Source: Escherichia coli | Lineage (GTDB): Bacteria > Pseudomonadota > Gammaproteobacteria > Enterobacterales > Enterobacteriaceae | Reading direction: 5' to 3' (one strand) | NCBI RefSeq assembly: GCF_016026235.1 | Contig: NZ_CP065613.1 | DNA: 64,000 nt | Part shown: in pieces, positions 1 through 64,000 of the stretch | Numbering within the stretch: position 1 is the stretch's first letter | Layout of the letters: the number at the start of each line of letters is the position of its first letter | Translations under genes and position numbers: made by a program | Notes under the pieces: generated by a model | Told to the model about the DNA's origin: nothing | Database searches by the model: none | What the model saw: the letters and a program-made list of their open reading frames with translations, nothing else

Positions 1-4624
<4,624 letters not shown>

Positions 4625-4631
<7 letters not shown>

Positions 4632-5236
4632 CAGAACAACAACATCGCGAACTGGACTGGGAAAAAACCGACGGTCTGATGCCGGTGATTGTGCAACACG
4701 CGGTATCCGGCGAAGTGCTAATGCTGGGCTACATGACCCCGGAAGCCTTAGACAAAACCATCGAAAGCGGTAAAGTCACCTTCTTCTCGCGCACTAAACA
4801 GCGACTGTGGACCAAAGGCGAAACGTCTGGCAATTTCCTCAATGTGGTGAGTATTGCCCCGGACTGCGACAACGACACGTTACTGGTGCTGGCGAATCCC
4901 ATCGGGCCAACCTGCCACAAAGGCACCAGCAGCTGCTTCGGCGACACCGCTCACCAGTGGCTGTTCCTGTATCAACTGGAACAACTACTCGCCGAACGTA
5001 AATCTGCCGATCCGGAAACCTCCTACACCGCCAAACTGTATGCCAGCGGCACCAAACGCATTGCGCAGAAAGTGGGCGAAGAAGGCGTGGAAACCGCACT
5101 TGCAGCAACGGTACATGACCGCTTTGAACTGACCAACGAGGCGTCTGATTTGATGTATCACCTGCTGGTGTTATTGCAGGATCAGGATCTGGATTTAACG
5201 ACGGTAATTGAGAACCTGCGTAAACGGCATCAGTGA
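4625..5236 (+). CDS. hisI: Bifunctional phosphoribosyl-AMP cyclohydrolase / phosphoribosyl-ATP pyrophosphatase
   Basis: 203 aa; last gene of his operon, overlaps hisF end. Confidence 0.95.
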
Positions 5237-5289
5237 GTTGCAGGCTGAGCAGGTGTGATGTTGTTGTCACACCCGGAGCCATTGCCCGA

Positions 5290-5364
5290 TGCGCAAGCTT
5301 ATCGTGCCTACACATTATCTCAACACACGTAGGCCGGATAAGATGCGCCAGCATCGCATCCGGC
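5290..5364. repeat. REP-like palindromic element downstream of hisI
   Basis: gcctac...gtaggccggataagatgcgcc...gcatccggc palindromic units typical of enterobacterial REP sequences. Confidence 0.6.
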
Positions 5365-5370
5365 AAAAAA

Positions 5371-5406
5371 AACGGGCATGGTGTCACCACCCTGCCCGTT
5401 TCTCTT
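5371..5406. terminator. Bidirectional rho-independent terminator between hisI and wzzB
   Basis: Stem cgggca (5373-5378) / tgcccg (5393-5398), preceded by an A-run and followed by ttctctt; sits between convergent genes. Confidence 0.7.
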
Positions 5407-5421
5407 AAATGCACAATAATA

Positions 5422-6402
5422 TTATTTCGCGTTGTAATTACGCAGCGCGTTACGACCAAGCACAATCCCCGCGCCAACCATGCCGCCCAGCAGCACAGCC
5501 AGAATCAAGGTAATTGCTTTCTTCGGGCTATCACGACGAATAGGTAACGTCGGTTTCATCACATAGCGGTAAGCATGAATATCAAGATCACCAACTTTTA
5601 AGCTTTCGATATCCAGCAGGTTTTGACGTGTCTGATAGTAGTTTGGTGAGAACACCAACGGACGGGTCGCCTCGTGCTTAATCATCGACTCCAGCGCTTC
5701 GCTCCCCAAAAGGAACAACGTATCTTGTGTGATATCTTCGCCAGTCTGTTGAATCTGCGGTTTTGTCACCTGCGCCTGATTCGCATACTGCAACGCTTCC
5801 TGAATCTGACGGATACGCAGATCTTTCTGCTCCTGCGCAACCACTTCCTGAGTTCTCAAAGAATCCTGCAAGTTTTTCATACGCAGCGCGATGTTGTCTT
5901 TCAGGTCTTTTTCCAGCTCTACATTTACCTGGTCGTCAACTTGCTGGATATACTTCGCCAGCTGTTTCTGCGCACCTTCAGGTGTTTTACCAACATAAGA
6001 CACCGCTAAAGGTAATGACTGATTTTTAACGGTAGGCTCAATGGTCAGCTTTTCTGCTTCTTCCTGGTTATCCAGCGTTTCCGCTAATGCTGAAAATGCA
6101 GTGCTGTAACGTCCGATAAGTGAAGCCTGAATGTCGGAGACTTTCGGTACTGCCGGACCGTAAATCACATTCATCGCGTTGGTATAACCAGCGATTTGCC
6201 CCACATCAGGTTGAGTAACGATAGCTGTTGAAGTCCACTTTTCTTTGGCAACGGCCAGATACCCTATAGCCAAGGCAATAGCCACAATGACAGAAATGAT
6301 GATAGTCATCTTGCCACGCCATAGTTGGACCAGTAAATCAATCAAATCAATCTGTTCCGGGTCATGGTTTTGCCCAGAAACATTATTATTTTCTACTCTC
6401 AT
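5422..6402 (-). CDS. wzzB: O-antigen chain-length determinant (polysaccharide co-polymerase)
   Basis: ORF 5422-6459; start placed at internal MRVENNNVSGQNH as recalled for WzzB; two TM segments flanking a coiled-coil periplasmic region. Confidence 0.9.
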   Translation of the reverse strand: MRVENNNVSGQNHDPEQIDLIDLLVQLWRGKMTIIISVIVAIALAIGYLAVAKEKWTSTAIVTQPDVGQIAGYTNAMNVIYGPAVPKVSDIQASLIGRYSTAFSALAETLDNQEEAEKLTIEPTVKNQSLPLAVSYVGKTPEGAQKQLAKYIQQVDDQVNVELEKDLKDNIALRMKNLQDSLRTQEVVAQEQKDLRIRQIQEALQYANQAQVTKPQIQQTGEDITQDTLFLLGSEALESMIKHEATRPLVFSPNYYQTRQNLLDIESLKVGDLDIHAYRYVMKPTLPIRRDSPKKAITLILAVLLGGMVGAGIVLGRNALRNYNAK

Positions 6403-6548
6403 CATTACCCTAACGGACGAAATAATTTTAAGTCGCCATAGTTTAGCGATAATCGCCATAAATGCTATAGGATAAATGATAAAAACAATGAATTATCACA
6501 AAGAAAACAAAAGACAATCAGGGCAAAAATCGCCCTGATTACAAGATG

Positions 6549-6656
<108 letters not shown>

Positions 6657-6827
6657 CTAATAGTCAATTTAGAACAGCTTTGATTGTAAAACGAGCACGT
6701 TACCAGAAAAAACAGCTAAGTTTAGAACTGATACCGATTATCTTTTTTTCTTGTCTAACGGTATGATTTAACTTTCAGTTATGCCAGATGAAGATTGGCT
6801 ATATTCTAGCCTGAGCGAGGATTATAA

Positions 6828-7832
6828 ATGAAATTTCTGGTTACGGGAGCTGCTGGCTTTATCGGTTTCTATATAAGTAAACGGCTTCTTGCAGCTGGTC
6901 ATCAGGTTGTAGGCATTGACAACTTAAATGATTATTACGATGTCAACCTCAAACAAACACGACTTGATTTACTCAAGCACGACAATTTCAGTTTTTATAA
7001 AATTGACCTGGCCGATCGCGAGAAAATGGCGGTACTGTTTGCAGACGAGCGGTTCGATCGCGTAATAAACCTCGCTGCGCAAGCCGGTGTACGTTACTCC
7101 CTTGAAAATCCCAATGCATATGCAGATGCAAACCTGATTGGATTCCTGAACGTACTGGAAGGATGTCGCCATAATAATGTTCAGCATCTACTCTACGCTT
7201 CCTCCAGTTCTGTTTATGGCATGAACCGCAAGATGCCTTTCTCTACAGATGACTCTGTAGATCATCCTGTTTCGCTTTATGCAGCAACTAAAAAAGCGAA
7301 TGAACTCATGGCCCATACCTATTCTCATTTGTATGGCTTACCGACCACAGGGCTGCGTTTCTTTACGGTTTATGGTCCATGGGGACGTCCGGATATGGCA
7401 CTATTTAAATTCACTAAAGCCATGCTGGAAGGTAAAAGCATTGATGTTTACAACTTCGGCAAAATGAAGCGTGATTTTACTTATATTGATGATATTGCCG
7501 AAACTATTATTCGCTTACAGGATGTTATTCCAGAAAAAGATCCACAGTGGGCTGTAGAAACAGGCTCGCCTGCAACAAGTTCAGCACCATATCGTGTCTA
7601 TAACATTGGTAATAGTTCGCCTGTAGAGTTGATGGACTATATCAATGCGTTAGAAGAGGCTCTGGGTATTGAAGCCAACAAAAATATGATGCCTCTCCAA
7701 CCCGGTGATGTACTGGAAACCAGTGCTGATACAAAAGCACTGTATGACGTAATAGGATTCAAACCCGAAACGTCAGTTAAAGAGGGGGTAAAGAACTTTG
7801 TAGAATGGTATCGTAACTTCTATAAAGTTTGA
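6828..7832 (+). CDS. gla: UDP-glucuronate 4-epimerase (NAD-dependent SDR)
   Basis: 334 aa; GAAGFIG Rossmann motif, YAATKKANE catalytic YxxxK; close resemblance to Gla/LpsL-type UDP-GlcA 4-epimerases as recalled. Confidence 0.85.
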   Translation: MKFLVTGAAGFIGFYISKRLLAAGHQVVGIDNLNDYYDVNLKQTRLDLLKHDNFSFYKIDLADREKMAVLFADERFDRVINLAAQAGVRYSLENPNAYADANLIGFLNVLEGCRHNNVQHLLYASSSSVYGMNRKMPFSTDDSVDHPVSLYAATKKANELMAHTYSHLYGLPTTGLRFFTVYGPWGRPDMALFKFTKAMLEGKSIDVYNFGKMKRDFTYIDDIAETIIRLQDVIPEKDPQWAVETGSPATSSAPYRVYNIGNSSPVELMDYINALEEALGIEANKNMMPLQPGDVLETSADTKALYDVIGFKPETSVKEGVKNFVEWYRNFYKV

Positions 7833-7848
7833 TTTTACAAAACCATAA

Positions 7849-7880
7849 GAAAAGGCCCTAATTTATTAGGGCCTTTTCTT
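7849..7880. terminator. Bidirectional terminator between convergent gla and ugd
   Basis: Perfect hairpin aaaaggccctaa / ttagggcctttt with A-run on one side and T-run on the other. Confidence 0.75.
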
Positions 7881-7897
7881 AGAATGAAACAAAATAA

Positions 7898-9064
7898 TTA
7901 ATCATTGCCAAACAAGTCGCGAGTATAAACTTTATCTGCTACATCAGCCAGATCGGCAGACATACGGTTAGAAATAATAACATCAGCTTCTTGTTTGAAT
8001 GCATCCAAATCACGTACCACGCGCGACCGGAAAAAATCGTCCTCTTTCATCGCTGGCTCATAAACGATTACAGGAACGCCTTTCGCCTTGATTCGCTTCA
8101 TAATACCCTGAATCGAGGAAGCACGAAAATTGTCTGAACCACTCTTCATAATCAAACGATAGACGCCAACAACTTTCGGTTTACGTGCAAGGATAGAATC
8201 GGCAATAAAGTCTTTTCGCGTGCGGTTGGCATCAACAATTGCCGAAATCAGATTATTCGGCACAGATTGATAGTTTGCCAGTAACTGCTTGGTATCTTTC
8301 GGCAGACAATAACCTCCATAACCAAATGACGGATTGTTGTAGTGATTACCGATACGCGGATCAAAGCAAACCCCCTCAATAATCTGGCGGGAATTAAGCC
8401 CCAGACTTTCAGCATAACTATCTAGTTCATTGAAATAAGCTACACGCATCGCCAGATAGGTGTTGGCAAAAAGTTTAATCGCCTCAGCTTCCGTTGAGTC
8501 AGTAAACAACGTTGGAATATCTTGCTTAATAGCACCTTCTTGTAATAATGCTGCAAAACGTTCAGCGCGTTCAGACTGCTCACCAATCACAATGCGTGAT
8601 GGATGCAAGTTATCATAAAGTGCTTTCCCTTCGCGTAAAAACTCCGGCGAAAAGATCACATTTTCAATACCAAATCGTTCTTTAATGGACTCTGTAAAAC
8701 CAACAGGGATAGTTGATTTTATAATCATTACAGCGTTGGGATTAATTTCTGTCACATCACGGATGACCGCTTCCACGCTTGAGGTATTAAAATAATTTGT
8801 TTTTGGGTCATAATCGGTAGGCGTGGCAATAATAACGTAATCGGCATTTTTATACGCGTCATACTTATCTGTCGTAGCGCGGAAATTGAGCTCTTTAGTC
8901 GCCAGATACTCTTCAATCTCCTTATCAACAATCGGTGACAGCTTCTTGTTAAGCATGTCCACTTTGGCCTGAACGATATCCAATGCCACCACTTCGTGAT
9001 TTTGCGCAATCAGAATACCATTTGAAAGACCAACATAACCTGTACCTGAAATTGTTATTTTCAT
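7898..9064 (-). CDS. ugd: UDP-glucose 6-dehydrogenase
   Basis: ORF 7898-9091; start placed at [16 protein letters not shown] (NAD-binding GxGxxG); 388 aa from that start. Confidence 0.93.
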
Positions 9065-9267
9065 TAGCTCTGACTTCTTCCGATTAAACATTTAGAGTGG
9101 TCATTAATCCACCACCATAACTTCATCTACTGCGGGATTTTTAACGCTGATGTAGATGAACAGTCAAGGCAGCGATCCTGCTGTGCGGCTCTGTATTATA
9201 TCTCTTTTTTAACCCAAAATTATAAAAAAAGTCCATAACCTGCCGCTTTGTATAATAAAAAAGCCCG

Positions 9268-9279
9268 GAGGATTTCTCC
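9268..9279. repeat. Target-site duplication (left) of the IS element: GAGGATTTCTCC
   Basis: Identical 12-mer directly abuts both ends of the element (also at 10572-10583). Confidence 0.75.
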
Positions 9280-10571
9280 TGAGGGATCCCCAGAAAATTT
9301 AGTAAACCATTATCATATTGGTATACCGTTGCTGTAGAACTTTCAGCCCTGCGTCAAGTGACAGTGTGTTTAGTATGAGTGGAGAATGTCGAATCACATT
9401 CTCCGCCAGTTTTAATAACGAGATGACTCGCCTGTGCTTCACTGTATTTGCCTGATATTTATGATGTATCCCTTTGTTTTCCAGGCTGAAACCGCTTAAC
9501 CACATAATGATACTGGCTAATGTTGCGATCAGACTCAATACCGTGACCCGCCCGGATGAATGACTGGCACCAAACCGTAGTCCAAATCCCCAGCGAGGAT
9601 TTTTTTCATCCCTGAAATTTTGCTCAATTTGCATTCTACGGCTGTATAATTTCATTACCTGTTTTGGCGAGAACTCAGTACTGTTTGTGAAAATAAACCA
9701 TGGTGATTTCCCGGCAGTACGAGCTTTAGCCGTCACCGATGGTCTGGTTGCTCTTTCCTTCGAGCGTTTAAATCTACGACCTTTAGGCTTACTTTTATAA
9801 AGATAAAAATGCCCTTCATGTTGTGCATTTTTATCTCGACCCAGCAGGCCTTCACCTAAATAAATTGCTGTCGTTGATGCTTTTGTGCCTGAGTCCGACA
9901 CCTTTTCCCAGCCATTACCAACATTGTAATAATGATTGCCCAGTACCCGGCAAATATAGGTCCAGCCACGGGAGCGGAGCTGTTGGAACCATCGCCCCTG
10001 AAAACCGGCATCTGTAATAACAATGACATCAGTCCCGGGGGAAAAGCACTCAGCAAGCGATTCCAGAAAACGCTCATGTACATCTGCATTCGCTGTCTGT
10101 GATGATGGAACGACACAACTCATCAACGGTAAAGAACGCCCGTCACATGCCAGGCTTGCCCGCAAAAGCTGAAAACGAGAGGCATGATAAGCACTCCAGT
10201 CAATGAGTATCACAACACGAGACATTCCCCGCGTAATCTTTTGGGTAATTCGCTGAAAAATGGTGGAAACCTCATTTTGCAAATGTCGATTCCCCAACAG
10301 TCGATCCACCCGCTTTATTTTGTTTTTAACTGATGCCGTACCGGTTAAATGACGCCCGATACTGGTAAGTGTGAGGGAAGCGCCATTTATTACAGCATTA
10401 GTTGCGTCAATCAGTGATTTTTGACGGTAAAGATGCAAAGGGGCCAGTATATTGTTAAGGAAATTTTGGCATAATGAACGTGCAGGCATAGTGGTGATCT
10501 CCTTGAAATTGTTAGCACAATCAATTAGATCACATCTCACTATGCCTGTCTTGTTTTCTGGGGATTCCTCA
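9280..10571 (-). mobile_element. IS4-family (IS10-like) insertion sequence, about 1.29 kb, apparently intact
   Basis: Terminal inverted repeats TGAGGGATCCCCAGAAAA (9280-9297) and TGAGGAATCCCCAGAAAA (reverse complement of 10554-10571), 17/18 match; single transposase ORF; flanked by 12-bp direct repeats. Confidence 0.85.
9299..10489 (-). CDS. DDE transposase, IS4 family (IS10-like)
   Basis: ORF 9299-10594 extends beyond the IS end, so start placed at internal MPARSL (10489) preceded by AAGGAG; motifs KIKRVDRLLGNRHL, ITDAGF, YSRRMQIEQNFRDEK, HKYQANTVKHRRV parallel the IS10 transposase as recalled. Confidence 0.85.
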   Translation of the reverse strand: MPARSLCQNFLNNILAPLHLYRQKSLIDATNAVINGASLTLTSIGRHLTGTASVKNKIKRVDRLLGNRHLQNEVSTIFQRITQKITRGMSRVVILIDWSAYHASRFQLLRASLACDGRSLPLMSCVVPSSQTANADVHERFLESLAECFSPGTDVIVITDAGFQGRWFQQLRSRGWTYICRVLGNHYYNVGNGWEKVSDSGTKASTTAIYLGEGLLGRDKNAQHEGHFYLYKSKPKGRRFKRSKERATRPSVTAKARTAGKSPWFIFTNSTEFSPKQVMKLYSRRMQIEQNFRDEKNPRWGFGLRFGASHSSGRVTVLSLIATLASIIMWLSGFSLENKGIHHKYQANTVKHRRVISLLKLAENVIRHSPLILNTLSLDAGLKVLQQRYTNMIMVY

Positions 10572-10583
10572 GAGGATTTCTCC
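10572..10583. repeat. Target-site duplication (right) of the IS element: GAGGATTTCTCC
   Basis: Identical to 9268-9279. Confidence 0.75.
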
Positions 10584-10616
10584 GGGGTTTGCATTGATTA
10601 GTTGATTTAAATCAGA

Positions 10617-12023
10617 TTAATCCAGCCATTCGGTATGGAACACACCTTCTTTATCAATGCGCTTATAAGTATGTGCACCGAAATAGTCACGCTGTGCCTG
10701 GATCAGGTTCGCAGGAAGAACAGCGGCGCGGTAGCTGTCATAATAGGCAACCGCAGCGGCGAAGGTCGGAACCGGGATACCGTTCTGTACCGCATAAGCG
10801 ACGACATCGCGCAGCGCCTGCTGGTAGTCATCGGCAATTTGCTTGAAATACGGAGCCAGCAGCAGGTTAGCGATCTGCGGATTTTCGGCATAAGCATCGG
10901 TGATTTTCTGCAGGAACTGCGCACGGATAATGCAGCCAGCACGGAAAATCTTCGCGATTTCGCCATAGTTCAGATCCCAGTTGTACTCTTCAGACGCAGC
11001 ACGCAACTGAGAGAAGCCCTGGGCGTAAGAAACGATTTTGCCCAGATACAGAGCACGACGAACTTTTTCGATGAACTCAGCCTTGTCGCCTGCTGGCTGC
11101 GCTTGCGGACCAGACAGTACTTTGGACGCGGCAACACGCTGCTCTTTCAGAGAAGAGATGTATCGTGCAAACACAGACTCGGTAATGAGCGACAGCGGTT
11201 CACCGAGATCTAGCGCGCTTTGGCTGGTCCATTTACCGGTACCTTTGTTAGCCGCTTCATCCAGAATCACATCAACCAGGTAGTTACCGTCTTCATCTTT
11301 TTTAGTGAAGATGTCTTTGGTGATGTCGATCAGGTAGCTGCTTAGTTCACCATTATTCCACTCGGTAAAGGTCTGCGCCAGTTCATCGTTGGTGAGGTTC
11401 AGGCCACCTTTAAGCAGAGAATAGGCTTCAGCAATCAGCTGCATATCTCCGTATTCAATACCGTTGTGAACCATCTTCACATAGTGACCTGCGCCATCGG
11501 CACCAATATAGGTAACACATGGCTCCCCATCTTCAGCCACTGCGGCGATTTTGGTCAGGATCGGTGCGACCAGTTCATAGGCTTCTTTCTGGCCACCAGG
11601 CATGATGGAAGGTCCTTTCAGCGCACCTTCTTCGCCACCAGAAACACCGCTACCGATAAAGTTAAAGCCTTCTGCAGACAGCTCACGGTTACGACGAATG
11701 GTGTCCAGGAAGAAAGTGTTACCACCATCAATGATGATGTCACCTTTATCGAGGTATGGCTTGAGAGAATCAATAGCAGCATCCGTGCCTGCACCTGCTT
11801 TCACCATTAACAGGATGCGACGAGGCGTTTCCAGAGATTCAACAAACTCTTTTATTGTATAGTAAGGAAATAACTTCTTATCCGAATGAGTAGCTATAAT
11901 TTTTTCTGTTTTTTCACGAGAACGGTTAAAAATTGAAACAGTATAGCCGTGACTTTCGATATTTAGTGCAAGATTACGCCCCATTACCGCCATACCGATA
12001 ACCCCAATCTGTTTTTTTGACAT
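10617..12023 (-). CDS. gnd: 6-phosphogluconate dehydrogenase (decarboxylating)
   Basis: ORF 10617-12029; start placed at [21 protein letters not shown]; ends ...GVFHTEWLD. Confidence 0.95.
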
Positions 12024-12874
12024 TTTCACTCCTATTTAATTAGCAGAATAATAAACGTATTGAAACACATATAAAAATATGTCATATGGAAAATATTGCA
12101 TTAAGACAAACAACAGATAATTGTATATGTAATTAAACTTATATTAAATTAATTACAGAAAATACTCAAAACTAACGTTGCTCTCCACACTCTAGTTTCC
12201 AGTGTCTCAGACTAACTATTATTAATAGTCTCCGCGATATATAAGAGATTTAACTGCCATGCCTCAAATATATCTTTCAACTCACTTACATTTTATAAAT
12301 TACAATAATCGAGAGTCAAATTATCAACCTCAAAATAATTTTGACAAACAACGAGGCTGTTGGTGTTTCCAGAATACTCAAATTGGTTCTATTCGTCATA
12401 TGTACTAAAACCTTAAAGCCAATGAAATATATCTTATCACAGTCATCTAATAACCATATGATAGCCACCAATGAATTTAGAAAAAATAAAACTTAAGACT
12501 GTTCCTGACTCTGAAATTTTATACAGCACAAATAATGCAATGAACTATTCTATACTTTTAAGTAAAATAAAGACAATCTTTATCATAATACTAAGTTCAT
12601 TCGCACCAATTAACCTCAGAATTCATTTCAATGATAACTAAAGGCTTTATAAAAATAATTCTTCAGGAGAGGCACTTGGTAAACATAATTTTACTAAATA
12701 GATTGCAGATTATAATCTGATACAAAAACATTAATCACACTTCTTGTCCACACAGACCCACATTTCCCTATTCTATTGAAATTCACTTAAAACTCATCCA
12801 TGACATCATCAAATATAAAAATACATTTGCAAATCAAAAGCATTATCCAATATTTCTTTATAAGATTTGCCGAA

Positions 12875-13678
12875 TTATCTCCAAGAGGCAAAGTGGCGCT
12901 TAAAAAACAAACACAGCGGATTTATATGATGTTTGGCAACAGCATTAACAGCATAGTGGGAGAAATAATAAAGAGATTTAAACAGACCAAACTTTAAATA
13001 TTTCCTGTAAAAGGCCCATTGTGAAAATATTATTTTTAATTTATTTGACGAGAGTGTATCGGTGCCTACTCGATAATAGGCCAGTGTTTCGTTCAAACAA
13101 TATGCATAATCAATTTTATCTAAAATGCTCAGCCATAGTGCCATGTCCTGTCTTTTCCTGATTGTTGGCATAAACATTTTACCAAGAGATGAAGTATCAT
13201 ATACAGCTGTCAAGCAACCTATTACATTAGTCTTTAATAATTCAGAATAATTAACTTTAGAAACAGGATTAATTTGGGATAAAAGTTTCCCGCTAAAACT
13301 AACCTTTTGATATGAGGTATAAGTGAAAGCATAATTATTTGAAAGCATAAAGTCTATCTGTTTTTTTATTTTCTCTTTATGCCAAAAATCATCACTATCT
13401 AAAAAAGCGATAAACCGACCTTTAGCTTTACTGATCGCTATATTTCTTGACATACCAGCCCCATAATTCTTCTCATTTGAAATGAGAACAACTCTTGAAT
13501 CTTTTTTTTGATATTCCCTGCAAATAGACACTGTATTATCTGACGAACAATCATCGACAATAATCATTTCTATATTATTATATGATTGAGATAGAACAGA
13601 ATCAATTGTACATCTAATCGTTCTTTCAGAATTATATGTGGGTGTTATGACTGAAACTAAATATTTATCGGTACTCAT
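12875..13678 (-). CDS. Glycosyltransferase, family 2 (last gene of O-antigen cluster)
   Basis: 267 aa; ITPTYNSERTI ... VDDCSSD ... FLDSDD motifs typical of GT-A fold GT2 enzymes; AT-rich. Confidence 0.8.
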   Translation of the reverse strand: MSTDKYLVSVITPTYNSERTIRCTIDSVLSQSYNNIEMIIVDDCSSDNTVSICREYQKKDSRVVLISNEKNYGAGMSRNIAISKAKGRFIAFLDSDDFWHKEKIKKQIDFMLSNNYAFTYTSYQKVSFSGKLLSQINPVSKVNYSELLKTNVIGCLTAVYDTSSLGKMFMPTIRKRQDMALWLSILDKIDYAYCLNETLAYYRVGTDTLSSNKLKIIFSQWAFYRKYLKFGLFKSLYYFSHYAVNAVAKHHINPLCLFFKRHFASWR

Positions 13679-13837
13679 AGAATCATCTCAAACTTACATA
13701 AGTTTCATTATATAATGTCATGTTTATCATATCCATCCTTGGTAGCTTATTAAGAAATTTCACATATTAAATATTTATCAAGTATTTCATTAACATCCCA
13801 CCTTAATATAAAAAGCCGTTAATTAAGAGAGTAACTA

Positions 13838-13937
13838 CAAAGCAAAGCAAAGCAAAGCAAAGCAAAGCAAAGCAAAGCAAAGCAAAGCAAAGCAAAGCAA
13901 AGCAAAGCAAAGCAAAGCAAAGCAAAGCAAAGCAAAG
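13838..13937. repeat. Pentanucleotide microsatellite (GCAAA)x20 on + strand, (TTTGC)x20 in the operon direction
   Basis: Perfect tandem array visible at 13838-13937, between gne (ends 13989) and the GT2 gene (starts 13678). Confidence 0.95.
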
Positions 13938-13988
13938 ATGGTTTTATAAAAATATTGACAGTGAATAAAATAGCACATTAAAATCGTC

Positions 13989-15002
13989 TTATTTATATCC
14001 TTTGGGATTGTTTTTTTGCCAACGCCAAGAATCAATTATCATTGTATCTAAATCATATCGAGAAGACCACCCTAATTCTAAAAATGCTAGAGATGGATCA
14101 GACCAACATTCAGCTATATCACCAACTCGACGAGGTTTGAAACAATAAGGGATATCAATTCCAGTACAACGTTTAAAGGTATTTATCACATCAAGAACTG
14201 AATAACCAACCCCTGTACCAAGATTATATACTTTATAATTTCCCCCAAAATTACGGTGTTCTAAAGCAGCTATGTGCCCTTCAGCCAAATCCATAACATG
14301 AATATAATCTCTAATGCCTGTTCCATCAGGTGTAGGATAATCATTTCCGAATACTGATAAATATTTTAGATTACCAATAGCCACTTGAGTAATATAAGGA
14401 ATTAAATTATTTGGAACACCATTAGGATCTTCGCCTAATAGACCAGAAGAGTGGGCTCCTACAGGATTGAAATAACGCAAAATAGTAATACGCATTGTTG
14501 GCTCAGCCAAAGCTATATCCTTCAAAACCCTCTCTACTATAAGTTTTGAAAAGCCATATGGATTAGTTGTTCCGCCAACGCTACTATCTTCCTTCAAAGG
14601 AATAGTTTCAGGCTTACCATACACTGTTGCGGAGGAGCTAAAAATAAAACTAATAACGCCAGCGCGCATCATTTCTTCAAGTAAAACAATAGTTCCGTTA
14701 ACATTGTGATCATAATATTCCAATGGATTTGAAACAGATTCAGCGACGGCTTTTAATCCTGCAAAATGAATAACATCTGTAATATCATGATACTGGAAAA
14801 TATGTTTGAGTTTTTTCCTATCACGCACATCACCATGATAAAATAGAGGCCTACGTCCACAAATTTTTTCGACCCTTTCTAACGACTTAGACGATGAGTT
14901 CGATAGATTATCCAACACCACCACATTTTTTCCGTATGATAATAAGGATAATACAGTATGTGAACCAATGTAACCTGCACCACCAGTAACCAAAATAGTC
15001 AT
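13989..15002 (-). CDS. gne: UDP-hexose 4-epimerase, GalE family (probably UDP-GlcNAc 4-epimerase Gne)
   Basis: 337 aa; LVTGGAGYIGSH ... HFAGLKAVAESV ... YxxxK context; GalE-family SDR inside an O-antigen cluster. Substrate (UDP-Glc versus UDP-GlcNAc) cannot be decided from sequence by eye. Confidence 0.8.
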   Translation of the reverse strand: MTILVTGGAGYIGSHTVLSLLSYGKNVVVLDNLSNSSSKSLERVEKICGRRPLFYHGDVRDRKKLKHIFQYHDITDVIHFAGLKAVAESVSNPLEYYDHNVNGTIVLLEEMMRAGVISFIFSSSATVYGKPETIPLKEDSSVGGTTNPYGFSKLIVERVLKDIALAEPTMRITILRYFNPVGAHSSGLLGEDPNGVPNNLIPYITQVAIGNLKYLSVFGNDYPTPDGTGIRDYIHVMDLAEGHIAALEHRNFGGNYKVYNLGTGVGYSVLDVINTFKRCTGIDIPYCFKPRRVGDIAECWSDPSLAFLELGWSSRYDLDTMIIDSWRWQKNNPKGYK

Positions 15003-15348
15003 AAAACTCCTTATATTTCATCTATCTGCCTAGGATATAAAACAAGAATATAAACACATTATAAATAGTATAAACTGTGAAAGAATAAAAATTTAGAATA
15101 GTTAAGCCCAATGTTACTATAAAAATACAATATGCAAGTATACGTTATTTTTCTAAACATCTCGACATATTGTATGAGTCTAACACTATATTGCATTTTT
15201 TTCGTGTAAATTATGTTCTAGTGGTGTCAGTAATTCGAGCAATTTATGAGGCCTTTTATTCTTGTACAGTATGCAATATTGAGCCTGTTTATGATTGACA
15301 TATTCAGATTTTCAAAGAGCAATTCTTCATTAAACTCAATAAACGGCT

Positions 15349-15634
15349 ATCTCAGTGATCGGTTAAAGCGCTCACAGATGGTGTTCATTTTCGGCGTATC
15401 GAGATAAGCCTATTGGTGCCTGATAGCGGCTTCCTGTAGCTTTTTGTCAAATTTTCCCAGGAACTCTTCCCCATAATCGGGTATATTCTGGTTGATTCCA
15501 ACAGGTAACAACCGAGCTTGATGGCAGAAGAAACTCATGATTACATCACTGTTAAGCGACGTTACCGCCACCGCCAAAGCGTAGTTGCTGCGTTCGTCAA
15601 TCACGGTAATAACATAACGCCGATTCTGAGCTCA
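15349..15634 (-). pseudogene. Remnant of an rve-type (integrase-core DDE) transposase gene, frameshifted and truncated
   Basis: Minus-strand frames give ...RRYVITVIDERSNYALAVAV... (VIDxxSR-like first catalytic-D region) and, in another frame, ...PKMNTICERFNRSLR* (xERFNRxL C-terminal integrase-core motif); local G+C looks higher than the surrounding cluster. Confidence 0.45.
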
Positions 15635-15944
15635 ATATAAGCTCACCGGTCTTTAGCGGGCTAATAGTACCTTGGACTTGAAGTCTGGGAACCCAGTTAC
15701 ACCAGTATTAGCCACATTTTATCATGTGCTGCCTAGCTCATTCCTCCAATAGTGGAGACGCTCGGGCAGGCCAAATGCTACTGTTCACACTACAGATTCA
15801 GACGGTCAAAAATCTGTTCTTTTCCAAGGTTGAGAAGTCCTATTCTAATTCATCATATTTCTTTCAAAATTTCTGGATGTCATAGTTTTGTAAGACATAC
15901 TAGAAAGATTTACTACTTGAGATAAGCACTTCCGAGCCTATATA

Positions 15945-16307
15945 TTAAACGCGTATTGATACACAAAAATTTTCTGCGGATGCATTGATTCCATGTCTTT
16001 CCCTAAAATGCAGGGTTTTCATTCTTAATTTTGCAATATCAGGCATGGCATTGTATTCCATCGCATAGATTGTTGCACGGTAATGCCCGAAACACCTGAC
16101 GCCGATATGTTGGTTCAACATAACAATCTCTCCTTTCTTATCTGGAGACAATTGCAACATCTCTGAAAACTTACACTCTGCCCATCGTGTACATAACCAA
16201 AGACAACAGAAATATGTCACGCCTTTTTCCAAATTCCAATTTATATTCCTTACTCTTATAACACAAGGAGTATCTGAATATATAAGAGTGAAGGAGTGCT
16301 TTGGCAA
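15945..16307 (-). CDS. Hypothetical protein or gene fragment of unknown function
   Basis: 120-aa ORF in the decayed segment between gne and wzy; no recognisable motifs; may be a remnant. Confidence 0.25.
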   Translation of the reverse strand: MPKHSFTLIYSDTPCVIRVRNINWNLEKGVTYFCCLWLCTRWAECKFSEMLQLSPDKKGEIVMLNQHIGVRCFGHYRATIYAMEYNAMPDIAKLRMKTLHFRERHGINASAENFCVSIRV

Positions 16308-16752
16308 AAATATTTAATTCAAAGATATAAAACACAATCGATTTAGTATCAAAAGATTACTCAGTAATCTTTCACCAAATAAATTAGTTCAAAATAACAC
16401 TACAGCAATGGCAATAAAACCATTCCATGAAATAGCAACATAAACACGCAAATAGAATTTCCACGTAAATTTATAACACTTACCAATCCAAAACATTATT
16501 TATTATAGATTGTATTCATGGGATTATCACCTGGTTCAGTTATAGATTTGTGATCTATGTAGTTCACTATTCTTACAGTTCTCAAAAAACTTAAATTAAA
16601 TTGTTGCGCTATTACCCTATAGTCTTTAAATACCCATAAAAACAAAGGCAAAAACCAATTTGTTTTACAGATATCTAGAATAAGATAATATGTCAACAAT
16701 TAACAAGTTACTACTATTGTTTGTTAATAAAAACCTGCAATTAAAATAATAA

Positions 16753-18015
16753 TCATGCATTAACCGAACCCCTTCTTATTAATCTTTTTTTATGACAAAT
16801 ATAAAAAGATGAAAATATATATATATATATTATTTTCATATATGCAACATTCAAAAATATAACCTCGCCTTTATAATGAAAAGAAAAACTGAGTATCGTA
16901 ATCATTAATACAACTATTTTAGGTTTGATGCTATTAGCAGCATAAATAGTCAAAAAAATAAAAAATAAAAAATAAAAAATAACCGATGGTACCGCACCCA
17001 AAAATAATGCTAACCGCATAAATCCAGCATCGGTCCCGAGATAATATGTCCCATCCTTTAACGTATAGTACCCATCACCAATGAAGATCTGTTTTTCTGT
17101 TAACGGAAAATACATATTAAATAATGCATCTGTAGATGTTGTTGATAACTTTCCTGAATCTAAATAATAATATAACATTTGAAAAGAATAATCCGAATAT
17201 TTTTTCAAGATATCATAAACATGTTCATTTAAAAAAAATCTCCAAAAAATAAATAAAAACAGAGATACATAAATCAAAATTTGAAGCGCCCGATAAAACT
17301 TCTTTTTATAATCAGAGCAAATAAAACTATATACCCCTCCGAGGACAAACCCCAAAACAGCCGTACGCCCAGCAGAAATTGACGCGAACAGCAAGAGTAT
17401 GATAAAAAATAATTTAAAAAAGAAAGGAATATTACAGTCTTCCTCATTAAACCAAACAATTGAAAGAAAAGATAATAATGACATAATTATAGCAAGACCA
17501 AAGGCAACAGAACCTGATATACCTAATCCCCTGATGCCTCCATATGTATTACTCATAAATTCTATTTCTTCTTTTGTTCTAATAATACTTTGAATATAAG
17601 CATTTATACTGGGAAAAAACATCATCAGAATAATAAAAAAGGATTGTAAGAGGGCAATTAGAAAAAACAATTTCAACACATTATCATTGTTATGCTGGAT
17701 TAAGTGCGACGCAATTATAACAGAGCTGAATAATGCAGCGAAATTATTAAAGATAACCCCCATGATAGATAAATCTCCTGTACCATTTAATACCAATGAA
17801 ATACAAGAAAAAAAGAGCATGCAGGCCAAAGACAAAAACGCAATAAAAAATATTCTTGTACTTATTAGACTAAAAAAAACAGTCCTTATCCTGATATTTG
17901 TAATTAAATAAATCAAGGAGAAAATATATATAAGATAGCCTGAATTAAAAAAAACAGGGATGCTAAAAGCAAACACAAATAAAAACAACAAAAATACATC
18001 AAAAAAAACCTTCAT
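16753..18015 (-). CDS. wzy: O-antigen polymerase
   Basis: 420 aa, highly hydrophobic multi-TM protein with a larger hydrophilic loop, adjacent to glycosyltransferases and wzx; identity as Wzy is by elimination (the other polytopic protein has the Wzx pattern). Confidence 0.7.
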   Translation of the reverse strand: MKVFFDVFLLFLFVFAFSIPVFFNSGYLIYIFSLIYLITNIRIRTVFFSLISTRIFFIAFLSLACMLFFSCISLVLNGTGDLSIMGVIFNNFAALFSSVIIASHLIQHNNDNVLKLFFLIALLQSFFIILMMFFPSINAYIQSIIRTKEEIEFMSNTYGGIRGLGISGSVAFGLAIIMSLLSFLSIVWFNEEDCNIPFFFKLFFIILLLFASISAGRTAVLGFVLGGVYSFICSDYKKKFYRALQILIYVSLFLFIFWRFFLNEHVYDILKKYSDYSFQMLYYYLDSGKLSTTSTDALFNMYFPLTEKQIFIGDGYYTLKDGTYYLGTDAGFMRLALFLGAVPSVIFYFLFFIFLTIYAANSIKPKIVVLMITILSFSFHYKGEVIFLNVAYMKIIYIYIFSSFYICHKKRLIRRGSVNA

Positions 18016-19127
18016 AAAAATTCCTTTTGTGACACGACCCGATAATAAATATCAACCATACGCTTTGTGTTTTTATTTATATCAAACATTTTTATTATTG
18101 TATCTCGGTTATATTCAATCGAACACCTATATTGATTACTATCTATTAATTTCACACACCTTGAAAAAACAGATTTCATGTCAATATCATCATGCAGATT
18201 CAAATACATTGCATGATTTCCTAATAGCTCTCTGTTTGCATCGATGTCTGATACTATCGGAAAACAATTACATAAAACGCCCTCCATTAAAGATAATGGA
18301 GCACCATCATTGCTAGGAATACTAAGAACAAAATCAGATTTATGAAGAATCGACCTTAATTCCTCTTTTTGAATAAACCCTATTAAATTTACTTTATAAT
18401 TATCTCCCTCACATTTTTTTGTGAGTTCTATTATCTTATCATGTGTGGTCTTTGACGATGAGCGGCCTAGTATATTGATATTAAAAAAGTACCCTTTACA
18501 ATCATAATCTTTCATATCAATAACAGCTTCTAAAAAGGACTCTATGTTATAAATATTATCCCAATTTCTTACAGAAGTTATTGTTATACATTTATCGTCC
18601 CTTATGCTTGACGTTTTTTCATCTGAAAAGAACCCCACATCTACACCATATTGAAAAGTATGTATTCGCTCCTGATTCACATTGAAATACGATATTATTT
18701 TATTTGTTATATGCTTGGCGGGTGAATTTACAACACAAAAACTTTTCATTGCTTTTACATATATTTTTCCTAATATCCCTCTCTTTTTTATAGTATTGTT
18801 AATGTCACTTCCCCATACTGAGAGTATCTTCTTTACTTTTCTAGGCAAAACACATGAAATTAAACCATAAGAACTAAAAAAATGGACATGAACCAACTCA
18901 GGCTTTAATAAAAAAAAATAAAAAAGAAGAAAAACAGGTGCGTATATAAAATCAAATTTAGTTTTTGTAAGTCTTGGTATCTTATATATCTCTCCTATTC
19001 CAACATTCTCAGAAATACTTTTGTCATAGTGTAGTGTGACAATTCTATAATCAATATATTCTTTGGAACCATGAATCCAGTTACTAATATGACCAGATAT
19101 CATAGGGCCAAAAACAAGTACTCTCAT
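18012..19127 (-). CDS. Glycosyltransferase, GT-B fold (GT4 / family 1 type)
   Basis: 371 aa; C-terminal E-x7-E-like region ...LSLMEGVLCNCFPIVSD...; overlaps neighbours by 4 bp. Confidence 0.75.
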   Translation of the reverse strand: MRVLVFGPMISGHISNWIHGSKEYIDYRIVTLHYDKSISENVGIGEIYKIPRLTKTKFDFIYAPVFLLFYFFLLKPELVHVHFFSSYGLISCVLPRKVKKILSVWGSDINNTIKKRGILGKIYVKAMKSFCVVNSPAKHITNKIISYFNVNQERIHTFQYGVDVGFFSDEKTSSIRDDKCITITSVRNWDNIYNIESFLEAVIDMKDYDCKGYFFNINILGRSSSKTTHDKIIELTKKCEGDNYKVNLIGFIQKEELRSILHKSDFVLSIPSNDGAPLSLMEGVLCNCFPIVSDIDANRELLGNHAMYLNLHDDIDMKSVFSRCVKLIDSNQYRCSIEYNRDTIIKMFDINKNTKRMVDIYYRVVSQKEFL

Positions 19128-20017
19128 TTTTTCCCCATTCGTTTTCTTAAATTTAAATAATAATTTTTAGCATGGAGTGGAGACAACCACCCAATACATT
19201 TCCCCACAATATTGTGCTTGATTTTTATTGATTCAATGACAGAGAATAAAAAAAACTCAACTGAAAAGTTGGTTGCATTAAATAAATGAATAGGTGCAAC
19301 TTCATTTTTTCTGAAAAATTTAGATAAAATAGTCTTGTTTTTTATTTGGATAAACTTCTTACAACTGCCAATTGAGCCATGCCTTATCCTATAAAATAAA
19401 ACCACGTCATCTATATTCCTTACAATACATCCACTCAATACAGCCCTACACAAAAAATCATAATCTTGAGCAGCATCTAAACGCCTGTAACCACCTAATT
19501 TATAATAAAGCTCTGACCTTAACAACCAAGTTGGATGAATTATTTCATTCCCCCACGAAAAATCTACTGGGTTCATATTAAAATAATCCCTAACAACATT
19601 ATCGTTCTCATCAATAACAACAGCCTGTCCACCGACTAAACTGACATCAGAATGCTTATTCAGATATTCTAATTGCTTTTTAAAACGCCCGTTAATAACA
19701 ATATCATCAGCATCCATTCTGGCAATAAAATCATAGCCATTACACGCGCCAAAAATTAATTTATTTAAACTTGCCGCCAACCCTTCGTTCTCATTAAAAA
19801 AAACAACGCACACATCATTTCTGGCACTAACTTCTTTTAAATATAAACTCTCAACATGAGGAATATCTTCATTTCTCCTATCGACTCCAATTATTAATTT
19901 ATATTTCACATTCTTCTTTTCCAATCTTTCCAGATCCTGAAGAGTACTGTCTACTGCCTTTTTTAGTATTATGTAACTCTCATTATAGTAAGTCATGATT
20001 ACAGCAAGTTTTTGCAT
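19124..20017 (-). CDS. Glycosyltransferase, family 2
   Basis: ORF 19124-20143; start placed at internal MQKLAVIMTYYNE (typical GT2 N-terminus); DAD/DxD-like motif RMDADD. Confidence 0.75.
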   Translation of the reverse strand: MQKLAVIMTYYNESYIILKKAVDSTLQDLERLEKKNVKYKLIIGVDRRNEDIPHVESLYLKEVSARNDVCVVFFNENEGLAASLNKLIFGACNGYDFIARMDADDIVINGRFKKQLEYLNKHSDVSLVGGQAVVIDENDNVVRDYFNMNPVDFSWGNEIIHPTWLLRSELYYKLGGYRRLDAAQDYDFLCRAVLSGCIVRNIDDVVLFYRIRHGSIGSCKKFIQIKNKTILSKFFRKNEVAPIHLFNATNFSVEFFLFSVIESIKIKHNIVGKCIGWLSPLHAKNYYLNLRKRMGKK

Positions 20018-21204
20018 TTCAAATCCCACAGACAACAAATTGTAATAATAATTGGCGATAGAACTACAGCATATACTATATAATAATATGGGAATAATGA
20101 AGAAAATAAAAAAATAGATATTAACGATAATACATTCGAACAAATCACATATTTTACTATATTTTTTGATGAGTGTATCATATGAATTAATTGAGTTAAA
20201 TATTGATTGAGTATACTTGGGATAACAGCTAGGCTAAATGAAAATATTAGAAAAATAAAAAAACGAGATATTTCTCCCTTTGTCAAATAAATAGAGATAT
20301 ATGATATTGCAGCCACACATATAAAAACAACGATGCTGTAAAACAACAATTTGAGTAGCTGACTTCTGTATTTTACTTCCACATAGTTAGTTTTGTGCCC
20401 TACGGAATAAAAAACCTCTGAATTACATTTATTTAAGACAGTGATAATTGAATTGGAAAATGTTACGGATACTGTCACAAATCGCATAACGACGTTATAT
20501 ATCCCTAACAAGCTAGCATTTCCTGATGCCAATATAGCAGAATTAATTATAGGCTGAATAAGTGCATTTACCCCGCTATATATGTACATATGCTTAATGT
20601 TTTTCAAATAATTTTTAATGTGTCTAAATGATATTTTTCCCAACCTATTATCATTCTTTATTTTTATCAAACTAATAAGTCCAACCAGAGCAGATGCTAT
20701 CGCCTGAATAAAAATAAACATGTGTAATTCAAAAGCATAATATAAAACAAATAAAACCGCTAAAATTTTAACTACCAAGGACACTATTATTATAAACCTA
20801 AAGTTATCCTTTGCTATATAGTACCAACTATTAAGCATGCCAAATCCAAACGAGAATATTACGACACAAAAATAATCACTCTTCCCTGCAGTCTCTGAAA
20901 TTATAATAAACACCATCGCACATACAAAAAAAAACACTAACTTAAAGAAAATCGCTGAAATAACAAACGACTGCTGAGCAATTTCATTACCCTTAAGCTT
21001 ATTTAATTGTTGTACGCCTACTGTATTTAGACAAGCATCATAAATAAATGAAATAAAAGTTGATATAGTTAACACATACGAATAAACTCCATATCCCTCT
21101 AAATTAAATCTAGTTAAAACCAGCGGCATAATTATTATTGGGACAATATAATCCACTAGCTTTAGAGCACTTACAGAGATAATACTTCTTAAAAAACTAG
21201 ACAT
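19999..21204 (-). CDS. wzx: O-antigen flippase
   Basis: 401 aa, about 12 predicted TM segments, polysaccharide-transporter-family N-terminus. Confidence 0.75.
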   Translation of the reverse strand: MSSFLRSIISVSALKLVDYIVPIIIMPLVLTRFNLEGYGVYSYVLTISTFISFIYDACLNTVGVQQLNKLKGNEIAQQSFVISAIFFKLVFFFVCAMVFIIISETAGKSDYFCVVIFSFGFGMLNSWYYIAKDNFRFIIIVSLVVKILAVLFVLYYAFELHMFIFIQAIASALVGLISLIKIKNDNRLGKISFRHIKNYLKNIKHMYIYSGVNALIQPIINSAILASGNASLLGIYNVVMRFVTVSVTFSNSIITVLNKCNSEVFYSVGHKTNYVEVKYRSQLLKLLFYSIVVFICVAAISYISIYLTKGEISRFFIFLIFSFSLAVIPSILNQYLTQLIHMIHSSKNIVKYVICSNVLSLISIFLFSSLFPYYYIVYAVVLSPIIITICCLWDLKCKNLL

Positions 21205-21643
21205 CTTTTATTTTTCTAGCCGGTTGCCCAACATATACACCTGGTTCCTCTAAGTTTTTTGTAACTATCGCTCCGGCACCAACAATAATATTACTACAGA
21301 TCTCCACTCCCGGTAAAACAATTGCTCCAGCACCTAACTGAACATTATCTTTTATTACTACCTTATCTTTTTTATATTTAAAGATTTTCTTTTCAAATAC
21401 CAAACCTGTACTGAGAATTTTACTACCAGCAGACAGTACTACATTATGGCCTAAAATGACTCCTCCACTAGCATTTATATACACAAAATCATTAATTGAA
21501 AAGGAATTACCGAATTTAAGATTCGATGGTTCTACTATCTTATAAGGACCATAAATATGGGATTGCTTATAACGTTTTACTCCAAACTCACAGATAAAAC
21601 ATAATTTATACCATATTAATTGAATTCTAGAGAATATGCTCAT
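21197..21643 (-). CDS. Hexapeptide-repeat O-acetyltransferase
   Basis: 148 aa; left-handed beta-helix hexapeptide repeats (GHNVVLSAGSKI... GAGAIVLPGVEI... GAGAIVTKNL). Confidence 0.8.
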   Translation of the reverse strand: MSIFSRIQLIWYKLCFICEFGVKRYKQSHIYGPYKIVEPSNLKFGNSFSINDFVYINASGGVILGHNVVLSAGSKILSTGLVFEKKIFKYKKDKVVIKDNVQLGAGAIVLPGVEICSNIIVGAGAIVTKNLEEPGVYVGQPARKIKDV

Positions 21644-22557
21644 AGCTTTAACTCCTTTCCGAGCCTTTCATCCCATTCAAATGGAGTTATCTTATCATAC
21701 CCCGATCCTTGATGAAATGTTAATTCGCCTACATATATTTTTTCTTGAACAAGATATAAATCAACCCTAAGATATTTGAAACCTTGACTTAGTTTTTTAG
21801 ATATATTTAGAGCGTTTTCTAACTGACTTGGTTTACTAATATTCTTCACATTAAATTTTGAAAGATCTTTTCCCCTTCTCGCCCAGCAAAAATCTAACAT
21901 ATTCCAACTAGTATCATATATAGAACGATAATTCCCTCCCTCACGATCTAACGACACATAAATAAATTTCGGTTCTCCATTAAAACAATGAATTTTTATA
22001 TCATTAGGAACTTTCCCTGCCTCATCCTCTAATAACCTTTCAACAATTATACGCCTATCAATATTTTTATATTGCCATTCTCTTCCGTGATGGTAAATAT
22101 TACAATTAAGTGTTCTAATAAATTTCCACTTAACCTCATCAATATTCAATAAATTCTTGTCTCTAACAATAAAATAATCGCCACAATAGTGGTTCGATTT
22201 TATAACAAACTTACCCTGTGGTAAAGACTCAAAGGTAATATCAAAAGGGGTATCATAAACCTTTAACAAATCAATTATATTATCTCTCGTTCCCAGCCTA
22301 TTTTCCACATATTCTCGCACTCTAATTTTATCAGCACATATTGTATGTAATAGTGTTCTGTCATTTAGTTTCAACCATTGTAACTTTTGATTTAATGTCT
22401 TCGGATTGTTCAATCCGAGAGGGTATCCCTGATATTCAAGAAACTGCTTTTTTATAATCAAGCTATCTGGAGTAATCAGAACGACAAAGCATTTCAATAA
22501 ATACTTTATATTATACAATATATACATCAATTTCATGGAAAGATTTTTTCTATTCAT
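21640..22557 (-). CDS. TupA-like ATP-grasp protein (predicted amide ligase acting on a sugar carboxylate)
   Basis: 305 aa; NPKTLNQKLQWLKL motif and overall layout recalled as characteristic of the TupA-like ATP-grasp family. Confidence 0.65.
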   Translation of the reverse strand: MNRKNLSMKLMYILYNIKYLLKCFVVLITPDSLIIKKQFLEYQGYPLGLNNPKTLNQKLQWLKLNDRTLLHTICADKIRVREYVENRLGTRDNIIDLLKVYDTPFDITFESLPQGKFVIKSNHYCGDYFIVRDKNLLNIDEVKWKFIRTLNCNIYHHGREWQYKNIDRRIIVERLLEDEAGKVPNDIKIHCFNGEPKFIYVSLDREGGNYRSIYDTSWNMLDFCWARRGKDLSKFNVKNISKPSQLENALNISKKLSQGFKYLRVDLYLVQEKIYVGELTFHQGSGYDKITPFEWDERLGKELKL

Positions 22558-23237
22558 ATTAGAATCTCAAATAATTTATGCTGTCTTACCCATTCTCTTG
22601 CCTGACCTTTCGATACTACTACCCCAACGTTGCTCATTTTTAATATTGGTAAATCGCTAATAGAATCAGAGTAAGTTGTTATATGATACTCAGAAACATC
22701 TAACGACAAAACACCTTTTAACATTAATACTTTATTATATCCCATGCAATTCTTGCCACTAATTCTCCCTAAACACCTGCCTCTATTATCAAATTTAATT
22801 TTTGTGCATACAAAGCCATTAATCTCTAATGCTTTAACTAAATATTGAATATAAATATCATAGCCTCCAGAAATAATAATAACCTCATCTCCATCTTTTA
22901 AATGCTTATTCAATATCTTAATTATGGCAGGATTAATTCTGCGCAATATAATTTCATTAACGTAATCACGAGCCATTACATTAAGAATATCCCTTTCAAT
23001 ATTTTTTAACATATACAATAAAATTCTTTTCCTTAAGCTTTCCCCCAATCTTATTTTATTTATTATTTGTTCGATTTTGAAAATGGATAATGAAGATGCC
23101 ACCCTATTTAAAGTCTGTATTTTGATGTTATTACATATCCCCAAACGATCTATTACATAGTATATAAACCCATCGCCAGTTTGAAAATCAACTAAGGTTT
23201 CACACAGATCAAATAATGCTATCTTTTTTAACTTCAT
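22554..23237 (-). CDS. HAD-superfamily phosphatase (subfamily IB-like)
   Basis: 227 aa; N-terminal motif I variant FDLCETL, ISGG, C-terminal YSDSISDLP acidic motif. Confidence 0.7.
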   Translation of the reverse strand: MKLKKIALFDLCETLVDFQTGDGFIYYVIDRLGICNNIKIQTLNRVASSLSIFKIEQIINKIRLGESLRKRILLYMLKNIERDILNVMARDYVNEIILRRINPAIIKILNKHLKDGDEVIIISGGYDIYIQYLVKALEINGFVCTKIKFDNRGRCLGRISGKNCMGYNKVLMLKGVLSLDVSEYHITTYSDSISDLPILKMSNVGVVVSKGQAREWVRQHKLFEILI

Positions 23238-24315
23238 ACATCTGCTCTAAAATTCTGATTACATACAACATTTGTTTTTTCGTTCCAATAGTAATTCTGA
23301 CACATAACTCGACCTCTTTCATATGAGATAAATCACGAACAAATATTAAATTAGATTTTAAACGTTCAATGAATGCTTTTTTATCATTCATCGATTTAAA
23401 CTCAATAACCAAAAAGTTCCCCTCTCCATATACAATATTTTTTTGACCTATATTTATATTTTTCAACTTATCATAAAAAAAACGCTTAGCCTGATTAACT
23501 TCCTTAACATAATTATTCATATATTCAACTTCGTCTAATGCATTCAAAGCGGCAATCTGACTTAGCTGAGGTATATTTTTTGCATTTCTGACTTTATTTA
23601 TTGCACCTAACAAATCTTGTGACGCTATTATATATCCCATTCGCATCCCTGCCAATGAAAATGCTTTGGAAAATGTTCGCGTAATAATTATGTTATTAAA
23701 GGAGTTTACAAAATCAGCACACGTTAATTTTGCAAATTCATAATAGGCTTCATCGATAATAAAATATATTCCTTTATATTTTTCTACAAGATAATGTATA
23801 TCTCCTTTAGGAATAAGAGTACCTGTAGGATTATTTGGGTTACATAAATAGGCCATTTGAGGTTGAAACTTATTGAGATCGCTTTCAAACTTCTTTAATG
23901 ACCAATAGTAATTATCTTCAAAAATTGAATAACAAATTGTTGCCCCTTGAGCTTCACCTGTTGTTCTGAAATTATCATACGTAGGTGCTAACATCAATAT
24001 TTTATCATTTTCATTAATTAATGTACGAATGATAGACTCGTGTGCTGAGTCTGAACTACAAAAATATTGGATATATTCCTTTGGCACCCCCACATAGTTT
24101 GATATCTTTATTATTAAATCTTTATTGCTCACATCTGGATAATACCTAATTAGATTATTTACCAACGAATTCATTAATGCATTTTTTACTCTTTCTGGCG
24201 GTTCAATAGTAGATTCGTTCCAATCTAATTTTAATATTGTTTCTTTATTTTCACTCTCCCATATAGCGTGGGATGCAAGTTTATATGGTTTCATTTTTTT
24301 TACGAACTTATTCAA
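23209..24315 (-). CDS. HisC-family PLP-dependent enzyme (aminotransferase or decarboxylase acting on a phosphorylated substrate); first gene of the O-antigen operon
   Basis: 368 aa; motif-for-motif parallel with the hisC in this window (CNPNNPTG vs CSPNNPTG; IDEAYYEF vs ADEAYIEF; TRTFSKAFSLAGMRMGY vs [16 protein letters not shown]; VRITIGT vs LRITVGT) but highly diverged and AT-rich. Confidence 0.8.
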   Translation of the reverse strand: MNKFVKKMKPYKLASHAIWESENKETILKLDWNESTIEPPERVKNALMNSLVNNLIRYYPDVSNKDLIIKISNYVGVPKEYIQYFCSSDSAHESIIRTLINENDKILMLAPTYDNFRTTGEAQGATICYSIFEDNYYWSLKKFESDLNKFQPQMAYLCNPNNPTGTLIPKGDIHYLVEKYKGIYFIIDEAYYEFAKLTCADFVNSFNNIIITRTFSKAFSLAGMRMGYIIASQDLLGAINKVRNAKNIPQLSQIAALNALDEVEYMNNYVKEVNQAKRFFYDKLKNINIGQKNIVYGEGNFLVIEFKSMNDKKAFIERLKSNLIFVRDLSHMKEVELCVRITIGTKKQMLYVIRILEQMYEVKKDSII

Positions 24316-24800
24316 TTTTTACTCCATTACGTTCTGTGCATAACATTTAAAGAATTTAAACATGCTCAAGAAAACACAATATCTTATCTTAGATAATTTT
24401 CAGAATTGCTCCTATGTTTCATAATTCGTATATAAGCCCATACATTTATTTTATTCTTAATATAATCTCGTGAAGAATAATCGACATATTGTGTCAAAAA
24501 AAATATATATCTATTCCACATACTGAATATCTTCACTAACTTCTGCAAATTGAGAGCATAAGTAATCAGACACAGAATATTCAATATATTATACTTTCCA
24601 TGCTTGTCTGTAGTCAGAAATATAGAGACACCTTATTAAATCTTTAAGTTTTATCTTACTCTTTTTGTATATATACTGAGTATTTGGACATTTATAATAT
24701 ATAAAATAATAGCGTTTGATGTTAAGGAAAATCTCCATTATTGAATATTTATCGCCAATTGTTTAGTAAAAAATCAGTGCCACATGTTTTCTCTTATATG

Positions 24801-24839
24801 CACGCTACCGCCCCTGGCTTTACAGCTACCAGAGCACTG
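24801..24839 (-). promoter_or_regulatory. 39-bp JUMPStart element with ops (GGCGGTAGCGTG) antitermination site upstream of the O-antigen operon
   Basis: + strand reads cacgctaccgcccctggctttacagctaccagagcactg, the reverse complement of the JUMPStart consensus as recalled; ops 12-mer at 24801-24812. Confidence 0.85.
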
Positions 24840-25097
24840 CATGCATGCCTACGATGTGACGAGCGTTACCCACTCGCGCTAAACCCGAAAAATTCAAACG
24901 CTAATTGTCTTACCAATCCGCTCTGGAAACAAGGAAAATCCTGGAAAACTTTGACGAAAATCCTATTGCTAACTCTTTGTTATTCTGATTGTTTATATAA
25001 AACAACGGCAGGAATATTCGCAACAAATTACCTTCGCCGCAAATCTTCACAGCCGTTATAATTTTCTTATCAACCGTTACATCCGGTCAGATTTTCA

Positions 25098-25991
25098 TTA
25101 TTCGCTTAACAGCTTCTCAATACCTTTACGGAACTTCGCCCCTTCTTTTAGGTTACGCAGTCCATACTTCACAAACGCCTGCATATAGCCCATTTTTTTA
25201 CCGCAGTCGTAGCTGTGACCTGTCATCAGCATGGCATCAACGGACTGTTTTTTCGCCAATTCGGCAATGGCATCAGTCAGCTGAATACGCCCCCATGCAC
25301 CTGGCTGAGTGCGTTCAAGTTCCGGCCAAATATCGGCAGAAAGCACATAGCGACCAACGGCCATGATGTCTGAGTCCAGCGTCTGCGGCTGATCCGGTTT
25401 TTCGATAAATTCGCCGATGCGGCTGACTTTACCTTCACGATCCAGTGGTTCTTTGGTCTGAATGACGGAGTATTCAGAGAGGTCACCCGGCATACGTTTT
25501 GCCAGCACCTGGCTGCGGCCCGTTTCGTTGAAGCGCGCAATCATGGCAGCAAGGTTGTAGCGTAGCGGATCGGCGCTGGCGTCATCGATAACAACGTCTG
25601 GCAGTACCACGACAAATGGATTGTCACCAATGGCAGGTCGTGCACATAAAATGGAGTGGCCCAAACCTAAAGGTTCGCCCTGACGCACGTTCATAATAGT
25701 CACGCCCGGCGGGCAAATGGACTGTACTTCCGCCAGCAGTTGACGCTTCACGCGCTGCTCAAGGAGAGATTCTAATTCATAAGAGGTGTCGAAGTGGTTT
25801 TCGACCGCGTTCTTGGACGCGTGAGTTACCAGGAGGATTTCTTTGATCCCTGCAGCCACAATCTCGTCAACAATGTACTGAATCATTGGCTTATCGACGA
25901 TCGGTAGCATCTCTTTGGGAATCGCCTTAGTGGCAGGCAACATATGCATCCCAAGACCCGCTACAGGAATAACTGCTTTTAAATTCGTCAT
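25098..25991 (-). CDS. galF: UTP-glucose-1-phosphate uridylyltransferase paralogue (regulatory subunit)
   Basis: ORF 25098-26003; start placed at [30 protein letters not shown]. Confidence 0.93.
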
Positions 25992-26165
25992 TATTTCATC
26001 CACCTGTAAAATGGTTGCTGAATTATAGCTTGTTCGATTTTTTTCGCCAGCATCAATTACCCTGAATTGATTACTGAATTACTTATGATGTTACGCCGCT
26101 TCGTTGTGGATTGCAGTAGCATTGTTCCTAAGTATGGCTCCATTTTTCCAGGAATGGTCGCAAAT

Positions 26166-27560
26166 CTACTCCCTCCGTTCCGGCAATCTAAAGTTAATCT
26201 TTTCCACATTAACAATATGGTGATTAACCCTGTCGATATCGACGGAGCTTTGTCCTTTTTCATTCACCGCATGAACATTTGCAAGAGATAGCAGTGTTTC
26301 TTTTTTCGCCATAAAGACACCTCGTACGTCTTTGCGCATGTCGAAGTTCATGCTCAATGCGGGTCCAACAGAGGATTCCTGCATCACATTGATATTTCTC
26401 ATAAAAAGGTGTTGCGGTTTGTTGTGTAACTCCAGCGACGCACGCTTCATCTCAATGTTAGTCAGCGCCACAAAGGAGACAGCATTCCCGGCAGAGATTT
26501 GGATGCCGCGCAATTTATAAACAAGGTGGGTGTTATCCAGTTGAATATTATTCACTCGGAAATTTTGCGGTATCGAGAGATATTTGCCTTTAATTACCCC
26601 ATAGCCGATTAACATCCCGGCGCTATTAATCATTTCAATATTATCAATCACGAAATTATTACAACCGTAAATAGCGACCGTGGCGTTATCAATACCTGCT
26701 TTCTTACTGAAATCCGGTGTGATATTGCGGGCTTTGATATTACGGATAACAAAATGTTTCCCATTTTCAACATGGATCAACTGTCGACAGTCCGATCCGG
26801 TGATATTCGCCACGACAAAGTTTTTCACTGCCTGGTCTTCCGGGTAGTTGTTATCGTAAGTACTCCCCGCAAGACCTATGCCAATGCCCCAGTTGATTTT
26901 GCCGTTAGTACAATTGATGCGCTCGATGACATGGTCAGATATCAAAATATCACGGTCGTTAATTGCCACGTTCCATTCAATGGCGTCGCCCTGTAAGTCG
27001 CTGAACTTACAATTGGTGATATTGGCACCGATAATCTGGTTATGAAATCCCTGACGTAAGATGGCGTAGTTAGCGTGGCTAACGGTGAGGTTATCGATGG
27101 TCAGGTTGCGCATAACCCGTTTGTTTTTGCCGCCGATATAAATCTGCGTTACCGGGCCAAAGCCGCTCATCGCCAGCCCTTTGATGGTGCAGTCAGAGCC
27201 GCGCACATCCAGGGTGATGTTATGCATACTGCCGCCCTCCTCCCCTGTCACCTGGCTGCCGTCCTGTAAGACAAATCGCCCTCTGCCGTTGCCGCGCAGG
27301 CTTCCAAGGATGTGTAACGTTTTGCCAGGAGGAATGAAGATGCCGGTGTTGATATTGTCACAAACCAATCCGCCAGGCACGACGACCGTTTGCCCTTCGC
27401 TGAAGGCTTGTTTAAATGAGGCGATCCAGTCGTGTGGGTTGTAGTCGTTAATGTTAACGCTTTGTCTGGCGGGAAGTGCACGAGCGAAAGGGGTATGGAG
27501 GAAGGCAAGCGCCGAGCTTGCCGTCAGGAAGGTGCGTCGGGAGAGTTTTTTAAATGGCAT
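26166..27560 (-). CDS. wcaM: Colanic acid biosynthesis protein WcaM
   Basis: 464 aa, signal peptide plus beta-helix-like repeats; last gene of the colanic-acid cluster by position. Confidence 0.9.
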
Positions 27561-27570
27561 ACGTTCTCCT

Positions 27571-28791
27571 CTATAAAGCCTGCAGCAAGCTGGCGAGTTC
27601 TCGATTGATCACCTGCTGGTTAAAATCGTGTTCGACTTTTTCGCGAGCACGTTTGACGACCGGAGCCAGTTCGTCGGTGTCCAGTTGGCTAAACGCCGCC
27701 AGTCGTTGCGCCAGTGCTCGAGCATCGTTCTCAGGCACCAGCCAGCCGGTTTTATCAGCCTCCACCAGTTCAGGTATTCCACTATGCAGAGTAGAAACCA
27801 CCGGAATGCCGACCGCCATCGCTTCCATTAGCGCCACCGGAATGCCTTCCATATCGCCATCCGCACCTGTAACCGATGGCAACAGGAAGACATCCGCGTC
27901 ATCGAGCATCGCTTTCACTTCATGGCTCGGTTTAAAGCCCGGCATCTCCACCACATCTTCCAGTTGATATTGTTCGATGAGGGTGCGCAGGCGTCGTTCC
28001 CACGGGCCAATGCCGAGGATGCGATAACGAAATGCCACGCCCTGCTCTTTCAACTGACGGCAGGCTTCAATCGCCACATGCAGGCCTTTTTTCTCGGTTA
28101 AGCGTGCGACGGAAATGATTTCCAGCGGCGTTGCAGGCGCTTTCACCGGACGCGGGCTAAAGCGCGTCATGTCCACGCCCATGCGCAATACGGCGATTTT
28201 TTCCCTCGGGCAGCCCATTTTTTGCAGCCTTCCGGCCCACAGATCGCTTATCGGTAGCATCAGGTCGCCACGGCGAAACAGTTGTTGATATTCGGGGGTG
28301 TAGTGGTTGAGAACTTCCCGACTGGAGATATCAATACCGTGGAAGATAGTGGCAATTTTGCCGCGAATGACACCCAGTTCGCGGAGTTTTGCTGCGGTTA
28401 CCCCCGCTGGACCAAAATGAGCGATGAACACATCGGCGCGAAACGGTGTTGCGACCTGGCCGCAAATAGCAGACAAAATCAGGTTCCGCGCCTCAGAGCC
28501 ATAGCGTTTGAGGTTGAGCGCCTGCCAGGTATTTTTACGATGAATGCCGCGTAAGGTCTGGCTGGTACGGTGGCGCAGTTTCGCCACTTTGCCTTGTGGT
28601 TCGTCCTGTAACCAGCGAGTTCTGGCAGCAAGGTTATATTTCGTCCATGCCGCGTGGGTGTTCTGGGTGTCGCCTTTTTGCAGCGCGACAATCTCCACTT
28701 CAAAGCCCATATCAATAAACGCAGTGATTTGGTTAAGAACGAAGGTTTCCGACGACAACGGAAATTTCAGTAAAAAGAAGCCGACCTTCAT
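27571..28791 (-). CDS. wcaL: Colanic acid glycosyltransferase WcaL
   Basis: 406 aa GT-B glycosyltransferase; position. Confidence 0.9.
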
Positions 28792-30068
28792 TTTGCCTCC
28801 CCGATGCGTTCAAGCACAGATTTCACCATCTGCATTCCTGTATGACGCTCACGACTGACAGCTTCGTTAAGTCGTGTGTTCAGCGCCGGAAGCTGACCTA
28901 AGGTATCCGCAACCATCGCTTGCAGGCTGCCGTCTAATAAATGACGGATATCAATTGCCATCTCTGGTAGCCCCAGCTGTTGCATGATCCCGGCGGATTT
29001 ATGTTCATAGTTGATGGCAATCGCTGGAGTGGCAAAGTTCATCGAGATAATGGCAGAGTGTAGGCGCGTACCGACGGTGAGTTCACAGGCCCCCAGAATT
29101 TTGCCCATTTCCAGATCGTTGAGTTCATCCATCACTACGTGATAACGGGCAGGATCGCTGATGTGCTGGCGCAGGTTAAGCGCCACCATGCGGTCGTCTT
29201 TGTTATAGCTGTCAATGCCCGTACAGGTGGAAAGCGCAATCACCTGATACCCTTCATCGAGAATGCGATTGACCACCCCGGCAAAGGCTTTTTCATACGC
29301 TTGTTGAGTGGTGCCGAGACGTTTGTCGAACGGTGCCAGTTCGCGCAGGGTAATTGCCACCGCTTTCTGTTGTGCGGCAACGTCCAGCCAGTGTTGAACG
29401 GCATAGCTGGCGGTGAAGTCTTCAATGTGGTGATCGACCAGCCACGCGGTATCGACGCCATGTTCAACTTTTGCAGTGGTGATATTGCTGCGTTTCATTA
29501 GATCGAGGCTGACCGATTCGCGCAGGATCAGCGCGTCGCAGTGACCAAAAACGTAGTTCGCCAGTTGGTTAAATTGCTCATCCTGGAACGGGCCGACGCT
29601 GTGACCAATCATAAACAGCGGCTTTTTCGCCATAAACGTGCAAAGCGCATGTTCAAACTGCGGCACGCCATAGAGATCGACAAAAAACGATCCGCCGACC
29701 TGAATAATGGCGTCGTAACCTGACAGCAGGCGCACGAAGTCAGTGAATCCCTGGGCGATGGCGATATTACGCAACTTGCCAGTGTCGGTGACGCGTGAGA
29801 GCAGTACCTGATGTTGGTAACGGCGACGGAGGACTTTTTTAACGCGCCCGACAACGCCCGCTGCGCTGTTGTGTTGTTTCATTTGCAGGAACAGCGGATC
29901 GCCCATTACCGGGCGGTTGAGCAGCCAGGAAGAACTGACCGGATAGCGGCTCATCACGTCCACTTCGGCATGTGGATTGAGGATATTGATGGCATCAAGT
30001 AAGCCGCGCAGGATGGCGCTGTCGCCGCGGTTGCCGCAAGTGTGGTTGCCCAGAATCAGTAATTTCAT
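28788..30068 (-). CDS. wcaK: Colanic acid pyruvyl transferase WcaK
   Basis: ORF 28788-30134; start placed at internal MKLLILGNHTCGNRGD; position. Confidence 0.88.
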   Translation of the reverse strand: MKLLILGNHTCGNRGDSAILRGLLDAINILNPHAEVDVMSRYPVSSSWLLNRPVMGDPLFLQMKQHNSAAGVVGRVKKVLRRRYQHQVLLSRVTDTGKLRNIAIAQGFTDFVRLLSGYDAIIQVGGSFFVDLYGVPQFEHALCTFMAKKPLFMIGHSVGPFQDEQFNQLANYVFGHCDALILRESVSLDLMKRSNITTAKVEHGVDTAWLVDHHIEDFTASYAVQHWLDVAAQQKAVAITLRELAPFDKRLGTTQQAYEKAFAGVVNRILDEGYQVIALSTCTGIDSYNKDDRMVALNLRQHISDPARYHVVMDELNDLEMGKILGACELTVGTRLHSAIISMNFATPAIAINYEHKSAGIMQQLGLPEMAIDIRHLLDGSLQAMVADTLGQLPALNTRLNEAVSRERHTGMQMVKSVLERIGEAK

Positions 30069-30138
30069 TTTTTCCTCATAAATTTGATGCCAGGTGAGGT
30101 TAGTTGTTGTTTTCGTTGCCGGAACAGAAAACAACCAT

Positions 30139-31617
30139 TCACCCCGCCCGTAAAAGCATTTTCATTTTTTCGCTACGACAAAACTGACGCTTCACTTCCA
30201 CCACCAGCGGATGGAGCGATAGCACAATCATCACCACAAACGCCAGCACGCCTGCGGCTATTTGCACCGCCAGCAGCATCCCCAGCGCCAGTTGCCCTTT
30301 CAGCAATAGGCCCAGCGCATAACTGACCACCAGTGTCGGCAGCGAGAGATAAAACGGCAGCCACAAACTCAGGATGTACTGACGATAACTGGAACCGAGC
30401 ACCGGTTTAATCATCACGAAGTAACTCAGAATGGTGTTGATAATCTGCACCAGCAGGAAGCCAAGCGTGACGCCGATTGCGCCCGCCATCTGCCCACCAA
30501 TAACAATCGCCGGAATAAACAGAAATGTTTTGAATACGTTGAATTTAAAGCTGATATCCACCCGCGCTTTCGCCATCAGCAGCGAGCCAATCGGGTTACC
30601 CACTGAGCGCAGTAGCCCCACAATACACAGCAATTGCAGCACCGGAATAATGCTGTTCCACTTTTCGCCAAATACCAGCGGTACAAAATTATTCGACACC
30701 ACCATCAGCCCCAGCAGCGCCGGAAAGTTGATAATCCCCACCACCGACAGCAGCTTGTAGAAGTTGACGCGCAGCTTTTCGGTGTCGTCCTGAATTTTGG
30801 CAAACGCCGGAAACAACACACGGGTGATGATTGGGTTCAGCTTCATCGGCGGCACAACGGCCACGTTGTACGCCAGGTTGTATCCCCCTGCCACGCCCGC
30901 GCCGAGAATACGCGCCAGCACCAGCATTGAAAGGTTGGTATTGAGATAGTTGATGATGCTGTCCGCCGTCAGCCAGGCACCAAAGCGTAAGTTCGGTGTC
31001 ACCGACGCCAGCGAGAAATGCAGACCGGGGCAATAAATTTTGCGGCCAAAGTAGCCAAACAGCAGCGTTCTTACCGCACTATTGACCAGATAACCGAGGA
31101 TCGCGGTCATCGCCAGCGGCCAGAAATGGGCGCTAACCACCGTAAAAGTAAAGCCCGCCAGCACCGCGCTGGTTTCGATCATGCCGATTTTGTTGAACTC
31201 CAGCTCCTTCTGCATCAACGCGCGGAACTGTTGCCCGTGGGGGATCACCACAAACGCCAGCGACAATGTTTTAATCAAGGGTGCCAGGTCCGGGTTATTC
31301 AGCACGTCGCCGATGAGATCACTCAACAAAAACACCGCCACGCACACCACGATTCCCAGCCCGACGTTCAGCCAGTACAACGTGGTGAGTTCAAGGTGGC
31401 TGATTTCTTTTCGCTGAATAATCGAGTTAGCGATACCGAAGTCAGAAAGCGTATCTGCCAGCGCGATAATCACCAGAGACACGGTAAGCAGGCCGAACTG
31501 GTGGTTGTCGATAATCCGCGCCAGCACAGTCATTTGCACCAGACCGAGGCCGATGATGATCACCGTGGCAATCGCCGACCACTTCGCGCCGCTGATGGTT
31601 TTTTCACGTAAGCTCAT
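30139..31617 (-). CDS. wzxC: Colanic acid repeat-unit flippase
   Basis: 492 aa polytopic membrane protein; position. Confidence 0.9.
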   Translation of the reverse strand: MSLREKTISGAKWSAIATVIIIGLGLVQMTVLARIIDNHQFGLLTVSLVIIALADTLSDFGIANSIIQRKEISHLELTTLYWLNVGLGIVVCVAVFLLSDLIGDVLNNPDLAPLIKTLSLAFVVIPHGQQFRALMQKELEFNKIGMIETSAVLAGFTFTVVSAHFWPLAMTAILGYLVNSAVRTLLFGYFGRKIYCPGLHFSLASVTPNLRFGAWLTADSIINYLNTNLSMLVLARILGAGVAGGYNLAYNVAVVPPMKLNPIITRVLFPAFAKIQDDTEKLRVNFYKLLSVVGIINFPALLGLMVVSNNFVPLVFGEKWNSIIPVLQLLCIVGLLRSVGNPIGSLLMAKARVDISFKFNVFKTFLFIPAIVIGGQMAGAIGVTLGFLLVQIINTILSYFVMIKPVLGSSYRQYILSLWLPFYLSLPTLVVSYALGLLLKGQLALGMLLAVQIAAGVLAFVVMIVLSLHPLVVEVKRQFCRSEKMKMLLRAG

Positions 31618-31618
31618 A

Positions 31619-33013
31619 TCAATATGCCGCTTTGTTAACGAAGCCCTTGAATACCGTCAGGAAAACGATTTTGATATCGAACCAGACGCTCCATTCGCGG
31701 ATGTACTCAAGGTCGAACTCGACGCGTTTTTCCATTTTCTCCAGCGTGTCGGTTTCGCCGCGCCAGCCGTTAATCTGCGCCCAGCCGGTAATGCCCGGTT
31801 TCACTTTATGGCGCAGCATGTAGCCTTCAATGAGCTGGCGATACTGTTCGTTATGCGCCACCGCATGCGGACGTGGACCAACAATCGACATCCCGCCAGT
31901 CAGCACATTGATAAACTGCGGCAGTTCATCCAGCGAAGTGCGGCGCAGAAAGTTCCCCACTTTAGTAACGCGCGGATCGTTCTGCGTCGCCTGAGTCACC
32001 ACTTTGTCGTTCTCCATCACTTTCATAGAACGGAACTTCCACACTTTGATCGGCTTGCCATCCATGCCGTAGCGAGTCTGGCGGAAAATAACCGGCCCCG
32101 GTGAGCTCAGTTTCACCGCCAGCGCAATGCAGCACAGCACCAGGGAGATCAGCAGCAGGATAAGCGTCGCCAGCACAATGTCTTCTGCACGTTTTATCAG
32201 GCGGTTAACCCCGGAAAGCGGCGTGTCATACAGCGGCACCACCGGTACGCCATTCATCTCTTCGAGGCGTGAATGGAGAATGTTGAAGGTAAAGACATCG
32301 GGGATCAGCAGCACCGAACAGGTGGTGTCCGCCAGTTGATGGACCAGTTTTTTCACTCGCGCGCCGTCGCACATCTGCATCGCGATATAGACGTTATGAA
32401 TCTTGCCCGCTTTCGCATCCTCGACCAGTTGTTGCAGATTGCCCGCCCAGTCGTTAGAAACGCCACCCGGTTTCAGGTCGTGGTAAACGCCCACCACTTC
32501 AAACCCTAACCACGGCTGATTACGGAAGCTCTCCATCAGCATTTGTCCGGCGGCTAAATCCCCCGCCACCGCGACCATGCGCTTGTTATAGCCATGATTA
32601 CGCAGCCAGCCCGCCCCAATGCGAATACACGAACGGCAAACCACCAGTCCGATGCTGGTCAGCCCATACCACGCCAGCCAGATTTTCAGTTGCGTGTCGA
32701 AATCATTGTTGAACGCCGCCAGTCCGGCGCTGAAAATCACGCTTATGGTCCAGTTTTGTAGCAACAGGGCAAATTCTGTCGCTGCCCGAACACCGCGCCA
32801 TGAGCGATAAAAGTCGGTGATGCCGCCCAGCATCTGGAACACCACCAGCGTAATCAGCGCCACCAACAGGTGCATGTAGAGGAATGACAGTCCGCTCACT
32901 TCGCAAACCAGCCATAGTCCGGCAAACATGATGGTGATATCTGAAAAGCGTTGCACCATAGAGATTAACGATGCATTGGTTTTCGCTCGCTCGCGCTTTT
33001 TTAGATTTGTCAT
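31619..33013 (-). CDS. wcaJ: Undecaprenyl-phosphate glucose-1-phosphate transferase
   Basis: 464 aa; membrane N-terminus and C-terminal sugar-transferase domain (...SIVGPRPH...). Confidence 0.92.
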   Translation of the reverse strand: MTNLKKRERAKTNASLISMVQRFSDITIMFAGLWLVCEVSGLSFLYMHLLVALITLVVFQMLGGITDFYRSWRGVRAATEFALLLQNWTISVIFSAGLAAFNNDFDTQLKIWLAWYGLTSIGLVVCRSCIRIGAGWLRNHGYNKRMVAVAGDLAAGQMLMESFRNQPWLGFEVVGVYHDLKPGGVSNDWAGNLQQLVEDAKAGKIHNVYIAMQMCDGARVKKLVHQLADTTCSVLLIPDVFTFNILHSRLEEMNGVPVVPLYDTPLSGVNRLIKRAEDIVLATLILLLISLVLCCIALAVKLSSPGPVIFRQTRYGMDGKPIKVWKFRSMKVMENDKVVTQATQNDPRVTKVGNFLRRTSLDELPQFINVLTGGMSIVGPRPHAVAHNEQYRQLIEGYMLRHKVKPGITGWAQINGWRGETDTLEKMEKRVEFDLEYIREWSVWFDIKIVFLTVFKGFVNKAAY

Positions 33014-33067
33014 CGTTGTTCCTGTTTTTAGCCCCTTACCCGCAGTGGGGTAAGGGAAGATCCGACA

Positions 33068-34438
33068 TTACTCGTTCAGCAACGTCAGCAGAGTTCGCGT
33101 TCGCGCTTCCATCAGCGGCACATCACCGCGTGATTCCACATTCAGGCGCACCACCGGTTCGGTGTTGGAGGAGCGCAGATTAAAGCGCCAGTCGGCAAAG
33201 GTCATGCTGATGCCATCGGTACGATCCACCGCCAGCGCCTCGCGGCTAAAGTGCTGTTCCACGCGGTTAATCGCCTCAACGGGTTGTGCCAGTTTGCTGT
33301 TGATCTCACCGCTTGCCGGAAACGCTGACATCCGGTCGCACACCAGTTCGCCCAGCGTTTTTCCTTTCAGGCACACCAGTTCGGCGACCAGCAGCCACGG
33401 GATCATGCCGCTGTCGCAGTAAGCGAAATCACGGAAGTAATGGTGGGCGCTCATTTCGCCACCGTAGATAGCGTCTTCCTTGCGCATACGTTCTTTAATA
33501 AAGGCGTGTCCGGTTTTCGACATTACCGGGGTGCCGCCTGCGGCAGTCACCACATCAACGGTGTTCCAGGAGAGACGTGGATCGTGGATGATCTTCGCGC
33601 CGGGATTTTTTTCGAGGAACGCTTCTGCCAGCAGGCCGACAATGTAGTAGCCCTCAATAAACTGCCCTTTTTCGTCAAACAGGAAACAGCGGTCAAAATC
33701 GCCATCAAAGGCAATGCCCATATCCGCGCCGTGTTTAATGACCGCATTGCGGGTATCGTCGCGACATTCCGGCAGCAACGGGTTAGGAATACCGTTGGGG
33801 AAATTGCCGTCCGGCGTGTTATGCACTTTGATCAATTCCACCGGTGCGCCGAGGGCTTTAAAGCGGGCTTCAATGGCGTCCACCACCGGACCCGCCGCGC
33901 CGTTCCCGGAGTTAATCACCAGCTTGAGCGGCGTGAGGTTTTTGACGTTGATATAACCGAACAGGTGATCAACGTATGCATCACGCAGGTTGATTTGCTG
34001 ATAGCAACCGCGTTTGGTTTCATCGACGGGAGGAAAGTCGTTGGCTTCTGCCAGACGCTGGACGTCGCGCAGTCCGGTATCGCCGCTGATCGGGCGAGCC
34101 CCTTCGCGCACCAGTTTCATGCCGTTGTAATCCATCGGGTTATGGCTGGCGGTAACTTCAATGCCGCCATCCACGCCAAGATGGAACGTGGCGAAATAGA
34201 TTTCTTCGGTGCCGGACATACCAATATCCAGCACGTCGACGCCCGCATCCTGTAAACCTTTTGCCAGCGCCAGTTTTAAGGTTTCGCTGGTGAGGCGGAC
34301 ATCACCGCCTAACACAATGGTTTTCGGTTTGAGAAATTCGCCATAAGCGCGACCAATGCGCCAGGCAATATCTTCATTCAGTTCTTCGCCTAATTTCCCG
34401 CGAATATCATAGGCTTTAAAGCAGGTTAATTTTTTCAT
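33068..34438 (-). CDS. cpsG: Phosphomannomutase
   Basis: ORF 33068-34486; start placed at [17 protein letters not shown]; phosphohexomutase active-site TASHNP. Confidence 0.93.
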
Positions 34439-34494
34439 ATCGTTACCCTTTTTCAGGCAATAGTTGGCCCTGACCGAAGCGGCCAATTTTATTT

Positions 34495-34628
<134 letters not shown>

Positions 34629-34630
34629 GT

Positions 34631-36067
34631 TTACACCCGTCCGTAGCGATCCGCGAAGCGCACCACATCATCCTCTTCGAGATAAGAGCCGGAGCGCACT
34701 TCAATTAAATCGAGCGGAATTTTCCCCGGGTTTTCCAGGCAGTGCGTCGCCCCCAGCGGAATATAAATCGACTCGTTTTCACCAAGCAGTTTGATATCAC
34801 CATCGATAGTGACTTTTGCCGTTCCCGCGACCACCACCCAGTGTTCCGCGCGGTGATGGTGCATCTGTACCGACAAGCCTTCGCCCGGTTTCACGGTGAT
34901 GCGTTTCACCTGGTAGCGGTCGCCCGCGTCGATAGAGTCATATTTGCCCCACGGACGATACACTTCGCGATGCACCCGATGCTCATGGCGACCATCGGCT
35001 TTGATCTGCTCGACCACTTTTTTCACATCCTGCACCGCGTTACGGTCGGCAATCAGCACCGCATCTTTGGTCTGCACTACCACCAAATCTTTCACCCCGA
35101 CGGTGGTGACCAGGCCAGATTCGGCATACACATAGCTGTTTTCGGTTTTGTGATTAATCACATCGCCGTGGCAAACGTTGCCCTCGGCGGTGTGGGCGCT
35201 GATTTCCCATAAAGAGGACCAGGAGCCAACATCGCTCCAGCCCGCATCCATCGGCACCACAACAGCATCTGCCGTACGTTCCATGACCGCGTAATCCACC
35301 GACTCTTCCGGGCAGGCCAGAAACGCTTCTTCATCCACGCGAATAAAATCGAGATCCGGATCGACGGCGCTCATCGCTTGTTCACAGGCGTCGAGAATAT
35401 CCGGGCGATATTTTTTCAGTTCTTCGAGATAGCGTCCGGCGCGGAACAGGAACATGCCGCTGTTCCAGTAATATTCGCCGCTTGCCACATAGGCCTGGGC
35501 GGTTTCCAGATTCGGTTTTTCGACAAACTGCGCCACTTCAAAGGCCACCGTATCCTGCTCACCCGCCGACACTTCACCGCGACGAATATAGCCATATCCG
35601 GTTTCAGGTAGATCCGGCACAATGCCGAAGATCACCAGCTTGCCCGCTTCGGCATACGGCATGGCATTACGCACGGCGGCACGGAACGCGTCTTCATCGG
35701 CAATCACATGATCCGCCGCCAGCACCAGCATTAACGGGTCGCTCTCCGGGCTATGACGTTTTGCCGCCAGCGCCGCCAGTGCAATGGCAGGTGCAGTGTT
35801 ACGCCCTGCCGGTTCGAGAATAATGTTCTCGGTGAGTTTGTTCAGTTGACGCAGCTGTTCCGCGACAATAAAGCGGTGCTGCTCATTGCAAATCACCACT
35901 GGGCTTTCGCACTCCACGCCGTTCAGGCGGCAGATGGTGGTTTGCAGCATGGTGAGATCGCCTTTCAGGCATAAAAACTGCTTGGGGTAAAGTACGCGGG
36001 AAAGCGGCCATAAGCGGCTACCGGAGCCACCTGCCATCACAACTGGATAGAGTTTCGACTGCGCCAT
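34631..36067 (-). CDS. cpsB: Mannose-1-phosphate guanylyltransferase
   Basis: 478 aa; nucleotidyltransferase N-terminus ([16 protein letters not shown]) plus cupin C-terminus. Confidence 0.93.
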
Positions 36068-36069
36068 AA

Positions 36070-37293
36070 TTATCCCCGAATATCATTTATAAATTGACGT
36101 AACACGTTCTCTTTATCGAGTGTGCGTTCGGCATATTCACGTGCCACCGTGTTGTGTTTGGGCAGCAGGAGCGCCTGACGGATCCCCGCCACCAGCGCCT
36201 CGACCGATTCCGGTTCTACGCAAACCGCAATGCCCGGAAAGGTTTCGCAAAGCTGCCCCAGTTCTGTGTGGGCCTCTGCGGTAATCACCGCGTTACCGCC
36301 TACCGCCAGAATATTGGTCAGTTTCGACGGCAATACGGCATCTGCCGCACCGCGTTTTTGCACCACCAGATGGCAATCGCCCATCTTCAGCAGTGCGGGT
36401 AAAGCGTCATACGATTGCAGCGGGAAAAATTGCATGTTGCGCAGTCCACGCTGCTGCGCCATTTTTTCCAGCCGCGCTTTGCCGCCGCCCTGCCCGACAA
36501 TGGCAAAAATCAGCGGTTCATCGCGCAGACGATCGGCAGCTTCAATAACGTTTTCCAGCCCCTGCTTTTCACCAATATTGCCGGAGTAAAGAATGATTTT
36601 TTTGTTATCCGGCAGGTCAAGCTGGTTACGAAGGGCGTCAACATCGGCATCTGCAACATGCTGAAAACGGGCAATTTCCGACCAGTTGGGGAAGAAGATG
36701 ACGTTTTCCGCCGCCACGCCTTTTTCGATGGCTTTATTCATCATCGAACGCGAAATCGTGGAGACGTTATCGACGTTATGCAGTCCGCTACGTTCGAACG
36801 CCGTTGCCAGCTGTGCCACTTTGCCGCCTTTGCCTTTTCCGGCAAGGCCCAGCCCCAGCATGGCGTCCACTTCGTAATCCTGAATATGCAGCACGGTACG
36901 CGCACCAGAGAGCTTCGCCAGCAGGCGCATTCCCGGCGTGCAAAACAGCGTTGGCACTACGCCGATAATGCGATCCGGCTTCCAGCGACGTTGCGCCATC
37001 AGTGGAAAGAAACTGCTGACGGCAAAACTGCCGAGATGCAACAAGCGTTTCAGGGTGCTCGGCTGTTTTGGCACGTACAGCGGGCAGCGCCACACCGTGG
37101 CGGCCCCCTCTTCTCGTTTGTAGCGCCAGGCGGAATAGTTCTCACCCACCTGCCATTGCGGGTAGTAAGGCGGTGCGGTAATGACCCGCACCTCATGACC
37201 TTGTGCCGCCAGCCATTCCACCATCTCGCCGGTGTATTTGCCGATGCCGGTTAACTCCGGCGAGTAGTTAATGCCGTAGACCAGTATTTTCAT
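36070..37293 (-). CDS. wcaI: Colanic acid glycosyltransferase WcaI
   Basis: 407 aa GT-B glycosyltransferase; position. Confidence 0.9.
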
Positions 37294-37772
37294 AATCCGG
37301 GTACTCCGGCACGCTTCTCAGCGAGAAAATAGGCGCGGCTGTTAGCGTGAACATCGTTACTGGCGAGCAGCGCGTCCGGCGTCAGCCAGCGGTAATCGTC
37401 ATGCTGCTCATCCGGCAGTAACAGCTCTTCTTCCGCTACTCTGAAGCGAAAACCGAGCACCACATAGTGAGTGGTGAAATCCGTGCCGGAGAAGTTATCG
37501 TCATAAAAGTGCTGCCAGACACCGTAAAACTGGCCTGCTGTTATCGGCAGACGCAGCCCCAGTTCCGCCATCGTCAGCCGCTCAAATGCGGCTTCCAGCG
37601 TTTCGTCTTTCTGCACGCGCCCTCCCGGCACAAACCAGTAACCCTGCGCCGGGCGGTTGGTTCTTTTGCCAAGCAGAAACTCGCCGCGACTGTTCTCGAC
37701 AATAAAGTCGAGAGAGACAAGCGGTGTGGAGCGCACTACCGTGGCAAAGTCTTCCTGACGTAAAAACATCAT
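37290..37772 (-). CDS. gmm: GDP-mannose mannosyl hydrolase (Nudix)
   Basis: 160 aa; Nudix-type sequence; position between wcaI and fcl. Exact start (MM versus M) uncertain by 3 nt. Confidence 0.9.
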
Positions 37773-38737
37773 TACCCCCGAAAGCGGTCTTGATTCTCAA
37801 GGAACCACTGGTAAGTGCTGGCAAGCCCCGCTTCCAGTGAGATTTCGTGATACCAGCCAAGCTGATGCAGCCGCGTCACATCCAGCAGTTTGCGCGGCGT
37901 GCCATCCGGTTTGCTGGCATCAAAAACTACCCGACCTTTGTAACCCACCACTTTGGCGATGGTTTGCGCCAGCTCACGGATAGTGCAGTCAACGCCCGTG
38001 CCGACGTTAATGTGCGACAGCATCGGCTGGGTGTTCTCCTGCCAGACTTCGTGCGCCAGCTCCATCACATGAATGCTCGCCGCTGCCATATCATCAACGT
38101 GTAGAAATTCGCGCATCGGCGTACCGCTGCCCCACACCACCACGTCCGGCGCATTCTGTGCCGTCGCCTCATGGAAGCGACGCAGCAATGCTGGGATCAC
38201 ATGCGAATTACTCGGGTGGAAGTTGTCGTGTGGCCCGTACAGGTTGGTTGGCATGACTGAGCGGTAATCCCGTCCGTACTGGCGGTTGTATGATTCACAC
38301 AGTTTGATCCCGGCGATTTTGGCAATGGCATAAGGCTCGTTGGTCGGCTCCAGCGTGCCCTGCAACAACTCGCTTTCTGCCATCGGCTGTTTTGCCAGTT
38401 TCGGGTAGATGCAGGACGATCCGAGAAACAGCAGTTTGTTCACGTCGTTCTGATGCGCGGCGTGAATGATGTTGCTCTCAATCATCATGTTCTGGTAGAT
38501 GAAATCTGCCGGATACGTGTTGTTGGCAACAATGCCGCCCACTTTCGCCGCCGCCAGATAGACCTGGTCAATACGTTCGCTGGCAAAGAAATCATGCACC
38601 GCGCGGCTGTCCAGCAGGCTCAGCTCGTCGCGGGTGCGTAATACCAGTTCCACATCACCGCGCTGTTCGAGCTGTCGCCTGATGGCGGAACCGACCATCC
38701 CGCGATGGCCAGCGATAAAAATGCGTTGTTTACTCAT
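37772..38737 (-). CDS. fcl: GDP-L-fucose synthase
   Basis: 321 aa SDR; position. Confidence 0.93.
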
Positions 38738-38739
38738 GC

Positions 38740-39861
38740 TTATGACTCCAGCGCGATCGCCACGTCGTAGCCGTGAGATTTCAGCAGAGAGTGTTTTTTC
38801 GCCGCTTCGAGGTCATTAGCCACCATTTCAGACACCATCTCTCTGAGGGTGATTTCCGGTTTCCAGCCCAGTTTTTCGTGCGCTTTGGTCGGGTCACCGA
38901 GCAGCGTTTCAACTTCAGCCGGACGGAAGTAGCGCGGGTCAACGGCGATAATCACATCACCCGGTTTAACGCCCGGCGCGTCATGCCCGGTGACGGAAAC
39001 CACAATGCCCTTCTCTTCAACACCCGTGCCTTCAAAGCGCAGTTTGATACTCAGCTGTGCCGCCGCCATTTCCACGAACTGACGCACGGAGTACTGAACG
39101 CCGGTAGCAATAACGAAATCTTCCGGTTGTTCCTGTTGCAGCATCATCCACTGCATTTTTACGTAGTCTTTGGCGTGGCCCCAGTCACGCAGGGAATCCA
39201 TATTGCCGAGATACAGGCACGACTCCAGCCCCTGGGCGATGTTGGCGATTGCGCGGGTGATTTTGCGGGTAACGAAAGTCTCGCCACGGCGCGGGGATTC
39301 ATGGTTGAAGAGAATACCGTTACAGGCGTACATGTCGTAGGATTCGCGGTAGTTAACGGTGATCCAGTAGGCGTACAGTTTGGCGACCGCATACGGAGAG
39401 CGTGGGTAGAACGGCGTGGTCTCTTTCTGCGGAATTTCCTGCACCAGACCGTACAGTTCAGAAGTAGAAGCCTGATAGAAACGGGTTTTCTTTTCCAGAC
39501 CGAGGAAGCGGATCGCCTCGAGCAGGCGCAGCGTACCCATCGCATCGACGTCTGCGGTATATTCCGGTGACTCAAAAGAAACCGCAACGTGGCTCATTGC
39601 GCCCAGGTTGTACACTTCATCCGGCTGCACTTCACGCAAAATGCGCGTCAGGTTGGAGGTATCACTCAGGTCGCCATAATGCAGATGGAATTTCTGGTTG
39701 CAGGTGTGCGGATCCTGATAAATGTGATCCACGCGCTCGGTGTTGAATGACGATGCACGACGCTTAATACCATGCACTTCGTAACCTTTTTCCAGCAGAA
39801 ACTCTGCCAGGTAAGAACCGTCTTGTCCGGTTACACCGGTGATGAGAGCGACTTTTGACAT
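38740..39861 (-). CDS. gmd: GDP-mannose 4,6-dehydratase
   Basis: 373 aa; [26 protein letters not shown] start. Confidence 0.95.
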
Positions 39862-39887
39862 GTCTTATTCCTCTGTATTTTTTGAAT

Positions 39888-40436
39888 TTATTCAGTTTCA
39901 ACGCGTTTGCGTATCACCACTGCGGGGTTCCCCCGACAAACCACATTTGCCGGAAGCGATTTAAAAACACTGCTTCGCGCACCCACGACGGTGCCGTCGC
40001 CGATCGTGACGCCAGGGGCAACAAAGACATCGGTTGCCAGCCAGCATTTCTCGCCAATCACAATAGGCGTGGCGTTAATGGTGAAATGTTGACTTGCATG
40101 GTCGTGGCTACCGGTGCATAAATAACTTTTTTGCGATATCACCGAATGTGCGCCAATGGTTATTTCACCGAGGGTATATAAATTGACCTCATCGCCGACC
40201 CACGCGTAATCACCTAAGGTTAATTTCCACGGATAGGTAATTTTTACTGACGGACGAATAACTACGTTTTTACCTATTTTTGCCCCGAATAAACGTAATA
40301 AAAATGCCCGCCAGCGATACAATACTTGTGGCGACCAGGCAAATATTGTTGCCTGTACTGCCCACCACAATTGCACTTTAATAGCGTTGCCACCCCGGAA
40401 CCCTTTCGGCACCGAGAAACCACTTAAATCCTGCAT
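39888..40436 (-). CDS. wcaF: Colanic acid acetyltransferase WcaF
   Basis: 182 aa hexapeptide-repeat acetyltransferase; position. Confidence 0.9.
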   Translation of the reverse strand: MQDLSGFSVPKGFRGGNAIKVQLWWAVQATIFAWSPQVLYRWRAFLLRLFGAKIGKNVVIRPSVKITYPWKLTLGDYAWVGDEVNLYTLGEITIGAHSVISQKSYLCTGSHDHASQHFTINATPIVIGEKCWLATDVFVAPGVTIGDGTVVGARSSVFKSLPANVVCRGNPAVVIRKRVETE

Positions 40437-40451
40437 CGTTTTCCCTTATAT

Positions 40452-41198
40452 TCAGATTTTGTTATATAAGGCTTTCGTCTTTGAGGTAGTACGTTGGCGT
40501 AAATGCCAGGATAATTCTGCCCAGAAACCAGGCACATGTAATATCTGCCGTTGGACTTTTTTGGCGTCAGCACATAATTCCATATTATTGGTGGTAGATA
40601 CTCCACCCATAGAAAATTCAGACACCAGGCCATTGAGTTTTCTAAATGCATAACCGGCTTTATACATTTTGGCTGCCAGCGCGTAATCGGAAGAAACTTT
40701 ATATTCCAGGTCATAACGCCATTTTTTCAAGCCGGATACCGGAAAAAATATCGCCTGATGACTGGCGGGCAGGCTGTGATAAATATACCAGCCCGGTTTG
40801 GCGCTACGTTTAATTTTATGCCCGTCGCCAAAATCCAGCAGCGCATCGCCAGTGATCATCACGTTATCTTTTTGTACTTTTAACTTACGGACAAAATTTG
40901 CGGCATCCTGATGAAAAATATCACCTGAGTTGAGAAACAACGCGAACTTGCCTTGTGCCATCGCAATGCCTTTGTTCATGGCGTCGTAGATACCGTTATC
41001 TGGCTCGCTGACAAAACGTAGGTTATAGATACCCTTGAGATTTTCCAGGTACTCACGGGTGCCGTCATTGGAACCGCCATCGACAACAATCCATTCGAAG
41101 CTGATATCGTCCGCCTGCGCCAGATGCGCCAGCGAGGCGTGTGTTTTGACTATCCCTGCGAGGTTACGAAACGCGACAGTGATTATGCTAAGCAACAT
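40452..41198 (-). CDS. wcaE: Colanic acid glycosyltransferase WcaE (GT2)
   Basis: 248 aa GT2; position. Confidence 0.9.
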
Positions 41199-41208
41199 GT
41201 TCTTATTC

Positions 41209-42426
41209 TTACCTCGTAATATTTAACGCTTTTCGCAAAATAAACGGACAGACGATTAAAAATGCATATTCCGGGCTAAATATCGAACCGGTAAAAAACA
41301 GCGATACCGGAGTAAAAAGATATAATTGCACGCGAAAATTGCGGTTATCACCAAAAGCGTTGATCATCATTTTTATCACTTTCCCCATGTACCACAGCGA
41401 TAAAAACACTGCGAACCAGGAAAAATAAATAATCAGCAGATACAAACCATTGTCTATGGTTTTTCCGACATCCGCACCGTTAAATATTCCGAATGATGCG
41501 ACGTATTCATAAAGTGAGCCAAATCTGACTACACCGTCAATATGGGTCAAAGAATAACCGACCATCACCAGCGGACCGACAATACGATAATACGATGACG
41601 ATCCTTCCGTACCTAAATCGCCCAGACGGGTGGAAATATAAGGAAACGCGATTACCACACCAACCAGGAATACAGCCAGAGAAATCAATGCCAACGGTAA
41701 CTTTTTCTTAATCGCCTCTTTATTCAGATATTGAAATGCCCACTCCAGCAAATAAAACAGGATAAAGGTCATAACCCCTGAAAACGATCCGGATAATATT
41801 ATCCCTGCGAGAATCATAGCATCGGTTTTAGGCGTTTTGATACCAAACTGTTTGATGCTGAGCCAAATTGAGATTAATGCCAGAGCGAAAAATGCCGGTT
41901 CGAAATAAAGTGCTGTCGTGCGCTTGCCGCCGAATTTAATGAAATTCAGTACATAGCTGTTGCTGTAAATCAGATATTTCGAAATCGACTCCATAATACT
42001 GCTGCCACCGGTGAGGATAATTTGCGCCATCTCCACCGCCGCCAGCGCCACCACCAGCCCGACCACCAGATAAAAGAAACGTAATATCTTGCGATGGTTG
42101 TGTGGCGAAATCGTTTTAAAGCGAATACTCCACACCATGCCAATAATGATCACAATATAGACAAACAGCATGGTTGAAGTGACGTATTTACTGGCATCCA
42201 GCGACTGACCAAACAGATAGTTAAACGCCGTGAGTCCCGCACCAATCCCTAAGGCAATCATCAATTTTTTAACGCTGATGCGTTCTAAAAACAGCAGTAA
42301 CAAGACAGGTAAAAAAGTGACGATGGTGATGGGGAAACTTTCGCCAAGCTGGGCGATTTTGACGTTAACCAGCAGGTAGATCAGCGGCAGCAGCAGGTAG
42401 CTACAGATTCTGATAGAAGTTGACAT
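41209..42426 (-). CDS. wcaD: Colanic acid polymerase WcaD
   Basis: ORF 41209-42498; start placed at internal [15 protein letters not shown]; polytopic membrane protein. Confidence 0.85.
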
Positions 42427-43618
42427 ACTCCTCCAGCATCTGTTGTCCACTGTAGGCCGCGCGGCTGCGTTGGCTGAACTCAGCCAGCGTGGTACCAAAT
42501 ATCGCCTGCGCGATTTCCGGTTTGCTTAACTGCACCAGTTGCAGCACGTCTTCTTCGCTGACGGTTTTACCGCCGGATTTTTGCAGCACTTCCCGCGCCG
42601 CGTCGCTATGGGTGGCAATCACCGGCACGCCAATCGATAGCGCCTCACACAAAATCAGCGGGTAGTTATCGACGCGAGAACTGAACACCAGCGCATCCAT
42701 CTGATTGAGCGCGCTCATCAACTTGCGCTTGTCAGTTTCAAAGCAGTGATTAACCACGTTGCCAGCGGTGAACGGCGAGAACTTACCAAAGGTATGCAGT
42801 TCGATTTTGTCGCCCAGCGCCATCATCTCACGCACCAGTTGCTGGTTAGTTTTGCCGTCGTAACGCAGGTCATGCGCCACCACCGCGATTTTCGGCTTAC
42901 CCTGGGTTTCGCGCACCGGGGGCAGATCCGCCAGAATCGCTTCGGTTGCCATATCAATACCATTATTGATAATCCGGCAACGCCCTGGCCCGTACAGACT
43001 ATTGAAAGCGTCAGCCACATGCTGGCTGGGGGAAATAAACTGACAGCCCAGCGCCAGCATCTCGCGGAATAACTGGCGTTTGCCCGCCACCAGCTGGTGC
43101 GCGCGATCAATCTTCACCGGCGGATAGTTATTTAAGGTCGGGCATTTCTGGCAGCCCGTTTTCCAGCCTTCGCAACCGTCGGTAAAGGCGCAGCGTCCGG
43201 TAACGCTCCAGTGGTCGTGTAACGTCCAGACCAGAGTGACGTCCGGTTTATGGTTTTTCACCTTCTCGCAAAAGCGCACCACGCTCTTAAGATTCAACCA
43301 GTAGCTGTGCAGCACATGCAAATGCAGGACCACCGGGCCCGGTGTGCGAGTAATGGTGCGATATAACTCATTGAAATTGCCAAACAGATCGTGATTAAAC
43401 AGACGAAACAGGGCAATATTCGCCATCGCGGTCATCCGCGGCGTATGTTTGATGACCTGCGGATAGTTCTGATGGCTGACGCTCTCTTTGCCGCCTTTGC
43501 CGTAGCCATAGACAAAATGTGACGCCAGCCCCTGTTGCAGCGCACGCTGGTGGAGATCTAACGCCACACCTGCTGCCCCGCCTTCCGCCAGTCGCACATT
43601 AAATTGCAAAATATTCAT
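42401..43618 (-). CDS. wcaC: Colanic acid glycosyltransferase WcaC
   Basis: 405 aa GT-B glycosyltransferase; position. Confidence 0.9.
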   Translation of the reverse strand: MNILQFNVRLAEGGAAGVALDLHQRALQQGLASHFVYGYGKGGKESVSHQNYPQVIKHTPRMTAMANIALFRLFNHDLFGNFNELYRTITRTPGPVVLHLHVLHSYWLNLKSVVRFCEKVKNHKPDVTLVWTLHDHWSVTGRCAFTDGCEGWKTGCQKCPTLNNYPPVKIDRAHQLVAGKRQLFREMLALGCQFISPSQHVADAFNSLYGPGRCRIINNGIDMATEAILADLPPVRETQGKPKIAVVAHDLRYDGKTNQQLVREMMALGDKIELHTFGKFSPFTAGNVVNHCFETDKRKLMSALNQMDALVFSSRVDNYPLILCEALSIGVPVIATHSDAAREVLQKSGGKTVSEEDVLQLVQLSKPEIAQAIFGTTLAEFSQRSRAAYSGQQMLEEYVNFYQNL

Positions 43619-44103
43619 TTAATTACCTTCACTCGCGCTTTTTCTCCCACCACCAGCGCGTTGTCCGAGACAGAGTCGAGCACCACGCTGCCCGCGCCCA
43701 CGGTGACGTTGTTACCAAGCGTGATATCACCAAGAATAATGACGTTGGCACCGAGTTCGACGCCGTTGCCAATGTGTGGACATGCCATGTTATCGGCACC
43801 ACGATTGCCGATAGTGACGCCGTGGCGAATGGTGAAATCATCCCCCGCTACCACGTTTTTATTGATCACTACGGCGTAACCGTGATGGATAGTAAAGCGG
43901 CGGCCAATGGTCGCGGCTGCCTGGATTTCATAACCGAAAAAGCATTCGGTGATAATGCGATACAGCACCAGCAGCGGGGCCGCCCACAGATTGTTGAGGA
44001 CGTTCTTTTTGCGCCACACCGAACAAAAATGAGCGACGCGATAGGCAAGAACCATGCAGCACGGGCGTAAACTCCAGCTGTTGGCGCGTAGATCTTCCAG
44101 CAT
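43615..44103 (-). CDS. wcaB: Colanic acid acetyltransferase WcaB
   Basis: 162 aa hexapeptide acetyltransferase; position. Confidence 0.9.
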   Translation of the reverse strand: MLEDLRANSWSLRPCCMVLAYRVAHFCSVWRKKNVLNNLWAAPLLVLYRIITECFFGYEIQAAATIGRRFTIHHGYAVVINKNVVAGDDFTIRHGVTIGNRGADNMACPHIGNGVELGANVIILGDITLGNNVTVGAGSVVLDSVSDNALVVGEKARVKVIK

Positions 44104-44105
44104 CT

Positions 44106-44945
44106 TTAGCGCCCCCGAATACCATCAGCCAGACGTTTGCCGTTACGCACCGACAGCAGCGTCAGCAAAGTGCGCCAGGTCATACGTTTATTGCGGATCT
44201 GGTAGAGGGTAAACAGCTGATATTTTTTACTGGCACGGTCGAATTTGTCTTTGTGCTTGCGGTAAAAGTGGAAGTATCCGGAGAATTTTTTCGGTGACGA
44301 GGTGATCTGCATTTCACCGTGATTGATATGCAGGATCTGCGTCGCCTCTTCCACTTTCCACGGTTCGCCATACTCCACCACCATCCGCAGGAAGATGTCG
44401 TAATCCTGTGCCGCTTTCAGTTCGGTATCGAACAAACACTCTTTGAAACGCCATGCCCAGGTAAAGACCTGATTGCCAATGATATTGCGTTTATAGAACA
44501 GGCGGCGTGAATACGGCGATTTGGGATACAGCGGCAAGCTTGCCGGTTGGGAATAGACTTCGCCCTGGCAAACGTAGTCGTTAGCGTACAAAAAGGCGTG
44601 AGTGACCAGTTGCTGTTTATGGGCGAGGAAGACGCTCAGACGGTTGGGTGTCCATTCATCATCATCATCGATCCCGGTGATGTATTCCCCTTGCGCCAGC
44701 ATAATCGCCTGGTTACGTACCGCGCACGCCCCGCTGTTAATGTCGTTGTGAATGTAAGTGATACGCGGATCGTTGAGGGCGGTGACGTACTGTTGCAGTT
44801 GTTCCCAGGAGGTGGAGCAATCATCCACGATGATCATCTCCCAGTTGCTGTAGTCCTGGCGCAGGACCGATTTTATCGCCCGAATCGCCAGTTGTTGGCG
44901 GTTCCAGGTCGGCATATAGATTGAAATCAGCGGATTGTCTTTCAT
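44106..44945 (-). CDS. wcaA: Colanic acid glycosyltransferase WcaA (GT2)
   Basis: 279 aa GT2 (ISIYMPTWNRQQ ... VDDCS); position. Confidence 0.9.
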   Translation of the reverse strand: MKDNPLISIYMPTWNRQQLAIRAIKSVLRQDYSNWEMIIVDDCSTSWEQLQQYVTALNDPRITYIHNDINSGACAVRNQAIMLAQGEYITGIDDDDEWTPNRLSVFLAHKQQLVTHAFLYANDYVCQGEVYSQPASLPLYPKSPYSRRLFYKRNIIGNQVFTWAWRFKECLFDTELKAAQDYDIFLRMVVEYGEPWKVEEATQILHINHGEMQITSSPKKFSGYFHFYRKHKDKFDRASKKYQLFTLYQIRNKRMTWRTLLTLLSVRNGKRLADGIRGR

Positions 44946-44974
44946 TGGTTGTTCTCCCGGAGTGTCGAGATGTT

Positions 44975-45115
44975 CTGCCGGTTTATAAGCTTGTTTACGG
45001 GTTCTGTTGCCGGATGCGGCGTGAGCGCCTTATCCGGCCTACGGAGCTGGTTTGCTTGCCGGATGCGGCGTGAAGGTAGGTCGGATAAGATGCGTCAGCA
45101 TCGCATCCGACAGCG
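44975..45115. repeat. REP/BIME cluster between wcaA and wzc
   Basis: Two or three copies of gccggatgcggcgtga...cgccttatccggcctac type palindromic units. Confidence 0.65.
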
Positions 45116-45122
45116 GATGTCG

Positions 45123-47285
45123 TTATTTCGCATCCGACTTATATTCGTATTCGTAATAGCCATAATCCTGATACGCGCTGGCGCGGCGGAAGATGGAGTT
45201 CAGAATCACCCCTTTCACCGGAATACCGTTTTGCTCAAAGCGGCTCAGACTGGTTTCCACTTCTTTCAAGGTGTTGACCGCATAACGCGCCACCATTAAC
45301 GTGGTTCCGACATGACGACCAACAATTGCGGCATCGGTCACTGCCAGAATCGGCGGCGTATCAATCAACACCAGGTCGTAGTTTTTACTCGCCCAGTTCA
45401 CCAGTTCGGCAAAGCGTTCGCTCATCAACAGTTCAGAAGGATTTGGCGGCACCTGACCGCGCGGGATCAGGTCAAATTTGGCAATAGAGGTCGGTTTAGC
45501 TGCGGTAGTAATATCGCCCTGACCAATCAGAATTTCCGACAGGCCATTGACGTTATTGGTACCCAACAGCTCGTGGGTGTAGCCTTTGCGCATATCGCAG
45601 TCGATCAACAACACCCGTTTATTGGTCTGACTGATCACCGCCGCCAGGTTGGCGCAGACAAAGGTTTTACCAATTGACGGGCTAACCCCGGTCATCATCA
45701 ACACATTGTTCTGCGCCTGCATCATCGCGAAGTGCAGACTGGTACGCAGACTGCGGATGGCTTCAATCGCCAGATCGGTTGGATTCCCCACCGCCAGTAG
45801 CTGGCTCTGTTTATAGCGTTTAATCCCTTTGATGGTTTTGACGCTATCGCGCGCTTTCTGCCATTCCGACAGCGGGATGCTGGCATAGACGCTGATACCA
45901 TGTTCTTCCAGCACCTGCGGGCTTTCGATGCCGCGATTAAACAACGAGCGCAGCAGCACACCCACGATAGAGAGCATCAGGCCAAGGATAATCGCGCCGA
46001 GGATAATCAGTCCTTTCTTCGGTTTCAGCACGCCAGGCTGGGTGATTGCCGGGTCAACAATGCGCACATCGCCGACGGTGCTGGCTTCGGTGATTTTCAG
46101 CTCCTGCTCTTTATTCAGCAGTTGCATATAGACCTGCTGACCAGACTCGACATCGCGGGTCAGGCGCACAATCTCCTGCTGGGTTTTCGGCATCGCCGTT
46201 ACGCGACCGTTAAGTTTGGCTTTCTCTTCTTCCAGCGCCTGACGTTTCTCCAGCAGCGTGCGGTACGCCGGGTGAACTTTGGTGTACAGCTTGGAGATTT
46301 CCGCCTCTTTAAAGGTCAGTTCGTTCAACTGCGCGTCGATGTTCACCATCGAATCGAGCACCGCTTTCGCTTCAAGCGGCAGATCAACAGAATCTTTATC
46401 CTGACGGAAGGCATTCAGTTTGTTTTCGGCAACATCGAGGCGGCTACGTACTTCCGGTAACTGTTGCGCGAGGAAAGCGAGGCTTTTCGACGCTTCCGCC
46501 GATTTGCGCTCAATATTTTGTTCCTGATAGTTACGGGCGATGCTGTTAAGAATGTCGCGGATCTGTTCGCGATCTTCACCGGTATAAGTCAGGCTCAGTA
46601 CGCCTGCGTCTTTGCCGTTCTCCGTTACCGTCAGGCTGTTTTGCAGTTGGTTGATCATCCCCAACGTGGAGTATTTGGTGACGGTAAACTCACTGCCCGG
46701 GCGGGCGTGAATGGCTTCAACCATCAGCGTGACGCCTTCTTTTTTCAGCATCTGGCCCGCTTGCCCACGGGCGCTAAAGCCGCCATCACTGCTCAGGGTG
46801 TAGTTTTTATTGTCCAGCACATTAAGCGTAAACACCTGGTCCGCCATCTCTTTCGGGCGGTTAAAGGTAGTCACTTTCACCGTCTCGTTCTGGCGTCCCA
46901 TCAGTCGATCCCAGCCCGCCCCGAAAATCGGGAACGTGTTTTTGCTCACTGCAATATCGAGGTCGAGATCGTCCACCGTTTTACCAAGCACCAGACGCGA
47001 ACGAATCAACTGGATCTCGGCGTCCGATGCAGGCGGTTTGTTGGCTAATGCCGAACCAATGTCCTGCACTAACGAATTGCCGATGTTTTGCTCGATTTGT
47101 ACCAGTGCGTCGGCACTATAAATCGGCGTGGCGAAGAAGGTGTAAACCACGGCACAGAGGGCAAATACAGCGGTGATGCCAATCACCCACCAGCGCGCTT
47201 CAATGACGGTGCCGACCAGGCGACCAATATCGATTTCATCACTGCCCGTTACCGGAGCGGCATGTTGTTTTACTTTTTCTGTCAT
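45123..47285 (-). CDS. wzc: Tyrosine autokinase / polysaccharide co-polymerase
   Basis: ORF 45123-47321; start placed at MTEKVKQHAAP; Walker A (PSIGKT) and C-terminal Tyr-rich tail YYEYEYKSDAK. Confidence 0.93.
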   Translation of the reverse strand: MTEKVKQHAAPVTGSDEIDIGRLVGTVIEARWWVIGITAVFALCAVVYTFFATPIYSADALVQIEQNIGNSLVQDIGSALANKPPASDAEIQLIRSRLVLGKTVDDLDLDIAVSKNTFPIFGAGWDRLMGRQNETVKVTTFNRPKEMADQVFTLNVLDNKNYTLSSDGGFSARGQAGQMLKKEGVTLMVEAIHARPGSEFTVTKYSTLGMINQLQNSLTVTENGKDAGVLSLTYTGEDREQIRDILNSIARNYQEQNIERKSAEASKSLAFLAQQLPEVRSRLDVAENKLNAFRQDKDSVDLPLEAKAVLDSMVNIDAQLNELTFKEAEISKLYTKVHPAYRTLLEKRQALEEEKAKLNGRVTAMPKTQQEIVRLTRDVESGQQVYMQLLNKEQELKITEASTVGDVRIVDPAITQPGVLKPKKGLIILGAIILGLMLSIVGVLLRSLFNRGIESPQVLEEHGISVYASIPLSEWQKARDSVKTIKGIKRYKQSQLLAVGNPTDLAIEAIRSLRTSLHFAMMQAQNNVLMMTGVSPSIGKTFVCANLAAVISQTNKRVLLIDCDMRKGYTHELLGTNNVNGLSEILIGQGDITTAAKPTSIAKFDLIPRGQVPPNPSELLMSERFAELVNWASKNYDLVLIDTPPILAVTDAAIVGRHVGTTLMVARYAVNTLKEVETSLSRFEQNGIPVKGVILNSIFRRASAYQDYGYYEYEYKSDAK

Positions 47286-47287
47286 TC

Positions 47288-47731
47288 TTATACCTGCTCT
47301 GCGTTCAATGCCTGCGCCCACTGGCGGGCAGACCGTTCAAGTAATGTGTACACCGCTGCAAACGTTTCCCGGCTTTTGCGATACGGATCGGGGATTTCAC
47401 ATTCGTTATCCCAGTGACCAAACAGCATCACTTTGCCGCGCATCTCAGGTGCCATCTCGCATAAGCGTTCGATATGGCGCTTTTCCATGGTCAAAATCAG
47501 GTCATAGTTGCGACACAGGCGGCGGCTGATTTGTCGTGCACAGTGGCCTTCCAGAGACAGTTGATGTTCTGCGGCGACGCTGATAGCGGTAGGATCAGCG
47601 CCCTTACCGACCAGCGCGCCGAGTCCAGCGGACTCCACTTTCAGTTCCGGGTGATAACGTTGCAGTAAGCGTTCCGCCGTCGGGGAACGGCAAATATTGC
47701 CGACACAGACAACTAATATGTTGTTAAACAT
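47288..47731 (-). CDS. wzb: Low-molecular-weight protein-tyrosine phosphatase
   Basis: 147 aa; CVGNICRSP P-loop. Confidence 0.95.
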   Translation of the reverse strand: MFNNILVVCVGNICRSPTAERLLQRYHPELKVESAGLGALVGKGADPTAISVAAEHQLSLEGHCARQISRRLCRNYDLILTMEKRHIERLCEMAPEMRGKVMLFGHWDNECEIPDPYRKSRETFAAVYTLLERSARQWAQALNAEQV

Positions 47732-47736
47732 GACGA

Positions 47737-48876
47737 TTACCAGTTATGAATGTCGCTGGCTGTATCCGTCATGTAACGGACACCGCTAATAGTTGGCAGC
47801 AACTGATTGATCAGACGGTTCCAGCGGGAAACCGGGGCGGTGGTGACATACACCACGTCATAAGGTTGCAGGCGGAATTCTGTCGCCATCACCAGCGACG
47901 TGGCATCGGACATATCCAGCTGGTAGATATTGGCAATCTTGCCATTACGCCCGCCCTCGCCTTTCAGCGGACGAATGACAAAGATGCCGCTGGCGTTGGA
48001 GGTGGTCATGTCGATACCTTCAGCATTGCCCAGAGCTTCAGTCAGGGTCATGCCGCTAAAGTCCATTTTCAGGGTGCTCTGTTTCTTCACTTCACCCATC
48101 ACAAATACTTTCAGATCATCATTACGGGGCACGTAGAGAATATCGCCGGGATAAAGCAGTCGGTTCTGATTGAGGTCGCCGTTTTGCATCAGCGCCTGTA
48201 AAGAAATGCGTTCTTCACGACCATTGTGTGTTAGCACTACGTTGCGCCAGTCAGCGGTGTCGGTCAGGCCACCTGCGGCGTTGATGGCGTCGAGAATAGT
48301 CAGTGGCACGTTGGTGATCGCCTGTTGACCGGATTTATTCACCTGACCGGAGATATAGGCCTTTTGTGAGCGGAAGGCGGCGATATTAACGTCCACCTGC
48401 GGGTCAGCGATGTACGTCGCTAAGCGCCCGGTAATATCACTGCGGATTTCAGCGAGCGTTTTCCCGACTACGTGAACCTTGCCGATATACGGGTAAAACA
48501 TAGTGCCGTCAGGCTGTACCCAGTTGCCGGTGTCGCTGGAGCTGCGGTACTGACCGGCTGGCGTGGTGAGTTCCGGGTGATCCCAGACGGTGACATTAAG
48601 AACGTCCCCCGGCCCGACGCGATACTGGTAATTCGCGATCTCGCTTTCCAGCGTCATATTGGGGCGCGCTACATTCGGGCGTGGGCGTAATTGGTCAATC
48701 AGGCGCGGGGTCAGCGGATAAACATTCACCATTTTGTCGAGATCGAAATCAGCGTCCTGCTGTTTGATGACGTCTTTGCCCATCGTCGACATATTGCTGC
48801 CCGGAAGTACTGTGCAACCGCTTATCAAGGTTACTGACACCAATAATGGCATCAATTTCATTTTGGATTTCATCAT
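47737..48876 (-). CDS. wza: Outer-membrane polysaccharide export lipoprotein
   Basis: 379 aa; lipoprotein signal with LISGC lipobox; first gene of the cps operon. Confidence 0.95.
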
Positions 48877-49054
48877 TGTTTATTTATCACTTTGGCAGAG
48901 TAATTATCCTGTGCACTATTAATAGCAATGTCGCCATGCACATTTACCTTGCAGTTAATTGAATAAAAATTTAACTGGCATCAGTCCTAAAAAAATTGAT
49001 TTCATCCGCAGGCTATTGACAGAATAATTCAGACTGGTCTTTCAGGCATCCAGA

Positions 49055-49093
49055 CACGCTACCGCCCCTGGCTTTTTAGCTACCAATACACTG
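49055..49093 (-). promoter_or_regulatory. JUMPStart-like element with ops site upstream of wza
   Basis: + strand cacgctaccgcccctggctttttagctaccaatacactg; same ops 12-mer (reverse complement) at 49055-49066; lies in the wza leader. Confidence 0.8.
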
Positions 49094-49534
49094 ATTTAGA
49101 TTAATTTTTCAAACCCTCTCTGCATACAATCGTTGATGAGAAAGGGTTATTGCGGAAATTAACTTCCGAATATAAGGTGACATTATGGTAATTGAATATT
49201 GGCTCTCCAATAATGCAGGAGGAAGTGTTACAGCTAACGGAATAGCAGGCAAGGTAACAATTCGGCAATTGGCTATTTTTAAGAATTATATTAAGTGTCA
49301 TTCAATATGGTTTTTAGGAGTTTCTTTAGGTTGACAATATTTAATATTGCGCCTCCACATGCGATATTTCTTAAATAATGTTTTATTATTACCACTTTTA
49401 ATTCAGGGATAATGTGAGGTTATTACCCTCAAATAATATGAGATAAATAGTGCTGCAACATTGCATTTTTTCCCCGATTTATCCATGATCGAATTGTGAC
49501 ATTTGTCATACAACGAATAGGTTTTGTACTTACT

Positions 49535-51118
49535 ATGGAATGGATTGCCGATCCGTCTATCTGGGCCGGGTTAATCACGCTGATTGTGATCGAACTGGTC
49601 CTCGGCATTGATAACCTGGTCTTTATTGCCATCCTCGCCGAAAAACTACCGCCGAAGCAGCGCGACCGCGCACGGGTTACCGGGCTGCTGCTGGCGATGT
49701 TAATGCGCCTGTTACTGCTGGCGTCAATCTCCTGGCTGGTCACCCTGACTCAACCGCTGTTCAGCTTCCGCTCGTTTACCTTTAGCGCCCGCGACTTAAT
49801 CATGCTGTTTGGTGGTTTCTTCCTGTTGTTCAAAGCCACGATGGAGCTGAACGAACGGCTGGAAGGGAAAGACAGCAATAATCCCACACAACGCAAAGGT
49901 GCGAAGTTCTGGGGCGTGGTGACGCAAATTGTGGTACTGGACGCCATCTTCTCACTCGACTCAGTGATTACCGCCGTCGGGATGGTCGACCATTTACTGG
50001 TCATGATGGCCGCCGTGGTTATCGCTATCAGCCTGATGTTGATGGCCAGCAAGCCGTTAACGCAATTTGTTAACAGTCACCCGACGATCGTTATTCTCTG
50101 CTTAAGCTTCCTGTTGATGATTGGCTTTAGCCTGGTGGCAGAAGGTTTCGGCTTCGTCATTCCGAAAGGCTACCTGTACGCTGCCATTGGTTTCTCGGTG
50201 ATGATCGAGGCGCTCAATCAGTTGGCTATCTTTAACCGGCGACGTTTTCTTTCCGCTAACCAGACGCTGCGCCAGCGGACTACCGAAGCGGTAATGCGCC
50301 TGCTTAGCGGGCAAAAAGAAGATGCGGAACTGGACGCCGAAACCGCGTCCATGCTGGTGGATCATGGTAACCAGCAGATCTTTAATCCGCAGGAACGGCG
50401 GATGATTGAGCGGGTACTTAATCTTAACCAGCGTACCGTCAGCAGCATTATGACGTCGCGCCACGATATTGAGCATATCGATCTCAACGCGCCGGAAGAA
50501 GAAATCCGCCAGTTGCTGGAGCGAAATCAGCATACGCGGCTGGTGGTTACCGACGGTGATGACGCAGAAGATTTGCTCGGTGTTGTTCACGTTATCGACC
50601 TGCTACAACAGTCTCTGCGCGGCGAACCGCTCAACCTGCGGGTGTTGATTCGCCAGCCGCTGGTGTTCCCGGAAACCTTGCCGTTGTTACCTGCCCTGGA
50701 GCAGTTCCGTAATGCCCGCACGCACTTTGCTTTTGTGGTGGATGAGTTTGGCTCGGTGGAAGGGATTGTGACATTAAGTGACGTCACTGAAACCATTGCC
50801 GGTAACTTACCGAACGAAGTGGAAGAGATCGACGCCCGCCATGATATTCAGAAGAATGCGGACGGTTCCTGGACGGCGAATGGTCATATGCCGCTGGAAG
50901 ATCTGGTGCAATATGTGCCGCTGCCGCTGGATGAAAAACGTGAATATCACACCATTGCCGGGCTGTTGATGGAATATTTACAGCGTATTCCAAAACCTGG
51001 CGAAGAAGTTCAGGTGGGGGATTATTTGCTTAAAACGTTGCAGGTGGAAAGCCATCGCGTGCAGAAGGTGCAGATTATTCCGCTGCATAAGGATGGCGAG
51101 TTGGAGTACGAGGTGTGA
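49535..51118 (+). CDS. yegH: TerC-family membrane protein with CBS and CorC/HlyC domains
   Basis: ORF 49496-51118; start placed at [13 protein letters not shown]; membrane N-terminus, CBS pair and transporter-associated C-terminus. Confidence 0.88.
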
Positions 51119-51324
51119 TGGTATCGGTCATTTTACCCGATAGCCGAAAGGAATAAGATGAGGGAACCGCGCCAGCGGCGATTTACCGCCGGGAGCCCGG
51201 GTTGCCAGGGTGGTGGCGATTGAGCCACCCTGGCACGTTCACCGGCTTGAGCGTTCCATAGTAGTGAGGAACATCAAGTGAACGGAACAGCCTTCGATCT
51301 TACATATTCAGAATATAATGGTGC

Positions 51325-51385
51325 CGCCGCGAACGCCTGATGCGACGCTTTACGCGTCTTATCAGGCCTACAGGACAGGTCACCT
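51325..51385. repeat. REP element between yegH and asmA
   Basis: gcctgatgcgacgctttacgcgtcttatcaggcctac palindromic unit. Confidence 0.6.
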
Positions 51386-51391
51386 GGTAAC

Positions 51392-53245
51392 CTACATCTT
51401 CTCCAGCAACTTCTTCACATCCTTGCCATTGCGGGAATCTTTATTCCGCTCGGCCCAGTCATTCAGGCGACGTTTCGCTTCGTCCTGTAGATGTTTGCGC
51501 AGTAACTGATCCACTTGCAGACTGTAATTGAGTTGCTGCCAGTTGCCATAAACCCGCAGCGGTACTGGCGTTTCTTTGAGGAAATCAATCAGTTTGCTTT
51601 CCCCGTTCCAGCCACCCACGACCCGAATATCAAACTGGGTGTCGCAGGTTTGATCTGCCAGATTCAACATGCCTTCCCCTGTCAGCGCCAGCACAGGCGA
51701 TTGACCTTGCATGTCGTTTAACGTCACGACGCCATCCTTCAACGTCAAATCGGTGGTAAAGCGGTCAAGCCGCGTCACGTTATCAAAGTTTTCAGCGGCC
51801 TTCACATCACCGCCATTACGCTCTACCGCTTGCTGAATCATCTGCTGGAAGTTCATCCCTTCCATGCGCGTGTCGGTCATTTCGACATGTGCCTGTCCTT
51901 GCCAGTTGTGGCGGAATGCGTCGGCATCTATGTCAGCACCGGAGAAATCACCAGCCAGTGACATTTTTCCGGTCAACGAAATCGGATAGTTAAACGCCTT
52001 CAGAATGGTACCAATCTCAACGTTTTCCAGCCGTGGCTGGAAGTTTATCCGCGGATTTATTGATGTCGCGTCCAGCGTGCCCGGCAGTGAAACCTGTCCA
52101 CCGTTAAGTTTGCCCTGCAGTTGAGTAATTTCCAGCAAACCCGACTTGTTGGTCATTTGCGTGGCAACATCTGTAAAATTCATTCCGCGCCAGCGCACGT
52201 TACTGGCCTGCAACAAAATATCAGCCGTAAAGCCTTGCAGTCCCTGATAGGCCGGTTCATCAATACGCGAAGAAATGACCGGGCGCGGCAACGTTGATTG
52301 GCTCTGCCCCTGCTGCGCGGCACCGTTTTCACCATTCGCGGTTTCATTAAGCGGGATGAGGTTGTCAAGATTCAGTTGCGGGAATTGCAGTCTCAGCTGC
52401 CATTCCGGTTTCTCTGTCAGCGTGACCTGTGCTTGCCCGCTCAGCGTACTGTCATTGGCGGTCAAGCTGATTTGGTTAAATGAAAGGCGTTTATGTGACT
52501 CCTGCCACTGGGCCTGGAAACTCCCCTGCCCCTGAATACCTTGTTTGGGTAAATCGGCACCCTGCAACTGCCAGTTAATTTGTTCAATAGCCGCCGTTAA
52601 ATCATGCGGATAATCAGAAGCATCTACCGTACCGTTAAGGGATATTGTGAGATCGCGCTGATCGCGATTAACCCGCCCGGAGAACTCAAATGAGCCACGA
52701 TGTTGGGGATCTTGTTCCATTTGCAGGCGGATATTGCGGATTGTCACCTGCTCGTCATCTTCATGCTGGAACACCAGCACGCTGTCCGCCACCTTAAGAC
52801 TGGATATATCAAACGACCATCCGCGATCGTCTGACAGATCCGGCAAGGTATTGTCGCGCGGTGCAACCGGAGCGTCTTCACTGCGCACCGCTTCCGTCTG
52901 CGGCGTCAGTTGGATCACTGCCCCTTTTAGCATCACCTGCTTAACGCTCAGTTGATGACTCAGTAGTGGTAAAAGCGCCACGTCCAGACGCATGTTGTCG
53001 GCGCGAACCAGTGGCTGGCTTGCGCCCTGGGCGGTGAGAGACATTCGCCCAGAGAGGATACTAAGCTGCGGCCAGACGTGCCAACGCAGTGGCCCGTCGA
53101 GCTGCAATTGATAACCGCTACGTGCAGCAACTTGCTTGACCATATAGTCGCGGAAATCATTCGGATTCACCAGCAACACTAACGCAGATAACCCGGCCAC
53201 CAGCACGACCAGGAGTATCATCAGCGTCGTCAGAAATCGTCTCAT
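51392..53245 (-). CDS. asmA: AsmA outer-membrane assembly protein
   Basis: 617 aa; N-terminal TM anchor then long periplasmic domain; position. Confidence 0.92.
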   Translation of the reverse strand: MRRFLTTLMILLVVLVAGLSALVLLVNPNDFRDYMVKQVAARSGYQLQLDGPLRWHVWPQLSILSGRMSLTAQGASQPLVRADNMRLDVALLPLLSHQLSVKQVMLKGAVIQLTPQTEAVRSEDAPVAPRDNTLPDLSDDRGWSFDISSLKVADSVLVFQHEDDEQVTIRNIRLQMEQDPQHRGSFEFSGRVNRDQRDLTISLNGTVDASDYPHDLTAAIEQINWQLQGADLPKQGIQGQGSFQAQWQESHKRLSFNQISLTANDSTLSGQAQVTLTEKPEWQLRLQFPQLNLDNLIPLNETANGENGAAQQGQSQSTLPRPVISSRIDEPAYQGLQGFTADILLQASNVRWRGMNFTDVATQMTNKSGLLEITQLQGKLNGGQVSLPGTLDATSINPRINFQPRLENVEIGTILKAFNYPISLTGKMSLAGDFSGADIDADAFRHNWQGQAHVEMTDTRMEGMNFQQMIQQAVERNGGDVKAAENFDNVTRLDRFTTDLTLKDGVVTLNDMQGQSPVLALTGEGMLNLADQTCDTQFDIRVVGGWNGESKLIDFLKETPVPLRVYGNWQQLNYSLQVDQLLRKHLQDEAKRRLNDWAERNKDSRNGKDVKKLLEKM

Positions 53246-53266
53246 GGTATCCTCAATGGGCCTGAA

Positions 53267-53848
53267 TTAGTCTTTATCGATTCGGCTGGCTACCGCGCCC
53301 TGCTGGTTGCGATATTTCGCATCTTCACGGCGGTTGTAAGGTCGCGCCGCCGGGCCGGAAAGCGGCTCAAAGCTCAGCGCACCAATTAACATGCCCGGAC
53401 GCAGCGCCAGCGGCAGCTTACCGGAGTTGTAGAACTCCAGCACAATGCAACCAGACCAGCCCGGATCGATACGGTGCGCGGTGACGTGCACCATCAGCCC
53501 CAGACGCGCCAAAGAGGAACGCCCGTCCAACCAGCCCACCAGATCGGCTGGCAGCGTCACCGACTCCAGCGTCACCGCCAGCGCCAGCTCTCCTGGGTGA
53601 AGATAGAACGCCTCGCCCTCGTCGAGAACGATCTCATCGCTCATCACGCGGTCAAGCGCGGCGCTCACTTCATCTTTGGGACCGCTCAGATCGATAAACG
53701 CTGCCGTGTGACCACGGAAGGTACGAAATTTATTGCCCAAGCGTACATCCACCGTCGCGCCGTTAATACGCTCCACTGGCGGACGTGGGTTGATCGACAA
53801 ACGGCCTTCATCAAGCCAGGCTTCAATATCTCGGTCACACAGACGCAT
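53267..53848 (-). CDS. dcd: dCTP deaminase
   Basis: 193 aa; [17 protein letters not shown] start. Confidence 0.95.
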
Positions 53849-53939
53849 GGCATTTTCTCCTTTCGCGCATCACTCCCTTAACGCCAATTACGTCAAGGGC
53901 ATACCAGGTTATCACTGAACGGTACACAATTTATCAAGC

Positions 53940-54581
53940 TTATTCAAAGAACTGACTTATTTTCGCTTTCAATATATCGATCGCGATGCGGTTTTTCCCG
54001 CCGCGCGGCACGATAATGTCCGCATATTGTTTAGAAGGCTCAATGAATTGCAGGAACATCGGGCGCACGGTTTTTTGATATTGCGCCATCACGGAATCCA
54101 TTGAACGCCCACGCTCGTTAACGTCACGCTTGATGCGGCGCATCAGGCAGATATCCAGCGGGGTATCAACGAAAATGGAGAAGTTAAGTTCGTCACGCAA
54201 ACGCGCATCCGTCAGCAACAAAATGCCTTCGAGAATGATGACCTTCTTCGGCTCAACCGTCACCGTTTCTTTCATACGCGTATGTTCAACATAGCTGTAA
54301 ACCGGCAGGTCAATTGCCGAGCCACGTTTCAACGCTTGTAAATGCTCAAGCAACAGGCTGTGATCCATCGCGCTGGGATGGTCGTAGTTGGTCTTAACGC
54401 GTTCTTCCATCGACAGATGGCTTTGATCTTTGTAATAGCAGTCTTCGGGAATTACGCCGATGTGTTCATCACCGACTTGCTCACGTAATTCACGATAAAG
54501 GGTACTGGCAATAAGACTCTTGCCGGAAGCCGATGCGCCAGCGATACCGATAATGACGCACTGATGAGACTGATCAGTCAT
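53940..54581 (-). CDS. udk: Uridine/cytidine kinase
   Basis: ORF 53940-54644; start placed at [22 protein letters not shown] (P-loop). Confidence 0.93.
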
Positions 54582-54898
54582 ATATTTAGCGACCTGATTA
54601 ACCTGGATGTTAGGAAGGGGGCGACGAAGCGCCAAACGCGGCAATTATAGGGATTTCATCCGTCTGATACCAGTCGAATAGCGTTGCCGCGCGCTCAGAG
54701 TTAATTGTTGACAAAGAATTCCCGGTGGCAAATTACGTTGATCAGTTTTATGTAAGGTAAAAAATGTTATACGCAGTTGCGCAAATTATCCGCCTTTACG
54801 TCACTTTATGAGCAATTCGCATATAAAATGTAAAACTTTTGTACTAGCATAAACACAGAAACGAATACTGGCGACCTGGTCTTGCGGATAAAGCGGTA

Positions 54899-57800
54899 AT
54901 GAGCAAACAATCACAGCATGTATTAATTGCCCTGCCCCACCCGCTGCTTCACCTGGTCAGTTTAGGTTTAGTCTCGTTTATCTTTACCCTTTTCTCGCTT
55001 GAGCTTTCGCAGTTTGGCACCCAACTCGCCCCACTGTGGTTCCCGACGTCCATCATGATGGTGGCGTTTTATCGCCATGCCGGGCGCATGTGGCCGGGAA
55101 TTGCGCTGAGCTGTTCGCTGGGAAATATCGCCGCATCCATCCTGCTTTTTTCCACCAGCTCGCTGAACATGACCTGGACGACCATCAATATTGTTGAAGC
55201 CGTGGTCGGGGCAGTGCTGCTACGTAAATTGCTGCCGTGGTATAACCCCTTGCAAAATCTGGCTGACTGGCTGCGTCTGGCACTCGGCAGCGCCATTGTT
55301 CCGCCTCTGTTGGGGGGTGTTCTGGTTGTCCTGCTGACGCCCAGAGACGATCCTCTCAGGGCATTTTTGATATGGGTACTGTCAGAATCCATCGGCGCTC
55401 TGGCACTGGTGCCGCTGGGATTGTTATTTAAACCACACTATCTGCTGCGCCATCGCAACCCACGGTTGCTTTTTGAGTCGCTGCTCACGTTAGCCATCAC
55501 ACTGACGTTAAGCTGGCTTTCGATGCTGTATCTGCCGTGGCCTTTTACTTTCATTATTGTGCTGTTGATGTGGAGCGCCGTGCGCCTGCCACGAATGGAA
55601 GCCTTTTTGATCTTCCTTACCACGGTGATGATGGTGTCGCTGATGATGGCCGCGGATCCCTCCCTGCTTGCTACGCCGCGTACGTACCTGATGAGCCATA
55701 TGCCGTGGCTACCGTTTTTGCTGATCCTGCTGCCCGCCAATATCATGACGATGGTGATGTATGCCTTTCGTACTGAACGAAAGCATATTTCCGAAAGCGA
55801 AACCCGTTTTCGGAACGCCATGGAGTATTCCGCCATCGGCATGGCTCTTGTGGGAACGGAAGGACAATGGCTGCAAGCCAATAAAGCCTTATGTCAGTTT
55901 CTCGGTTACAGTCAGGAAGAGCTGCGCGGACTCACCTTTCAGCAACTGACCTGGCCGGAGGATCTCAATAAAGATCTCCAACAGGTTGAAAAGCTGATAA
56001 GCGGTGAAATAAACACCTATTCAATGGAAAAACGCTACTACAACCGTAATGGCGATGTTGTCTGGGCGTTGCTTGCCGTCTCACTGGTGCGCCACACGGA
56101 TGGCACGCCGCTCTATTTTATCGCTCAGATTGAAGACATTAACGAGCTAAAACGCACCGAACAGGTGAATCAGCAACTGATGGAACGCATCACGCTGGCT
56201 AACGAAGCGGGCGGGATTGGCATCTGGGAGTGGGAGTTGAAGCCGAATATTTTTAGCTGGGATAAGCGGATGTTCGAGCTGTATGAAATTCCTCCACATA
56301 TCAAACCGAACTGGCAGGTGTGGTACGAGTGCGTGCTGCCGGAAGATCGCCAGCATGCCGAAAAAGTGATTCGTGATTCGTTGCAATCACGCTCGCCCTT
56401 TAAACTGGAATTTCGCATTACCGTAAAAGACGGTATTCGCCATATCCGCGCCCTCGCCAACCGGGTACTGAATAAAGAAGGCGAAGTCGAACGCCTGCTC
56501 GGCATTAATATGGATATGACTGAGGTTAAACAGCTTAACGAGGCATTGTTTCAGGAAAAAGAGCGCCTGCACATTACGCTGGACTCCATCGGCGAAGCCG
56601 TGGTCTGTATTGATATGGCAATGAAAATTACCTTTATGAATCCAGTGGCGGAGAAGATGAGAGGCTGGACGCAGGAAGAAGCATTAGGTGTTCCGCTCCT
56701 GACGGTGTTGCATATTACCTTTGGCGACAATGGTCCCCTGATGGAGAACATTTACAGTGCCGACACCTCACGTTCCGCGATTGAACAAGATGTGGTGTTG
56801 CACTGCCGGAGCGGCGGCAGCTACGACGTGCATTACAGTATTACGCCGTTAAGTACTCTGGACGGCAGCAATATTGGTTCGGTTCTGGTGATTCAGGACG
56901 TTACCGAATCACGCAAAATGCTGCGCCAGCTGAGCTACAGCGCCTCCCATGATGCACTGACGCATCTCGCCAATCGCGCCAGTTTTGAGAAACAACTGCG
57001 TATCCTGCTGCAAACGGTAAACAGTACACATCAGCGACATGCCCTGGTGTTTATCGATCTTGATCGCTTTAAAGCGGTGAATGACAGCGCCGGGCATGCG
57101 GCGGGTGACGCTTTGCTGCGCGAACTGGCGTCGTTAATGCTGAGTATGCTGCGTTCCAGCGACGTGCTGGCGCGACTCGGTGGGGATGAATTTGGTCTGC
57201 TGCTACCAGACTGTAATGTTGAAAGCGCGCGTTTTATCGCTACACGCATTATCAGTGCCGTGAATGACTATCACTTTATCTGGGAAGGACGTGTACATCG
57301 GGTAGGTGCCAGTGCCGGGATTACCTTGATTGATGACAACAATCATCAGGCGGCTGAAGTGATGTCGCAGGCTGATATCGCCTGTTATGCCTCCAAAAAT
57401 GGTGGCCGGGGCCGGGTGACGATTTACGAACCGCAGCAAGCTGCCGCACATAGCGAGCGGGCAGCGATGTCGCTTGATGAACAGTGGCGGATGATTAAAG
57501 AGAATCAGTTGATGATGATCGCCCACGGTGTCGCTTCGCCACGGATCCCGGAAGCACGTAATTTGTGGCTGATTTCACTTAAGCTCTGGAATTGCGAAGG
57601 CGAGATTATTGATGAACAAACATTTCGTCGTAGCTTCAGCGATCCGGCACTTAGCCATGCTCTTGACCGACGGGTATTCCACGATTTTTTCCAGCAGGCC
57701 GCCAAAGCGGTTGCCAGTAAAGGCATAAGCATCGCCCTCCCTCTTTCCGTTGCCGGTTTGAGTAGCGCCACGCTGGTGAATGATCTGCTTGAGCAGCTGG

Positions 57801-58216
57801 AAAATAGCCCTCTACCACCACGGTTATTACATCTGATTATTCCGGCTGAAGCGATTTTAGATCACGCAGTAAGCGTGCAAAAACTGCGGCTGGCGGGATG
57901 TCGGATAGTGCTCAGCCAGGTGGGCCGCGATCTGCAAATCTTCAACTCGCTGAAAGCGAATATGGCAGATTACCTGCTACTTGATGGTGAGTTATGCGCC
58001 AACGTGCAGGGTAATTTGATGGATGAGATGCTGATTACGATTATTCAGGGGCACGCTCAGCGACTCGGGATGAAAACCATCGCCGGGCCAGTCGTTTTAC
58101 CCTTAGTGATGGATACGCTTTCTGGCATCGGCGTCGATCTGATTTATGGTGATGTGATTGCCGATGCCCAACCGCTGGATTTGCTGGTGAATAGCAGTTA
58201 TTTCGCGATTAACTGA
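54899..58216 (+). CDS. dgcE: Multidomain c-di-GMP protein (membrane MASE1-like N-terminus, PAS domains, GGDEF, degenerate EAL)
   Basis: 1105 aa; polytopic N-terminus, PAS-like repeats, GGDEF motif RLGGDEFGLL; position after udk (yegE). Confidence 0.9.
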   Translation: MSKQSQHVLIALPHPLLHLVSLGLVSFIFTLFSLELSQFGTQLAPLWFPTSIMMVAFYRHAGRMWPGIALSCSLGNIAASILLFSTSSLNMTWTTINIVEAVVGAVLLRKLLPWYNPLQNLADWLRLALGSAIVPPLLGGVLVVLLTPRDDPLRAFLIWVLSESIGALALVPLGLLFKPHYLLRHRNPRLLFESLLTLAITLTLSWLSMLYLPWPFTFIIVLLMWSAVRLPRMEAFLIFLTTVMMVSLMMAADPSLLATPRTYLMSHMPWLPFLLILLPANIMTMVMYAFRTERKHISESETRFRNAMEYSAIGMALVGTEGQWLQANKALCQFLGYSQEELRGLTFQQLTWPEDLNKDLQQVEKLISGEINTYSMEKRYYNRNGDVVWALLAVSLVRHTDGTPLYFIAQIEDINELKRTEQVNQQLMERITLANEAGGIGIWEWELKPNIFSWDKRMFELYEIPPHIKPNWQVWYECVLPEDRQHAEKVIRDSLQSRSPFKLEFRITVKDGIRHIRALANRVLNKEGEVERLLGINMDMTEVKQLNEALFQEKERLHITLDSIGEAVVCIDMAMKITFMNPVAEKMRGWTQEEALGVPLLTVLHITFGDNGPLMENIYSADTSRSAIEQDVVLHCRSGGSYDVHYSITPLSTLDGSNIGSVLVIQDVTESRKMLRQLSYSASHDALTHLANRASFEKQLRILLQTVNSTHQRHALVFIDLDRFKAVNDSAGHAAGDALLRELASLMLSMLRSSDVLARLGGDEFGLLLPDCNVESARFIATRIISAVNDYHFIWEGRVHRVGASAGITLIDDNNHQAAEVMSQADIACYASKNGGRGRVTIYEPQQAAAHSERAAMSLDEQWRMIKENQLMMIAHGVASPRIPEARNLWLISLKLWNCEGEIIDEQTFRRSFSDPALSHALDRRVFHDFFQQAAKAVASKGISIALPLSVAGLSSATLVNDLLEQLENSPLPPRLLHLIIPAEAILDHAVSVQKLRLAGCRIVLSQVGRDLQIFNSLKANMADYLLLDGELCANVQGNLMDEMLITIIQGHAQRLGMKTIAGPVVLPLVMDTLSGIGVDLIYGDVIADAQPLDLLVNSSYFAIN

Positions 58217-58229
58217 GGGAGCGTTTGCC

Positions 58230-58258
58230 CATTGCCTGATGCGACATATCAGGCCTAC
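58230..58258. repeat. REP element between dgcE and alkA
   Basis: gcctgatgcgacatatcaggcctac palindrome overlapping the alkA stop. Confidence 0.55.
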
Positions 58259-59112
58259 AATTCGTCCGTTCCGTCTGGTTGCCAGCCTTCCGTATACCAG
58301 ATATGCAACAGCGCATAAGAACGCCAGGGCTTCCAGCGCTCGGCATAACGGCGGATTTGTGCCGGTGTCATCCCCGGAAATCGCTGTTTAATCAGATAAT
58401 CATCCGGCAGAAAAACATCTTTCGCCTGCCAGCCACGCAAAGCGAAATAATTCGCCGTCCAGCGCCCAATACCCGGAAAAGTTTGCAGCGTTTTCATCGC
58501 CTGCTCCACATCGCCCGGAATTGTCATTGGTAAGCTGCCCTCCAGCGCCGCATTTGCCAGATGAATCAGTGCCTCTGCCCGTTTCAACGGCATGCCTAAC
58601 GCTTTTAATGCCTGCGGGTCGGCTGCTGCCAGCCGCTGAGGCGTGGGGAAGCAGATATACTCCGGAAAATCATCCAGCCGTTCGCCATAAAGCTGTACAA
58701 CTTTGGCAGTCAATTTTGCCGCCATCGCCACGCTCACCAGTTGGCCTAAAATCGCCCGCACACCCTGCTCAAAAGCATCAATACAGCCGGGTAAACGCAA
58801 TCCGGGCCGCGCCGCGCCTAACTTGCCCAACGCACCGTTAACAATCTGCGGGTTACATTGCAGATCAAACAGGCGGCTCATTTTCGCCAGACACTCAGCG
58901 GCAACGGGTTCTAAACCTGCACTTAAATTTATGTGCAGAGTATGGCGGGCTATATCCGGAATAGCAGTCACCACGCCGCGATATTCGCCCACCGCCAGAC
59001 TACGGGCATAATAATCCTCAGCGACCGTTTCCACACCACTCACTGCACGGGCGGCGAGAAATCCCAACATCCACGACCAGTCATACGGCGGCTGCCAGTT
59101 CAGGGTATACAT
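58255..59112 (-). CDS. alkA: 3-methyladenine DNA glycosylase II
   Basis: 285 aa; MYTLNWQPPYDWSWMLGFLAARAV start; HhH glycosylase. Confidence 0.93.
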   Translation of the reverse strand: MYTLNWQPPYDWSWMLGFLAARAVSGVETVAEDYYARSLAVGEYRGVVTAIPDIARHTLHINLSAGLEPVAAECLAKMSRLFDLQCNPQIVNGALGKLGAARPGLRLPGCIDAFEQGVRAILGQLVSVAMAAKLTAKVVQLYGERLDDFPEYICFPTPQRLAAADPQALKALGMPLKRAEALIHLANAALEGSLPMTIPGDVEQAMKTLQTFPGIGRWTANYFALRGWQAKDVFLPDDYLIKQRFPGMTPAQIRRYAERWKPWRSYALLHIWYTEGWQPDGTDEL

Positions 59113-59245
59113 CGCATCTCCTTATTCATCCGCTTTCAGCATAAACGTTATTCAGACGCTACGCTTTGCTTTCATATTCCGGTTGTCGCGACGGCAACAT
59201 TTCGCTAAAGTCACGCCCCTTCTTCACCGGCATGGGGATTAATTC

Positions 59246-60586
59246 GTGTTTATTGGTTTTGATTACGGTACAGCAAACTGTTCAGTGGCGGTCATGCGTG
59301 ACGGTAAACCGCAATTACTGAAAATGGAAAACGACAGCACGCTGCTGCCTTCAATGCTTTGCGCGCCAACGCGTGAAGCAGTAAGTGAATGGCTGTACCG
59401 CCATCATGATGTTCCGGCAGACGACGATGAAACGCAGGCGCTGTTACGTCGGGCGATTCGTTATAACCGCGAAGAAGATATCGATGTTACGGCGAAAAGC
59501 GTGCAGTTCGGTCTTTCCTCACTGGCACAGTACATTGATGATCCAGAAGAAGTGTGGCTTGTGAAATCACCAAAATCGTTCCTCGGTGCCAGCGGCTTAA
59601 AACCGCAGCAGGTAGCGCTGTTTGAGGATCTGGTCTGCGCAATGATGTTGCACATTCGCCAGCAGGCGCAGGCGCAGCTGCCAGAAGCGATTACTCAGGC
59701 GGTGATTGGTCGCCCGATCAACTTCCAGGGGCTGGGCGGCGATGAAGCAAACGCCCAGGCGCAAGGGATTCTGGAACGCGCGGCGAAGCGTGCCGGATTC
59801 AGGGACGTGGTATTCCAGTACGAGCCGGTCGCGGCTGGGCTGGATTACGAGGAAGAAAAACGGGTGCTGGTGGTGGATATCGGCGGTGGTACGACTGACT
59901 GTTCATTGCTGCTGATGGGACCGCAGTGGCGTTCGCGTCTCGATCGTGAAGCCAGCCTGCTGGGTCACAGTGGTTGTCGTATTGGCGGTAACGATCTGGA
60001 TATCGCCCTGGCGTTTAAAAACCTGATGCCACTGCTGGGTATGGGTGGCGAAACCGAAAAAGGCATCGCCCTGCCGATCCTGCCGTGGTGGAATGCGGTT
60101 GCCATCAACGACGTACCTGCGCAGAGTGATTTCTACAGTAGTACCAACGGTCGTCTGCTTAACGATCTGGTACGCGATGCCCGCGAACCGGAAAAAGTGG
60201 CCCTGTTACAGAAAGTCTGGCGTCAGCGTTTAAGCTATCGCCTAGTGCGTAGCGCAGAAGAGTGCAAAATTGCTCTTTCAAGCGTAGCGGAAACCCGCGC
60301 CTCACTGCCGTTTATCAGCAATGAACTGGCTACGCTGATTAGCCAGCGAGGGCTGGAAAGCGCCCTCAGCCAGCCACTGGCGCGGATTCTGGAACAGGTG
60401 CAACTGGCCCTGGATAACGCCCAGGAAAAACCGGACGTTATCTACCTGACCGGCGGTAGCGCCCGTTCTCCGCTGATTAAAAAAGCGCTGGCAGAACAGT
60501 TGCCGGGCATTCCGATTGCAGGCGGCGATGACTTTGGCTCCGTCACCGCCGGGCTGGCACGCTGGGCGGAAGTGGTGTTTCGTTAA
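59246..60586 (+). CDS. yegD: Hsp70-family (actin-like ATPase) protein
   Basis: 446 aa; FIGFDYGTANCSVAV and DIGGGTTDCSLL Hsp70 phosphate-binding motifs. True start may lie slightly upstream at a non-ATG codon. Confidence 0.88.
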   Translation: MFIGFDYGTANCSVAVMRDGKPQLLKMENDSTLLPSMLCAPTREAVSEWLYRHHDVPADDDETQALLRRAIRYNREEDIDVTAKSVQFGLSSLAQYIDDPEEVWLVKSPKSFLGASGLKPQQVALFEDLVCAMMLHIRQQAQAQLPEAITQAVIGRPINFQGLGGDEANAQAQGILERAAKRAGFRDVVFQYEPVAAGLDYEEEKRVLVVDIGGGTTDCSLLLMGPQWRSRLDREASLLGHSGCRIGGNDLDIALAFKNLMPLLGMGGETEKGIALPILPWWNAVAINDVPAQSDFYSSTNGRLLNDLVRDAREPEKVALLQKVWRQRLSYRLVRSAEECKIALSSVAETRASLPFISNELATLISQRGLESALSQPLARILEQVQLALDNAQEKPDVIYLTGGSARSPLIKKALAEQLPGIPIAGGDDFGSVTAGLARWAEVVFR

Positions 60587-60598
60587 TTGAAAAATGGC

Positions 60599-62548
60599 TC
60601 AGCAGCGGCTTAAATCTGCCTGCGCCTGAGCCAGTTTTTCTGCTGCCTGACGTAACGGTTCCATCAACGGCATGGTCCGTGCTGGAGCATGAAGGCGGAA
60701 TCGCTGCAACTCTGTCGCGCCGACTGTCAACGCCGATTCCAGCCGATGTCGTTTGGCGGTCATTTTCGCCATTACCGCTTGTCTGTCTGCTGGCGTTATC
60801 GCTTCATTCGGCCTGAACACAAAACGGCGTTCACAGCTCGCTTTCCAGTCGATAACCGCCTGGGTCAGATGGTCGCCAAACCCTTTCACTTGCTTAACAC
60901 CACGACGGGTAACATCTGCCGCTGTTTCAATACCAAAGGACCGTAACGCCGCTTTACGCGCAGGGCCAACGCCGGGAATAGAGGCAACATCAATAAAAAA
61001 TCCCTCCAGAAACTTCTGCTTCTGCCGTTCCCTTGCGGTGTCGTGAAGTGCTGCCAGAGCGCGTTTCTCTTCTTCCGGTAACCCGAGAATTTCGTCTTTC
61101 ATTTTTTCGAGCATCGCCCGTTTGGCGATAAAACCTTCCAGCCCGCCCAACTGTTGGATCTGGTTGACTAAATGGTCATAGTCCATTTTCGCGCGATTAA
61201 ATGCCTCACGGCGTTGCTGGATTTCTGCTTTATAAGCTTTGCTTGTCAGACTGCCAATAATCCAGATAGCCGCCAGCACAGGAACCAAAATAATATAACG
61301 CGGTTCTGCCTGAAGGCCGCAAAGCAACAGCGATAACGCTGACAGTGCGATCTCAATCAGAATGATGTATTCGCGCCGTAACAGGCCTAAAGGAAGCGGC
61401 CGGCCAGTCGGTTGGAAATGATCGGGTAATGGCAATTGCAATGCTGGCGGTGCTACTGACGCCATCACCATCGCCCAGACTTTCGCCAGCACAAAATCAC
61501 CGCTGGTGGTAATGACCTCTTCGCCGAGATCAATAAAATAGATAACGCCTTGATTATCCAGCGCACACCACGGGCAGTCAGTCAAATGAGCGGGGTAAAC
61601 ATGCATTGCTGAAACGGTACATTTCTTTAAATGTTGGCGTAGAGAGTCCAGTGCCGCTACCCACGCTTTAGCCGTCGGACGCCCGGTTGCCACGCCACTT
61701 TCCGTGAATGCCTGCTGAAACATGGCTTCAACATCACTCGGTAACATCGACAGCGGAATCGATCGTGGCGGCGGTTTTAAACCACGCCGCTGATTATCTG
61801 ACGCGTAGGCATAACGGAAATGGGCAATATCCGTCTCCAGCGCATTCCCCGCATCAGAGATAAGCGGCACACCGGAATAAGGATGCCGGCCACCAAACAA
61901 GACGTGAAAAATCAGCAAGGCAAGGCCAAAATTATCGTGATTTTCTGTGCGTTCAAAGCCGACAAATGACGACAAGGTTTGTAGCTCTGGCGGCGTAAAA
62001 TGCGACACGCCGACTTCGCATAAATGCAGTGTGCCATTGGCGTTAATCTGAAAGGAGTCGCTATCAATCAACACCACTTTGCTGTCGCGACCTACCATAA
62101 AGCTGTTCTGGTTTACGTCACCCACGACGTGCCCGTGCTCGTGAACCGTAGCAAAAGATAAAGCAATATTGCGCGCAACATAGAGTAGAAAATCCCACGC
62201 ATAATGAGGGTAACTCTGGCGACGATGTGCCGGGCTATAGATCATATGAATCGGTTCTTTACCAGAAACTTTTGGCATCATAAAACCGATAACTTTTCCG
62301 CCTCGTCCACCGTGAAGCGTTGCCTGCGGCCAGGCGACATAATTCAACAACTGCGCGTCAGCTGTCGCAGCCATAAAGGCAAGTTTGTCCTGTTTTAAGG
62401 CGGGTGGCGGCGTGTGATAAATCTTGGCGACGCTATCGACAAACTCATTGATATCATAAACCGCGCCTTCACCGCCTTTGCCCAGTTCACGGCCTGGCGT
62501 AACGCACTCACCAGTAGCAGTATATAAAGTGGGTTTCATGGTAACCAC
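60599..62548 (-). CDS. yegI: Hanks-type Ser/Thr protein kinase with TM segment and C-terminal domain
   Basis: 649 aa; kinase catalytic-loop-like HGHVVGDVNQNSFMV and DFG-equivalent region; position. Confidence 0.88.
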   Translation of the reverse strand: MVTMKPTLYTATGECVTPGRELGKGGEGAVYDINEFVDSVAKIYHTPPPALKQDKLAFMAATADAQLLNYVAWPQATLHGGRGGKVIGFMMPKVSGKEPIHMIYSPAHRRQSYPHYAWDFLLYVARNIALSFATVHEHGHVVGDVNQNSFMVGRDSKVVLIDSDSFQINANGTLHLCEVGVSHFTPPELQTLSSFVGFERTENHDNFGLALLIFHVLFGGRHPYSGVPLISDAGNALETDIAHFRYAYASDNQRRGLKPPPRSIPLSMLPSDVEAMFQQAFTESGVATGRPTAKAWVAALDSLRQHLKKCTVSAMHVYPAHLTDCPWCALDNQGVIYFIDLGEEVITTSGDFVLAKVWAMVMASVAPPALQLPLPDHFQPTGRPLPLGLLRREYIILIEIALSALSLLLCGLQAEPRYIILVPVLAAIWIIGSLTSKAYKAEIQQRREAFNRAKMDYDHLVNQIQQLGGLEGFIAKRAMLEKMKDEILGLPEEEKRALAALHDTARERQKQKFLEGFFIDVASIPGVGPARKAALRSFGIETAADVTRRGVKQVKGFGDHLTQAVIDWKASCERRFVFRPNEAITPADRQAVMAKMTAKRHRLESALTVGATELQRFRLHAPARTMPLMEPLRQAAEKLAQAQADLSRC

Positions 62549-63297
62549 AGCGCCAGTGCCAACGTTTTATCATCATCCGTACGCTCGTTTACCGCCGGGC
62601 TGGACAAAAACTGCTTTAACAATTCAGGTAATAAATCGAGTTGTTCCTGCGTTGCTGACGCCAGTCCATTGAAAAACGGGGTAAAGAAAGGCACATGCGG
62701 AGAATTATCCAACATATTTAACGCCAGTCGCTGGATACCATCCGTAAATGCTGCAACTTTATGCACACGCTCAGTGCTGGTGAAAGTTTCCAGTCTGGAA
62801 ACGGCATCTTCATCGGTAATGAAGTGCGTCATATTGGCATATTCACCCACCATCGGCGTAAGCGGCAATTGCAGACCGTGACCAAAATCCACCACCACGC
62901 CGCCATCGCCAATCTGCATAATCAAGGTGCCATTAGCCGATGAAATCAATCCCAGAAACGTGCAGGCAAAATCGCGAACTGCTAATTCTTTGGCTTCCGC
63001 CTCGGCAAAAAGTCGCTGACGAACGGTCAGCACAATATCCGTGGCGAGGATATCATTAAGCCCCAATTCCCCACCCTGCACTTTTTGCGACATATAAGCC
63101 ATCGCTTCATTGACGGCGAGCGTCGCGCCTTCTCCTCCCTGCGAAACGCTACCTGCGCCATCAGCAAGGAACATCACCAGTAATGGCTGCTGGTCATTTA
63201 GCCAGGCAACCTGCATCTGGCAGGCATCCTGGCAAGGCAAGTCCGCGCTGATGTGCGACGTTCCAACAGCGGATGCATAAACCAGACGCCAGCTCAC
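62536..63297 (-). CDS. pphC: PP2C-family protein phosphatase
   Basis: 253 aa; PP2C-like acidic motifs (FLADGAG, FTDG); stop overlaps the yegI start. Confidence 0.85.
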
Positions 63298-63953
63298 ACT
63301 GACGTCCAGCCTTTTGGCGCTTCCAGCACAACTTCCGTTCCCGGCGTGGAGCGGGAAACCGAACGCAGCGAACTGGATAACCAGCTAAACAGTTCACGGA
63401 ATTGTAATCCTTGCAGAGGCAAAGGCTGACGAACGCTGATTTGTGCCAGAGTCTTCATATCCGCCCCCTGAACACCGATGGAAAAGAAAGCAAACCTTTT
63501 ATCTTCTTCCCCCCGAAACACTTTGTTGGCTGCAGCCTGCCACTCATCGGTTGGTGCACCATCGGTAATCAGGAAAATCCACGGGCGATAATACGAAATA
63601 CCATTTGCACGATACTCACGTTTCCGCTCCTCTACCATATCCAGGGCTTTGGTAATGGCCGCACCCATTGGTGTATCGCCCTGGGCAAACAGGATGGGCG
63701 GAAAAAAATTAGCGGCGCTGGTAAAGGGTTGTTCCACATGCACCGGGCCGAACGTCACAATGCCGAGTTCCACTCTTTTTAAAGCCAGCGAATCGGCAAG
63801 CAGCTCATCGCGAAAGGTAACCAATCCGGTGTTAAGTTCATTAATAGGTCTGCCACTCATCGAGCCAGAAACATCCAGCAGCAGAATGCAGGGGCAACGT
63901 GGTTCCGGGTTACTGGCAAAATCGCTGGTGGCAAACGTGATTTGTTCGCTCAT
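63294..63953 (-). CDS. yegL: von Willebrand factor A domain protein
   Basis: 219 aa; vWA MIDAS-like motif DVSGSMSG; overlaps the pphC start by 4 bp. Confidence 0.85.
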
Positions 63954-64000
63954 AAGAAATCCTTTCTTAGAGAATTATTGAGGTCCGGTATCATACCGAC

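Follow-up and report, generated by a model that had tools for sequence, protein, structure and literature searches.

The window, a stretch of 64,000 nucleotides of Escherichia coli DNA, begins in the last part of the his operon (+ strand) and continues through wzzB, the epimerase gene gla, ugd, an IS element, gnd, an AT-rich O-antigen cluster at about 12.9-24.3 kb and galF, with the colanic acid genes lying beyond, all of these but gla on the - strand (Table 1). The gla ORF, as given in the ORF listing of the window, begins with ATG and encodes 334 residues; it is the sole + strand gene in the stretch from wzzB to galF, converges on ugd, and lies between wzzB and ugd, with gnd, the O-antigen cluster and galF further on, all on the - strand. 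The original prediction had placed an SDR ORF of this length here, convergent with ugd and outside the galF-gnd interval, and both the ORF, flanked by wzzB and ugd on the - strand, and its out-of-cluster location are confirmed by the gene order in the window. The 425-bp gap between wzzB and gla, on which that prediction was silent, holds a remnant of a second ugd together with the terminator of that remnant.

Table 1. Features of the wzzB-galF region in window coordinates, with the evidence for each.
Feature	Coordinates	Strand	Evidence
wzzB, O-antigen chain-length regulator	5422..6402	-	NCBIfam NF012015, 597 bits vs cutoff 267
Orphan terminator hairpin of the displaced native ugd	6514..6542	-	13-bp stem then T-run; -17.9 kcal/mol, z = -5.25
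Remnant of the displaced native ugd, last 34 codons + stop, 107 bp	6549..6655	-	In-frame translation, 91.6% to K-12 ugd 3' end
Imported gla upstream region, presumed promoter	6656..6827	+	Homology to Citrobacter / O111 gla upstream from ~6731-6737
gla (uge), predicted UDP-glucuronate 4-epimerase, extended SDR	6828..7832	+	334-aa ORF and homology
Predicted bidirectional intrinsic terminator common to convergent gla and ugd	7846..7881	both	Perfect 16-bp stem, 4-nt loop
ugd, UDP-glucose 6-dehydrogenase, divergent allele travelling with gla	7898..9064	-	NCBIfam NF011631, 799 bits vs cutoff 757
ISEc60-like IS4-family element	9280-10571		18-bp imperfect terminal inverted repeats
gnd	10617-12029	-	
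O143-type O-antigen cluster, presumed UDP-GalA consumer	12875..24315	-	wzx/wzy identity, strain D10 annotation, NCBIfam matches
galF	25098-26003	-	

The spacer between gla and ugd measures 65 bp and contains a hairpin with an A-run on one flank and a T-run on the other. Its computed energy is -23.9 kcal/mol whichever strand is folded (z = -6.9 and -5.7), a stability matched by none of 200 shuffled sequences (0/200). The sequence combines a GC-rich perfect palindrome, an upstream A-tract, a downstream T-tract and convergent flanking genes, the features of a bidirectional terminator, and the perfect two-way hairpin anticipated at this place was thus recovered. Upstream of gla, the region 6656-6827 contains no convincing sigma-70 promoter, the best candidate being a weak 8/12 match, and a search for a counterpart of the K. 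pneumoniae uge Fur box returned only a weak 14/19 match to the consensus at 6730-6748. This Fur-box-like site sits about 80-100 bp upstream of gla, and the match is too weak to claim.

Among solved structures, the closest match of the gla product, far ahead of the rest, is PDB 5U4Q from K. pneumoniae (E 1e-189), a protein deposited under the name dTDP-glucose 4,6-dehydratase and which we take to be the characterised Gla(KP) itself. It is followed by the UDP-GlcA 4-epimerase of Bacillus cereus, BcUGAepi (6ZL6, E 1e-43), and then by UDP-GlcNAc 4-epimerases of the WbgU type (5e-40); the margin between the latter two is small, and the residues bearing on specificity were therefore examined. BLASTP gives 81% identity to a Klebsiella-type epimerase encoded by an E. 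coli genome with a wholly Klebsiella-like polysaccharide region, in which the corresponding gene occupies exactly the Klebsiella uge site, where it converges on ugd and precedes the rfb genes. The gla product has close homologues (85-88% identity) across the Enterobacteriaceae, mostly under the name "NAD-dependent epimerase", the only name that PGAP gives to the present gene, while the JGI name is UDP-glucuronate 4-epimerase. NCBIfam contains no Gla model, and the gla identity is therefore one for which no curated cutoff is passed.

Pairwise and multiple alignments pair the residues of BcUGAepi with those of the gla product as follows: (i) T126/S127/S128 with S126/S127/S128; (ii) Y149 with Y151 and K153 with K155; and (iii) T178 with T180 and R185 with R187. 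The gla product displays the N-terminal NAD-binding GxxGxxG motif (GAAGFIG, residues 7-13), the Ser-Tyr-Lys triad (S126, Y151 and K155) and, by alignment, the carboxylate-holding set S127, S128, T180 and R187, of which T180 and R187 fall within the motif FTVYGPWGRPDMA, common to all close homologues. At the site of this motif, the GalE/Gne-type epimerase encoded elsewhere in the window (13989-15002) reads FNPVGAH..., without equivalents of T180 and R187, and WbgU shows Asn and Asp at the two positions. In addition, Pro85 and Gln211 of BcUGAepi, both discussed for that enzyme, correspond to Ala86 and Met213. In BcUGAepi, the Ser/Thr network holds the carboxylate of UDP-GlcA and Arg185 alone holds that of UDP-GalA, and mutational work attributes to the carboxylate-holding residues the prevention of decarboxylation (PMC12338863).

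Compared with BcUGAepi (6ZL6/6ZLA), the gla product preserves the fold, the Ser/Thr-Tyr-Lys triad and the carboxylate-holding Ser/Thr cluster and Arg, but the two proteins are 34% identical and the enterobacterial protein carries a 16-residue insertion at about residues 236-252. The Gne/GalE enzymes of O-antigen clusters belong to the same SDR superfamily and share the C4 chemistry of Gla, but are devoid of the uronate-binding Thr and Arg. The nearest known system is Uge/Gla(KP) of K. pneumoniae, likewise 334 residues long (the 81% identity given above), convergent with ugd and located in the polysaccharide region at the end nearest to his. The predicted substrate specificity thus rests on a handful of residues together with orthology to Klebsiella Uge, and the ORF can be assigned with high confidence as gla/uge, a putative UDP-glucuronate 4-epimerase. 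The Gla-type reading of the original prediction is supported both by homology to 5U4Q and BcUGAepi and by the active-site residues.

The likely consumer of the product is the adjoining O-antigen cluster, which comprises gne (the GalE/Gne-type gene), wzy, wzx, three glycosyltransferases, an acetyltransferase, an ATP-grasp amidoligase, an HAD-IB phosphatase and a HisC-like aminotransferase. The wzx-wzy segment matches four E. coli genomes carrying PGAP O143-family labels at 99.6% identity, and collinearity with E. coli O143 strain D10 extends over 28 kb, bar one IS insertion; judged by these matches, the cluster is of the O143 (Shigella boydii 8) type. All four E. coli O143 genomes (4/4) contain this gla at an identity of at least 99%. 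The wzy gene is intact in the window (16753-18015, 420 aa) and annotated as frameshifted in D10. Between gne and wzy, some 1.7 kb (15002-16753) are devoid of any long ORF, and D10 carries at the counterpart of this gap (locus L003, 26080-27015) what its annotation calls an integrase-core (IS) remnant with a frameshift.

Landersjo et al. are said to have described in 1996 a tetrasaccharide shared by O143 and S. boydii type 8, which contains GlcA and an amidated GalA, the amide partner of the GalA carboxyl reportedly being 2-amino-1,3-propanediol. The genes for the aminotransferase, the phosphatase and the amidoligase form an adjacent trio (21640-24315), in which the HisC-like aminotransferase scores 262 bits, just below the HisC cutoff, and the HAD-IB phosphatase resembles histidinol phosphatases. 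This trio fits the O143 structure so described and, together with Ugd and Gla, makes up a coherent pathway in which (i) Ugd would convert UDP-Glc into UDP-GlcA; (ii) Gla, dependent on NAD+, would interconvert UDP-GlcA and UDP-GalA through oxidation at C4, rotation of the 4-keto intermediate and re-reduction; (iii) UDP-GalA would then feed the O unit of the O143 / S. boydii 8 type; and (iv) the products of the trio would most likely synthesise the amino alcohol and link it by an amide bond to the GalA carboxyl. The two convergent genes gla and ugd, with a predicted bidirectional terminator in common, would constitute a two-gene uronic-acid module. The expectation that the O antigen of this strain contains galacturonic acid is supported by the linkage of gla to an O143 cluster, whose repeat unit reportedly includes a GalA derivative.

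A gla homologue was found in 530 of 5426 complete E. coli genomes, the 533 matching records dividing into 278 with this allele at an identity of at least 95% and 255 with alleles at 60-80%. This allele, at this junction, is present in about 5% of complete E. coli genomes; K-12 displays the order wzzB-ugd-gnd and no gla. Inspection of 18 genomes carrying the allele at an identity of at least 95%, with 16 clusters tabulated, located it next to clusters of O113 (4/18), O54 (2/18), O143, O139, O147 and O153/O178 (1/18 each) and unnamed types (5/18), in one strain labelled O155 and in two strains named O139:H1, whose clusters were left out of the tabulation. GalA is a constituent of the O143, O113, O139, O147, O54 and O178 O antigens, and four gla-linked clusters, those of O143, O54, NCTC122 and VTB96775v, contain ATP-grasp amidoligase genes. 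The original prediction regarded gla as part of the serotype-specific information, a view that does not hold, since the same allele (at least 96.9% DNA identity), at the same junction, adjoins O113, O139, O147, O54, O153/O178 and several unnamed clusters; these serogroups have gla in common as an accessory precursor gene, which is neither specific to O143 nor used for typing. The gla-positive strain NWU_3, labelled O155, has two further genes between ugd and gnd, one for an extra flippase and the other small and hypothetical (locus L088, 3582-5345), another case of O-antigen-related genes outside galF-gnd.

The state of the gene in other serogroups bears on its use. E. coli O111:NM 08-4377, whose O antigen is not known to contain GalA, carries a 78% gla allele in the same slot that is intact except for a nonsense codon at position 85 (locus L002, 14001-15005), and in E. 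coli AJ5, of serogroup O9 with a mannan O antigen, the gene is likewise intact except for a stop at codon 58 (locus L094, 14178-15182). In NCTC122, gla is interrupted by an IS, and one O100-type genome holds an intact 75% allele. The single nonsense codons in the O111 and O9 genes suggest that selection was lost recently in strains with O antigens devoid of GalA; gla would decay where GalA is not needed, and the distribution speaks for a functional link of intact gla to O antigens that appear to require GalA. In strain LL004, in which NMR located GalA in the O unit, ugd and wzz flank a 334-aa epimerase gene on the complementary strand (PMC8657804), which agrees with gla of the window in position and orientation.

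Three other readings of the gene were weighed, two of which concern the reaction catalysed. A 4-epimerase of the gne/galE kind, acting on UDP-GlcNAc/UDP-GalNAc or UDP-Glc/UDP-Gal and supplying GalNAc or Gal, might be considered in view of the proximity of WbgU-type enzymes to BcUGAepi in the PDB search and of the weak side activity of Klebsiella Gla on neutral UDP-hexoses. Precedents in the literature are the assignment of the LL004 ugd-wzz epimerase as gne (PMC8657804) and the placement by Iguchi et al. of gne and wzz immediately outside galF-gnd/ugd (PMC4379981). However, a true enzyme of the GalE/Gne family is already specified within the O143 cluster and scores 443-460 bits, above both cutoffs, whereas the 334-aa protein reaches 142.5 bits against a cutoff of 262.3 for TIGR01179 and 89 against 394 for NF007956; moreover, it possesses the uronate-specific T180 and R187, both missing from Gne and replaced in WbgU, and its orthologue position is that of Klebsiella uge, so that a neutral-sugar epimerase is very unlikely. 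A dTDP-glucose 4,6-dehydratase or a UDP-GlcA decarboxylase, as implied by the names of 5U4Q and several GenBank entries, is scarcely credible: the RmlB model is the top NCBIfam match by E-value, but at 144.5 bits the score lies far under the cutoff of 365.1 (TIGR01181), and dehydratases contain a T-D-E active-site triad at the place of SSS in the gla product. A decarboxylase is further opposed by the retention here of the residues that prevent decarboxylation (PMC12338863).

The third reading accepts a UDP-GlcA 4-epimerase but assigns its product to another glycan, for example a capsule or, on the Klebsiella pattern, GalA of the LPS core, the linkage to the O antigen being merely positional. 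It draws on the requirement of uge for the core LPS of K. pneumoniae (PMC11282780) and on E. coli genomes whose group 1 capsule loci resemble those of Klebsiella, in which gla adjoins the K locus. Nevertheless, the gene is found in only about 5-10% of E. coli genomes, which makes a conserved core role impossible; nonsense codons have inactivated it in the O111 and O9 genomes that were inspected; and the allele adjoins a limited set of O clusters, several with ATP-grasp ligases of the uronate-amide type. In addition, the E. coli core types are not known to contain GalA, and a role outside the O antigen is accordingly held to be highly improbable. In Klebsiella, the uge product feeds the LPS core and the gene is essentially universal and Fur-regulated (PMC11282780), whereas gla here is accessory, tied to particular O antigens and preceded by the weak Fur-like site. 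Supply of UDP-GalA to the O unit by Gla is thus the preferred reading.

The history of the locus is recorded in the wzzB-gla gap. In about 3,880 genomes without gla, homology to the window extends from wzzB into ugd and ends exactly at 6655, the remnant junction is common to about 274 complete E. coli genomes, and PGAP annotates the ugd remnant as a small pseudogene in every inspected genome with this allele. The resident ugd, 99.9% identical to that of E. coli O143 strain D10, has 76% DNA identity to K-12 ugd, about as distant as the ugd of Citrobacter or Klebsiella; this divergence of the ugd linked to gla is of the order found between genera, and E. coli therefore contains at least two very different classes of ugd allele. 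Since the remnant is K-12-like and the resident gene divergent, it follows that a foreign gla-ugd block displaced the native ugd, of which it replaced all but the last 34 codons, with its left boundary at 6655. The join on the left-hand side is non-homologous, ugd coding sequence being fused to the upstream region of gla. The occurrence of one and the same junction in 274 genomes argues for a single ancestral event, and points to a single replacement followed by recombinational spread beside many O clusters that would require GalA. Among species representatives, no close DNA donor of the gla-ugd block was found, the best match, in Citrobacter, reaching about 78%.

Taken as a whole, the account in which gla/uge supplies UDP-GalA for the O143 O unit, arrived in a foreign gla-ugd block, spread by recombination and decays where it is not needed is, on the genomic evidence, very probably correct. 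A wider formulation is quite conceivable and is offered tentatively, namely that gla-ugd is a mobile cassette for uronic-acid supply, acquired by E. coli a single time through partly illegitimate recombination, since carried by recombination beside at least ten O clusters, and acting as a hidden O-antigen determinant whose intact or decayed state would predict the presence of GalA in an unknown O antigen.

A second rearrangement affects the other side of the resident ugd, where the ISEc60-like element separates it from gnd. The element is flanked by a 12-bp target duplication, GAGGATTTCTCC, and is missing from E. coli O143 strain D10; near-full-length matches to it are confined to 13 complete E. 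coli genomes. Its 431-aa ORF, as listed, runs past the IS end, and the true transposase start is therefore placed internally.

Beyond E. coli, a scan of species-representative genomes for gla yielded 80 loci. The order hisI+ wzzB- gla+ ugd- gnd- recurs unchanged in Citrobacter sp. FP75, C. werkmanii, Enterobacter cloacae and E. asburiae, and a Kluyvera locus preserves the order of the window but gives no wzzB match. Besides the window, ugd lies next to gla in the enterobacterial loci L004-L009, and in about 19 of the 26 loci examined after these (L010-L035), from more distant Enterobacterales and marine gammaproteobacteria, gla comes after an adjacent ugd-type gene on the same strand. GC-stem palindromes of differing sequence occupy the gla-ugd spacers of seven related loci, including those of O111, Citrobacter, Enterobacter and Kluyvera, most of them set between an A-tract and a T-tract; the retention of a palindrome despite the change in sequence argues that the shared two-way terminator may be a maintained feature. 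The Citrobacter, Enterobacter and Kluyvera loci therefore resemble the window in gene order, orientation and spacer hairpin, but their DNA identity to it is 74-78% and they are without the ugd remnant, the recombination scar being seen at the E. coli junction. The placement of gla is thus not an oddity of this strain, as might have been supposed, but a conserved enterobacterial slot.

That gla lies outside O-antigen clusters has already been stated, though vaguely (PMC7685785, PMC8657804), and the paper on LL004 declares that gla "always maps elsewhere", yet labels the epimerase between ugd and wzz (orf11) gne (PMC8657804). The literature search found no paper stating the position of gla in E. 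coli or Shigella. The 334-aa orf5 of an O93 paper, pursued as a lead, was rejected as an unrelated GT-B protein. The gene, its function and its out-of-cluster location are thus already known, and it is the exact site and the frequent misnaming that are under-recognised. The result is an annotation correction, in a field where ordinary biology is often poorly annotated, and its added value is modest, consisting of the ugd scar, the conserved synteny, the natural pseudogenes and the mislabelling in the literature.

The current understanding of the pathway is unchanged. If the cassette reading is true, O-typing and several published cluster analyses overlook gla or mislabel it as gne. The ugd remnant neatly illustrates the remodelling that gene transfer brings about at the flanks of the O-antigen locus. 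Naming gla correctly would complete the genetic account of the GalA-containing O antigens of E. coli and Shigella, and an intact gla beside ugd would serve as a simple sequence marker for predicting GalA in uncharacterised O antigens.

Follow-up and report, generated by a model that had tools for sequence, protein, structure and literature searches.

ISEc60 in the gnd-ugd spacer of an Escherichia coli genome: boundaries, target and likely consequences of the insertion

An insertion between gnd and ugd

The window is the whole stretch of Escherichia coli DNA that was analysed, 64,000 nucleotides from contig NZ_CP065613.1 of assembly GCF_016026235.1. Its genes lie in the order his, wzzB, an epimerase gene, ugd, an insertion sequence (IS), gnd, an O143-type O-antigen cluster, galF and the colanic acid genes. 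The gnd-ugd spacer holds one intact IS, and gnd, the IS and ugd are all on the minus strand (gnd stop at 10617, ugd start at 9064), in agreement with a first-pass annotation that had placed an insertion between these two co-oriented genes. A perfect 12-bp direct repeat, GAGGATTTCTCC, is found at 9268-9279 and 10572-10583 and abuts terminal inverted repeats (TGAGGGATCCCCAGAAAA and TTTTCTGGGGATTCCTCA) that are identical at 17 of 18 positions. The features of the region are as follows, with the element given the boundaries that we consider most likely.

7898..9064, minus strand: ugd (UDP-glucose 6-dehydrogenase); start 214 nt from the IS end, of which the original spacer contributes 204 nt and the duplication the other 10
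9253..9268, minus strand: downstream remnant of the gnd terminator, CCGGGCTTTTTTATT, after the right end of the IS, as judged against the empty site
9269..9278, plus-strand reading: probable target duplication AGGATTTCTC, ugd-side copy (the 12-mer of the first-pass annotation being 9268-9279)
9279..10572, minus strand: ISEc60, complete copy with revised probable boundaries, 1,294 bp (the earlier 9280-10571, extended by one base in either direction)
9279..9297, plus strand: right (transposase-distal) inverted repeat, 5'-CTGAGGGATCCCCAGAAAA read inward; it differs from the left repeat at one position, and this difference creates a GATC (Dam) site
9299..10489, minus strand: transposase gene of 396 codons and a stop; D97, D160 and E289 have aligned counterparts in IS10A
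10483..10548, minus strand: 66-nt hairpin near the left end, with the AUG and its Shine-Dalgarno sequence in the 3' arm; corresponds in position to the fold-back and RNA-OUT stem-loop of IS10
10554..10572, minus strand: left (transposase-proximal) inverted repeat, 5'-CTGAGGAATCCCCAGAAAA, with no GATC
10573..10582, no strand assigned: probable target duplication AGGATTTCTC, gnd-side copy (earlier 12-mer 10572-10583)
10583..10587, minus strand: upstream remnant of the split terminator stem, CCCCG, with the IS now next to it (compared with the empty site at L001 3565-3583)
10617..12023, minus strand: gnd (6-phosphogluconate dehydrogenase); stop codon separated from the IS by 34 nt plus the 10-bp duplication

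The first-pass annotation had proposed a comparison of the gnd-ugd spacer with the empty site in related strains. A search with positions 8700-11100 found this site in E. coli D10, STLEFF_47 and 200177, in which the flanks are 100% identical to those of the window and contiguous over 1,097 bp, so that exactly 1,304 bp have been added in the window (2,401 - 1,304 = 1,097). The spacer of the empty-site genomes is 248 bp, corresponding to 34 + 10 + 204 bp of the window, and in the alignment the D10 junction consists of a single copy of the 12-mer, with no IS and nothing else. Since D10 has identical flanks, one 12-mer and no IS, the duplication is not a chance repeat. This result is proof that 1,304 bp were gained by simple insertion at a target site that is unoccupied in otherwise identical genomes, and the earlier description of a simple and probably recent transposition with intact duplications stands.

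The transposase ORF is uninterrupted, which removes one ground on which the first-pass annotation would have been withdrawn, and AAGGAG lies 9 nt before the ATG. The mechanically delimited ORF encodes 431 aa and starts outside the element; the real gene begins with the ATG at 10489 and ends at 9299. The single DDE transposase ORF with its own Shine-Dalgarno sequence was thus correctly recognized, with a length of 396 aa (CDS 9299-10489) and not 397 aa. The protein scored 360 bits against the IS4-family model NF033591 of NCBIfam (cut-off 152) and only 46.9 bits against NF033592, a second IS4-family model (cut-off 115), and it matched Pfam DDE_Tnp_1 with an E value of 2.9e-20. Identity was 36% over 372 aa to the transposase of IS10A (E value 5e-76) and 52% to that of ISSfl1. 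The YREK motif (Y-2-R-3-E-6-K), read from the IS10A alignment, is Y282-x2-R285-x3-E289-x6-K296, and the element therefore has the single-ORF DDE transposase with YREK signature that characterizes the IS4 family. Named elements in a sample of 40 of the 3,546 matching plasmid records were ISSfl1, ISVsa5, IS10A and ISEc29. The NF033591 score, the DDE_Tnp_1 match and the level of identity to IS10A agree with the earlier assignment to an intact, IS10-like member of the IS4 family that is not IS10 itself.

Over 1,292 bp the element is 99.9% identical to RefSeq copies labelled 'IS4-like element ISEc60 family transposase', and its transposase is identical (100%) to a protein of E. coli CFSAN029787; an identical transposase is encoded in 512 blocks of public assemblies. 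By its sequence, window 9279-10572 is one complete copy of the already named ISEc60 (IS4 family, IS10 subgroup), sharing with copies elsewhere the same DNA (99.9%) and the identical 396-aa transposase, so that the insertion site is the sole difference, and this copy is presumably active. The name ISEc60 was absent from the first-pass annotation. Of 5,426 complete E. coli genomes, only 14 have full copies of ISEc60, which are found on plasmids as well as chromosomes, and a single genome has up to 39 matching places. The searchable literature yielded no more than passing mentions of the element, in two papers. As a joint reading of identity, geometry and consequences, we put at about 0.85 the probability that the whole feature is an ordinary insertion of this already known IS. 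The element being a catalogued one, what the present analysis adds is its name, the corrected ends and duplication, the gnd terminator as target, and a leader hairpin of the IS10 type.

Ends of the element and length of the target duplication

The first-pass annotation had described an element of 1,292 bp with 18-bp inverted repeats matching at 17 of 18 positions and a 12-bp target duplication. The match between the repeats, the perfect 12-bp repeat and the reality of a duplication were all confirmed. The most likely geometry is nevertheless an IS at 9279-10572 (1,294 bp) with 19-bp inverted repeats (18/19 identical) and a 10-bp target duplication, the true ends probably being 5'-CTGAGG...CCTCAG-3', as in IS10 and ISSfl1. 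The repeat would appear to be 12 bp long because the 10-bp duplication is extended on each side by one IS base and one identical target base, and this is a regular outcome since the preferred target, G-GGR-N4-YCC-C, always puts a G and a C beside the 10-mer. The earlier caveat that the 12-mers might turn out to be part of the inverted repeats thus applies to one base per end, and a true duplication is still present. In every ISEc60 copy examined a G and a C stand beside the 10-mer, so that 10 and 12 bp are not separable from these copies, and for this reason the 10-bp reading is taken from relatives of the element.

Among relatives with the same termini, a C precedes TGAGG and a G follows CCTCA invariably, whatever the target. 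We scanned one genome per species from 100,044 species (2 x 298 Gb) with the end motif TTTTCTGGGGATNCCTCA and obtained 121 matches, 104 of which had G as the next base, followed by a variable base. The 17 matches without this G came from unrelated taxa (Deinococcus, Rhodococcus, Nitrospina and others) in which the interior sequence of the family was absent; by our own arithmetic, about 35 matches to 17 fixed bases would be expected by chance in 2 x 298 Gb. Three Photorhabdus copies (L018, L039 and L116), whose transposases are 50-52% identical to that of ISEc60, show repeats of only 0-2 bp if the ends are set at TGAGG...CCTCA and perfect 10-bp repeats (CCCCATAGTA, CCCTGTCGGG and CCCCACGGGG) if they are set at CTGAGG...CCTCAG. 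With CT...AG ends, ISSfl1 has an unambiguous 9-bp repeat, CCTGAAGGG. Two contig ends of Kosakonia oryziphila (L133 and L135) rebuild a terminator with a 13-bp stem and repeat exactly 10 bp (GGGGAAACCT), with an A on one side and a T on the other; the element there, a close relative of ISEc60, shares its end sequences with the E. coli G6/7 element, and the latter has a transposase with 88% identity to that of ISEc60.

Were the element instead 1,292 bp long with 18-bp inverted repeats, ISEc60 would make duplications of 12 and sometimes 13 bp. Nine ISEc60-type copies do have perfect 12-bp repeats (one of 13 bp) abutting TGAGG and CCTCA, and duplications of 10-13 bp occur in other subgroups of the IS4 family (PMC2266710). 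We regard this geometry as very unlikely, since the C and the G are invariant at every genuine end of the lineage, including those at targets whose first base is C, A or T, and since the repeats of the three Photorhabdus copies and ISSfl1 would shrink to 0-2 bp, while a shift of one base gives perfect repeats of 9-10 bp. The Kosakonia pair would in addition need mismatches at exactly the two outermost positions, and 5'-CT is the end type of the IS10 subgroup (PMC2266710, Table 1). With the preferred ends, the ISEc60 transposase would make 10-bp staggered cuts in its target. One ISEc60-type copy has an 11-bp duplication (13 bp apparent), and the stagger is therefore not strictly fixed.

The IS10 subgroup has been defined by a size of 1,200-1,350 bp, 5'-CT ends and 9-bp direct repeats (PMC2266710, Table 1), and target duplications in the IS4 family as a whole are around 10 bp, about one helical turn (PMC2266710). 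ISEc60 falls within the subgroup by its size (1,294 bp), by a transposase that groups with that of IS10 (36% over 372 aa) and, provided that the IS is taken to include the invariant C and G at its flanks, by its 5'-CT termini. It departs from the 9 bp listed for the subgroup (PMC2266710) in its duplications, which measure 10 bp at 11 sites and 11 bp at another. A 10-bp duplication (12 bp apparent), confirmed by the empty site, is that expected of the family. The 12-13-bp repeats and the G-run/C-run target had suggested an element of the IS4 or IS186 type, which we rejected, the transposase, ends and leader hairpin being IS10-like. Similarity of the flanks among copies had likewise suggested a longer element; the empty site shows only 1,304 bp to have been added, and the flanks vary between copies. 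Correct boundaries (CT...AG with a 10-bp duplication) matter for the annotation of the IS and for the mapping of its insertions.

The target hairpin and the transposase leader

In the empty-site genomes the minus strand reads CCCGGAG-AAATC-CTCCGGG-CTTTTTTATT, 27 nt past the gnd stop. This hairpin was called by a terminator scan and has a folding energy of -13.3 kcal/mol, and the IS occupies the loop and inner stem of what is thus the intrinsic terminator of gnd. The first-pass annotation had not seen that a terminator hairpin was the target. We examined the target preference of ISEc60 and its closest relatives in 11 independent 10-bp sites and one 11-bp site; the 10-bp sites gave the consensus (G)GGR-A/T-rich N4-YCC(C), in which positions 1 and 8 are nearly invariant. 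Of 10 sites that were reconstructed, about 7 have the duplication lying across the loop of a GC-rich hairpin, and in several of these a T run follows. More distant relatives have CSC-N3/4-GSG palindromes as targets, including repeated REP-like sequences in Xenorhabdus and Enterobacter. Symmetric GC-rich targets are a known trait of the IS4 family, with IS10, IS231A and IS186 as examples.

These data allow a tentative proposal, to which we give rather less than even odds, that ISEc60 and its close relatives form an IS10-like sub-lineage with a 10-bp stagger that homes to the loops of GC-rich hairpins, especially those of intrinsic terminators, and possibly inserts mostly in the direction of the gene that the terminator serves. 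No description of a sub-lineage combining a 10-bp stagger with homing to terminator hairpins was found in the searchable literature. If such a sub-lineage exists, each insertion would cost the host a terminator and expose the transposase gene to read-through, which its fold-back hairpin would neutralize. With a preference for terminator hairpins, expansions of ISEc60 (up to 39 places per genome) would remove host terminators and not genes, and the loss of terminators at many loci could alter 3'-end formation and read-through.

The 66-nt hairpin at 10483-10548 is stable on both strands: folding of the plus strand gives -34.8 kcal/mol (z = -6.3) and that of the minus strand -35.0 kcal/mol (z = -5.8). 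Taken by itself, the 3' half on the transposase strand is unstructured (-1.7 kcal/mol). It is conserved in 17 aligned relatives from E. coli, Shigella, Kosakonia, Photorhabdus, Xenorhabdus, Serratia, Enterobacter and others, among which 93% of the alignment cells pair. Compensatory changes are seen in 6 pairs, compared with 2.3 +/- 0.9 in shuffled alignments and 0-3 with the partner slid. Size, place and covariation make it a candidate for an RNA-OUT-like stem-loop antisense to the start of the transposase gene. Membership in the Rfam RNA-OUT family was considered and rejected after a permissive Rfam scan and a scan of two relatives: RF00240 (gathering threshold 41 bits) gave no hit at E<=1 in ISEc60, an 85% relative or ISSfl1, and the positive control, IS10A, scored 85.9 bits. 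Rfam places the RNA-OUT of IS10A in the equivalent position, its 5' end lying 7 nt inside the ATG.

Transcripts entering IS10 from outside fold back and are not translated, and an antisense RNA is made from the opposite strand. From the structure, conservation and position of the ISEc60 hairpin, control of this kind would apply here as well. Transcripts reading in from gnd would carry both arms of the hairpin, burying the Shine-Dalgarno sequence and the AUG so that the transposase would not be translated; a transcript initiated inside the hairpin loop would be translatable, and the opposite strand could yield an RNA-OUT-like antisense RNA. A consensus scan across the IS and its junctions returned no promoter that would serve the transposase or an antisense RNA. 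By eye, candidate promoters may be seen in TGTGATC/TCTAAT around 10529-10534 and in TGGCATAAT at 10467-10475 on the plus strand. A GATC is present in the transposase-distal end only, and IS10A, ISSfl1 and the 85% relative have the same asymmetry. Transposition of IS10 is under Dam control, and by analogy the right-end GATC suggests that ISEc60 is too.

ISEc60 resembles IS10 (IS10R of Tn10; IS10A) in having a single transposase of the DDE/YREK type, about 400 aa long (36% identity; D97 and the YREK block align), ends of the form CTGA-GAATCCCC, a symmetric target preference and, as in IS10A, GATC at the transposase-distal end and a stem-loop across the start codon, where Rfam places RNA-OUT. The target of IS10 is NGCTNAGCN. 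ISEc60 differs from it in a duplication of 10 and not 9 bp, in a GGR-N4-YCC target as against GCTNAGC, in a hairpin that the RNA-OUT covariance model does not detect and in a leader that is about 24 nt shorter. Closer relatives are ISSfl1 of the Shigella flexneri virulence plasmid and elements of Photorhabdus, Xenorhabdus and Serratia, which have transposases 50-53% identical to that of ISEc60, near-identical 19-bp termini (CTGAGGNATCCCCAGAAAA; the ISSfl1 right end, TTTTGTGGGG, has one mismatch), the same conserved hairpin and GC-rich palindromes as targets. Unlike ISEc60, ISSfl1 makes a 9-bp duplication, and the Photorhabdus elements, with 10-bp duplications, have CCC-N4-GGG targets of the opposite polarity. 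IS231A has the target consensus GGG(N)5CCC, and IS186 has GGGG(N)6-7CCCC. By these descriptions, both elements share with ISEc60 a target made of a G run, a spacer and a C run, and duplications of 10-12 bp, and both are set apart from it by their 5'-CA ends and their place in other subgroups of the IS4 family. A literature search for the IS231A target consensus found nothing; the insertion specificity of IS231 is mentioned in PMC2266710.

Effect on the neighbouring genes and age of the insertion

Neither junction in the window was called as a terminator in the terminator scan. The gnd-side junction lacks a hairpin followed by a U run, and the ugd-side junction forms a different hairpin, from the IS end and the duplication, that is not adjacent to a U run. 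The gnd terminator thus appears to have been lost at both junctions with no new barrier added. The first-pass annotation had suggested that the IS might uncouple ugd from upstream transcription; since gnd had a canonical terminator before the insertion, ugd was presumably largely uncoupled from gnd already, and the insertion removes that terminator instead of adding a barrier. Its second suggestion, an outward promoter, likewise found no support. A scan across the IS and its junctions found no convincing outward promoter toward ugd, and the only promoter-like site facing that gene, TCTACA-18-GATAAT on the minus strand at 9338-9309 (9 of 12 positions matching), is within chance expectation, five promoter-like sites having been found compared with 3.3 +/- 1.8 in shuffled sequence. 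By analogy with IS10, the strong outward promoter would face gnd and not ugd. The 204 bp next to ugd are unchanged from the empty site, and with these untouched and no convincing new promoter facing the gene, any effect on UDP-glucuronate supply is probably small.

A material change in ugd expression, and through it in UDP-GlcA, UDP-GalA and the O antigen, could arise from read-through, from a promoter in the right end of the IS or from the displacement of a far-upstream activator site. With no canonical terminator at either junction, gnd or IS transcripts can run toward ugd, and the site at 9338-9309 is a weak promoter-like sequence that points the same way. The Salmonella ugd gene has a regulated promoter of its own, where a site for PhoP lies 145 nt before the start of transcription (PMC3335776). 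A site of this type could fall near the insertion point, 214 nt from the ATG. An amidoligase in the O143-type cluster and a neighbouring gene for a UDP-GlcA epimerase-like protein suggest that the O antigen of this strain probably needs ugd, a view to which the O143 structure contributes. We nonetheless judge such a change unlikely. Promoter-like sites are at the chance level, the junction as read from the sequence creates no hybrid -35/-10 pair, and the ugd-proximal 204 bp are unaltered. Read-through RNA would in addition stay untranslated owing to the fold-back hairpin; untranslated RNA of this kind is exposed to Rho-dependent termination, here over 1.2 kb. A search for PmrA boxes in the gnd-ugd spacer was also negative, a result that is uninformative on the E. 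coli ugd promoter. With the gnd-ugd terminator lost and an O143-type O antigen that probably needs ugd, LPS might conceivably be affected to a modest degree. The O-antigen locus and its surroundings commonly receive insertions, and the importance of this one lies mostly in annotation.

The same insertion is present in GCA_014155105.1 (L139), which matches the window over 7,364 bp at 100% identity, including the IS. Among 27 contigs with the ugd allele of the window, about 3 contain it, the others having an empty site. Because its duplications are perfect, its flanks are identical to the empty site and it is shared with GCA_014155105.1, the insertion is fairly recent, yet older than this single genome. 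Recombination is frequent near the O-antigen locus, and this strain might have received the whole gnd-IS-ugd segment by descent or by recombinational import, with no transposition of the IS in the strain itself. The identical 7.4-kb segment with the IS in L139 and the presence of the insertion in about 3 of 27 contigs mean that the event predates this genome, and genomes whose O-antigen cluster is about 100% identical match the colanic acid side of the window at only about 98%. We consider this history somewhat unlikely, and it bears only on the time and place of the event: the empty site and the duplication still prove transposition into this sequence.

Inverted repeats and reading frame of ISEc60

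The inverted repeats of ISEc60 differ by a sole mismatch, which gives the transposase-distal end a GATC (window 9285-9288 versus 10563-10566), and the same asymmetry was found in IS10A, in ISSfl1 and in the 85% relative (ends at loci L014, L016 and L017). In the ISEc60 leader hairpin, each arm of the inner stem also contains GATC. The transposase frame continues without a stop across the entire left IS end into the gnd-IS spacer (window 9299-10594, minus strand), giving an extended ORF of 431 aa from the ATG at 10594. No Shine-Dalgarno sequence was found upstream of this minus-strand ATG; translation arriving from outside the IS would produce a transposase with an N-terminal extension.

Flanks of other ISEc60 copies and of relatives

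A tandem pair of ISEc60 copies occurs in assembly GCA_031665585.1 (L004 1419-4014, equivalent to L005). A lone 12-mer, GGGGATTTACCC, separates the two copies, while GGGGATTTTCCC occupies the outer flanks. This arrangement looks like a second ISEc60 insertion into the target remade by the first, with the middle 12-mer altered at one base.

Full-length ISEc60 was also present at 1419-2710 in two loci of GCA_031665325.1 (L008 and L010). When the left and right flanks of each of these elements were compared, there was no match and hence no target duplication. Such mismatched flanks are the signature of recombination between ISEc60 copies, which would imply IS-mediated rearrangements in a many-copy genome.

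Relatives with identical 19-bp ends had recurrent flanking sequence, for example GCCCnnnGGGAGAGGGT... and GCGCnnnGCGGGGAGATAT..., in the following loci:

Enterobacter, L052-L058 and L074-L076
Xenorhabdus griffiniae, L087-L095
Pragia fontium, L122-L127

Dispersed REP-like palindromes appear to be the homing sites of the relatives in these three groups; draft assemblies break at these relatives.

O143-type O-antigen cluster and RNA motifs

The following additional features were located in the window, the RNA motifs by Rfam:

about 15200-16400, decayed IS481-family transposase remnant between galE and wzy, within the O143-type O-antigen cluster
24801-24839 (-) and 49055-49093 (-), two JUMPstart motifs upstream of the O-antigen and colanic-acid clusters
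34443-34492 (-), one algC RNA motif at the phosphomannomutase gene start

All four complete genomes sharing the O143-type cluster carry the IS481-family remnant with 99.5-99.6% identity, so the remnant is an old resident. The O143-family wzy (window 16753-18015) is an intact ORF of 420 aa, whereas in the cluster-sharing strain 2017.15.02CC it is annotated as frameshifted (L013 17304-18385).

Follow-up and report, generated by a model that had tools for sequence, protein, structure and literature searches.

The minus-strand block at positions 12875-24315 of the window (the whole 64,000-nucleotide stretch of E. coli DNA that was analyzed), taken with the leader that extends to galF, is very probably the rfb (O-antigen) locus of serogroup O143 of E. 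coli, a gene cluster that is common to Shigella boydii type 8, forms one operon, and would direct the assembly and decoration of the O-unit by the route proposed below. The whole 13.07-kb galF-gnd interval was matched at 99.5-99.6% identity and 100% coverage in 4 of 5,426 complete E. coli genomes, in which wzx and wzy carry the RefSeq label 'O143 family', and a 17.2-kb match to an E. coli NCTC contig (UGFA01000005.1), which takes in the ISEc60 between gnd and ugd, contained 0 mismatches. Exact database entries were found for eight proteins of the window, among them Wzx (as 'O143 family O-antigen flippase'), WfdQ, WfdS, WfdU, WfdV, and Gne, while Wzy falls inside the 'O143 family O-antigen polymerase' cluster. 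The 90% clusters of the exactly matched proteins contain S. boydii members, and the full gene content and order of the cluster were found in the four genomes, the NCTC contig, and S. boydii genomes. These shared proteins also suggest that S. boydii type 8 specifically is the partner of O143, a pairing that Liu et al. reportedly made in 2008.

The likeness to the O143 cluster (UniProt B5L388-B5L396_ECOLX, WfdQ to WfdV) extends from gene order to DNA identity. Between the window and the four RefSeq O143 genomes there are 36-40 SNPs, indels that are intergenic only, a microsatellite of 20 copies compared to 14, 19, 21, and 25, and an ISEc60 insertion that lies outside the cluster. The S. boydii type 8 cluster has the same ten genes, insertion-sequence remnant, and microsatellite at approximately 99.2% DNA identity, but differs by approximately 100 SNPs over 15.4 kb, lacks ISEc60, and has 19 or 58 microsatellite copies; the ORF calls for strain CP026797 split wfdT in two and give a shorter wzx. 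The earlier note had described the locus as probably a non-K-12 serotype determinant, which was correct, but its implied novelty does not survive these matches: the locus is not new, because it has already been described as the O143 O-antigen cluster. A new, unassigned O-serogroup could be argued from the rare gene content, since the amine module was found by BLASTN in only 4 of the 5,426 complete E. coli genomes. However, these are the same four genomes that bear the O143 annotation and match at full length, and with the exact matches to the named WfdQ, WfdS, WfdU, WfdV, and O143 Wzx and the mismatch-free NCTC contig, the probability of this reading is close to nil and it is counted as already refuted.

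The base composition of the locus differs from that of its flanks. The G+C content was computed as 0.313 for the minus-strand block and 0.311 for the full gnd-galF interval (12030-25097), compared to 0.489 in the left flank (1-12029) and 0.522 in the right flank (25098-64000), in agreement with the AT-richness that had previously been judged by eye. The individual genes of the block range from 0.28 to 0.36, whereas gnd has 0.485 and galF 0.509. The upstream boundary is galF (25098..25991, minus strand; TIGR01105, 683 bits) and the downstream boundary is gnd (10617..12023, minus strand), recognized from its ORF and translation and annotated as gndA by RefSeq in the matching genomes; the O143/S. 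boydii type 8 cluster occupies this same position. All of the genes listed earlier were found on the minus strand: wzx and wzy, the genes for three glycosyltransferases, those for the GalE-family epimerase and the hexapeptide acetyltransferase, and the three genes of the amine module. As also stated, rml, man/gmd-fcl, fnl, and sialic-acid genes are absent from the block. The earlier description is amended on three points: the block does not code throughout, with a decayed IS481-like remnant at 15003-16752, 13838-13937 is a microsatellite, and an intact ISEc60 is inserted between ugd and gnd.

Transcription as one minus-strand operon would start from the leader beside galF, where a JUMPstart element was detected at 24801..24839 (minus strand; Rfam RF01707, 60 bits, gathering score 35, E 5.5e-12) with the ops octamer GGCGGTAG inside it at 24805-24812; this is the type of leader that goes with RfaH-dependent transcription. 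The flippase, polymerase, and chain-length regulator of a Wzx/Wzy-dependent pathway are all present. The O143 flippase gene wzx (19999..21204, minus strand) was additionally matched by Pfam Polysacc_synt (E 1.7e-5), and wzzB is located at 5422-6399 (597 bits). The O143 polymerase gene wzy (16753..18015, minus strand) encodes 420 aa with at least 9 hydrophobic segments, as in a multi-span membrane protein, and is identified by its RefSeq name, with no match in Pfam or NCBIfam.

A decayed, non-functional copy of the cluster, leaving a rough strain, has been weighed at this point because the non-coding remnant at 15003..16752 (minus strand) is annotated by RefSeq as 'integrase core domain-containing protein; frameshifted; internal stop', with 76.9% identity to an IS481-family transposase of E2348/69, and because wzy is labelled 'frameshifted' by RefSeq in all four O143 genomes. 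This appears very improbable, as none of the ten ORFs is disrupted in the window, the wzy frame is unbroken both here and in the comparison locus L001, SNPs and strictly intergenic indels account for the differences from the four genomes, and no O143 or S. boydii copy examined lacks the remnant.

Published chemistry of the O-unit also supports the O143/S. boydii type 8 reading. Four sugars make up the S. boydii O8 repeat, namely GlcNAc, GlcA, GalNAc, and a 3,4-di-O-acetyl-GalA that is amidated with 2-aminopropane-1,3-diol (PMC10609480), and the initiating sugar of O143 is GlcNAc (PMC7685785). This repeat explains every biosynthetic gene in the cluster. It also supports the earlier prediction of a Wzx/Wzy-dependent unit made up of about four sugars, with a WecA-initiated HexNAc and three transferred residues, carrying a uronic acid, O-acetylation, and an amide. 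The earlier note had proposed that a near-identical, full-length match to a well-characterized serogroup whose structure lacked uronic acid or amide substituents would remove the novelty and call for a revised composition; a match to a characterized serogroup was found and removes the novelty, but the structure of the S. boydii O8 repeat agrees with the composition.

Three glycosyltransferases would add GlcA, GalNAc, and GalA. WfdT (19124..20017, minus strand, at the annotated start; 'WfdT' B5L392_ECOLX) is an EpsE-like GT2 enzyme by NCBIfam, with 894 nt in the RefSeq annotation and a mechanical ORF that extends to 20143. WfdU (18012..19127, minus strand; exact sequence 'WfdU' B5L393_ECOLX) gave weak GT4 matches, and its relatives carry Pfam Glyco_trans_4_2 and Glycos_transf_1. 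WfdV (12875..13678, minus strand; exact 'WfdV' B5L396_ECOLX) is a TuaG-like GT2 enzyme, with an NCBIfam TuaG score of 293.6 bits that does not reach the cut-off of 400. GT2 enzymes are normally inverting and GT4 enzymes normally retaining, so a set of two GT2 enzymes and one GT4 enzyme would be expected to make two beta linkages and one alpha linkage. In its printed form (PMC10609480), the S. boydii O8 repeat has the beta configuration at each of the three transferase-made linkages. This disagreement with the family-based prediction counts against the proposed route, and any assignment of individual transferases to linkages would be tentative. A 1996 paper on O143 is said to give one beta and two alpha linkages. 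Exactly three glycosyltransferases were counted in the cluster, whereas O143 has been stated to have one more than expected (PMC7685785).

The remaining genes would supply the precursors and the acetyl groups. The Gne protein (13989..15002, minus strand; TIGR01179, 443 bits), whose gene is also reported for the O143 cluster (PMC7685785), is a GalE-family 4-epimerase predicted to convert UDP-GlcNAc to UDP-GalNAc. The residue at its gatekeeper position, which corresponds to C307 of human GALE and Y299 of E. coli GalE, is a Cys, and the Y299C mutant entry 1lrk outscores the wild type. The uronic-acid precursor genes lie outside the cluster, beyond gnd, and their adjacency, noted earlier, was confirmed at 6828..9064: a gla-like NAD-dependent epimerase gene (6828-7832, plus strand) that matches the Bacillus cereus UDP-glucuronate 4-epimerase entries 6zl6 and 6zla (E 1e-43), and ugd (7898-9064, minus strand; NF011631, 798 bits). 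WfdS (21197..21643, minus strand; exact 'WfdS' B5L390_ECOLX) is a hexapeptide-repeat O-acetyltransferase with WcaF, NeuD, and WbbJ family matches.

The amine module is homologous to the amide module of the Campylobacter jejuni HS:2 capsule, in which the activities of Cj1437, the Cj1438 C-terminal domain, and Cj1435 were shown biochemically (PMC11800397). WfdP (name inferred; 23209..24315, minus strand) is a HisC-like PLP-dependent aminotransferase (NCBIfam hisC, 262 bits, slightly under the cut-off) with 39% identity to Cj1437 over its full length (E 2e-83) and only 23% identity to the decarboxylase Cj1436 (E 7e-17), which fits serinol rather than ethanolamine. WfdR (21640..22557, minus strand; 305 aa) is a TupA-like ATP-grasp amidoligase (Pfam PF14305, E 2.6e-45) whose cluster includes 'WfdR' B5L379_SHIBO, and it has 35% identity to the characterized C-terminal domain of Cj1438 (E 2e-46). 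WfdQ (22554..23237, minus strand; exact UniProt B5L388_ECOLX 'WfdQ') is a HAD-IB phosphatase (TIGR01490, TIGR01488) with 24% identity to Cj1435 (E 7e-18).

C. jejuni HS:2 and S. boydii O8 share a type of end product, a hexuronic acid that carries a serinol amide. The two systems differ in the acceptor, which is GalA in a Wzx/Wzy O-unit here and GlcA in an ABC-transporter capsule in C. jejuni, in the ligase, which is free-standing here and fused to a GT2 domain in Cj1438, and in gene order, which is aminotransferase-phosphatase-ligase here and ligase-aminotransferase-decarboxylase-phosphatase in C. jejuni. The window lacks a Cj1436-type decarboxylase, which leaves no ethanolamine alternative. 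The low identity of the HAD protein, the GalA acceptor, and the missing GT2 fusion count against the amidation reading, the last of these as an architectural difference and not as counter-evidence on the chemistry.

WecA, whose gene in E. coli belongs to the ECA cluster and lies apart from galF-gnd, would start the unit by transferring GlcNAc-1-phosphate to undecaprenyl phosphate. WfdT, WfdU, and WfdV may then add the other three sugars, using UDP-GalNAc from the in-cluster Gne and UDP-GlcA and UDP-GalA from ugd and gla. For the decoration of the terminal GalA, WfdP is predicted to transaminate dihydroxyacetone phosphate to serinol phosphate, WfdR would couple this, with ATP, to the carboxylate at C6 of GalA once that sugar has been transferred, and WfdQ would strip the phosphate from the serinol-phosphate amide to give the 2-aminopropane-1,3-diol amide. 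WfdS would then O-acetylate the GalA, and the finished unit would be flipped by Wzx and polymerized by Wzy, with the chain length set by WzzB. The analysis established what the cluster is, which genes it holds, and their homologies, and from these we infer the activities of the enzymes, the sequence of amidation steps, and the linkage formed by each transferase.

Two other orders of amidation were considered. WfdP, WfdQ, and WfdR could make UDP-GalA 6-(serinol amide) for subsequent transfer by a glycosyltransferase; a UDP-D-GalA6N pathway is among the routes proposed from gene content alone (PMC7685785), and WfdR has no transferase domain to tether it. This is unlikely, as the homologous Cj1438 C-terminal domain refuses UDP-GlcA and amidates the uronic acid only once it is on the chain (PMC11800397). 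WfdQ could also dephosphorylate free serinol phosphate first, with WfdR ligating free serinol, which is the simplest reading of an aminotransferase, phosphatase, and ligase module; the 24% identity to Cj1435 means that the substrate of the HAD protein could differ. We consider this order distinctly unlikely, because the C. jejuni ligase takes (S)-serinol phosphate and Cj1435 hydrolyzes the phosphorylated amide product (PMC11800397). Amidation after transfer, with serinol phosphate and followed by dephosphorylation, has been shown for C. jejuni and is preferred for the GalA here.

In further support of the amine module, the aminotransferase, HAD, and ATP-grasp genes remain adjacent in distant taxa, and one contig (L007) carries fused aminotransferase-HAD and fused GT2-ATP-grasp genes. 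An uncharacterized polysaccharide locus of Gallaecimonas pentaromativorans (LFWC01000017.1) and the metagenome contig SRR13107671_4107 have nine genes in the order of the cluster (aminotransferase, HAD, ATP-grasp, acetyltransferase, wzx, GT2, GT4, wzy, GT2) at 35-62% and 41-69% amino-acid identity, respectively, and their blocks are likewise AT-rich relative to the host DNA. Their neighbors are export genes of the wza/wzz type and a WecA-like gene instead of galF and gnd, and between wzy and the last GT2 gene they lack the insertion-sequence remnant, gne, and the microsatellite. In the syntenic loci L005 and L006, the IS481-like remnant is missing.

The microsatellite of the window, a perfect (CAAAG)20 at 13838..13937 (TRF score 200, 100% matches) that reads (CTTTG)n on the coding strand, lies between gne and wfdV. 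This repeat upstream of the last glycosyltransferase gene is hypervariable, with 9-58 copies and identical flanks in other O143/S. boydii assemblies. The ISEc60 between ugd and gnd is intact.

Judged from its sequence, the AT-rich cluster at 12875-24315 is the already described O143 / Shigella boydii type 8 O-antigen cluster. A megablast search of 5,426 complete E. coli genomes with the gnd-galF interval (12030-25097) gave full-length matches at 99.5-99.6% identity in four genomes, each with its wzx and wzy annotated as "O143 family O-antigen flippase/polymerase". Exact-sequence look-up identified eight proteins of the window as public database entries, with exact UniProt matches for the HAD phosphatase WfdQ (B5L388_ECOLX), the acetyltransferase WfdS (B5L390), the glycosyltransferases WfdU (B5L393) and WfdV (B5L396), and Gne (B5L395). 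The ATP-grasp ligase WfdR and the glycosyltransferase WfdT are members of the same 90% clusters, which also contain S. boydii proteins (B5L37x/38x_SHIBO). The E. coli NCTC contig UGFA01000005.1 equals the window over 17.2 kb with no mismatches, repeat number excepted, and S. boydii genomes, whose contigs were retrieved via Wzy, carry the same ten genes, the same IS remnant and the same microsatellite. The alleles of the window show 0-3 mismatches to the E. coli lineage versus approximately 100 to S. boydii. These full-length matches annotated as O143, together with the exact named proteins, led us to reject a new serogroup. The earlier note had proposed a probably non-K-12 serotype determinant of distinctive content, to be compared with known O antigens. 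The distinctiveness holds, as blastn found the amine module in only the same 4 of the 5,426 complete genomes, while the novelty does not, because the near-identical full-length match is O143. O143 belongs to the classical enteroinvasive E. coli serogroups and has its antigen in common with a Shigella serotype (PMC8767346, PMC5723341); the locus is therefore relevant to in-silico serotyping, for which the reference sets already include it. In S. boydii CP026797, wfdT is called as two ORFs of 158 and 143 aa (4888-6892 of the retrieved locus, L010) and wzx has 376 aa versus the usual 401; either a genuine frameshift or an error in assembly may explain this.

The composition and gene content that had been read by eye were borne out by computation. 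A sliding-window profile gave a G+C content of 0.28-0.37 across approximately 12000-24900 versus 0.43-0.55 on both sides, and the exact values were 0.313 for 12875-24315 and 0.311 for the whole gnd-galF interval, compared to 0.489 in the left flank and 0.522 in the right. Per gene, the block ranges from 0.28 to 0.36, with gnd at 0.485 and galF at 0.509. All substantial ORFs of the block are on the minus strand, and NCBIfam and Pfam scans assigned them to a HisC-like aminotransferase (23209-24315), a HAD-IB hydrolase (22554-23237), a TupA-like ATP-grasp protein (21640-22557; PF14305, E 2.6e-45), a hexapeptide acetyltransferase (21197-21643), wzx (19999-21204; Polysacc_synt), a GT2 (19124-20017), a GT4 (18012-19127), the GalE-family epimerase gne (13989-15002) and the TuaG-like GT2 wfdV (12875-13678); wzy (16753-18015) matches no family, and its product is a membrane protein with nine or more hydrophobic segments. 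This is the gene list of the earlier note, which left out two features of the block, the microsatellite treated below and a decayed IS481-like remnant of 1.75 kb between wzy and the epimerase. As it had also claimed, the block lacks rml, man, gmd/fcl, fnl and sialic-acid genes, and ugd (7898-9064) lies adjacent to a UDP-glucuronate-4-epimerase-like gene (6828-7832) beyond gnd. The 845-nt spacer between wfdV and gnd (12030-12874) is 28% G+C and without a convincing ORF, and 214 nt of it (12554-12767) are missing from the O143 genome of strain 200177.

For the O143 structure, on which PMC7685785 and PMC8767346 cite a 1996 paper, the S. boydii O8 entry (PMC10609480) was used. The repeat printed there is ->3)-b-D-GlcpNAc-(1->2)-b-D-GalpA(3OAc,4OAc)6N-R-(1->3)-b-D-GalpNAc-(1->4)-b-D-GlcpA-(1->, in which R is 2-aminopropane-1,3-diol (PMC10609480). 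This tetrasaccharide unit, which has O-acetyl groups and an amide and of which two sugars are uronic acids, matches the O-acetylated, amidated, uronic-acid-containing unit of about four sugars that had been predicted from the genes.

The amide can be accounted for by comparison with the HS:2 capsule of Campylobacter jejuni, the pathway of which has been established biochemically (PMC11800397). In that pathway, Cj1437 converts dihydroxyacetone phosphate by transamination into (S)-serinol phosphate, the ATP-grasp domain at the C terminus of Cj1438 ligates this product in an ATP-dependent reaction to the C6 carboxylate of an in-chain glucuronate, and the phosphate is then removed by Cj1435 (PMC11800397). 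Using the query sequences in the supplement of that paper, WfdR was 35% identical to the Cj1438 C-terminal domain (E 2e-46) and WfdQ was 24% identical to Cj1435 (E 7e-18). A homologue search with the Cj1438 domain led to a C. jejuni contig on which Cj1438, Cj1437, Cj1436 and Cj1435 occur in that order, with a Cj1435 that is 99% identical to the published sequence and differs at two positions. The window aminotransferase (WfdP, a name we infer) aligned with Cj1437 over its full length at 39% identity (E 2e-83), compared to only 23% identity with the decarboxylase Cj1436. No Cj1436-type gene was found in the O143 cluster, as would be expected if the amide were one of serinol and not of ethanolamine. 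A PDB sequence search returned no solved relative of the ATP-grasp protein and only one marginal match for the HAD protein.

WfdP, WfdQ and WfdR can thus be assigned by homology to the serinol-phosphate pathway of C. jejuni. By this assignment, WfdP would form serinol phosphate, WfdR would join it to GalA in the lipid-linked O-unit, WfdQ would take the phosphate off the amide product, and WfdS would be the enzyme that acetylates GalA. In a different proposal, UDP-GalA is amidated before transfer; the "UDP-D-GalA6N" route, one of those that PMC7685785 lists, implies this. UDP-GlcA, however, is not accepted by the C-terminal domain of Cj1438 (PMC11800397), which makes amidation of the nucleotide sugar less likely; homology to the solved C. 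jejuni pathway argues for amidation after sugar transfer.

With GlcNAc as the initiating sugar of O143 and gne within the cluster (PMC7685785), one initiating and three transferred sugars require three transferases, and three were found. The same source counts one glycosyltransferase too many for O143 (PMC7685785); a search of 12030-25097 by ORFs and NCBIfam found no fourth. Several NCBI records name WfdR (21640-22557) and its Campylobacter/Helicobacter homologues "glycosyl transferase", a likely source of the count, so that the extra glycosyltransferase in the E. coli O-antigen review (2019/2020, FEMS Microbiol Rev) is probably the WfdR ATP-grasp ligase. The fold types of the transferases (two GT2, one GT4) give no clean fit to the anomeric configurations, whether those printed for the S. 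boydii O8 repeat or those reportedly assigned to O143. In the epimerase, a cysteine aligns with C307 of human GALE and Y299 of E. coli GalE, and the entry for the E. coli GalE Y299C mutant outscores the wild type against the window protein. The Y299C substitution in E. coli GalE allows N-acetylated substrates to be accepted, and the alignment fits UDP-GlcNAc/UDP-GalNAc epimerase activity for the in-cluster enzyme.

Nine of the genes also occur as a block elsewhere, in the order aminotransferase, HAD, ATP-grasp, acetyltransferase, wzx, GT2, GT4, wzy, GT2. Gallaecimonas pentaromativorans has the block (5784-14117 of the retrieved locus, L005) at 35-62% amino-acid identity, a metagenome contig (L006, 8001-16359) has it at 41-69%, and in both the amine-module genes stay adjacent. 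Its G+C content is 0.337 versus 0.516 upstream in Gallaecimonas and 0.306 versus 0.422 upstream in the metagenome contig. In these two loci the last GT2 directly follows wzy, whereas only E. coli and S. boydii have 3.07 kb (13679-16752) between them, which contain the IS481-like remnant, gne and the microsatellite. The presence of the nine-gene core in a marine gammaproteobacterium points to lateral acquisition, and the O143 cluster looks like an acquired core into which gne was inserted later, probably aided by the IS. In another metagenome contig (L007, 1454-5282), a GT2+TupA-like ATP-grasp fusion (650 aa) and an aminotransferase+HAD fusion (627 aa) connect the three amine-module functions; these genes adjoin radical-SAM and methyltransferase genes.

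The 310-nt spacer between gne and wfdV contains a perfect (CAAAG)20 pentanucleotide microsatellite at 13838-13937, that is, (CTTTG)n. Within the 5,426 E. coli genomes this repeat is limited to the O143 cluster. With identical flanks, the copy number varies from 9 to 58 among O143 and S. boydii assemblies whose remaining sequence agrees to 99.2% or more: 14, 19, 19, 21, 22, 25 and 58 copies in complete or long-read genomes, 20 in this window, and 9 and 11 in draft assemblies. Three further draft contigs end inside the repeat, and short-read assemblies may collapse it. The 20 copies of the window compare with 22 in a contig that has no other differences over 17 kb. The repeat is upstream of a -35/-10-like pair, found in a promoter/terminator scan that was itself uninformative, with 85 promoter-like sites versus 78.7 expected. 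As a candidate contingency locus, the (CTTTG)n repeat would tune wfdV expression by its length, and hence how complete the O antigen is, in enteroinvasive E. coli of O143 and in S. boydii type 8; we consider this very improbable. To our knowledge, repeat-driven switching of such a type is rare in E. coli.

A minus-strand JUMPstart element at 24801-24839 scored 60 bits versus a gathering score of 35 and contains the ops octamer, consistent with one RfaH-dependent transcript in the galF-to-gnd direction. In the leader between galF and the first gene, roughly 300-350 nt downstream of JUMPstart, all four RefSeq O143 genomes have a 5-nt insertion at approximately 24451 relative to the window, and all except L002 have a 1-nt insertion at approximately 24495. 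RefSeq (PGAP) labels wzy as 'frameshifted' in these four complete genomes. Because the 420-aa ORF is uninterrupted in the window (16753-18015) and there (10729-11991 in the O143 locus L001), a pseudogene reading of wzy was rejected, and the label is probably an artefact of annotation that stems from the reference for the O143 polymerase family.

Between ugd and gnd lies an intact ISEc60 of the IS4 family (9299-10594, element approximately 9250-10610), with a 431-aa ORF scoring 360 bits. The matching NCTC contig shares the insertion, and the four RefSeq O143 genomes and S. boydii lack it. Some genomes of enteroinvasive E. coli have multiple copies of ISEc60.

Follow-up and report, generated by a model that had tools for sequence, protein, structure and literature searches.

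The Escherichia coli O143 / Shigella boydii-type O-antigen cluster contains, between wzy and gne, a gap of dead non-coding DNA that is fixed in this cluster type. Synteny showed that the gap belongs to a ~3.07 kb segment (13679-16752) inserted between wzy and the terminal GT2 gene of a conserved nine-gene module. A decayed insertion sequence (IS) of the IS481 family occupies the middle of the gap, and probably marks the point at which gne was spliced into the older gene module. The IS scar itself is ordinary and of an already annotated kind: RefSeq/PGAP flags the transposase pseudogene as [quoted passage not shown], including in strain D10. Added here are the exact IS family and its boundaries, the reassignment of an orphan ORF, and the synteny case for the IS and gne as one inserted block.

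The DNA analysed is a 64-kb E. coli chromosome segment (the window), whose minus strand carries the O-antigen cluster, flanked by galF and gnd (gnd at 10617-12029), with O143-type wzx and wzy genes between them. The wzy-gne gap spans 15003-16752 (1750 bp), is bounded by the wzy stop (16753) and the gne start (15002), and is composed, from wzy to gne, of a 576-bp flank, a 1006-bp IS481-family remnant and a 168-bp flank. The features are as follows, from the operon leader onwards:

24803-24841, minus strand: JUMPStart with ops in the operon leader, 39 bp, canonical; ops (GGCGGTAG) at 24805-24812
16753-18015, minus strand: wzy, 420 aa, intact, bounding the gap upstream; homologues of 412-450 aa align collinearly with 92-100% of it
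16177-16752, minus strand: wzy-proximal orphan flank, 576 bp, 28% G+C, non-coding
15171-16176, minus strand: IS481-family remnant (5'-GTGTAAG...CATACA-3'), 1006 bp, 40% G+C, in operon orientation; its ends align with ISKpn28 and with L041, an intact IS copy located via its protein P0206
16149-16176, minus strand: left terminal inverted repeat of the IS, matching that of the ISKpn28 group with three mismatches
15201-16121, minus strand: transposase pseudogene, equivalent to residues 1-335 of the 359 of the ISKpn28 transposase
15171-15197, minus strand: right terminal inverted repeat (AATGCAATATAGTGTTAGACTCATACA) of the IS, aligned to the corresponding termini of ISKpn28, the pHNSHP24-2 copy and L041
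15003-15170, minus strand: gne-proximal orphan flank, 168 bp, 24% G+C; carries the gne Shine-Dalgarno sequence AAGGAG at 15012-15007
13989-15002, minus strand: gne, a gne/galE-type UDP-hexose 4-epimerase gene (NCBIfam GalE, 460 bits), within the inserted stretch; the syntenic relatives lack it here
13679-13988, minus strand: gne-to-GT2 spacer, 310 bp, with a perfect (CTTTG)20 tract at 13838-13937 (Tandem Repeats Finder)
12875-13678, minus strand: terminal GT2 glycosyltransferase gene, 40-41% identical to positions 10314-11066 of a Logan metagenome assembly (L015) and 10317-11069 of Gallaecimonas pentaromativorans (L018)

A preliminary description of this DNA had reported that no intact gene lies between gne and wzy, and the ORF list agreed, the longest ORFs in the gap being of 120, 67 and 64 aa. 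The two transposase peptides quoted there, VITVIDERSNYALAVAV and PKMNTICERFNRSLR (the latter followed by a stop), were found on the minus strand. They had been assigned to different frames; these two share a single frame with a stop between them, and it is other pieces of the transposase that lie in other frames. The 120-aa ORF (15945-16307), presented as an orphan without motifs, proved by tblastn to be the transposase N-terminus from Met 16121 onwards: this accounts for its last 58 codons, for which gene callers give a 58-aa ORF, and the 62 codons ahead of these come from an open frame running through the flank and the IS leader. In practical terms, neither the 58-aa nor the 120-aa ORF should be taken for a gene. 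The distinct local base composition noted earlier was confirmed, with 40% G+C in the IS remnant against 24-28% in the flanks and ~30% in the 5' block of the cluster; gne has 36%. The proposal of a degraded rve-type element, a transposase remnant within the O-antigen operon, was also upheld, the remnant being in sense orientation, and the protein search gave transposase similarity across 15349-15634 and no intact known gene.

With the 359-aa ISKpn28 transposase of a Klebsiella plasmid as query, tblastn matched residues 1-335 to 16121->15201 at 52-63% identity (composite E value 1e-75), the pieces falling in three frames; about 10 in-frame stops and at least four frame changes were counted. By blastn, 16176-15168 aligned to IS481-family copies carried by plasmids of E. 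coli, E. albertii and Klebsiella. Alignment with ISKpn28, the pHNSHP24-2 copy and L041 fixed the ends of the element as 5'-GTGTAAGTT...CATACA-3' (16176->15171), and in a pattern search the left inverted repeat had no other match in the window, with 0 expected by chance. Relative to both aligned relatives, the element carries seven deletions (24, 1, 36, 13, 10, 1 and 4 nt; 89 nt in total) and two single-base insertions. The 13-nt deletion, at ~15637, removed the GMDA motif, which we take to hold the first catalytic Asp in rve/DDE cores; the DNG-type and CERF motifs are still present. An intact transposase ORF with a full catalytic triad, which would define an active element, is thus lacking.

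Profile searches of the transposase remnant gave rve_3 as the only Pfam match, and NF033577 (IS481) as the top NCBIfam family (E = 2.9e-21, 76 bits), below the cut-off of 224 bits, as a pseudogene would be; the intact ISKpn28 transposase reaches 235. In a collection of 5.8 billion proteins, the nearest relatives of the repaired translation were exclusively Klebsiella and E. coli IS481-family transposases, at no more than 61% identity. No IS copy at 85% identity or above was found in 5426 complete E. coli genomes or in PLSDB. An rve-type transposase whose best family is IS481, together with inverted repeats at both ends, assigns the element specifically to the IS481 family. The decay of its transposase and its distance from known copies mark it as an old, dead member of the ISKpn28 group. 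A target-site duplication was not found: the sequences flanking the IS, GGCAGA and ATATGT, match at 1/6 positions, whereas two intact relatives have perfect 6-bp duplications (AGTTCT/AGTTCT in L041 and CCTCCT/CCTCCT in ISKpn28).

The remnant thus resembles ISKpn28 and related IS481 elements of Klebsiella and E. coli plasmids in its transposase, collinear from Met1 to about residue 335, in the shared termini GTGTAAGTT...CCATACA, and in a size class of ~1.09 kb when intact (1091-1094 bp in the intact relatives). It differs from them in nucleotide identity over aligned bases, which is only 68% to ISKpn28 and 81-82% to the closest copies (L004 and L041), as well as in the 89 missing nt, the 10 stops and several frameshifts, the loss of the first catalytic-Asp motif and the absence of a target duplication. 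Another degraded remnant of the same IS group, ~78% identical over ~375-410 nt, lies at espL2/nleB in EPEC and EHEC chromosomes and is an annotated pseudogene in ~600 E. coli genomes; unlike the element in the gap, it is situated in an effector island, is a different and shorter fragment, and has no O-antigen link. A second IS copy or fragment was not found beside gne or elsewhere in the 64-kb window, by low-stringency blastn with three IS copies or by the inverted-repeat pattern search. The arrival of gne on a composite transposon or IS-flanked cassette is therefore without direct trace.

The two flanks are orphan sequences. The 576-bp flank showed no similarity in the 5426 E. coli genomes beyond the four carriers of the same cluster, nor to the syntenic relatives, and in DNA searches the 168-bp flank had no similarity outside the same cluster type. 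When 16176-16752 was translated in six frames, concatenated and run by phmmer against 1.84 billion representative proteins, the sole match was the 60-aa ORF call of this sequence itself, and a hidden gene remnant in the 576-bp flank was rejected on this result. With all proteins of L015 and L018 as queries, tblastn against 12000-16800 detected gne and GT2 only and left the flanks empty, and no RNA family was matched in the gap (Rfam, E <= 1). The 168-bp flank provides gne with a strong Shine-Dalgarno sequence, four bases ahead of its ATG.

The same 1750 bp were present in 4/5426 complete E. coli genomes, at 99.5-99.6% identity, and "O143 family" is the PGAP label of wzx and wzy in these genomes, which match the window at 99.4-99.6% over this region. 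At 90% identity, Wzy clusters with both E. coli and S. boydii proteins, and the O143 cluster is presumably equivalent to that of S. boydii type 8. The wzy-gne distance was 1750 bp in all contigs with this Wzy or close variants (two E. coli haplogroups and S. boydii, including one complete chromosome), no insert-free variant was found among the E. coli and Shigella carriers of this wzy, and gne and GT2 were intact in all copies of the cluster. The wzy gene of D10 is labelled "frameshifted" by PGAP; its ORF is intact and full-length compared with homologues, so that this flag is probably spurious.

Other observations concern the gnd-proximal part of the region. The (CTTTG)n tract upstream of the last glycosyltransferase gene is hypervariable, with 11-58 copies among clusters otherwise >99.4% identical, and this pentanucleotide repeat breaks short-read assemblies. 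A further 845 bp of orphan non-coding DNA lie between the last glycosyltransferase gene and gnd, and an intact ISEc60-like element is located between gnd and ugd in this strain only.

Wzy, the sole module gene searched database-wide, had its next-closest relatives in L015 and L018, at 46% and 42% identity respectively. Both of these clusters share nine genes with the E. coli cluster in the same order (35-69% amino-acid identity): PLP aminotransferase, HAD hydrolase, ATP-grasp amidoligase, hexapeptide acyltransferase, wzx, GT2, GT4, wzy and GT2. Elsewhere in the cluster the two differ from one another. The wzy-to-GT2 gap is 74 bp in L015 and 14 bp in L018. In the E. coli cluster the terminal GT2 gene lies 3074 bp past wzy, with the 576-bp flank, the IS, the 168-bp flank, gne and the 310-bp spacer in between. 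Since the GT2 orthologue directly follows wzy in both relatives, gne is placed inside the inserted stretch and GT2 in the old module. The Gallaecimonas cluster has a 60%-identical epimerase at another place, further downstream.

The comparison with related clusters called for in the preliminary description therefore yielded two clusters without the insert, and in these gne is missing from this position as well. Its placing of gne and GT2 beyond 1.75 kb of untranslated DNA stands; its view that the IS splits a 5' block from a 3' block made of gne and GT2 is not supported in that form, since in the relatives only 14 and 74 bp separate wzy from the GT2 orthologue. The two syntenic relatives found are both distant (Wzy 42-46% identical), and the wzy-GT2 order could instead be derived in L015 and L018. 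A profile scan of genome contigs with an ATP-grasp alignment gave relatives at 33-39% identity only, which were left out of the comparison, and the Wzy homologues of Proteus, Providencia and ERR3144296 were rejected as syntenic relatives, being located in different clusters.

The components of the region have separate origins: gne is related to Enterobacterales GalE, the IS to Klebsiella and E. coli elements, and Wzy to proteins that are non-enterobacterial or unnamed. Base composition agrees, with 36% G+C in gne and 40% in the IS against ~30% in the module. The closest non-self proteins of gne were Enterobacterales GalE at 65-71% identity. A donor among the E. coli O-antigen clusters was considered and rejected, as the best of these reached only ~66% nucleotide identity and the best proteins, at 70-71%, were found elsewhere. 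For gne, the IS or the flanks, no donor above 82% identity was found. The O143 O-unit contains GalNAc, and O143 is listed among the serogroups with gne in the cluster (PMC7685785); gne would supply UDP-GalNAc, for which E. coli would have no other source, and this need gives the selective reason for having it.

Taken as a whole, the gap is likely to be a dead IS481 element within an insertion into the module, a scar of gne recruitment that is now inert and is crossed by RfaH-aided read-through. An illegitimate, IS-associated event would have brought gne into the cluster and left the IS as its scar, and the decay of the IS would have come after this recruitment. The two sides of the IS would never have been contiguous, making the element a junction scar, a reading preferred over simple insertion because the target-site duplication found in intact relatives is absent here. 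By hand calculation, a match of 1/6 or lower has a chance of ~0.01-0.02 if each copy of the duplicate diverged by up to 18%, the difference between the IS and its nearest relative. Small end deletions could also explain the absent duplication. A simple late insertion, in which an IS481-family element entered an existing wzy-spacer-gne-GT2 arrangement and decayed in place with no role in assembly, seems doubtful. It would agree with the conservation of both IS ends, with the absence of other IS sequence from the window and with the strong decay of the IS, which makes flank decay plausible too. The plain landing in the wzy-gne spacer assumed at first is at odds with the GGCAGA and ATATGT flanks, and removal of the IS would still leave orphan spacers of 744 bp (wzy-gne) and 310 bp (gne-GT2), against 14-74 bp in the relatives, so that a separate, unexplained insertion of gne and junk would be required anyway.

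It is improbable that the gap is an exapted regulatory spacer, with the IS fossil, the flanks or both giving an internal promoter or RNA element for gne and GT2. The constant gap length in all copies and the promoter-like hexamers on the operon strand (in the gap at 16530-16502, 15165-15137 and 15074-15047, minus strand) would be compatible with such a role, and the ends of IS481 in Bordetella can generate outward promoters, a property that IS481-family ends here could share. A consensus scan found these hexamers at chance density, however (36 versus 33 +/- 7 in shuffled sequence), and the Rfam search gave no match. Among 18 haplotypes, 59 variable sites were found across 12.3 kb of the cluster and one within the 1006-bp IS, marginally fewer than the ~4.8 expected from the cluster-wide density (P ~0.05, hand Poisson). 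The compared copies are >99.4% identical, so that this invariance tells little, and the variable sites fall mostly on a single branch (30/59), which on its own leaves 0 observed in the IS versus 2.5 expected and is not significant; purifying selection on the remnant is accordingly not claimed. We regard as very improbable the broader idea that the fossil IS, the flanks and the (CTTTG)n tract were jointly co-opted as a tunable internal control of gne and the terminal GT2 gene, independent of the RfaH-driven operon promoter; if true, it would provide a heritable, fast-mutating dial on O-antigen output in O143 EIEC and S. boydii. Least credible is a lost biosynthetic gene, with the 576-bp or 168-bp flank as the leftover of a glycosyltransferase, acetyltransferase or other gene that the IS destroyed. 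Remnants of genes are among the anomalies recognised in E. coli O-antigen clusters, and the O143 gene content does not exactly fit the structure, with one glycosyltransferase too many (PMC7685785). Against this, the six-frame search of 16176-16752 recovered nothing of such a gene, the tblastn search with every protein of the two syntenic clusters gave no match in the flanks, and the syntenic relatives have no gene between wzy and GT2.

Under the preferred reading, in which the IS is a junction scar, the element is presumably without function today, and gne and GT2 would be transcribed by read-through from the JUMPStart promoter. The canonical JUMPStart/ops upstream of the cluster (CAGTGCTCTGGTAGCTGTAAAGCCAGGGGCGGTAGCGTG at 24841-24803, minus strand, with ops within the leader) makes this a reasonable idea. 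Terminator-like sites or hairpins were not found on either strand of 12000-18100, versus 2.7 expected. Stretches of the IS that are C-rich and G-poor (15193-15556) could load Rho, in which case RfaH would be relevant: loaded at ops, it would suppress Rho-dependent polarity over the 1.75 kb untranslated stretch, and gne would be translated from its own strong Shine-Dalgarno sequence. RfaH-assisted read-through into gne and GT2 fits with the sense orientation of the IS, the lack of a terminator-like site, the intact state of both genes and the ribosome-binding site of gne, and also with the dependence of the GalNAc-containing O143 O-unit on the in-cluster gne (PMC7685785). The operon resembles RfaH/ops-controlled polysaccharide operons in its 39-bp JUMPStart with ops in the leader and in a long internal run of untranslated DNA, which without such control would invite polarity; RfaH dependence of its distal genes is a prediction.

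Common anomalies of E. coli and Shigella O-antigen clusters, described as signs of past rearrangement, are mobile elements, gene remnants and non-coding regions, and there are reports of clusters whose gnd-proximal end was replaced in association with an IS (Liu et al. 2019, PMC7685785; Iguchi et al. 2015, PMC4379981). The gap studied here is of this kind, an IS-derived non-coding stretch within a galF-gnd cluster that can be read as a trace of past rearrangement. It differs from those anomalies in that the IS is a deep fossil and not an intact IS629, ISEc11 or IS1, and accompanies one nucleotide-sugar gene, gne, between wzy and the last glycosyltransferase gene.

Belonging to a recognised class of O-antigen cluster anomaly, the IS scar is of little importance in itself, and its value is historical: together with the Gallaecimonas-type synteny, it traces the assembly of the O143 / S. 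boydii cluster. In this assembly, a complete non-enterobacterial-type module for an O-unit with an amidated uronic acid would have gained an enterobacterial-type gne through an IS-associated insertion.

Polymorphism within the O143-type O-antigen cluster, counted among 18 haplotypes, was unevenly distributed. The dead IS481-family element between wzy and gne (15171-16176) had the fewest variable sites of the region (1 per kb), against 10-18 per kb in its flanks, about 8 in wzy, about 6 in the terminal glycosyltransferase gene (GT2) and 2 in gne, and a dense group of 10 variable sites was found at 16232-16966. The shortage of variable sites in the dead element is statistically marginal, and a recombination patch or AT-biased mutation could possibly have caused it. 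A different and shorter IS481-family remnant, ~78% identical to 15242-15619, is present in ~600 E. coli genomes; in the EHEC/EPEC chromosomes it adjoins the effector genes espL2 and nleB, amid other IS debris.

Features discussed below (window coordinates unless another replicon is named)
~9280-10571, intact ISEc60-like element of the IS4 family in the gnd-ugd spacer, with an ORF at 9299-10594 on the minus strand
12030-12874, orphan non-coding stretch of 845 bp with 28% G+C, between the terminal GT2 and gnd
13838-13937, perfect (CTTTG)20 repeat, read in operon orientation, within the gne-to-GT2 spacer (13679-13988)
NZ_CP010157.1 10738-11819, wzy of strain D10, equivalent to the window wzy (16753-18015) and labelled 'frameshifted' by PGAP

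The stretch between GT2 and gnd is the second long orphan non-coding piece of the cluster. It matched only the four complete genomes that carry the same cluster. In the syntenic relatives ugd or wecA follows GT2, and no remnant of these genes was detected in the 845 bp.

The wzy of D10 contains 420 open codons, shows no indels when aligned with the window, and aligns collinearly with 412-450-aa homologues; its PGAP label probably arose from the choice of reference protein and is an artefact. In the complete Shigella boydii genome CP026797.1, the first GT2 gene is broken by a 1-base deletion (at the site equivalent to 19554), leaving one ORF of 158 aa and another of 143 aa, which could be either a genuine inactivation or a sequencing error.

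Strain D10 lacks the ISEc60-like element, and its blast segments flanking the site share 12 bp, an overlap that suggests duplication of the target at the insertion. Near-identical copies of this element occupy multiple sites in strains such as CFSAN029787.

The (CTTTG)20 tract begins 51 nt past the gne stop codon and its last base lies ~160 nt short of the ATG of the terminal glycosyltransferase. Nearly every genome compared had its own copy number (11, 12, 16, 19, 20, 22, 23, 25, 26 or 58), the genomes being otherwise >99.4% identical, and complete E. coli genomes imply additional alleles. The tract is also a breakpoint of several short-read contigs, which end inside it. Such a hypervariable simple-sequence repeat adjoining an LPS glycosyltransferase gene is unusual for E. 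coli.

Follow-up and report, generated by a model that had tools for sequence, protein, structure and literature searches.

The tracts that form SSR contingency loci, among them the poly-G/C tracts of C. jejuni and H. pylori, are long (typically at least 8–9 G/C, or tetranucleotide units numbering about twelve or above) and usually lie near the 5′ end of the gene; to our knowledge, isolates compared in pairs nearly always differ in tract length. A known route to O-antigen variation in Salmonella is loss of wzy by deletion between direct repeats on either side of it. In the 1990s, Morona, Daniels and colleagues reportedly described wzy (rfc) genes of Shigella flexneri and Salmonella that are AT-rich and use rare codons, and the translation of these genes is said to be limited by the rare codons. 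Sites of programmed -1 frameshifting include U UUU UUA in HIV-1 and A AAA AAG in E. coli dnaX. Reviewed examples of contingency loci are the tetranucleotide repeats of H. influenzae lic1A, lic2A and lgtC and the poly-G tracts of Neisseria lgtA, lgtC and lgtG (PMC11868660, PMC2651432). An analysis of coding SSRs found that they are avoided in E. coli (PMC3315296), and the O-antigen phase variation known in enterobacteria is epigenetic, through Dam/OxyR control of gtr operons (PMC11868660).

The wzy gene considered here carries two tracts, (AT)8 and a four-unit heptamer array. Like the contingency loci of LPS, LOS and capsule genes, it has a non-triplet repeat within a surface-glycan reading frame, so that one unit shifts the frame. 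Unlike them, its tracts are short and 3′-terminal, the heptamers are invariant and (AT)8 varied in 2–3 of about 170 assemblies; the intragenic non-triplet repeat is thus present, but neither the corresponding length variation among isolates nor a frameshift abolishing the product was found. Slippage at wzy, if it acted as a switch, would share with the gtr and Salmonella routes the outcome of O-antigen heterogeneity, but those routes are epigenetic or recombinational, unlike slippage of an intragenic microsatellite. The gene resembles the wzy (rfc) genes of S. flexneri and Salmonella in its low GC content, its abundance of ATA, TTA and TTT, its polytopic product and its little conservation between serotypes; unlike in the literature on translational limitation, the question here is repeat instability. 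With the C-terminal coding SSRs of Lin and Kussell (2012, PMC3315296) it shares a hotspot, (AT)8, at the extreme 3′ end, where frameshifts are weakly selected, and a tract largely explained by amino acid sequence and codon usage; there is no substantive difference from that case. We consider it very probable that both tracts are incidental coding microsatellites, by-products of AT-rich codons for hydrophobic membrane helices. They are ordinary for an AT-rich wzy, do not form a contingency locus and are, on the evidence, unimportant as a biological switch, a functional switch being unsupported; slippage is possible in principle and occurs rarely at (AT)8.

The window, i.e. the whole 64-kb stretch of DNA that was analysed, contains an O-antigen cluster of 29–31% GC with the order gnd, GT2, gne/galE, IS remnant, wzy, GT4, GT2, wzx, onward. 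The wzy ORF has 28% GC and 45% T on its sense strand, and its neighbours encode two glycosyltransferases, one of the GT4 and one of the GT2 family, and a Wzx-type flippase (Polysacc_synt). The degenerate IS remnant that separates gne from wzy (window about 15190–16120; L001 4487–5422) is annotated as ‘integrase core domain-containing protein; frameshifted; internal stop’ and recurs in each of the four complete O143 genomes. A 1.4-kb wzy region is 99.2–99.3% identical to that of four complete E. coli genomes, in which RefSeq names the gene ‘wzy: O143 family O-antigen polymerase’ on the basis of similarity to a reference protein. The exact protein of the window corresponds to the E. coli records STM86371.1 and TYR55893.1, and near-identical proteins are carried by Shigella boydii. 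It is a predicted polytopic inner-membrane protein (20 helices by model prediction, about 10 hydrophobic segments by hydropathy analysis) encoded in an O-antigen cluster together with wzx and glycosyltransferases, as is the case for Wzy, and it has the fold common to Wzy, WaaL and the SEDS glycosyltransferases. Comparison with Pfam and NCBIfam at E-values up to 0.01 gave zero matches, Wzy_C (PF04932) included. Wzy proteins are often too divergent for the family models of these collections, so the missing match weakens the model match and not the Wzy assignment. Five residues (R162, R217, D329, R334 and K382) are invariant in an alignment of 52 homologues.

Table 1. Positions of the features discussed in the text, numbered along the window
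Feature	Position	Strand or placement	Basis or remark
wzy, O143 / Shigella boydii type 8 O-antigen polymerase	16753..18015	(-)	420-aa ORF
(AT)8 dinucleotide tract	16815..16830	(-)	sequence and Tandem Repeats Finder
Remainder of the sense-strand 4-base T run adjoining (AT)8	16812..16814	(-)	fourth T is 16815
(ATTTTTT)4 heptamer array (sense), i.e. AAAAAAT x4	16953..16980	(-)	sequence and Tandem Repeats Finder
Alternative-frame TAA ending the RefSeq pseudogene	16934..16936	(-)	annotation span
Perfect (CAAAG)x20 microsatellite, (CTTTG)20 on the cluster sense strand	13838-13937	intergenic	Tandem Repeats Finder
Terminal GT2 glycosyltransferase gene	12875-13678	(-)	

Both tracts had been reported by the initial annotation, and their positions within wzy (Table 1) as well as the peptide strings quoted for them (IYIYIF and FYFLFFIF) proved to be right. 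Tandem Repeats Finder describes the dinucleotide tract as 8.0 copies of period 2 with 100% match, and the heptamers as 4.3 copies of AAAAAAT, also with 100% match, over 16953–16982. An extra A precedes the first AAAAAAT unit and creates an A7 run at 16952–16958 (T7 on the sense strand). Read on the sense strand, the heptamers encode residues I346-F-Y-F-L-F-F-I-F-L355 in a predicted helix (341–358), and (AT)8 encodes I396-Y-I-Y-I-F401 midway along the last predicted helix (390–414). The repeat units of both are thus non-triplet within the coding sequence, and both lie late in the gene, at codons 346–355 and 396–401 of 420. On the sense strand, wzy also has T8 runs at four places in its 5′ and central portions (18001–18008, 17947–17954, 17872–17879 and 17231–17238, at CDS positions 8, 62, 137 and 778); judged by common standards, these are no less liable to slip than the two tracts, and a frameshift in them would do much more harm.

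Whether the tracts exceed chance hinges on the null model chosen. Each occurs only once in the 64-kb window, and neither was recovered in 100 dinucleotide-preserving shuffles of the window or in 5000 dinucleotide shuffles of the wzy coding sequence. A synonymous null model was also used, in which codons were permuted among positions of the same amino acid so as to keep the protein and the codon usage of the gene (20 000 trials). AT runs reaching 16 nt or more then appeared in 3.2% of the shuffles (P = 0.032), and stretches of period 7 reaching 28 nt or more in 5.4% (P = 0.054); over-representation beyond protein and codon usage is therefore marginal, these P values being uncorrected for two tracts. 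Base composition alone does not account for the tracts, but the Wzy protein with its codon usage largely does. Codon usage in wzy is strongly skewed, with TTT for 54 of the 60 Phe codons, TAT for 26 of 27 Tyr, ATA or ATT for 44 of 54 Ile and TTA for 24 of 54 Leu.

These data suggest how the tracts may have arisen. Horizontally acquired and very AT-rich, wzy encodes a polytopic product rich in Phe, Ile, Leu and Tyr; with its codon preferences, I-Y-I-Y-I-F reads ATA TAT ATA TAT ATA T, and I-F-Y-F-L-F-F-I-F-L reads as a T-run pattern of 7-nt periodicity. On this reading, the tracts have no regulatory role. Zero matches were obtained with Rfam on both strands of 15000–19000 (E up to 1), and promoter and terminator scans around the wzy tracts gave counts no higher than those in shuffled sequences. 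Related genes show a similar arrangement: the gene of a Wzy-like homologue of Proteus mirabilis (37% identical protein, 24% GC) has (TA)6 at the homologous K-I-I-Y-I-Y motif and T-run quasi-repeats in the homologous Phe-rich helix, and in a second Proteus homologue the IIYIY motif is encoded with an interrupted (AT)4.

Homologues of Wzy in Gallaecimonas, Shewanella, Proteus, Photorhabdus and Acinetobacter are 412–450 aa long and can be aligned to their end. Residue K382 is invariant in both alignments made (14 and 52 sequences) and G383 is nearly so among the 52 homologues, while in the alignment of 14 sequences H380, Y381, E384, V385, Y392 and K394 show either no variation or at least 90% conservation. 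The conserved residues of this region are all encoded downstream of the heptamer array; beyond F401, the homologues are conserved neither in sequence nor in length. Judging from these lengths and from the residues conserved downstream of the heptamers, the 420-aa frame is the real wzy frame. For the same reason, a frameshift at the heptamers would entail the loss of two helices and of the conserved motif around K382, and one would expect purifying selection to purge them; heptamer constancy would then reflect selection rather than a low mutation rate. The (AT)8/T4 stretch is, on this reading, a weak slippage hotspot, at which rare indels may persist because only the unconserved last 19 residues are altered and C-terminal frameshifts are weakly selected. 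A Wzy with an altered tail presumably still works.

Length variation was assessed in 10 DNA copies; besides that of the window, these came from four complete genomes of E. coli, three S. boydii drafts, a Logan assembly and an ENA metagenome contig. The length of the heptamer array is constant across the 10, as is that of all six wzy T runs of 7–8 nt, including the four T8 runs. However, the perfect four-unit repeat is peculiar to the haplotype of the window: position 16966 is T here and C in the other nine copies, a synonymous TTA-to-TTG difference (A-to-G on the sense strand) that interrupts the array in 9/10. The dinucleotide tract is (AT)8 in eight copies and (AT)7 in the remaining two, Logan SRR32281290 and ENA ERZ27269039, whose DNA equals that of strain D10 minus one AT unit and which may come from the same sample. 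The (AT)7 product (P0099, 407 aa), recovered by a targeted exact look-up, is on the commonest E. coli haplotype. In S. boydii GCA_002735485.1, (AT)8 is followed by TT instead of TTT, a 1-nt deletion. Both variants keep residues 1–401, with every conserved position, and replace the last 19 residues; the normal tail is SSFYICHKKRLIRRGSVNA, and the variant tails are IFLYLS and HLFIFVIKKD, the latter resulting from the S. boydii deletion in a Wzy of 411 aa. In an alignment of 1401 nt both indels are confined to 19 nt, which shows raised local mutability at the (AT)8/T4 stretch, a weak indel hotspot, even if the (AT)7 allele came from a targeted look-up. At the level of assemblies, intact 420-aa Wzy is present on about 168 public contigs among the products listed for a 90%-identity protein cluster (16 of its 63 members seen).

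Exact look-ups in a collection of about 15 billion proteins revealed none of the products predicted from slippage at the heptamers (+7/−7) or at T7 (+1/−1), nor those of +1 T in each T6 run and in the nearby T5 run, nor that of (AT)9. Among JGI metagenome contigs, nothing was found with a pattern allowing 15–45 nt between the heptamer flanks. A lack of length variation across isolates, which the initial annotation had named as refuting its idea, thus holds for the heptamers and very nearly for (AT)8, and nothing supports phase variation. Its claim that slippage would frameshift the C-terminal part of the polymerase is borne out only by the rare (AT)7 allele, which affects the last 19 residues, and not by the heptamers (0/10 with a length change). 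N-terminally short S. boydii Wzy proteins (336 and 327 aa) were considered as truncations and rejected, since the ATG and the full ORF are intact in the DNA; in the three S. boydii drafts (GCA_002735485.1, GCA_002735445.1 and GCA_002735535.1) the deposited wzy starts at Met85, which is a start artefact of the gene caller.

A repeat of another kind, (CAAAG)n, lies 3 kb from the wzy tracts, in the gap that separates the stop codon of gne/galE (52 nt upstream of it) from the ATG of the terminal GT2 glycosyltransferase gene (160 nt downstream). Its copy number is 20 in the window; the four complete O143 genomes have 25, 21, 19 and 14, and another two draft assemblies have 22 and 21. With 14 to 25 copies in these genomes, it is hypervariable. 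This variation indicates that true hypervariability is detectable in these genomes, and the wzy tracts behave otherwise.

RefSeq annotates wzy as a ‘frameshifted’ pseudogene in 4/4 complete O143 E. coli genomes, although each contains the intact 420-aa ORF. The pseudogene covers 16934..18015 of the window (1082 nt; 1235..2316 in L002–L004). The alternative frame of wzy is open only at CDS positions 942–1082, and these limits imply that the RefSeq evidence protein (about 360 aa) differs by +1, −2 or +7 nt within a 141-nt stretch, which holds a T5 run and the heptamer/T7 tract. The name ‘O143 family O-antigen polymerase, partial’ is given to fragments that stop short of residue 266, whereas a 379-aa fragment and all 420-aa Wzy proteins are named ‘hypothetical protein’; this naming pattern fits an out-of-frame reference protein. 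Fourteen candidate evidence proteins of 360 or 362 aa, with either +7 nt or +1 T (in the T5 run, the T7 run or each of the T6 runs in turn), were constructed from two to four haplotypes, and all were absent from the 15-billion-protein collection. The ‘frameshifted’ flag is probably caused by a reference protein that is out of frame near the heptamers. As the 420-aa frame is conserved across genera, it seems more likely that this reference protein is wrong, or a rare variant, than that all the genomes are. Taken at face value, the flag would mislead pseudogene counts as well as inferences of a rough phenotype from annotation.

Several observations run against the ordinary reading of the tracts: the synonymous-shuffle P values are mildly low (0.03 and 0.05), an (AT)7 allele and a 1-nt deletion adjoining (AT)8 do exist, and the RefSeq evidence protein implies a frame change within the heptamer-bearing 141-nt stretch. 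The two indels (two assemblies and one S. boydii assembly, respectively) and the implied frame change in CDS 942–1082, together with the non-triplet units of both tracts inside a surface-polysaccharide gene, are also what would be cited in favour of a contingency locus, in which wzy would be shifted out of frame and back by slipped-strand mispairing, either at (AT)8 or at the heptamer/T7 tract. Such a locus would produce either long-chain versus semi-rough single-unit O antigen or a modified polymerase, with possible escape from phages or antibodies. We regard it as quite unlikely, because heptamer length is constant and the array is interrupted by a substitution in nine copies, because intact ORFs on about 168 contigs face 2–3 altered tails, and because the tracts are away from the 5′ end of the gene. 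Moreover, the variants retain residues 1–401, leaving no obvious OFF states, and the four T8 runs located earlier in wzy are equally invariant, whereas the (CAAAG)n repeat differs in every complete genome. E. coli also possesses mismatch repair and avoids coding SSRs (PMC3315296). In the literature on O143 wzy and on wzy phase variation, no report of slippage in any wzy was found. A more restricted switch can be imagined, in which (AT)8/T4 changes the cytoplasmic C-terminal tail of Wzy at a low rate while the enzyme is kept; past (AT)8/T4, all three reading frames encode hydrophobic residues. If so, the exchange of tails could tune the stability of the polymerase or its interplay with the chain-length regulator, leading to heritable heterogeneity in O-antigen chain length. 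This we judge very unlikely.

A further alternative is recoding, either -1 frameshifting on the slippery heptamer T TTT TTA (CDS 1044–1050) or transcriptional slippage on T7, by which a fraction of ribosomes would make a truncated Wzy of 360 aa ending at the alternative-frame TAA. As in HIV-1 and dnaX, a heptamer of the X XXY YYZ type is present in the correct phase, and the -1 frame is 11 codons long and ends at the TAA where the RefSeq reference ends. Unlike in these cases, however, the motif is altered in nine of the 10 copies, the A-site codon being TTG and not TTA, and the 91 nt downstream fold no better than shuffled sequences (MFE −11.2 kcal/mol, z = −0.96). Frameshifting by -1 would cost the product two helices and the invariant K382, the alternative frame encodes nothing conserved, and slippery T-rich strings are expected by chance in a gene with 45% T. 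Programmed -1 frameshifting was therefore rejected, the motif being present but the stimulatory structure and a conserved trans-frame product being absent, and recoding as a whole appears extremely improbable. That the tracts or their variants are errors of sequencing or assembly is highly improbable as well. AT-rich, low-complexity DNA is prone to error, the 1-nt deletion occurs in a single draft (L005) while two sister assemblies lack it, and the two (AT)7 copies perhaps represent one sample; on the other hand, independent assemblies, complete as well as draft and produced in several countries by several pipelines, carry identical tracts, and the (AT)7 allele was obtained by two different assemblers. 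Reproducibility excludes an artefact for the tracts themselves; for the 1-nt deletion in one assembly, an artefact is possible.

The (CAAAG)n repeat is a better candidate than the wzy tracts for repeat-driven variation at the O143 locus. A 66-aa ORF at 13835–14035 (-), whose translation reads FALLCFALLC..., was rejected as a gene, as it is the pentanucleotide repeat read in frame (5 nt × 3 = 15 nt = 5 aa). The O143 cluster has one glycosyltransferase beyond what its structure requires (review PMC7685785). The repeat is upstream of promoter-like hexamers at 13735–13707, and it might be used to type O143 / S. boydii 8 strains.

Follow-up and report, generated by a model that had tools for sequence, protein, structure and literature searches.

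First genes of the O-antigen operon

The window, a stretch of 64,000 nucleotides of Escherichia coli DNA, contains an O-antigen operon whose first three genes encode a PLP aminotransferase, a HAD phosphatase and an ATP-grasp protein (Table 1). The first-pass annotation of this DNA had described three overlapping genes with a JUMPStart element ahead of them, and both the open reading frames and the Rfam match, all on the minus strand, agree with it: a 485-bp AT-rich spacer lies between JUMPstart and the first gene, the PLP and HAD genes overlap by 29 bp, and overlaps of 4 bp join the HAD to the ATP-grasp gene and the latter to that of a hexapeptide acetyltransferase. The PLP gene has a TTG start 7 nt after GGAG, and the N-terminus of its product, MNKFVKKMKPYKL, is kept in the Vibrio homolog.

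Table 1. Features of the O-antigen region, in window coordinates
Feature	Position	Strand	Evidence or remark
JUMPstart with ops (GGCGGTAGCGTG, 24801-24812)	24801-24839	-	Rfam RF01707, 60 bits, E 4e-13; upstream of O-antigen operon
wfdP-type HisC-family PLP aminotransferase, 368 aa	23209-24315	-	PF00155
wfdQ HAD phosphatase, probably HAD-IB, 227 aa	22554-23237	-	PF12710
wfdR TupA-like ATP-grasp amidoligase, 305 aa	21640-22557	-	PF14305
Hexapeptide-repeat O-acetyltransferase	21197-21643	-	NCBIfam WcaF-family and WbbJ-like matches
Rest of O-unit genes	12875-21204	-	ORFs; NCBIfam; PGAP 'O143 family' wzx, wzy
wzx	19999-21204	-	
GT2	19124-20017	-	
GT4	18012-19127	-	
wzy	16753-18015	-	
IS481-like remnant	about 15003-16752	-	
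gne/galE	13989-15002	-	
GT2 (second)	12875-13678	-	
ugd, UDP-glucose 6-dehydrogenase (UDP-GlcA supply)	7898-9091	-	ORF; matching genomes have it annotated as ugd
Accessory SDR epimerase, between wzzB and ugd	6828-7832	+	PDB matches

Genes for uronic acid supply, ugd and a gla-like epimerase, lie near the cassette. The accessory epimerase, which is carried by 269 of 5426 E. coli genomes, matches PDB entry 5u4q at 633 bits and the B. cereus UDP-GlcA 4-epimerase (6zl6/6zla) at 153 bits, and is probably itself a UDP-GlcA 4-epimerase (gla/uge) supplying UDP-GalA. With three glycosyltransferases, gne, ugd and this epimerase, the gene content is consistent with the reported four-sugar unit. Over 13 kb the window is 99.6% identical to four E. 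coli genomes with PGAP 'O143 family' wzx and wzy, which identifies it as the E. coli O143 O-antigen locus; in the O143 genomes PGAP names the cassette products PLP aminotransferase, HAD family hydrolase and 'ATP-grasp fold amidoligase family protein'. Distant blastn across the 5426 E. coli genomes confined the cassette to the four O143 genomes and found no other serogroup in which it is detectable at the DNA level.

The three proteins and their Campylobacter homologs

The glucuronamide pathway of Campylobacter jejuni, invoked in the first-pass annotation, is documented in the literature: Cj1437 converts DHAP to (S)-serinol phosphate, Cj1436 converts Ser-P to ethanolamine-P, Cj1438C is an ATP-dependent amidoligase and Cj1435 dephosphorylates the amide (PMC11800397). 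The ligase acts on (S)-serinol phosphate and Cj1435 on the phosphorylated amide, which it hydrolyses (PMC11800397; PMC13276843); amidation takes place after the uronic acid has joined the chain, and both amines, serinol and ethanolamine, are used (PMC11800397). Homologs among these enzymes were found for all three window proteins, and profile matches uphold the earlier class I/II aminotransferase, HAD and TupA-like ATP-grasp calls.

The PLP enzyme has PF00155 (Aminotran_1_2, E 3e-47) as its sole Pfam family and no match to the DegT/DnrJ/EryC1 sugar aminotransferase family PF01041, on which grounds a DegT-type sugar aminotransferase was rejected and the view of the enzyme as HisC-type rather than DegT/WecE-type stands. 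Against the NCBIfam hisC model TIGR01141 it reaches 262.4 bits, short of the equivalog cutoff of 276.55, while the window's genuine hisC, which like hisB lies elsewhere in the window, scores 422.7 bits. The function of a HisC/histidinol paralog was likewise rejected; a score of 262 so near 276.55 would, taken alone, leave room for residual histidinol-phosphate activity. HisC and the wfdP-type enzyme have fold and subfamily in common, and K214, R222, R322 and R335 of HisC align with K217, R225, R327 and R340, so that the Schiff-base lysine and both phosphate-binding arginines are kept; unlike HisC, the wfdP-type enzyme is encoded in a 30% GC island and not in a his operon. It scores 121 bits (28% identity) against the window's own HisC and 124 bits against the best HisC in the PDB.

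Cj1437 and Cj1436 were represented by the correspondingly placed genes of Campylobacter loci that share 71-88% identity with NCTC 11168; for the reference locus (L087) the identities are 88% to Cj1438C and 85% to Cj1435. The PLP enzyme is 38% identical (237 bits) to the Cj1437-position gene product of C. novaezeelandiae and 37% identical (243 bits) to its equivalent in an HS:2-like Campylobacter locus. A 142-bit match to the CobD threonine-phosphate decarboxylase model TIGR01140, together with the use of both amines in C. jejuni (PMC11800397), might suggest that the enzyme is instead a Cj1436/CobD-like decarboxylase acting on Ser-P or Thr-P, and that the amine is ethanolamine or another amino alcohol. 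However, its scores against Cj1436-position genes are 56-60 bits, it clusters with all of the cassette-linked PLP enzymes, and the reported polysaccharide contains 2-aminopropane-1,3-diol (PMC10609480), all of which make a decarboxylase very improbable. These scores place the PLP enzyme with the transaminase of Cj1437 type and not with the Cj1436-type decarboxylase, and its predicted activity is the conversion of DHAP and L-Glu to (S)-serinol phosphate.

The HAD protein matches PF12710 (HAD, E 3e-20) and TIGR01488 (HAD-SF-IB; 70.4 bits, cutoff 45), and with 96.8 bits it falls just under the cutoff of 98.3 for TIGR01490. It is 24% identical to Cj1435 (E 7e-18; a match only 24-26% identical) and has in common with it the motifs FD(L/F)C(E/D)T, SGG and YSDxxSD. 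In motif I a Cys replaces the second Asp of the canonical D-x-D-x-T, as it does in Cj1435 and all cassette homologs, and the resulting D-x-C-(E/D)-T is invariant in the aligned cassette phosphatases (11/11). The machine-read Cj1435 sequence had no exact match among the contigs, and a sequence comparison of the window's HAD protein with solved structures yielded just one weak match. As the counterpart of Cj1435, the window's HAD protein is predicted to dephosphorylate the serinol-P amide. It is conceivable that the steps run the other way, the HAD protein first freeing serinol from serinol phosphate and the ATP-grasp protein then ligating free serinol: the genes stand in the order PLP-HAD-ligase, and the HAD protein has weak NCBIfam matches to phosphatases of free amino-alcohol and amino-acid phosphates (histidinol-phosphatase, 56-57 bits; SerB, 29 bits). 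Yet the window proteins are homologous both to the ligase that takes (S)-serinol phosphate and to the phosphatase that takes the phosphorylated amide (PMC11800397; PMC13276843), and we consider the HAD-first order improbable.

The ATP-grasp protein matches PF14305 (ATPgrasp_TupA, E 2.6e-45), with positions 2-241 of the 241 in the model covered, and its residues 52-300 are 35% identical to the published Cj1438C construct (E 2e-46). Its AF2 model has a pLDDT of 95, and the top PDB matches of this model in Foldseek are all ATP-grasp ligases (Ddl, LysX/ArgX, RimK); no solved structure related to the protein by sequence was detectable. Residues 8-28 form a moderately hydrophobic N-terminal helix. 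The predicted role of the protein, as the Cj1438C counterpart, is to link serinol-P to C6 of GalA through an amide bond in an ATP-dependent reaction.

Relatives of the cassette and the reported polysaccharide

The gene order PLP-HAD-ATP-grasp is kept in 6/6 contexts of the five closest ATP-grasp relatives, namely two V. parahaemolyticus contigs that encode one and the same protein, one context from Gallaecimonas, and three contigs of metagenomic or genomic origin. In a set of 80 ATP-grasp loci that are more distant, PLP and HAD partners accompany the ligase gene in only three Campylobacter and four Helicobacter loci, and are absent from those of Proteus, Acinetobacter, Enterobacter and flavobacteria; C. 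jejuni itself was not among the loci returned by the contig scan that supplied this set. The loci of Vibrio parahaemolyticus/V. alginolyticus and Gallaecimonas pentaromativorans contain a nine-gene block collinear with the window (PLP, HAD, ATP-grasp, acetyltransferase, wzx, GT2, GT4, wzy, GT2), with protein identities to the window of 41-69% in Vibrio and 35-62% in Gallaecimonas, and their GC content of 31-34% is low, like that of the O143 block. Unlike the window, they lie between wza/wzz-type export genes and ugd, and they have neither the IS481 remnant nor the gne gene that the window carries before the last GT2. The acetyltransferase, collinear in Vibrio and Gallaecimonas with 59-63% identity, accompanies the cassette and probably adds the 3/4-O-acetyl groups that the GalA residue is reported to carry.

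The addition of amino acids has been predicted for TupA-like ATP-grasp proteins encoded in O- and K-antigen loci, for example WemR of Proteus mirabilis (PMC13419641). WemR-type proteins resemble the O143 ligase in their PF14305 domain (31-46% identity), in their occurrence in polysaccharide loci and in an amide on a uronic acid carboxylate, but their loci have no adjoining PLP and HAD genes. WemR-type enzymes presumably rely on the cellular pool for free amino acids; the O143-type ligase clade, to judge from its gene neighbours, goes together with a dedicated source of amino-alcohol phosphate. If the O143 ligase were itself to add an ordinary amino acid, the PLP and HAD genes would be an unrelated histidinol-type paralog pair, in keeping with the general prediction for TupA-like proteins (PMC13419641) and with the best NCBIfam matches of the pair, where hisC comes first for the PLP enzyme and histidinol-phosphatase is the top model with a named function for the HAD protein. 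We find this barely credible, as a genuine hisC and hisB are present elsewhere in the window, the three genes overlap and co-travel across phyla, the ATP-grasp loci of taxa with amino-acid amides have no PLP and HAD partners, and an amino-acid amide is unreported for the S. boydii O8 O-antigen (PMC10609480).

Like the window, C. jejuni HS:2 (NCTC 11168), whose pathway was studied by the Raushel laboratory (PMC11800397), has the three homologous families in one polysaccharide locus; its phosphatase has the D-x-C-E-T motif of the cassette HAD protein, and its product type, a serinol amide of a hexuronic acid, is that predicted for O143, with pathway proteins only 24-38% identical. The differences concern the acceptor (GalA in O143, GlcA in HS:2), the polymer (a Wzx/Wzy O-antigen on Und-PP as opposed to an ABC-transporter capsule), the gene order (PLP-HAD-ligase as opposed to ligase-PLP-(PLP)-HAD) and the ligase itself, which in O143 is a stand-alone protein of 305 aa with its own N-terminal helix whereas in HS:2 it is the C-terminal domain of a GT2 fusion. 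Since O143 has no Cj1436-type decarboxylase, it would also lack the ethanolamine branch of HS:2. In the C. jejuni HS:19 capsule, HS19.11C is the ligase and HS19.09 the phosphatase (PMC13276843). Here, as in O143, there is one transaminase, a ligase and a phosphatase, and serinol is the only amide; a ligase-glycosyltransferase fusion, the GlcA acceptor and the capsule polymer set it apart from O143. The C. novaezeelandiae locus (L005) has the HS:19 layout, with a single transaminase, ligase and phosphatase.

The ATP-grasp protein is 99% identical to S. boydii B5L379_SHIBO (database name WfdR) and the HAD protein 99% identical to S. boydii B5L378_SHIBO, the name WfdQ sitting on the E. coli UniProt entry B5L388_ECOLX. 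Liu et al. (2008) reportedly equate E. coli O143 with S. boydii type 8, from which the WfdR entry of S. boydii presumably comes. In a review table, a secondary source, the S. boydii O8 O-antigen is given as ->3)-GlcNAc-(1->2)-Galp3OAc4OAcA6NR-(1->3)-GalNAc-(1->4)-GlcA-(1->, where R is 2-aminopropane-1,3-diol (serinol) in amide linkage to GalA; of the two uronic acids of the unit, GalA alone bears an amide (PMC10609480). For O143, the serinol amide of a hexuronic acid is thus known through the literature on S. boydii O8, by way of the presumed link from O143 to type 8. The searchable literature yielded no experiment on the WfdP, WfdQ or WfdR proteins and no paper tying serinol or an amidoligase to Shigella or O143. 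On the acceptor of the ligase, sequence alone is silent, whether between GalA and GlcA of the O-unit or between UDP-GalA and the lipid-linked unit. The first-pass annotation held that the exact amine and acceptor are unreadable from sequence; both can be identified indirectly, via O143 and the chemistry of S. boydii.

Proposed pathway and its significance

Homology, cassette order and S. boydii chemistry together point to serinol as the amine and GalA as the acceptor, and wfdP-wfdQ-wfdR very probably constitute a cassette that places a serinol (2-amino-1,3-propanediol) amide on the GalA of the O143/S. boydii O-unit. The original proposal, that an amino-alcohol is made and attached as an amide to a hexuronic acid, is supported by homology, cassette conservation and S. 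boydii O8 chemistry. We infer the catalytic steps, their order and the stage of amidation as follows. By homology, the HisC-family PLP enzyme would produce (S)-serinol phosphate by transaminating dihydroxyacetone phosphate with glutamate, the ATP-grasp ligase would form the amide between serinol-P and C6 of GalA, the HAD phosphatase would take the phosphate off the amide product, and the hexapeptide acetyltransferase would O-acetylate the serinol-amidated GalA. The UDP-GalA would come from ugd and the accessory epimerase beside it.

Amidation most likely occurs at the cytoplasmic face, with GalA already in place as the last sugar of an Und-PP-linked tetrasaccharide. It might instead precede glycosyl transfer, UDP-GalA being converted to UDP-GalA-serinol(-P), which would account simply for an amide confined to GalA despite two uronic acids in the O-unit and would suit a stand-alone ligase of 305 aa without the glycosyltransferase fusion seen in C. 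jejuni. But the C. jejuni homolog acts once the uronic acid is in the chain (PMC11800397), GalA ends the unit if GlcNAc begins it (PMC7685785), such that action on a terminal sugar would be equally selective, and the moderately hydrophobic helix of the ligase hints weakly that it works close to the membrane. Amidation of the nucleotide sugar is in our judgment rather unlikely.

Amidation by this cassette would extend the Campylobacter capsule pathway to a Wzx/Wzy O-antigen, and more precisely to that of an enteroinvasive E. coli/Shigella cluster. The pathway was already known and no new principle is involved; both the amide chemistry and the pathway enzymology were known before. What changes is that wfdP, wfdQ and wfdR, which have so far had generic names, acquire a specific, testable function tied to a chemically known decoration. 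With the PLP-HAD-ATP-grasp signature, amino-alcohol amides of uronic acids could be predicted from sequence data, and 'glycosyl transferase' annotations of the ligase could be corrected.

It is tempting to go further and suggest, tentatively and with somewhat less than even confidence, that this is the first Wzx/Wzy-dependent, Und-PP-linked serinol-phosphate amidation, in which a stand-alone ligase from a distinct TupA-like clade picks GalA and spares GlcA. If so, the clade marked by PLP and HAD partners would predict amino-alcohol amides in many as yet uncharacterised polysaccharide loci, with candidates in Vibrio, Gallaecimonas, Helicobacter, Capnocytophaga and metagenomes. The anomaly of 'one extra glycosyltransferase' on record for O143 would then be this ligase under a mistaken glycosyltransferase annotation, and V. 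parahaemolyticus strains that carry the nine-gene block would be expected to make a polysaccharide near the EIEC O143/S. boydii antigen, and possibly cross-reactive with it.

Locus and serogroup

From low to high coordinates, the gene arrangement from his to galF is the classical one for the E. coli O-antigen region. The first-pass annotation had placed three overlapping genes (PLP enzyme, HAD phosphatase and ATP-grasp protein) as the first ones after the JUMPstart element, and the ORFs, together with the Pfam and Rfam matches, bear this out in full; wfdP and wfdQ overlap by 29 bp, and wfdQ and wfdR by 4 bp. The spacer between JUMPstart and wfdP (24316-24800; 485 bp) is unusually long and very AT-rich. 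Its coding strand carries two sigma-70-like matches, each 10/12 (24725-24696 and 24617-24588), and when 24527-25000 was compared by megablast with other E. coli genomes, the matches fell under annotated ISAs1 transposase features.

Features of the O-antigen region and its flanks
Feature	Position	Strand	Details
hisC	409-1479		among the his genes
wzzB	5422-6459
accessory SDR epimerase	6828-7832	+	334 aa; between wzzB and ugd
ugd	7898-9091
IS4-family transposase gene	9299-10594	-	intact, 431 aa; between gnd and ugd; NF033591, 360 bits
gnd	10617-12029
O-antigen cluster	12875-24315	-	30% GC
hexapeptide acetyltransferase	21197-21643		gene after wfdR
WfdR	21640-22557	-	305 aa; PF14305 ATPgrasp_TupA, E 3e-45
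WfdQ	22554-23237	-	227 aa; PF12710 HAD, E 3e-20
WfdP	23209-24315	-	368 aa; PF00155, E 3e-47
JUMPstart element	24801-24839	-	Rfam, 60 bits
galF	25098-26003		followed by colanic acid genes

A megablast search with 12000-25000 matched four complete E. coli genomes at 99.5-99.6% identity over 98-100% of the query, and in all four wzx and wzy carry the PGAP name 'O143 family'. A distant blastn search found the cassette in only 4/5426 E. coli genomes, the same four. The window's wzy gene (16753-18015, minus strand) is intact, with an ORF of 420 aa; the annotation of one of the four genomes (NZ_AP027818.1) records it as frameshifted. Clustered at 90% identity, the ATP-grasp protein groups with an entry named WfdR (B5L379_SHIBO, Shigella boydii) and the HAD protein with one named WfdQ (B5L388_ECOLX); the latter cluster also contains B5L378_SHIBO, the HAD entry of S. 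boydii. We take the WfdQ and WfdR UniProt entries to stem from Liu et al., 2008, a survey of Shigella O-antigens. Between S. boydii and the window, 304/305 residues of WfdR and 225/227 of WfdQ are the same. Presumably, E. coli O143 and S. boydii type 8 have a common O-antigen. For S. boydii O8, a 2023 review gives the repeat as ->3)-GlcNAc-(1->2)-Galp3OAc4OAcA6NR-(1->3)-GalNAc-(1->4)-GlcA-(1->, with a 2-aminopropane-1,3-diol amide of the uronic acid (PMC10609480). A review of E. coli O-antigens, which refers to a 1996 O143 structure paper, lists for O143 one GlcNAc, with which the unit is initiated, along with one GalNAc and a gne gene (PMC7685785).

The cassette enzymes and their Campylobacter counterparts

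In the capsule glucuronamide pathway of C. jejuni HS:2, the transaminase Cj1437 produces (S)-serinol phosphate from DHAP, and the decarboxylase Cj1436 produces ethanolamine phosphate from L-serine phosphate. Cj1438C, the C-terminal domain of Cj1438, forms an ATP-dependent amide at the C6 carboxylate of GlcA after that residue has entered the chain, and Cj1435 dephosphorylates the amide (PMC11800397). The Cj1438C and Cj1435 sequences were taken from the supplement of that paper; Cj1437 and Cj1436 were represented by genes at the same positions in Campylobacter loci of like gene order rather than by deposited sequences. One such locus (L087) encodes a ligase domain with 88% identity to Cj1438C and a phosphatase with 85% identity to Cj1435, and between the two lie PLP genes in the order expected for Cj1437 and then Cj1436.

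WfdP is 37% identical to the Cj1437-position gene of L087 (243 bits, E 1e-81) and 38% identical to that of C. novaezeelandiae (237 bits), as against 22-23% (56-60 bits) for the Cj1436-position genes of L087 and a second Campylobacter locus (L007), 28% (121 bits) for the window's own HisC and 124 bits for the best solved HisC. Among themselves, the cassette-linked PLP enzymes all score 237-480 bits; their scores are 109-136 against HisC and 40-78 against the Cj1436-type gene. Against the NCBIfam hisC equivalog WfdP scores 262.4 bits, just under the cutoff of 276.55, and the window's genuine hisC 422.7. Domain searches of the cassette proteins returned no sugar-aminotransferase family, and the earlier expectation that the PLP enzyme would lie outside such families thus held, PF00155 being matched instead. 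E. coli HisC K214, R222, R322 and R335 align with WfdP K217, R225, R327 and R340; in HisC, K214 is the Schiff-base lysine, R222 binds the PLP phosphate, and R322 and R335 bind the substrate phosphate (a numbering consistent with the alignment). Since these phosphate-binding arginines are retained, the sequence fits a small phosphorylated substrate for WfdP. In L007, a Campylobacter MAG with an HS:2-type layout, the Cj1437-position gene (4631-5530) appears frameshifted and has at its end a poly-G tract of consecutive glycine codons; phase variation there could switch the locus between serinol and ethanolamine amides.

WfdR is 35% identical to Cj1438C (E 2e-46). A sequence search of solved structures detected no match to it, and an AlphaFold2 model (55 homologs; mean pLDDT 95.1) gave Foldseek PDB matches of which the best, at modest TM-scores of 0.35-0.47, are all ATP-grasp ligases (D-Ala-D-Ala ligases, LysX/ArgX, RimK, PsnB and PurD). 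The PF14305 match and these fold neighbours confirm the TupA-like ATP-grasp assignment made at first pass. WfdQ is 24% identical to Cj1435 (E 7e-18). FD(L/F)C(E/D)T, SGG and YSDxxSD are invariant in the 11 cassette phosphatases aligned (WfdQ, Cj1435 and the homologs in comparison loci L002, L004, L005-L007, L010, L013, L016 and L018). In all 11, Cj1435 included, motif I has Cys in place of its second Asp (D-x-C-E/D-T), a residue that acts as general acid/base in canonical HAD phosphatases.

In all membership features tested, the O143 cassette resembles the glucuronamide pathway of C. jejuni HS:2 and HS:19. It differs in acceptor (GalA rather than GlcA), in assembly (Wzx/Wzy on Und-PP rather than an ABC-transporter capsule), in its stand-alone ligase, which in C. 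jejuni is fused to a glycosyltransferase, in gene order, and in the absence of the ethanolamine branch. In the four O143 genomes PGAP names the products PLP-dependent aminotransferase, HAD family hydrolase and 'ATP-grasp fold amidoligase family protein', so the amidoligase label for WfdR is already in place; wfdP, wfdQ and wfdR are named without function in PMC5156936. In the openly searchable literature we found no paper assigning or testing them.

A proposed route to the amidated galacturonic acid

The present analysis establishes that the genes are there, their families, homology and synteny, and the serogroup, and the serinol amide on GalA comes from the literature; the activities of WfdP, WfdQ and WfdR and the role of the acetyltransferase are what we infer here. 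WfdP would convert DHAP and glutamate to (S)-serinol phosphate, WfdR would use ATP to couple this to C6 of GalA, and WfdQ would take the phosphate off the amide, with the hexapeptide acetyltransferase as the likely source of the O-acetyl groups reported on the amidated residue. As ATP and the phosphorylated amine are cytoplasmic, amidation must come before Wzx flipping. With GlcNAc as the first sugar (PMC7685785), GalA would be the last one added, and a WfdR that, like Cj1438C, targets the uronic acid at the chain terminus would place the amide on GalA, though it would also need to spare GlcA while that residue is terminal. WfdR may instead act on UDP-GalA. Its moderately hydrophobic N-terminal helix (residues 8-28) hints only weakly that it works close to the membrane. 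UDP-GalA itself would plausibly come from ugd and the accessory epimerase. In the PDB, the latter best matches 5u4q (633 bits) and a UDP-glucuronate 4-epimerase of B. cereus (153 bits), and its gene occurs in only 269/5426 complete E. coli genomes; judged by sequence, it is probably gla/uge, a source of UDP-GalA that lies outside the galF-gnd cluster.

Several NCBI records label the WfdR protein 'glycosyl transferase'. According to the E. coli review, O143, like O52 and O167, has one glycosyltransferase too many, and O167 bears amide-linked L-alanine (PMC7685785). We count three glycosyltransferases in the O143 cluster for a four-sugar unit. The 'extra' enzyme of O143 may be the mislabelled amidoligase WfdR, and that of O167 may likewise be a mis-annotated amidoligase.

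Relatives of the cassette

The nearest ATP-grasp relatives are those of V. parahaemolyticus, V. alginolyticus and V. harveyi (69%) and Gallaecimonas pentaromativorans (62%). A nine-gene block (PLP, HAD, ATP-grasp, acetyltransferase, wzx, GT2, GT4, wzy, GT2) has the same order in Vibrio and Gallaecimonas, with 35-69% protein identity to O143 and a GC content of ~31-34% in all; window 12875-24315 is collinear with 6252-14585 of L002 and 6255-14613 of L004, loci from these genera. Among the V. parahaemolyticus strains, GCA_040100905.1 and GCA_032335315.1 have the collinear block. The collinearity suggests that the blocks share an origin of marine type and, possibly, that their polysaccharides are related. 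The E. coli block additionally holds gne and an IS481-like remnant before the last glycosyltransferase. The remnant (~15003-16752, between gne/galE and wzy) is frameshifted with internal stops and is kept in all four O143 genomes, but neither the Vibrio nor the Gallaecimonas block has it; gne may have joined the block at this point. Three more relatives (45-49% identity, on other contigs) keep the PLP-HAD-ATP-grasp order, and one adjoins ugd and an epimerase.

TupA-like enzymes of polysaccharide loci are generally believed to attach amino acids (PMC13419641). In a genome-wide scan that retained 80 TupA-like ATP-grasp loci, PLP and HAD partners were found only in three Campylobacter and four Helicobacter loci, and the Proteus, Acinetobacter, Enterobacter, Pantoea and flavobacterial loci among the 80 had no such partners. 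The PLP and HAD partners are therefore the mark of the TupA-like subset that needs a dedicated supply of amino-alcohol phosphate.
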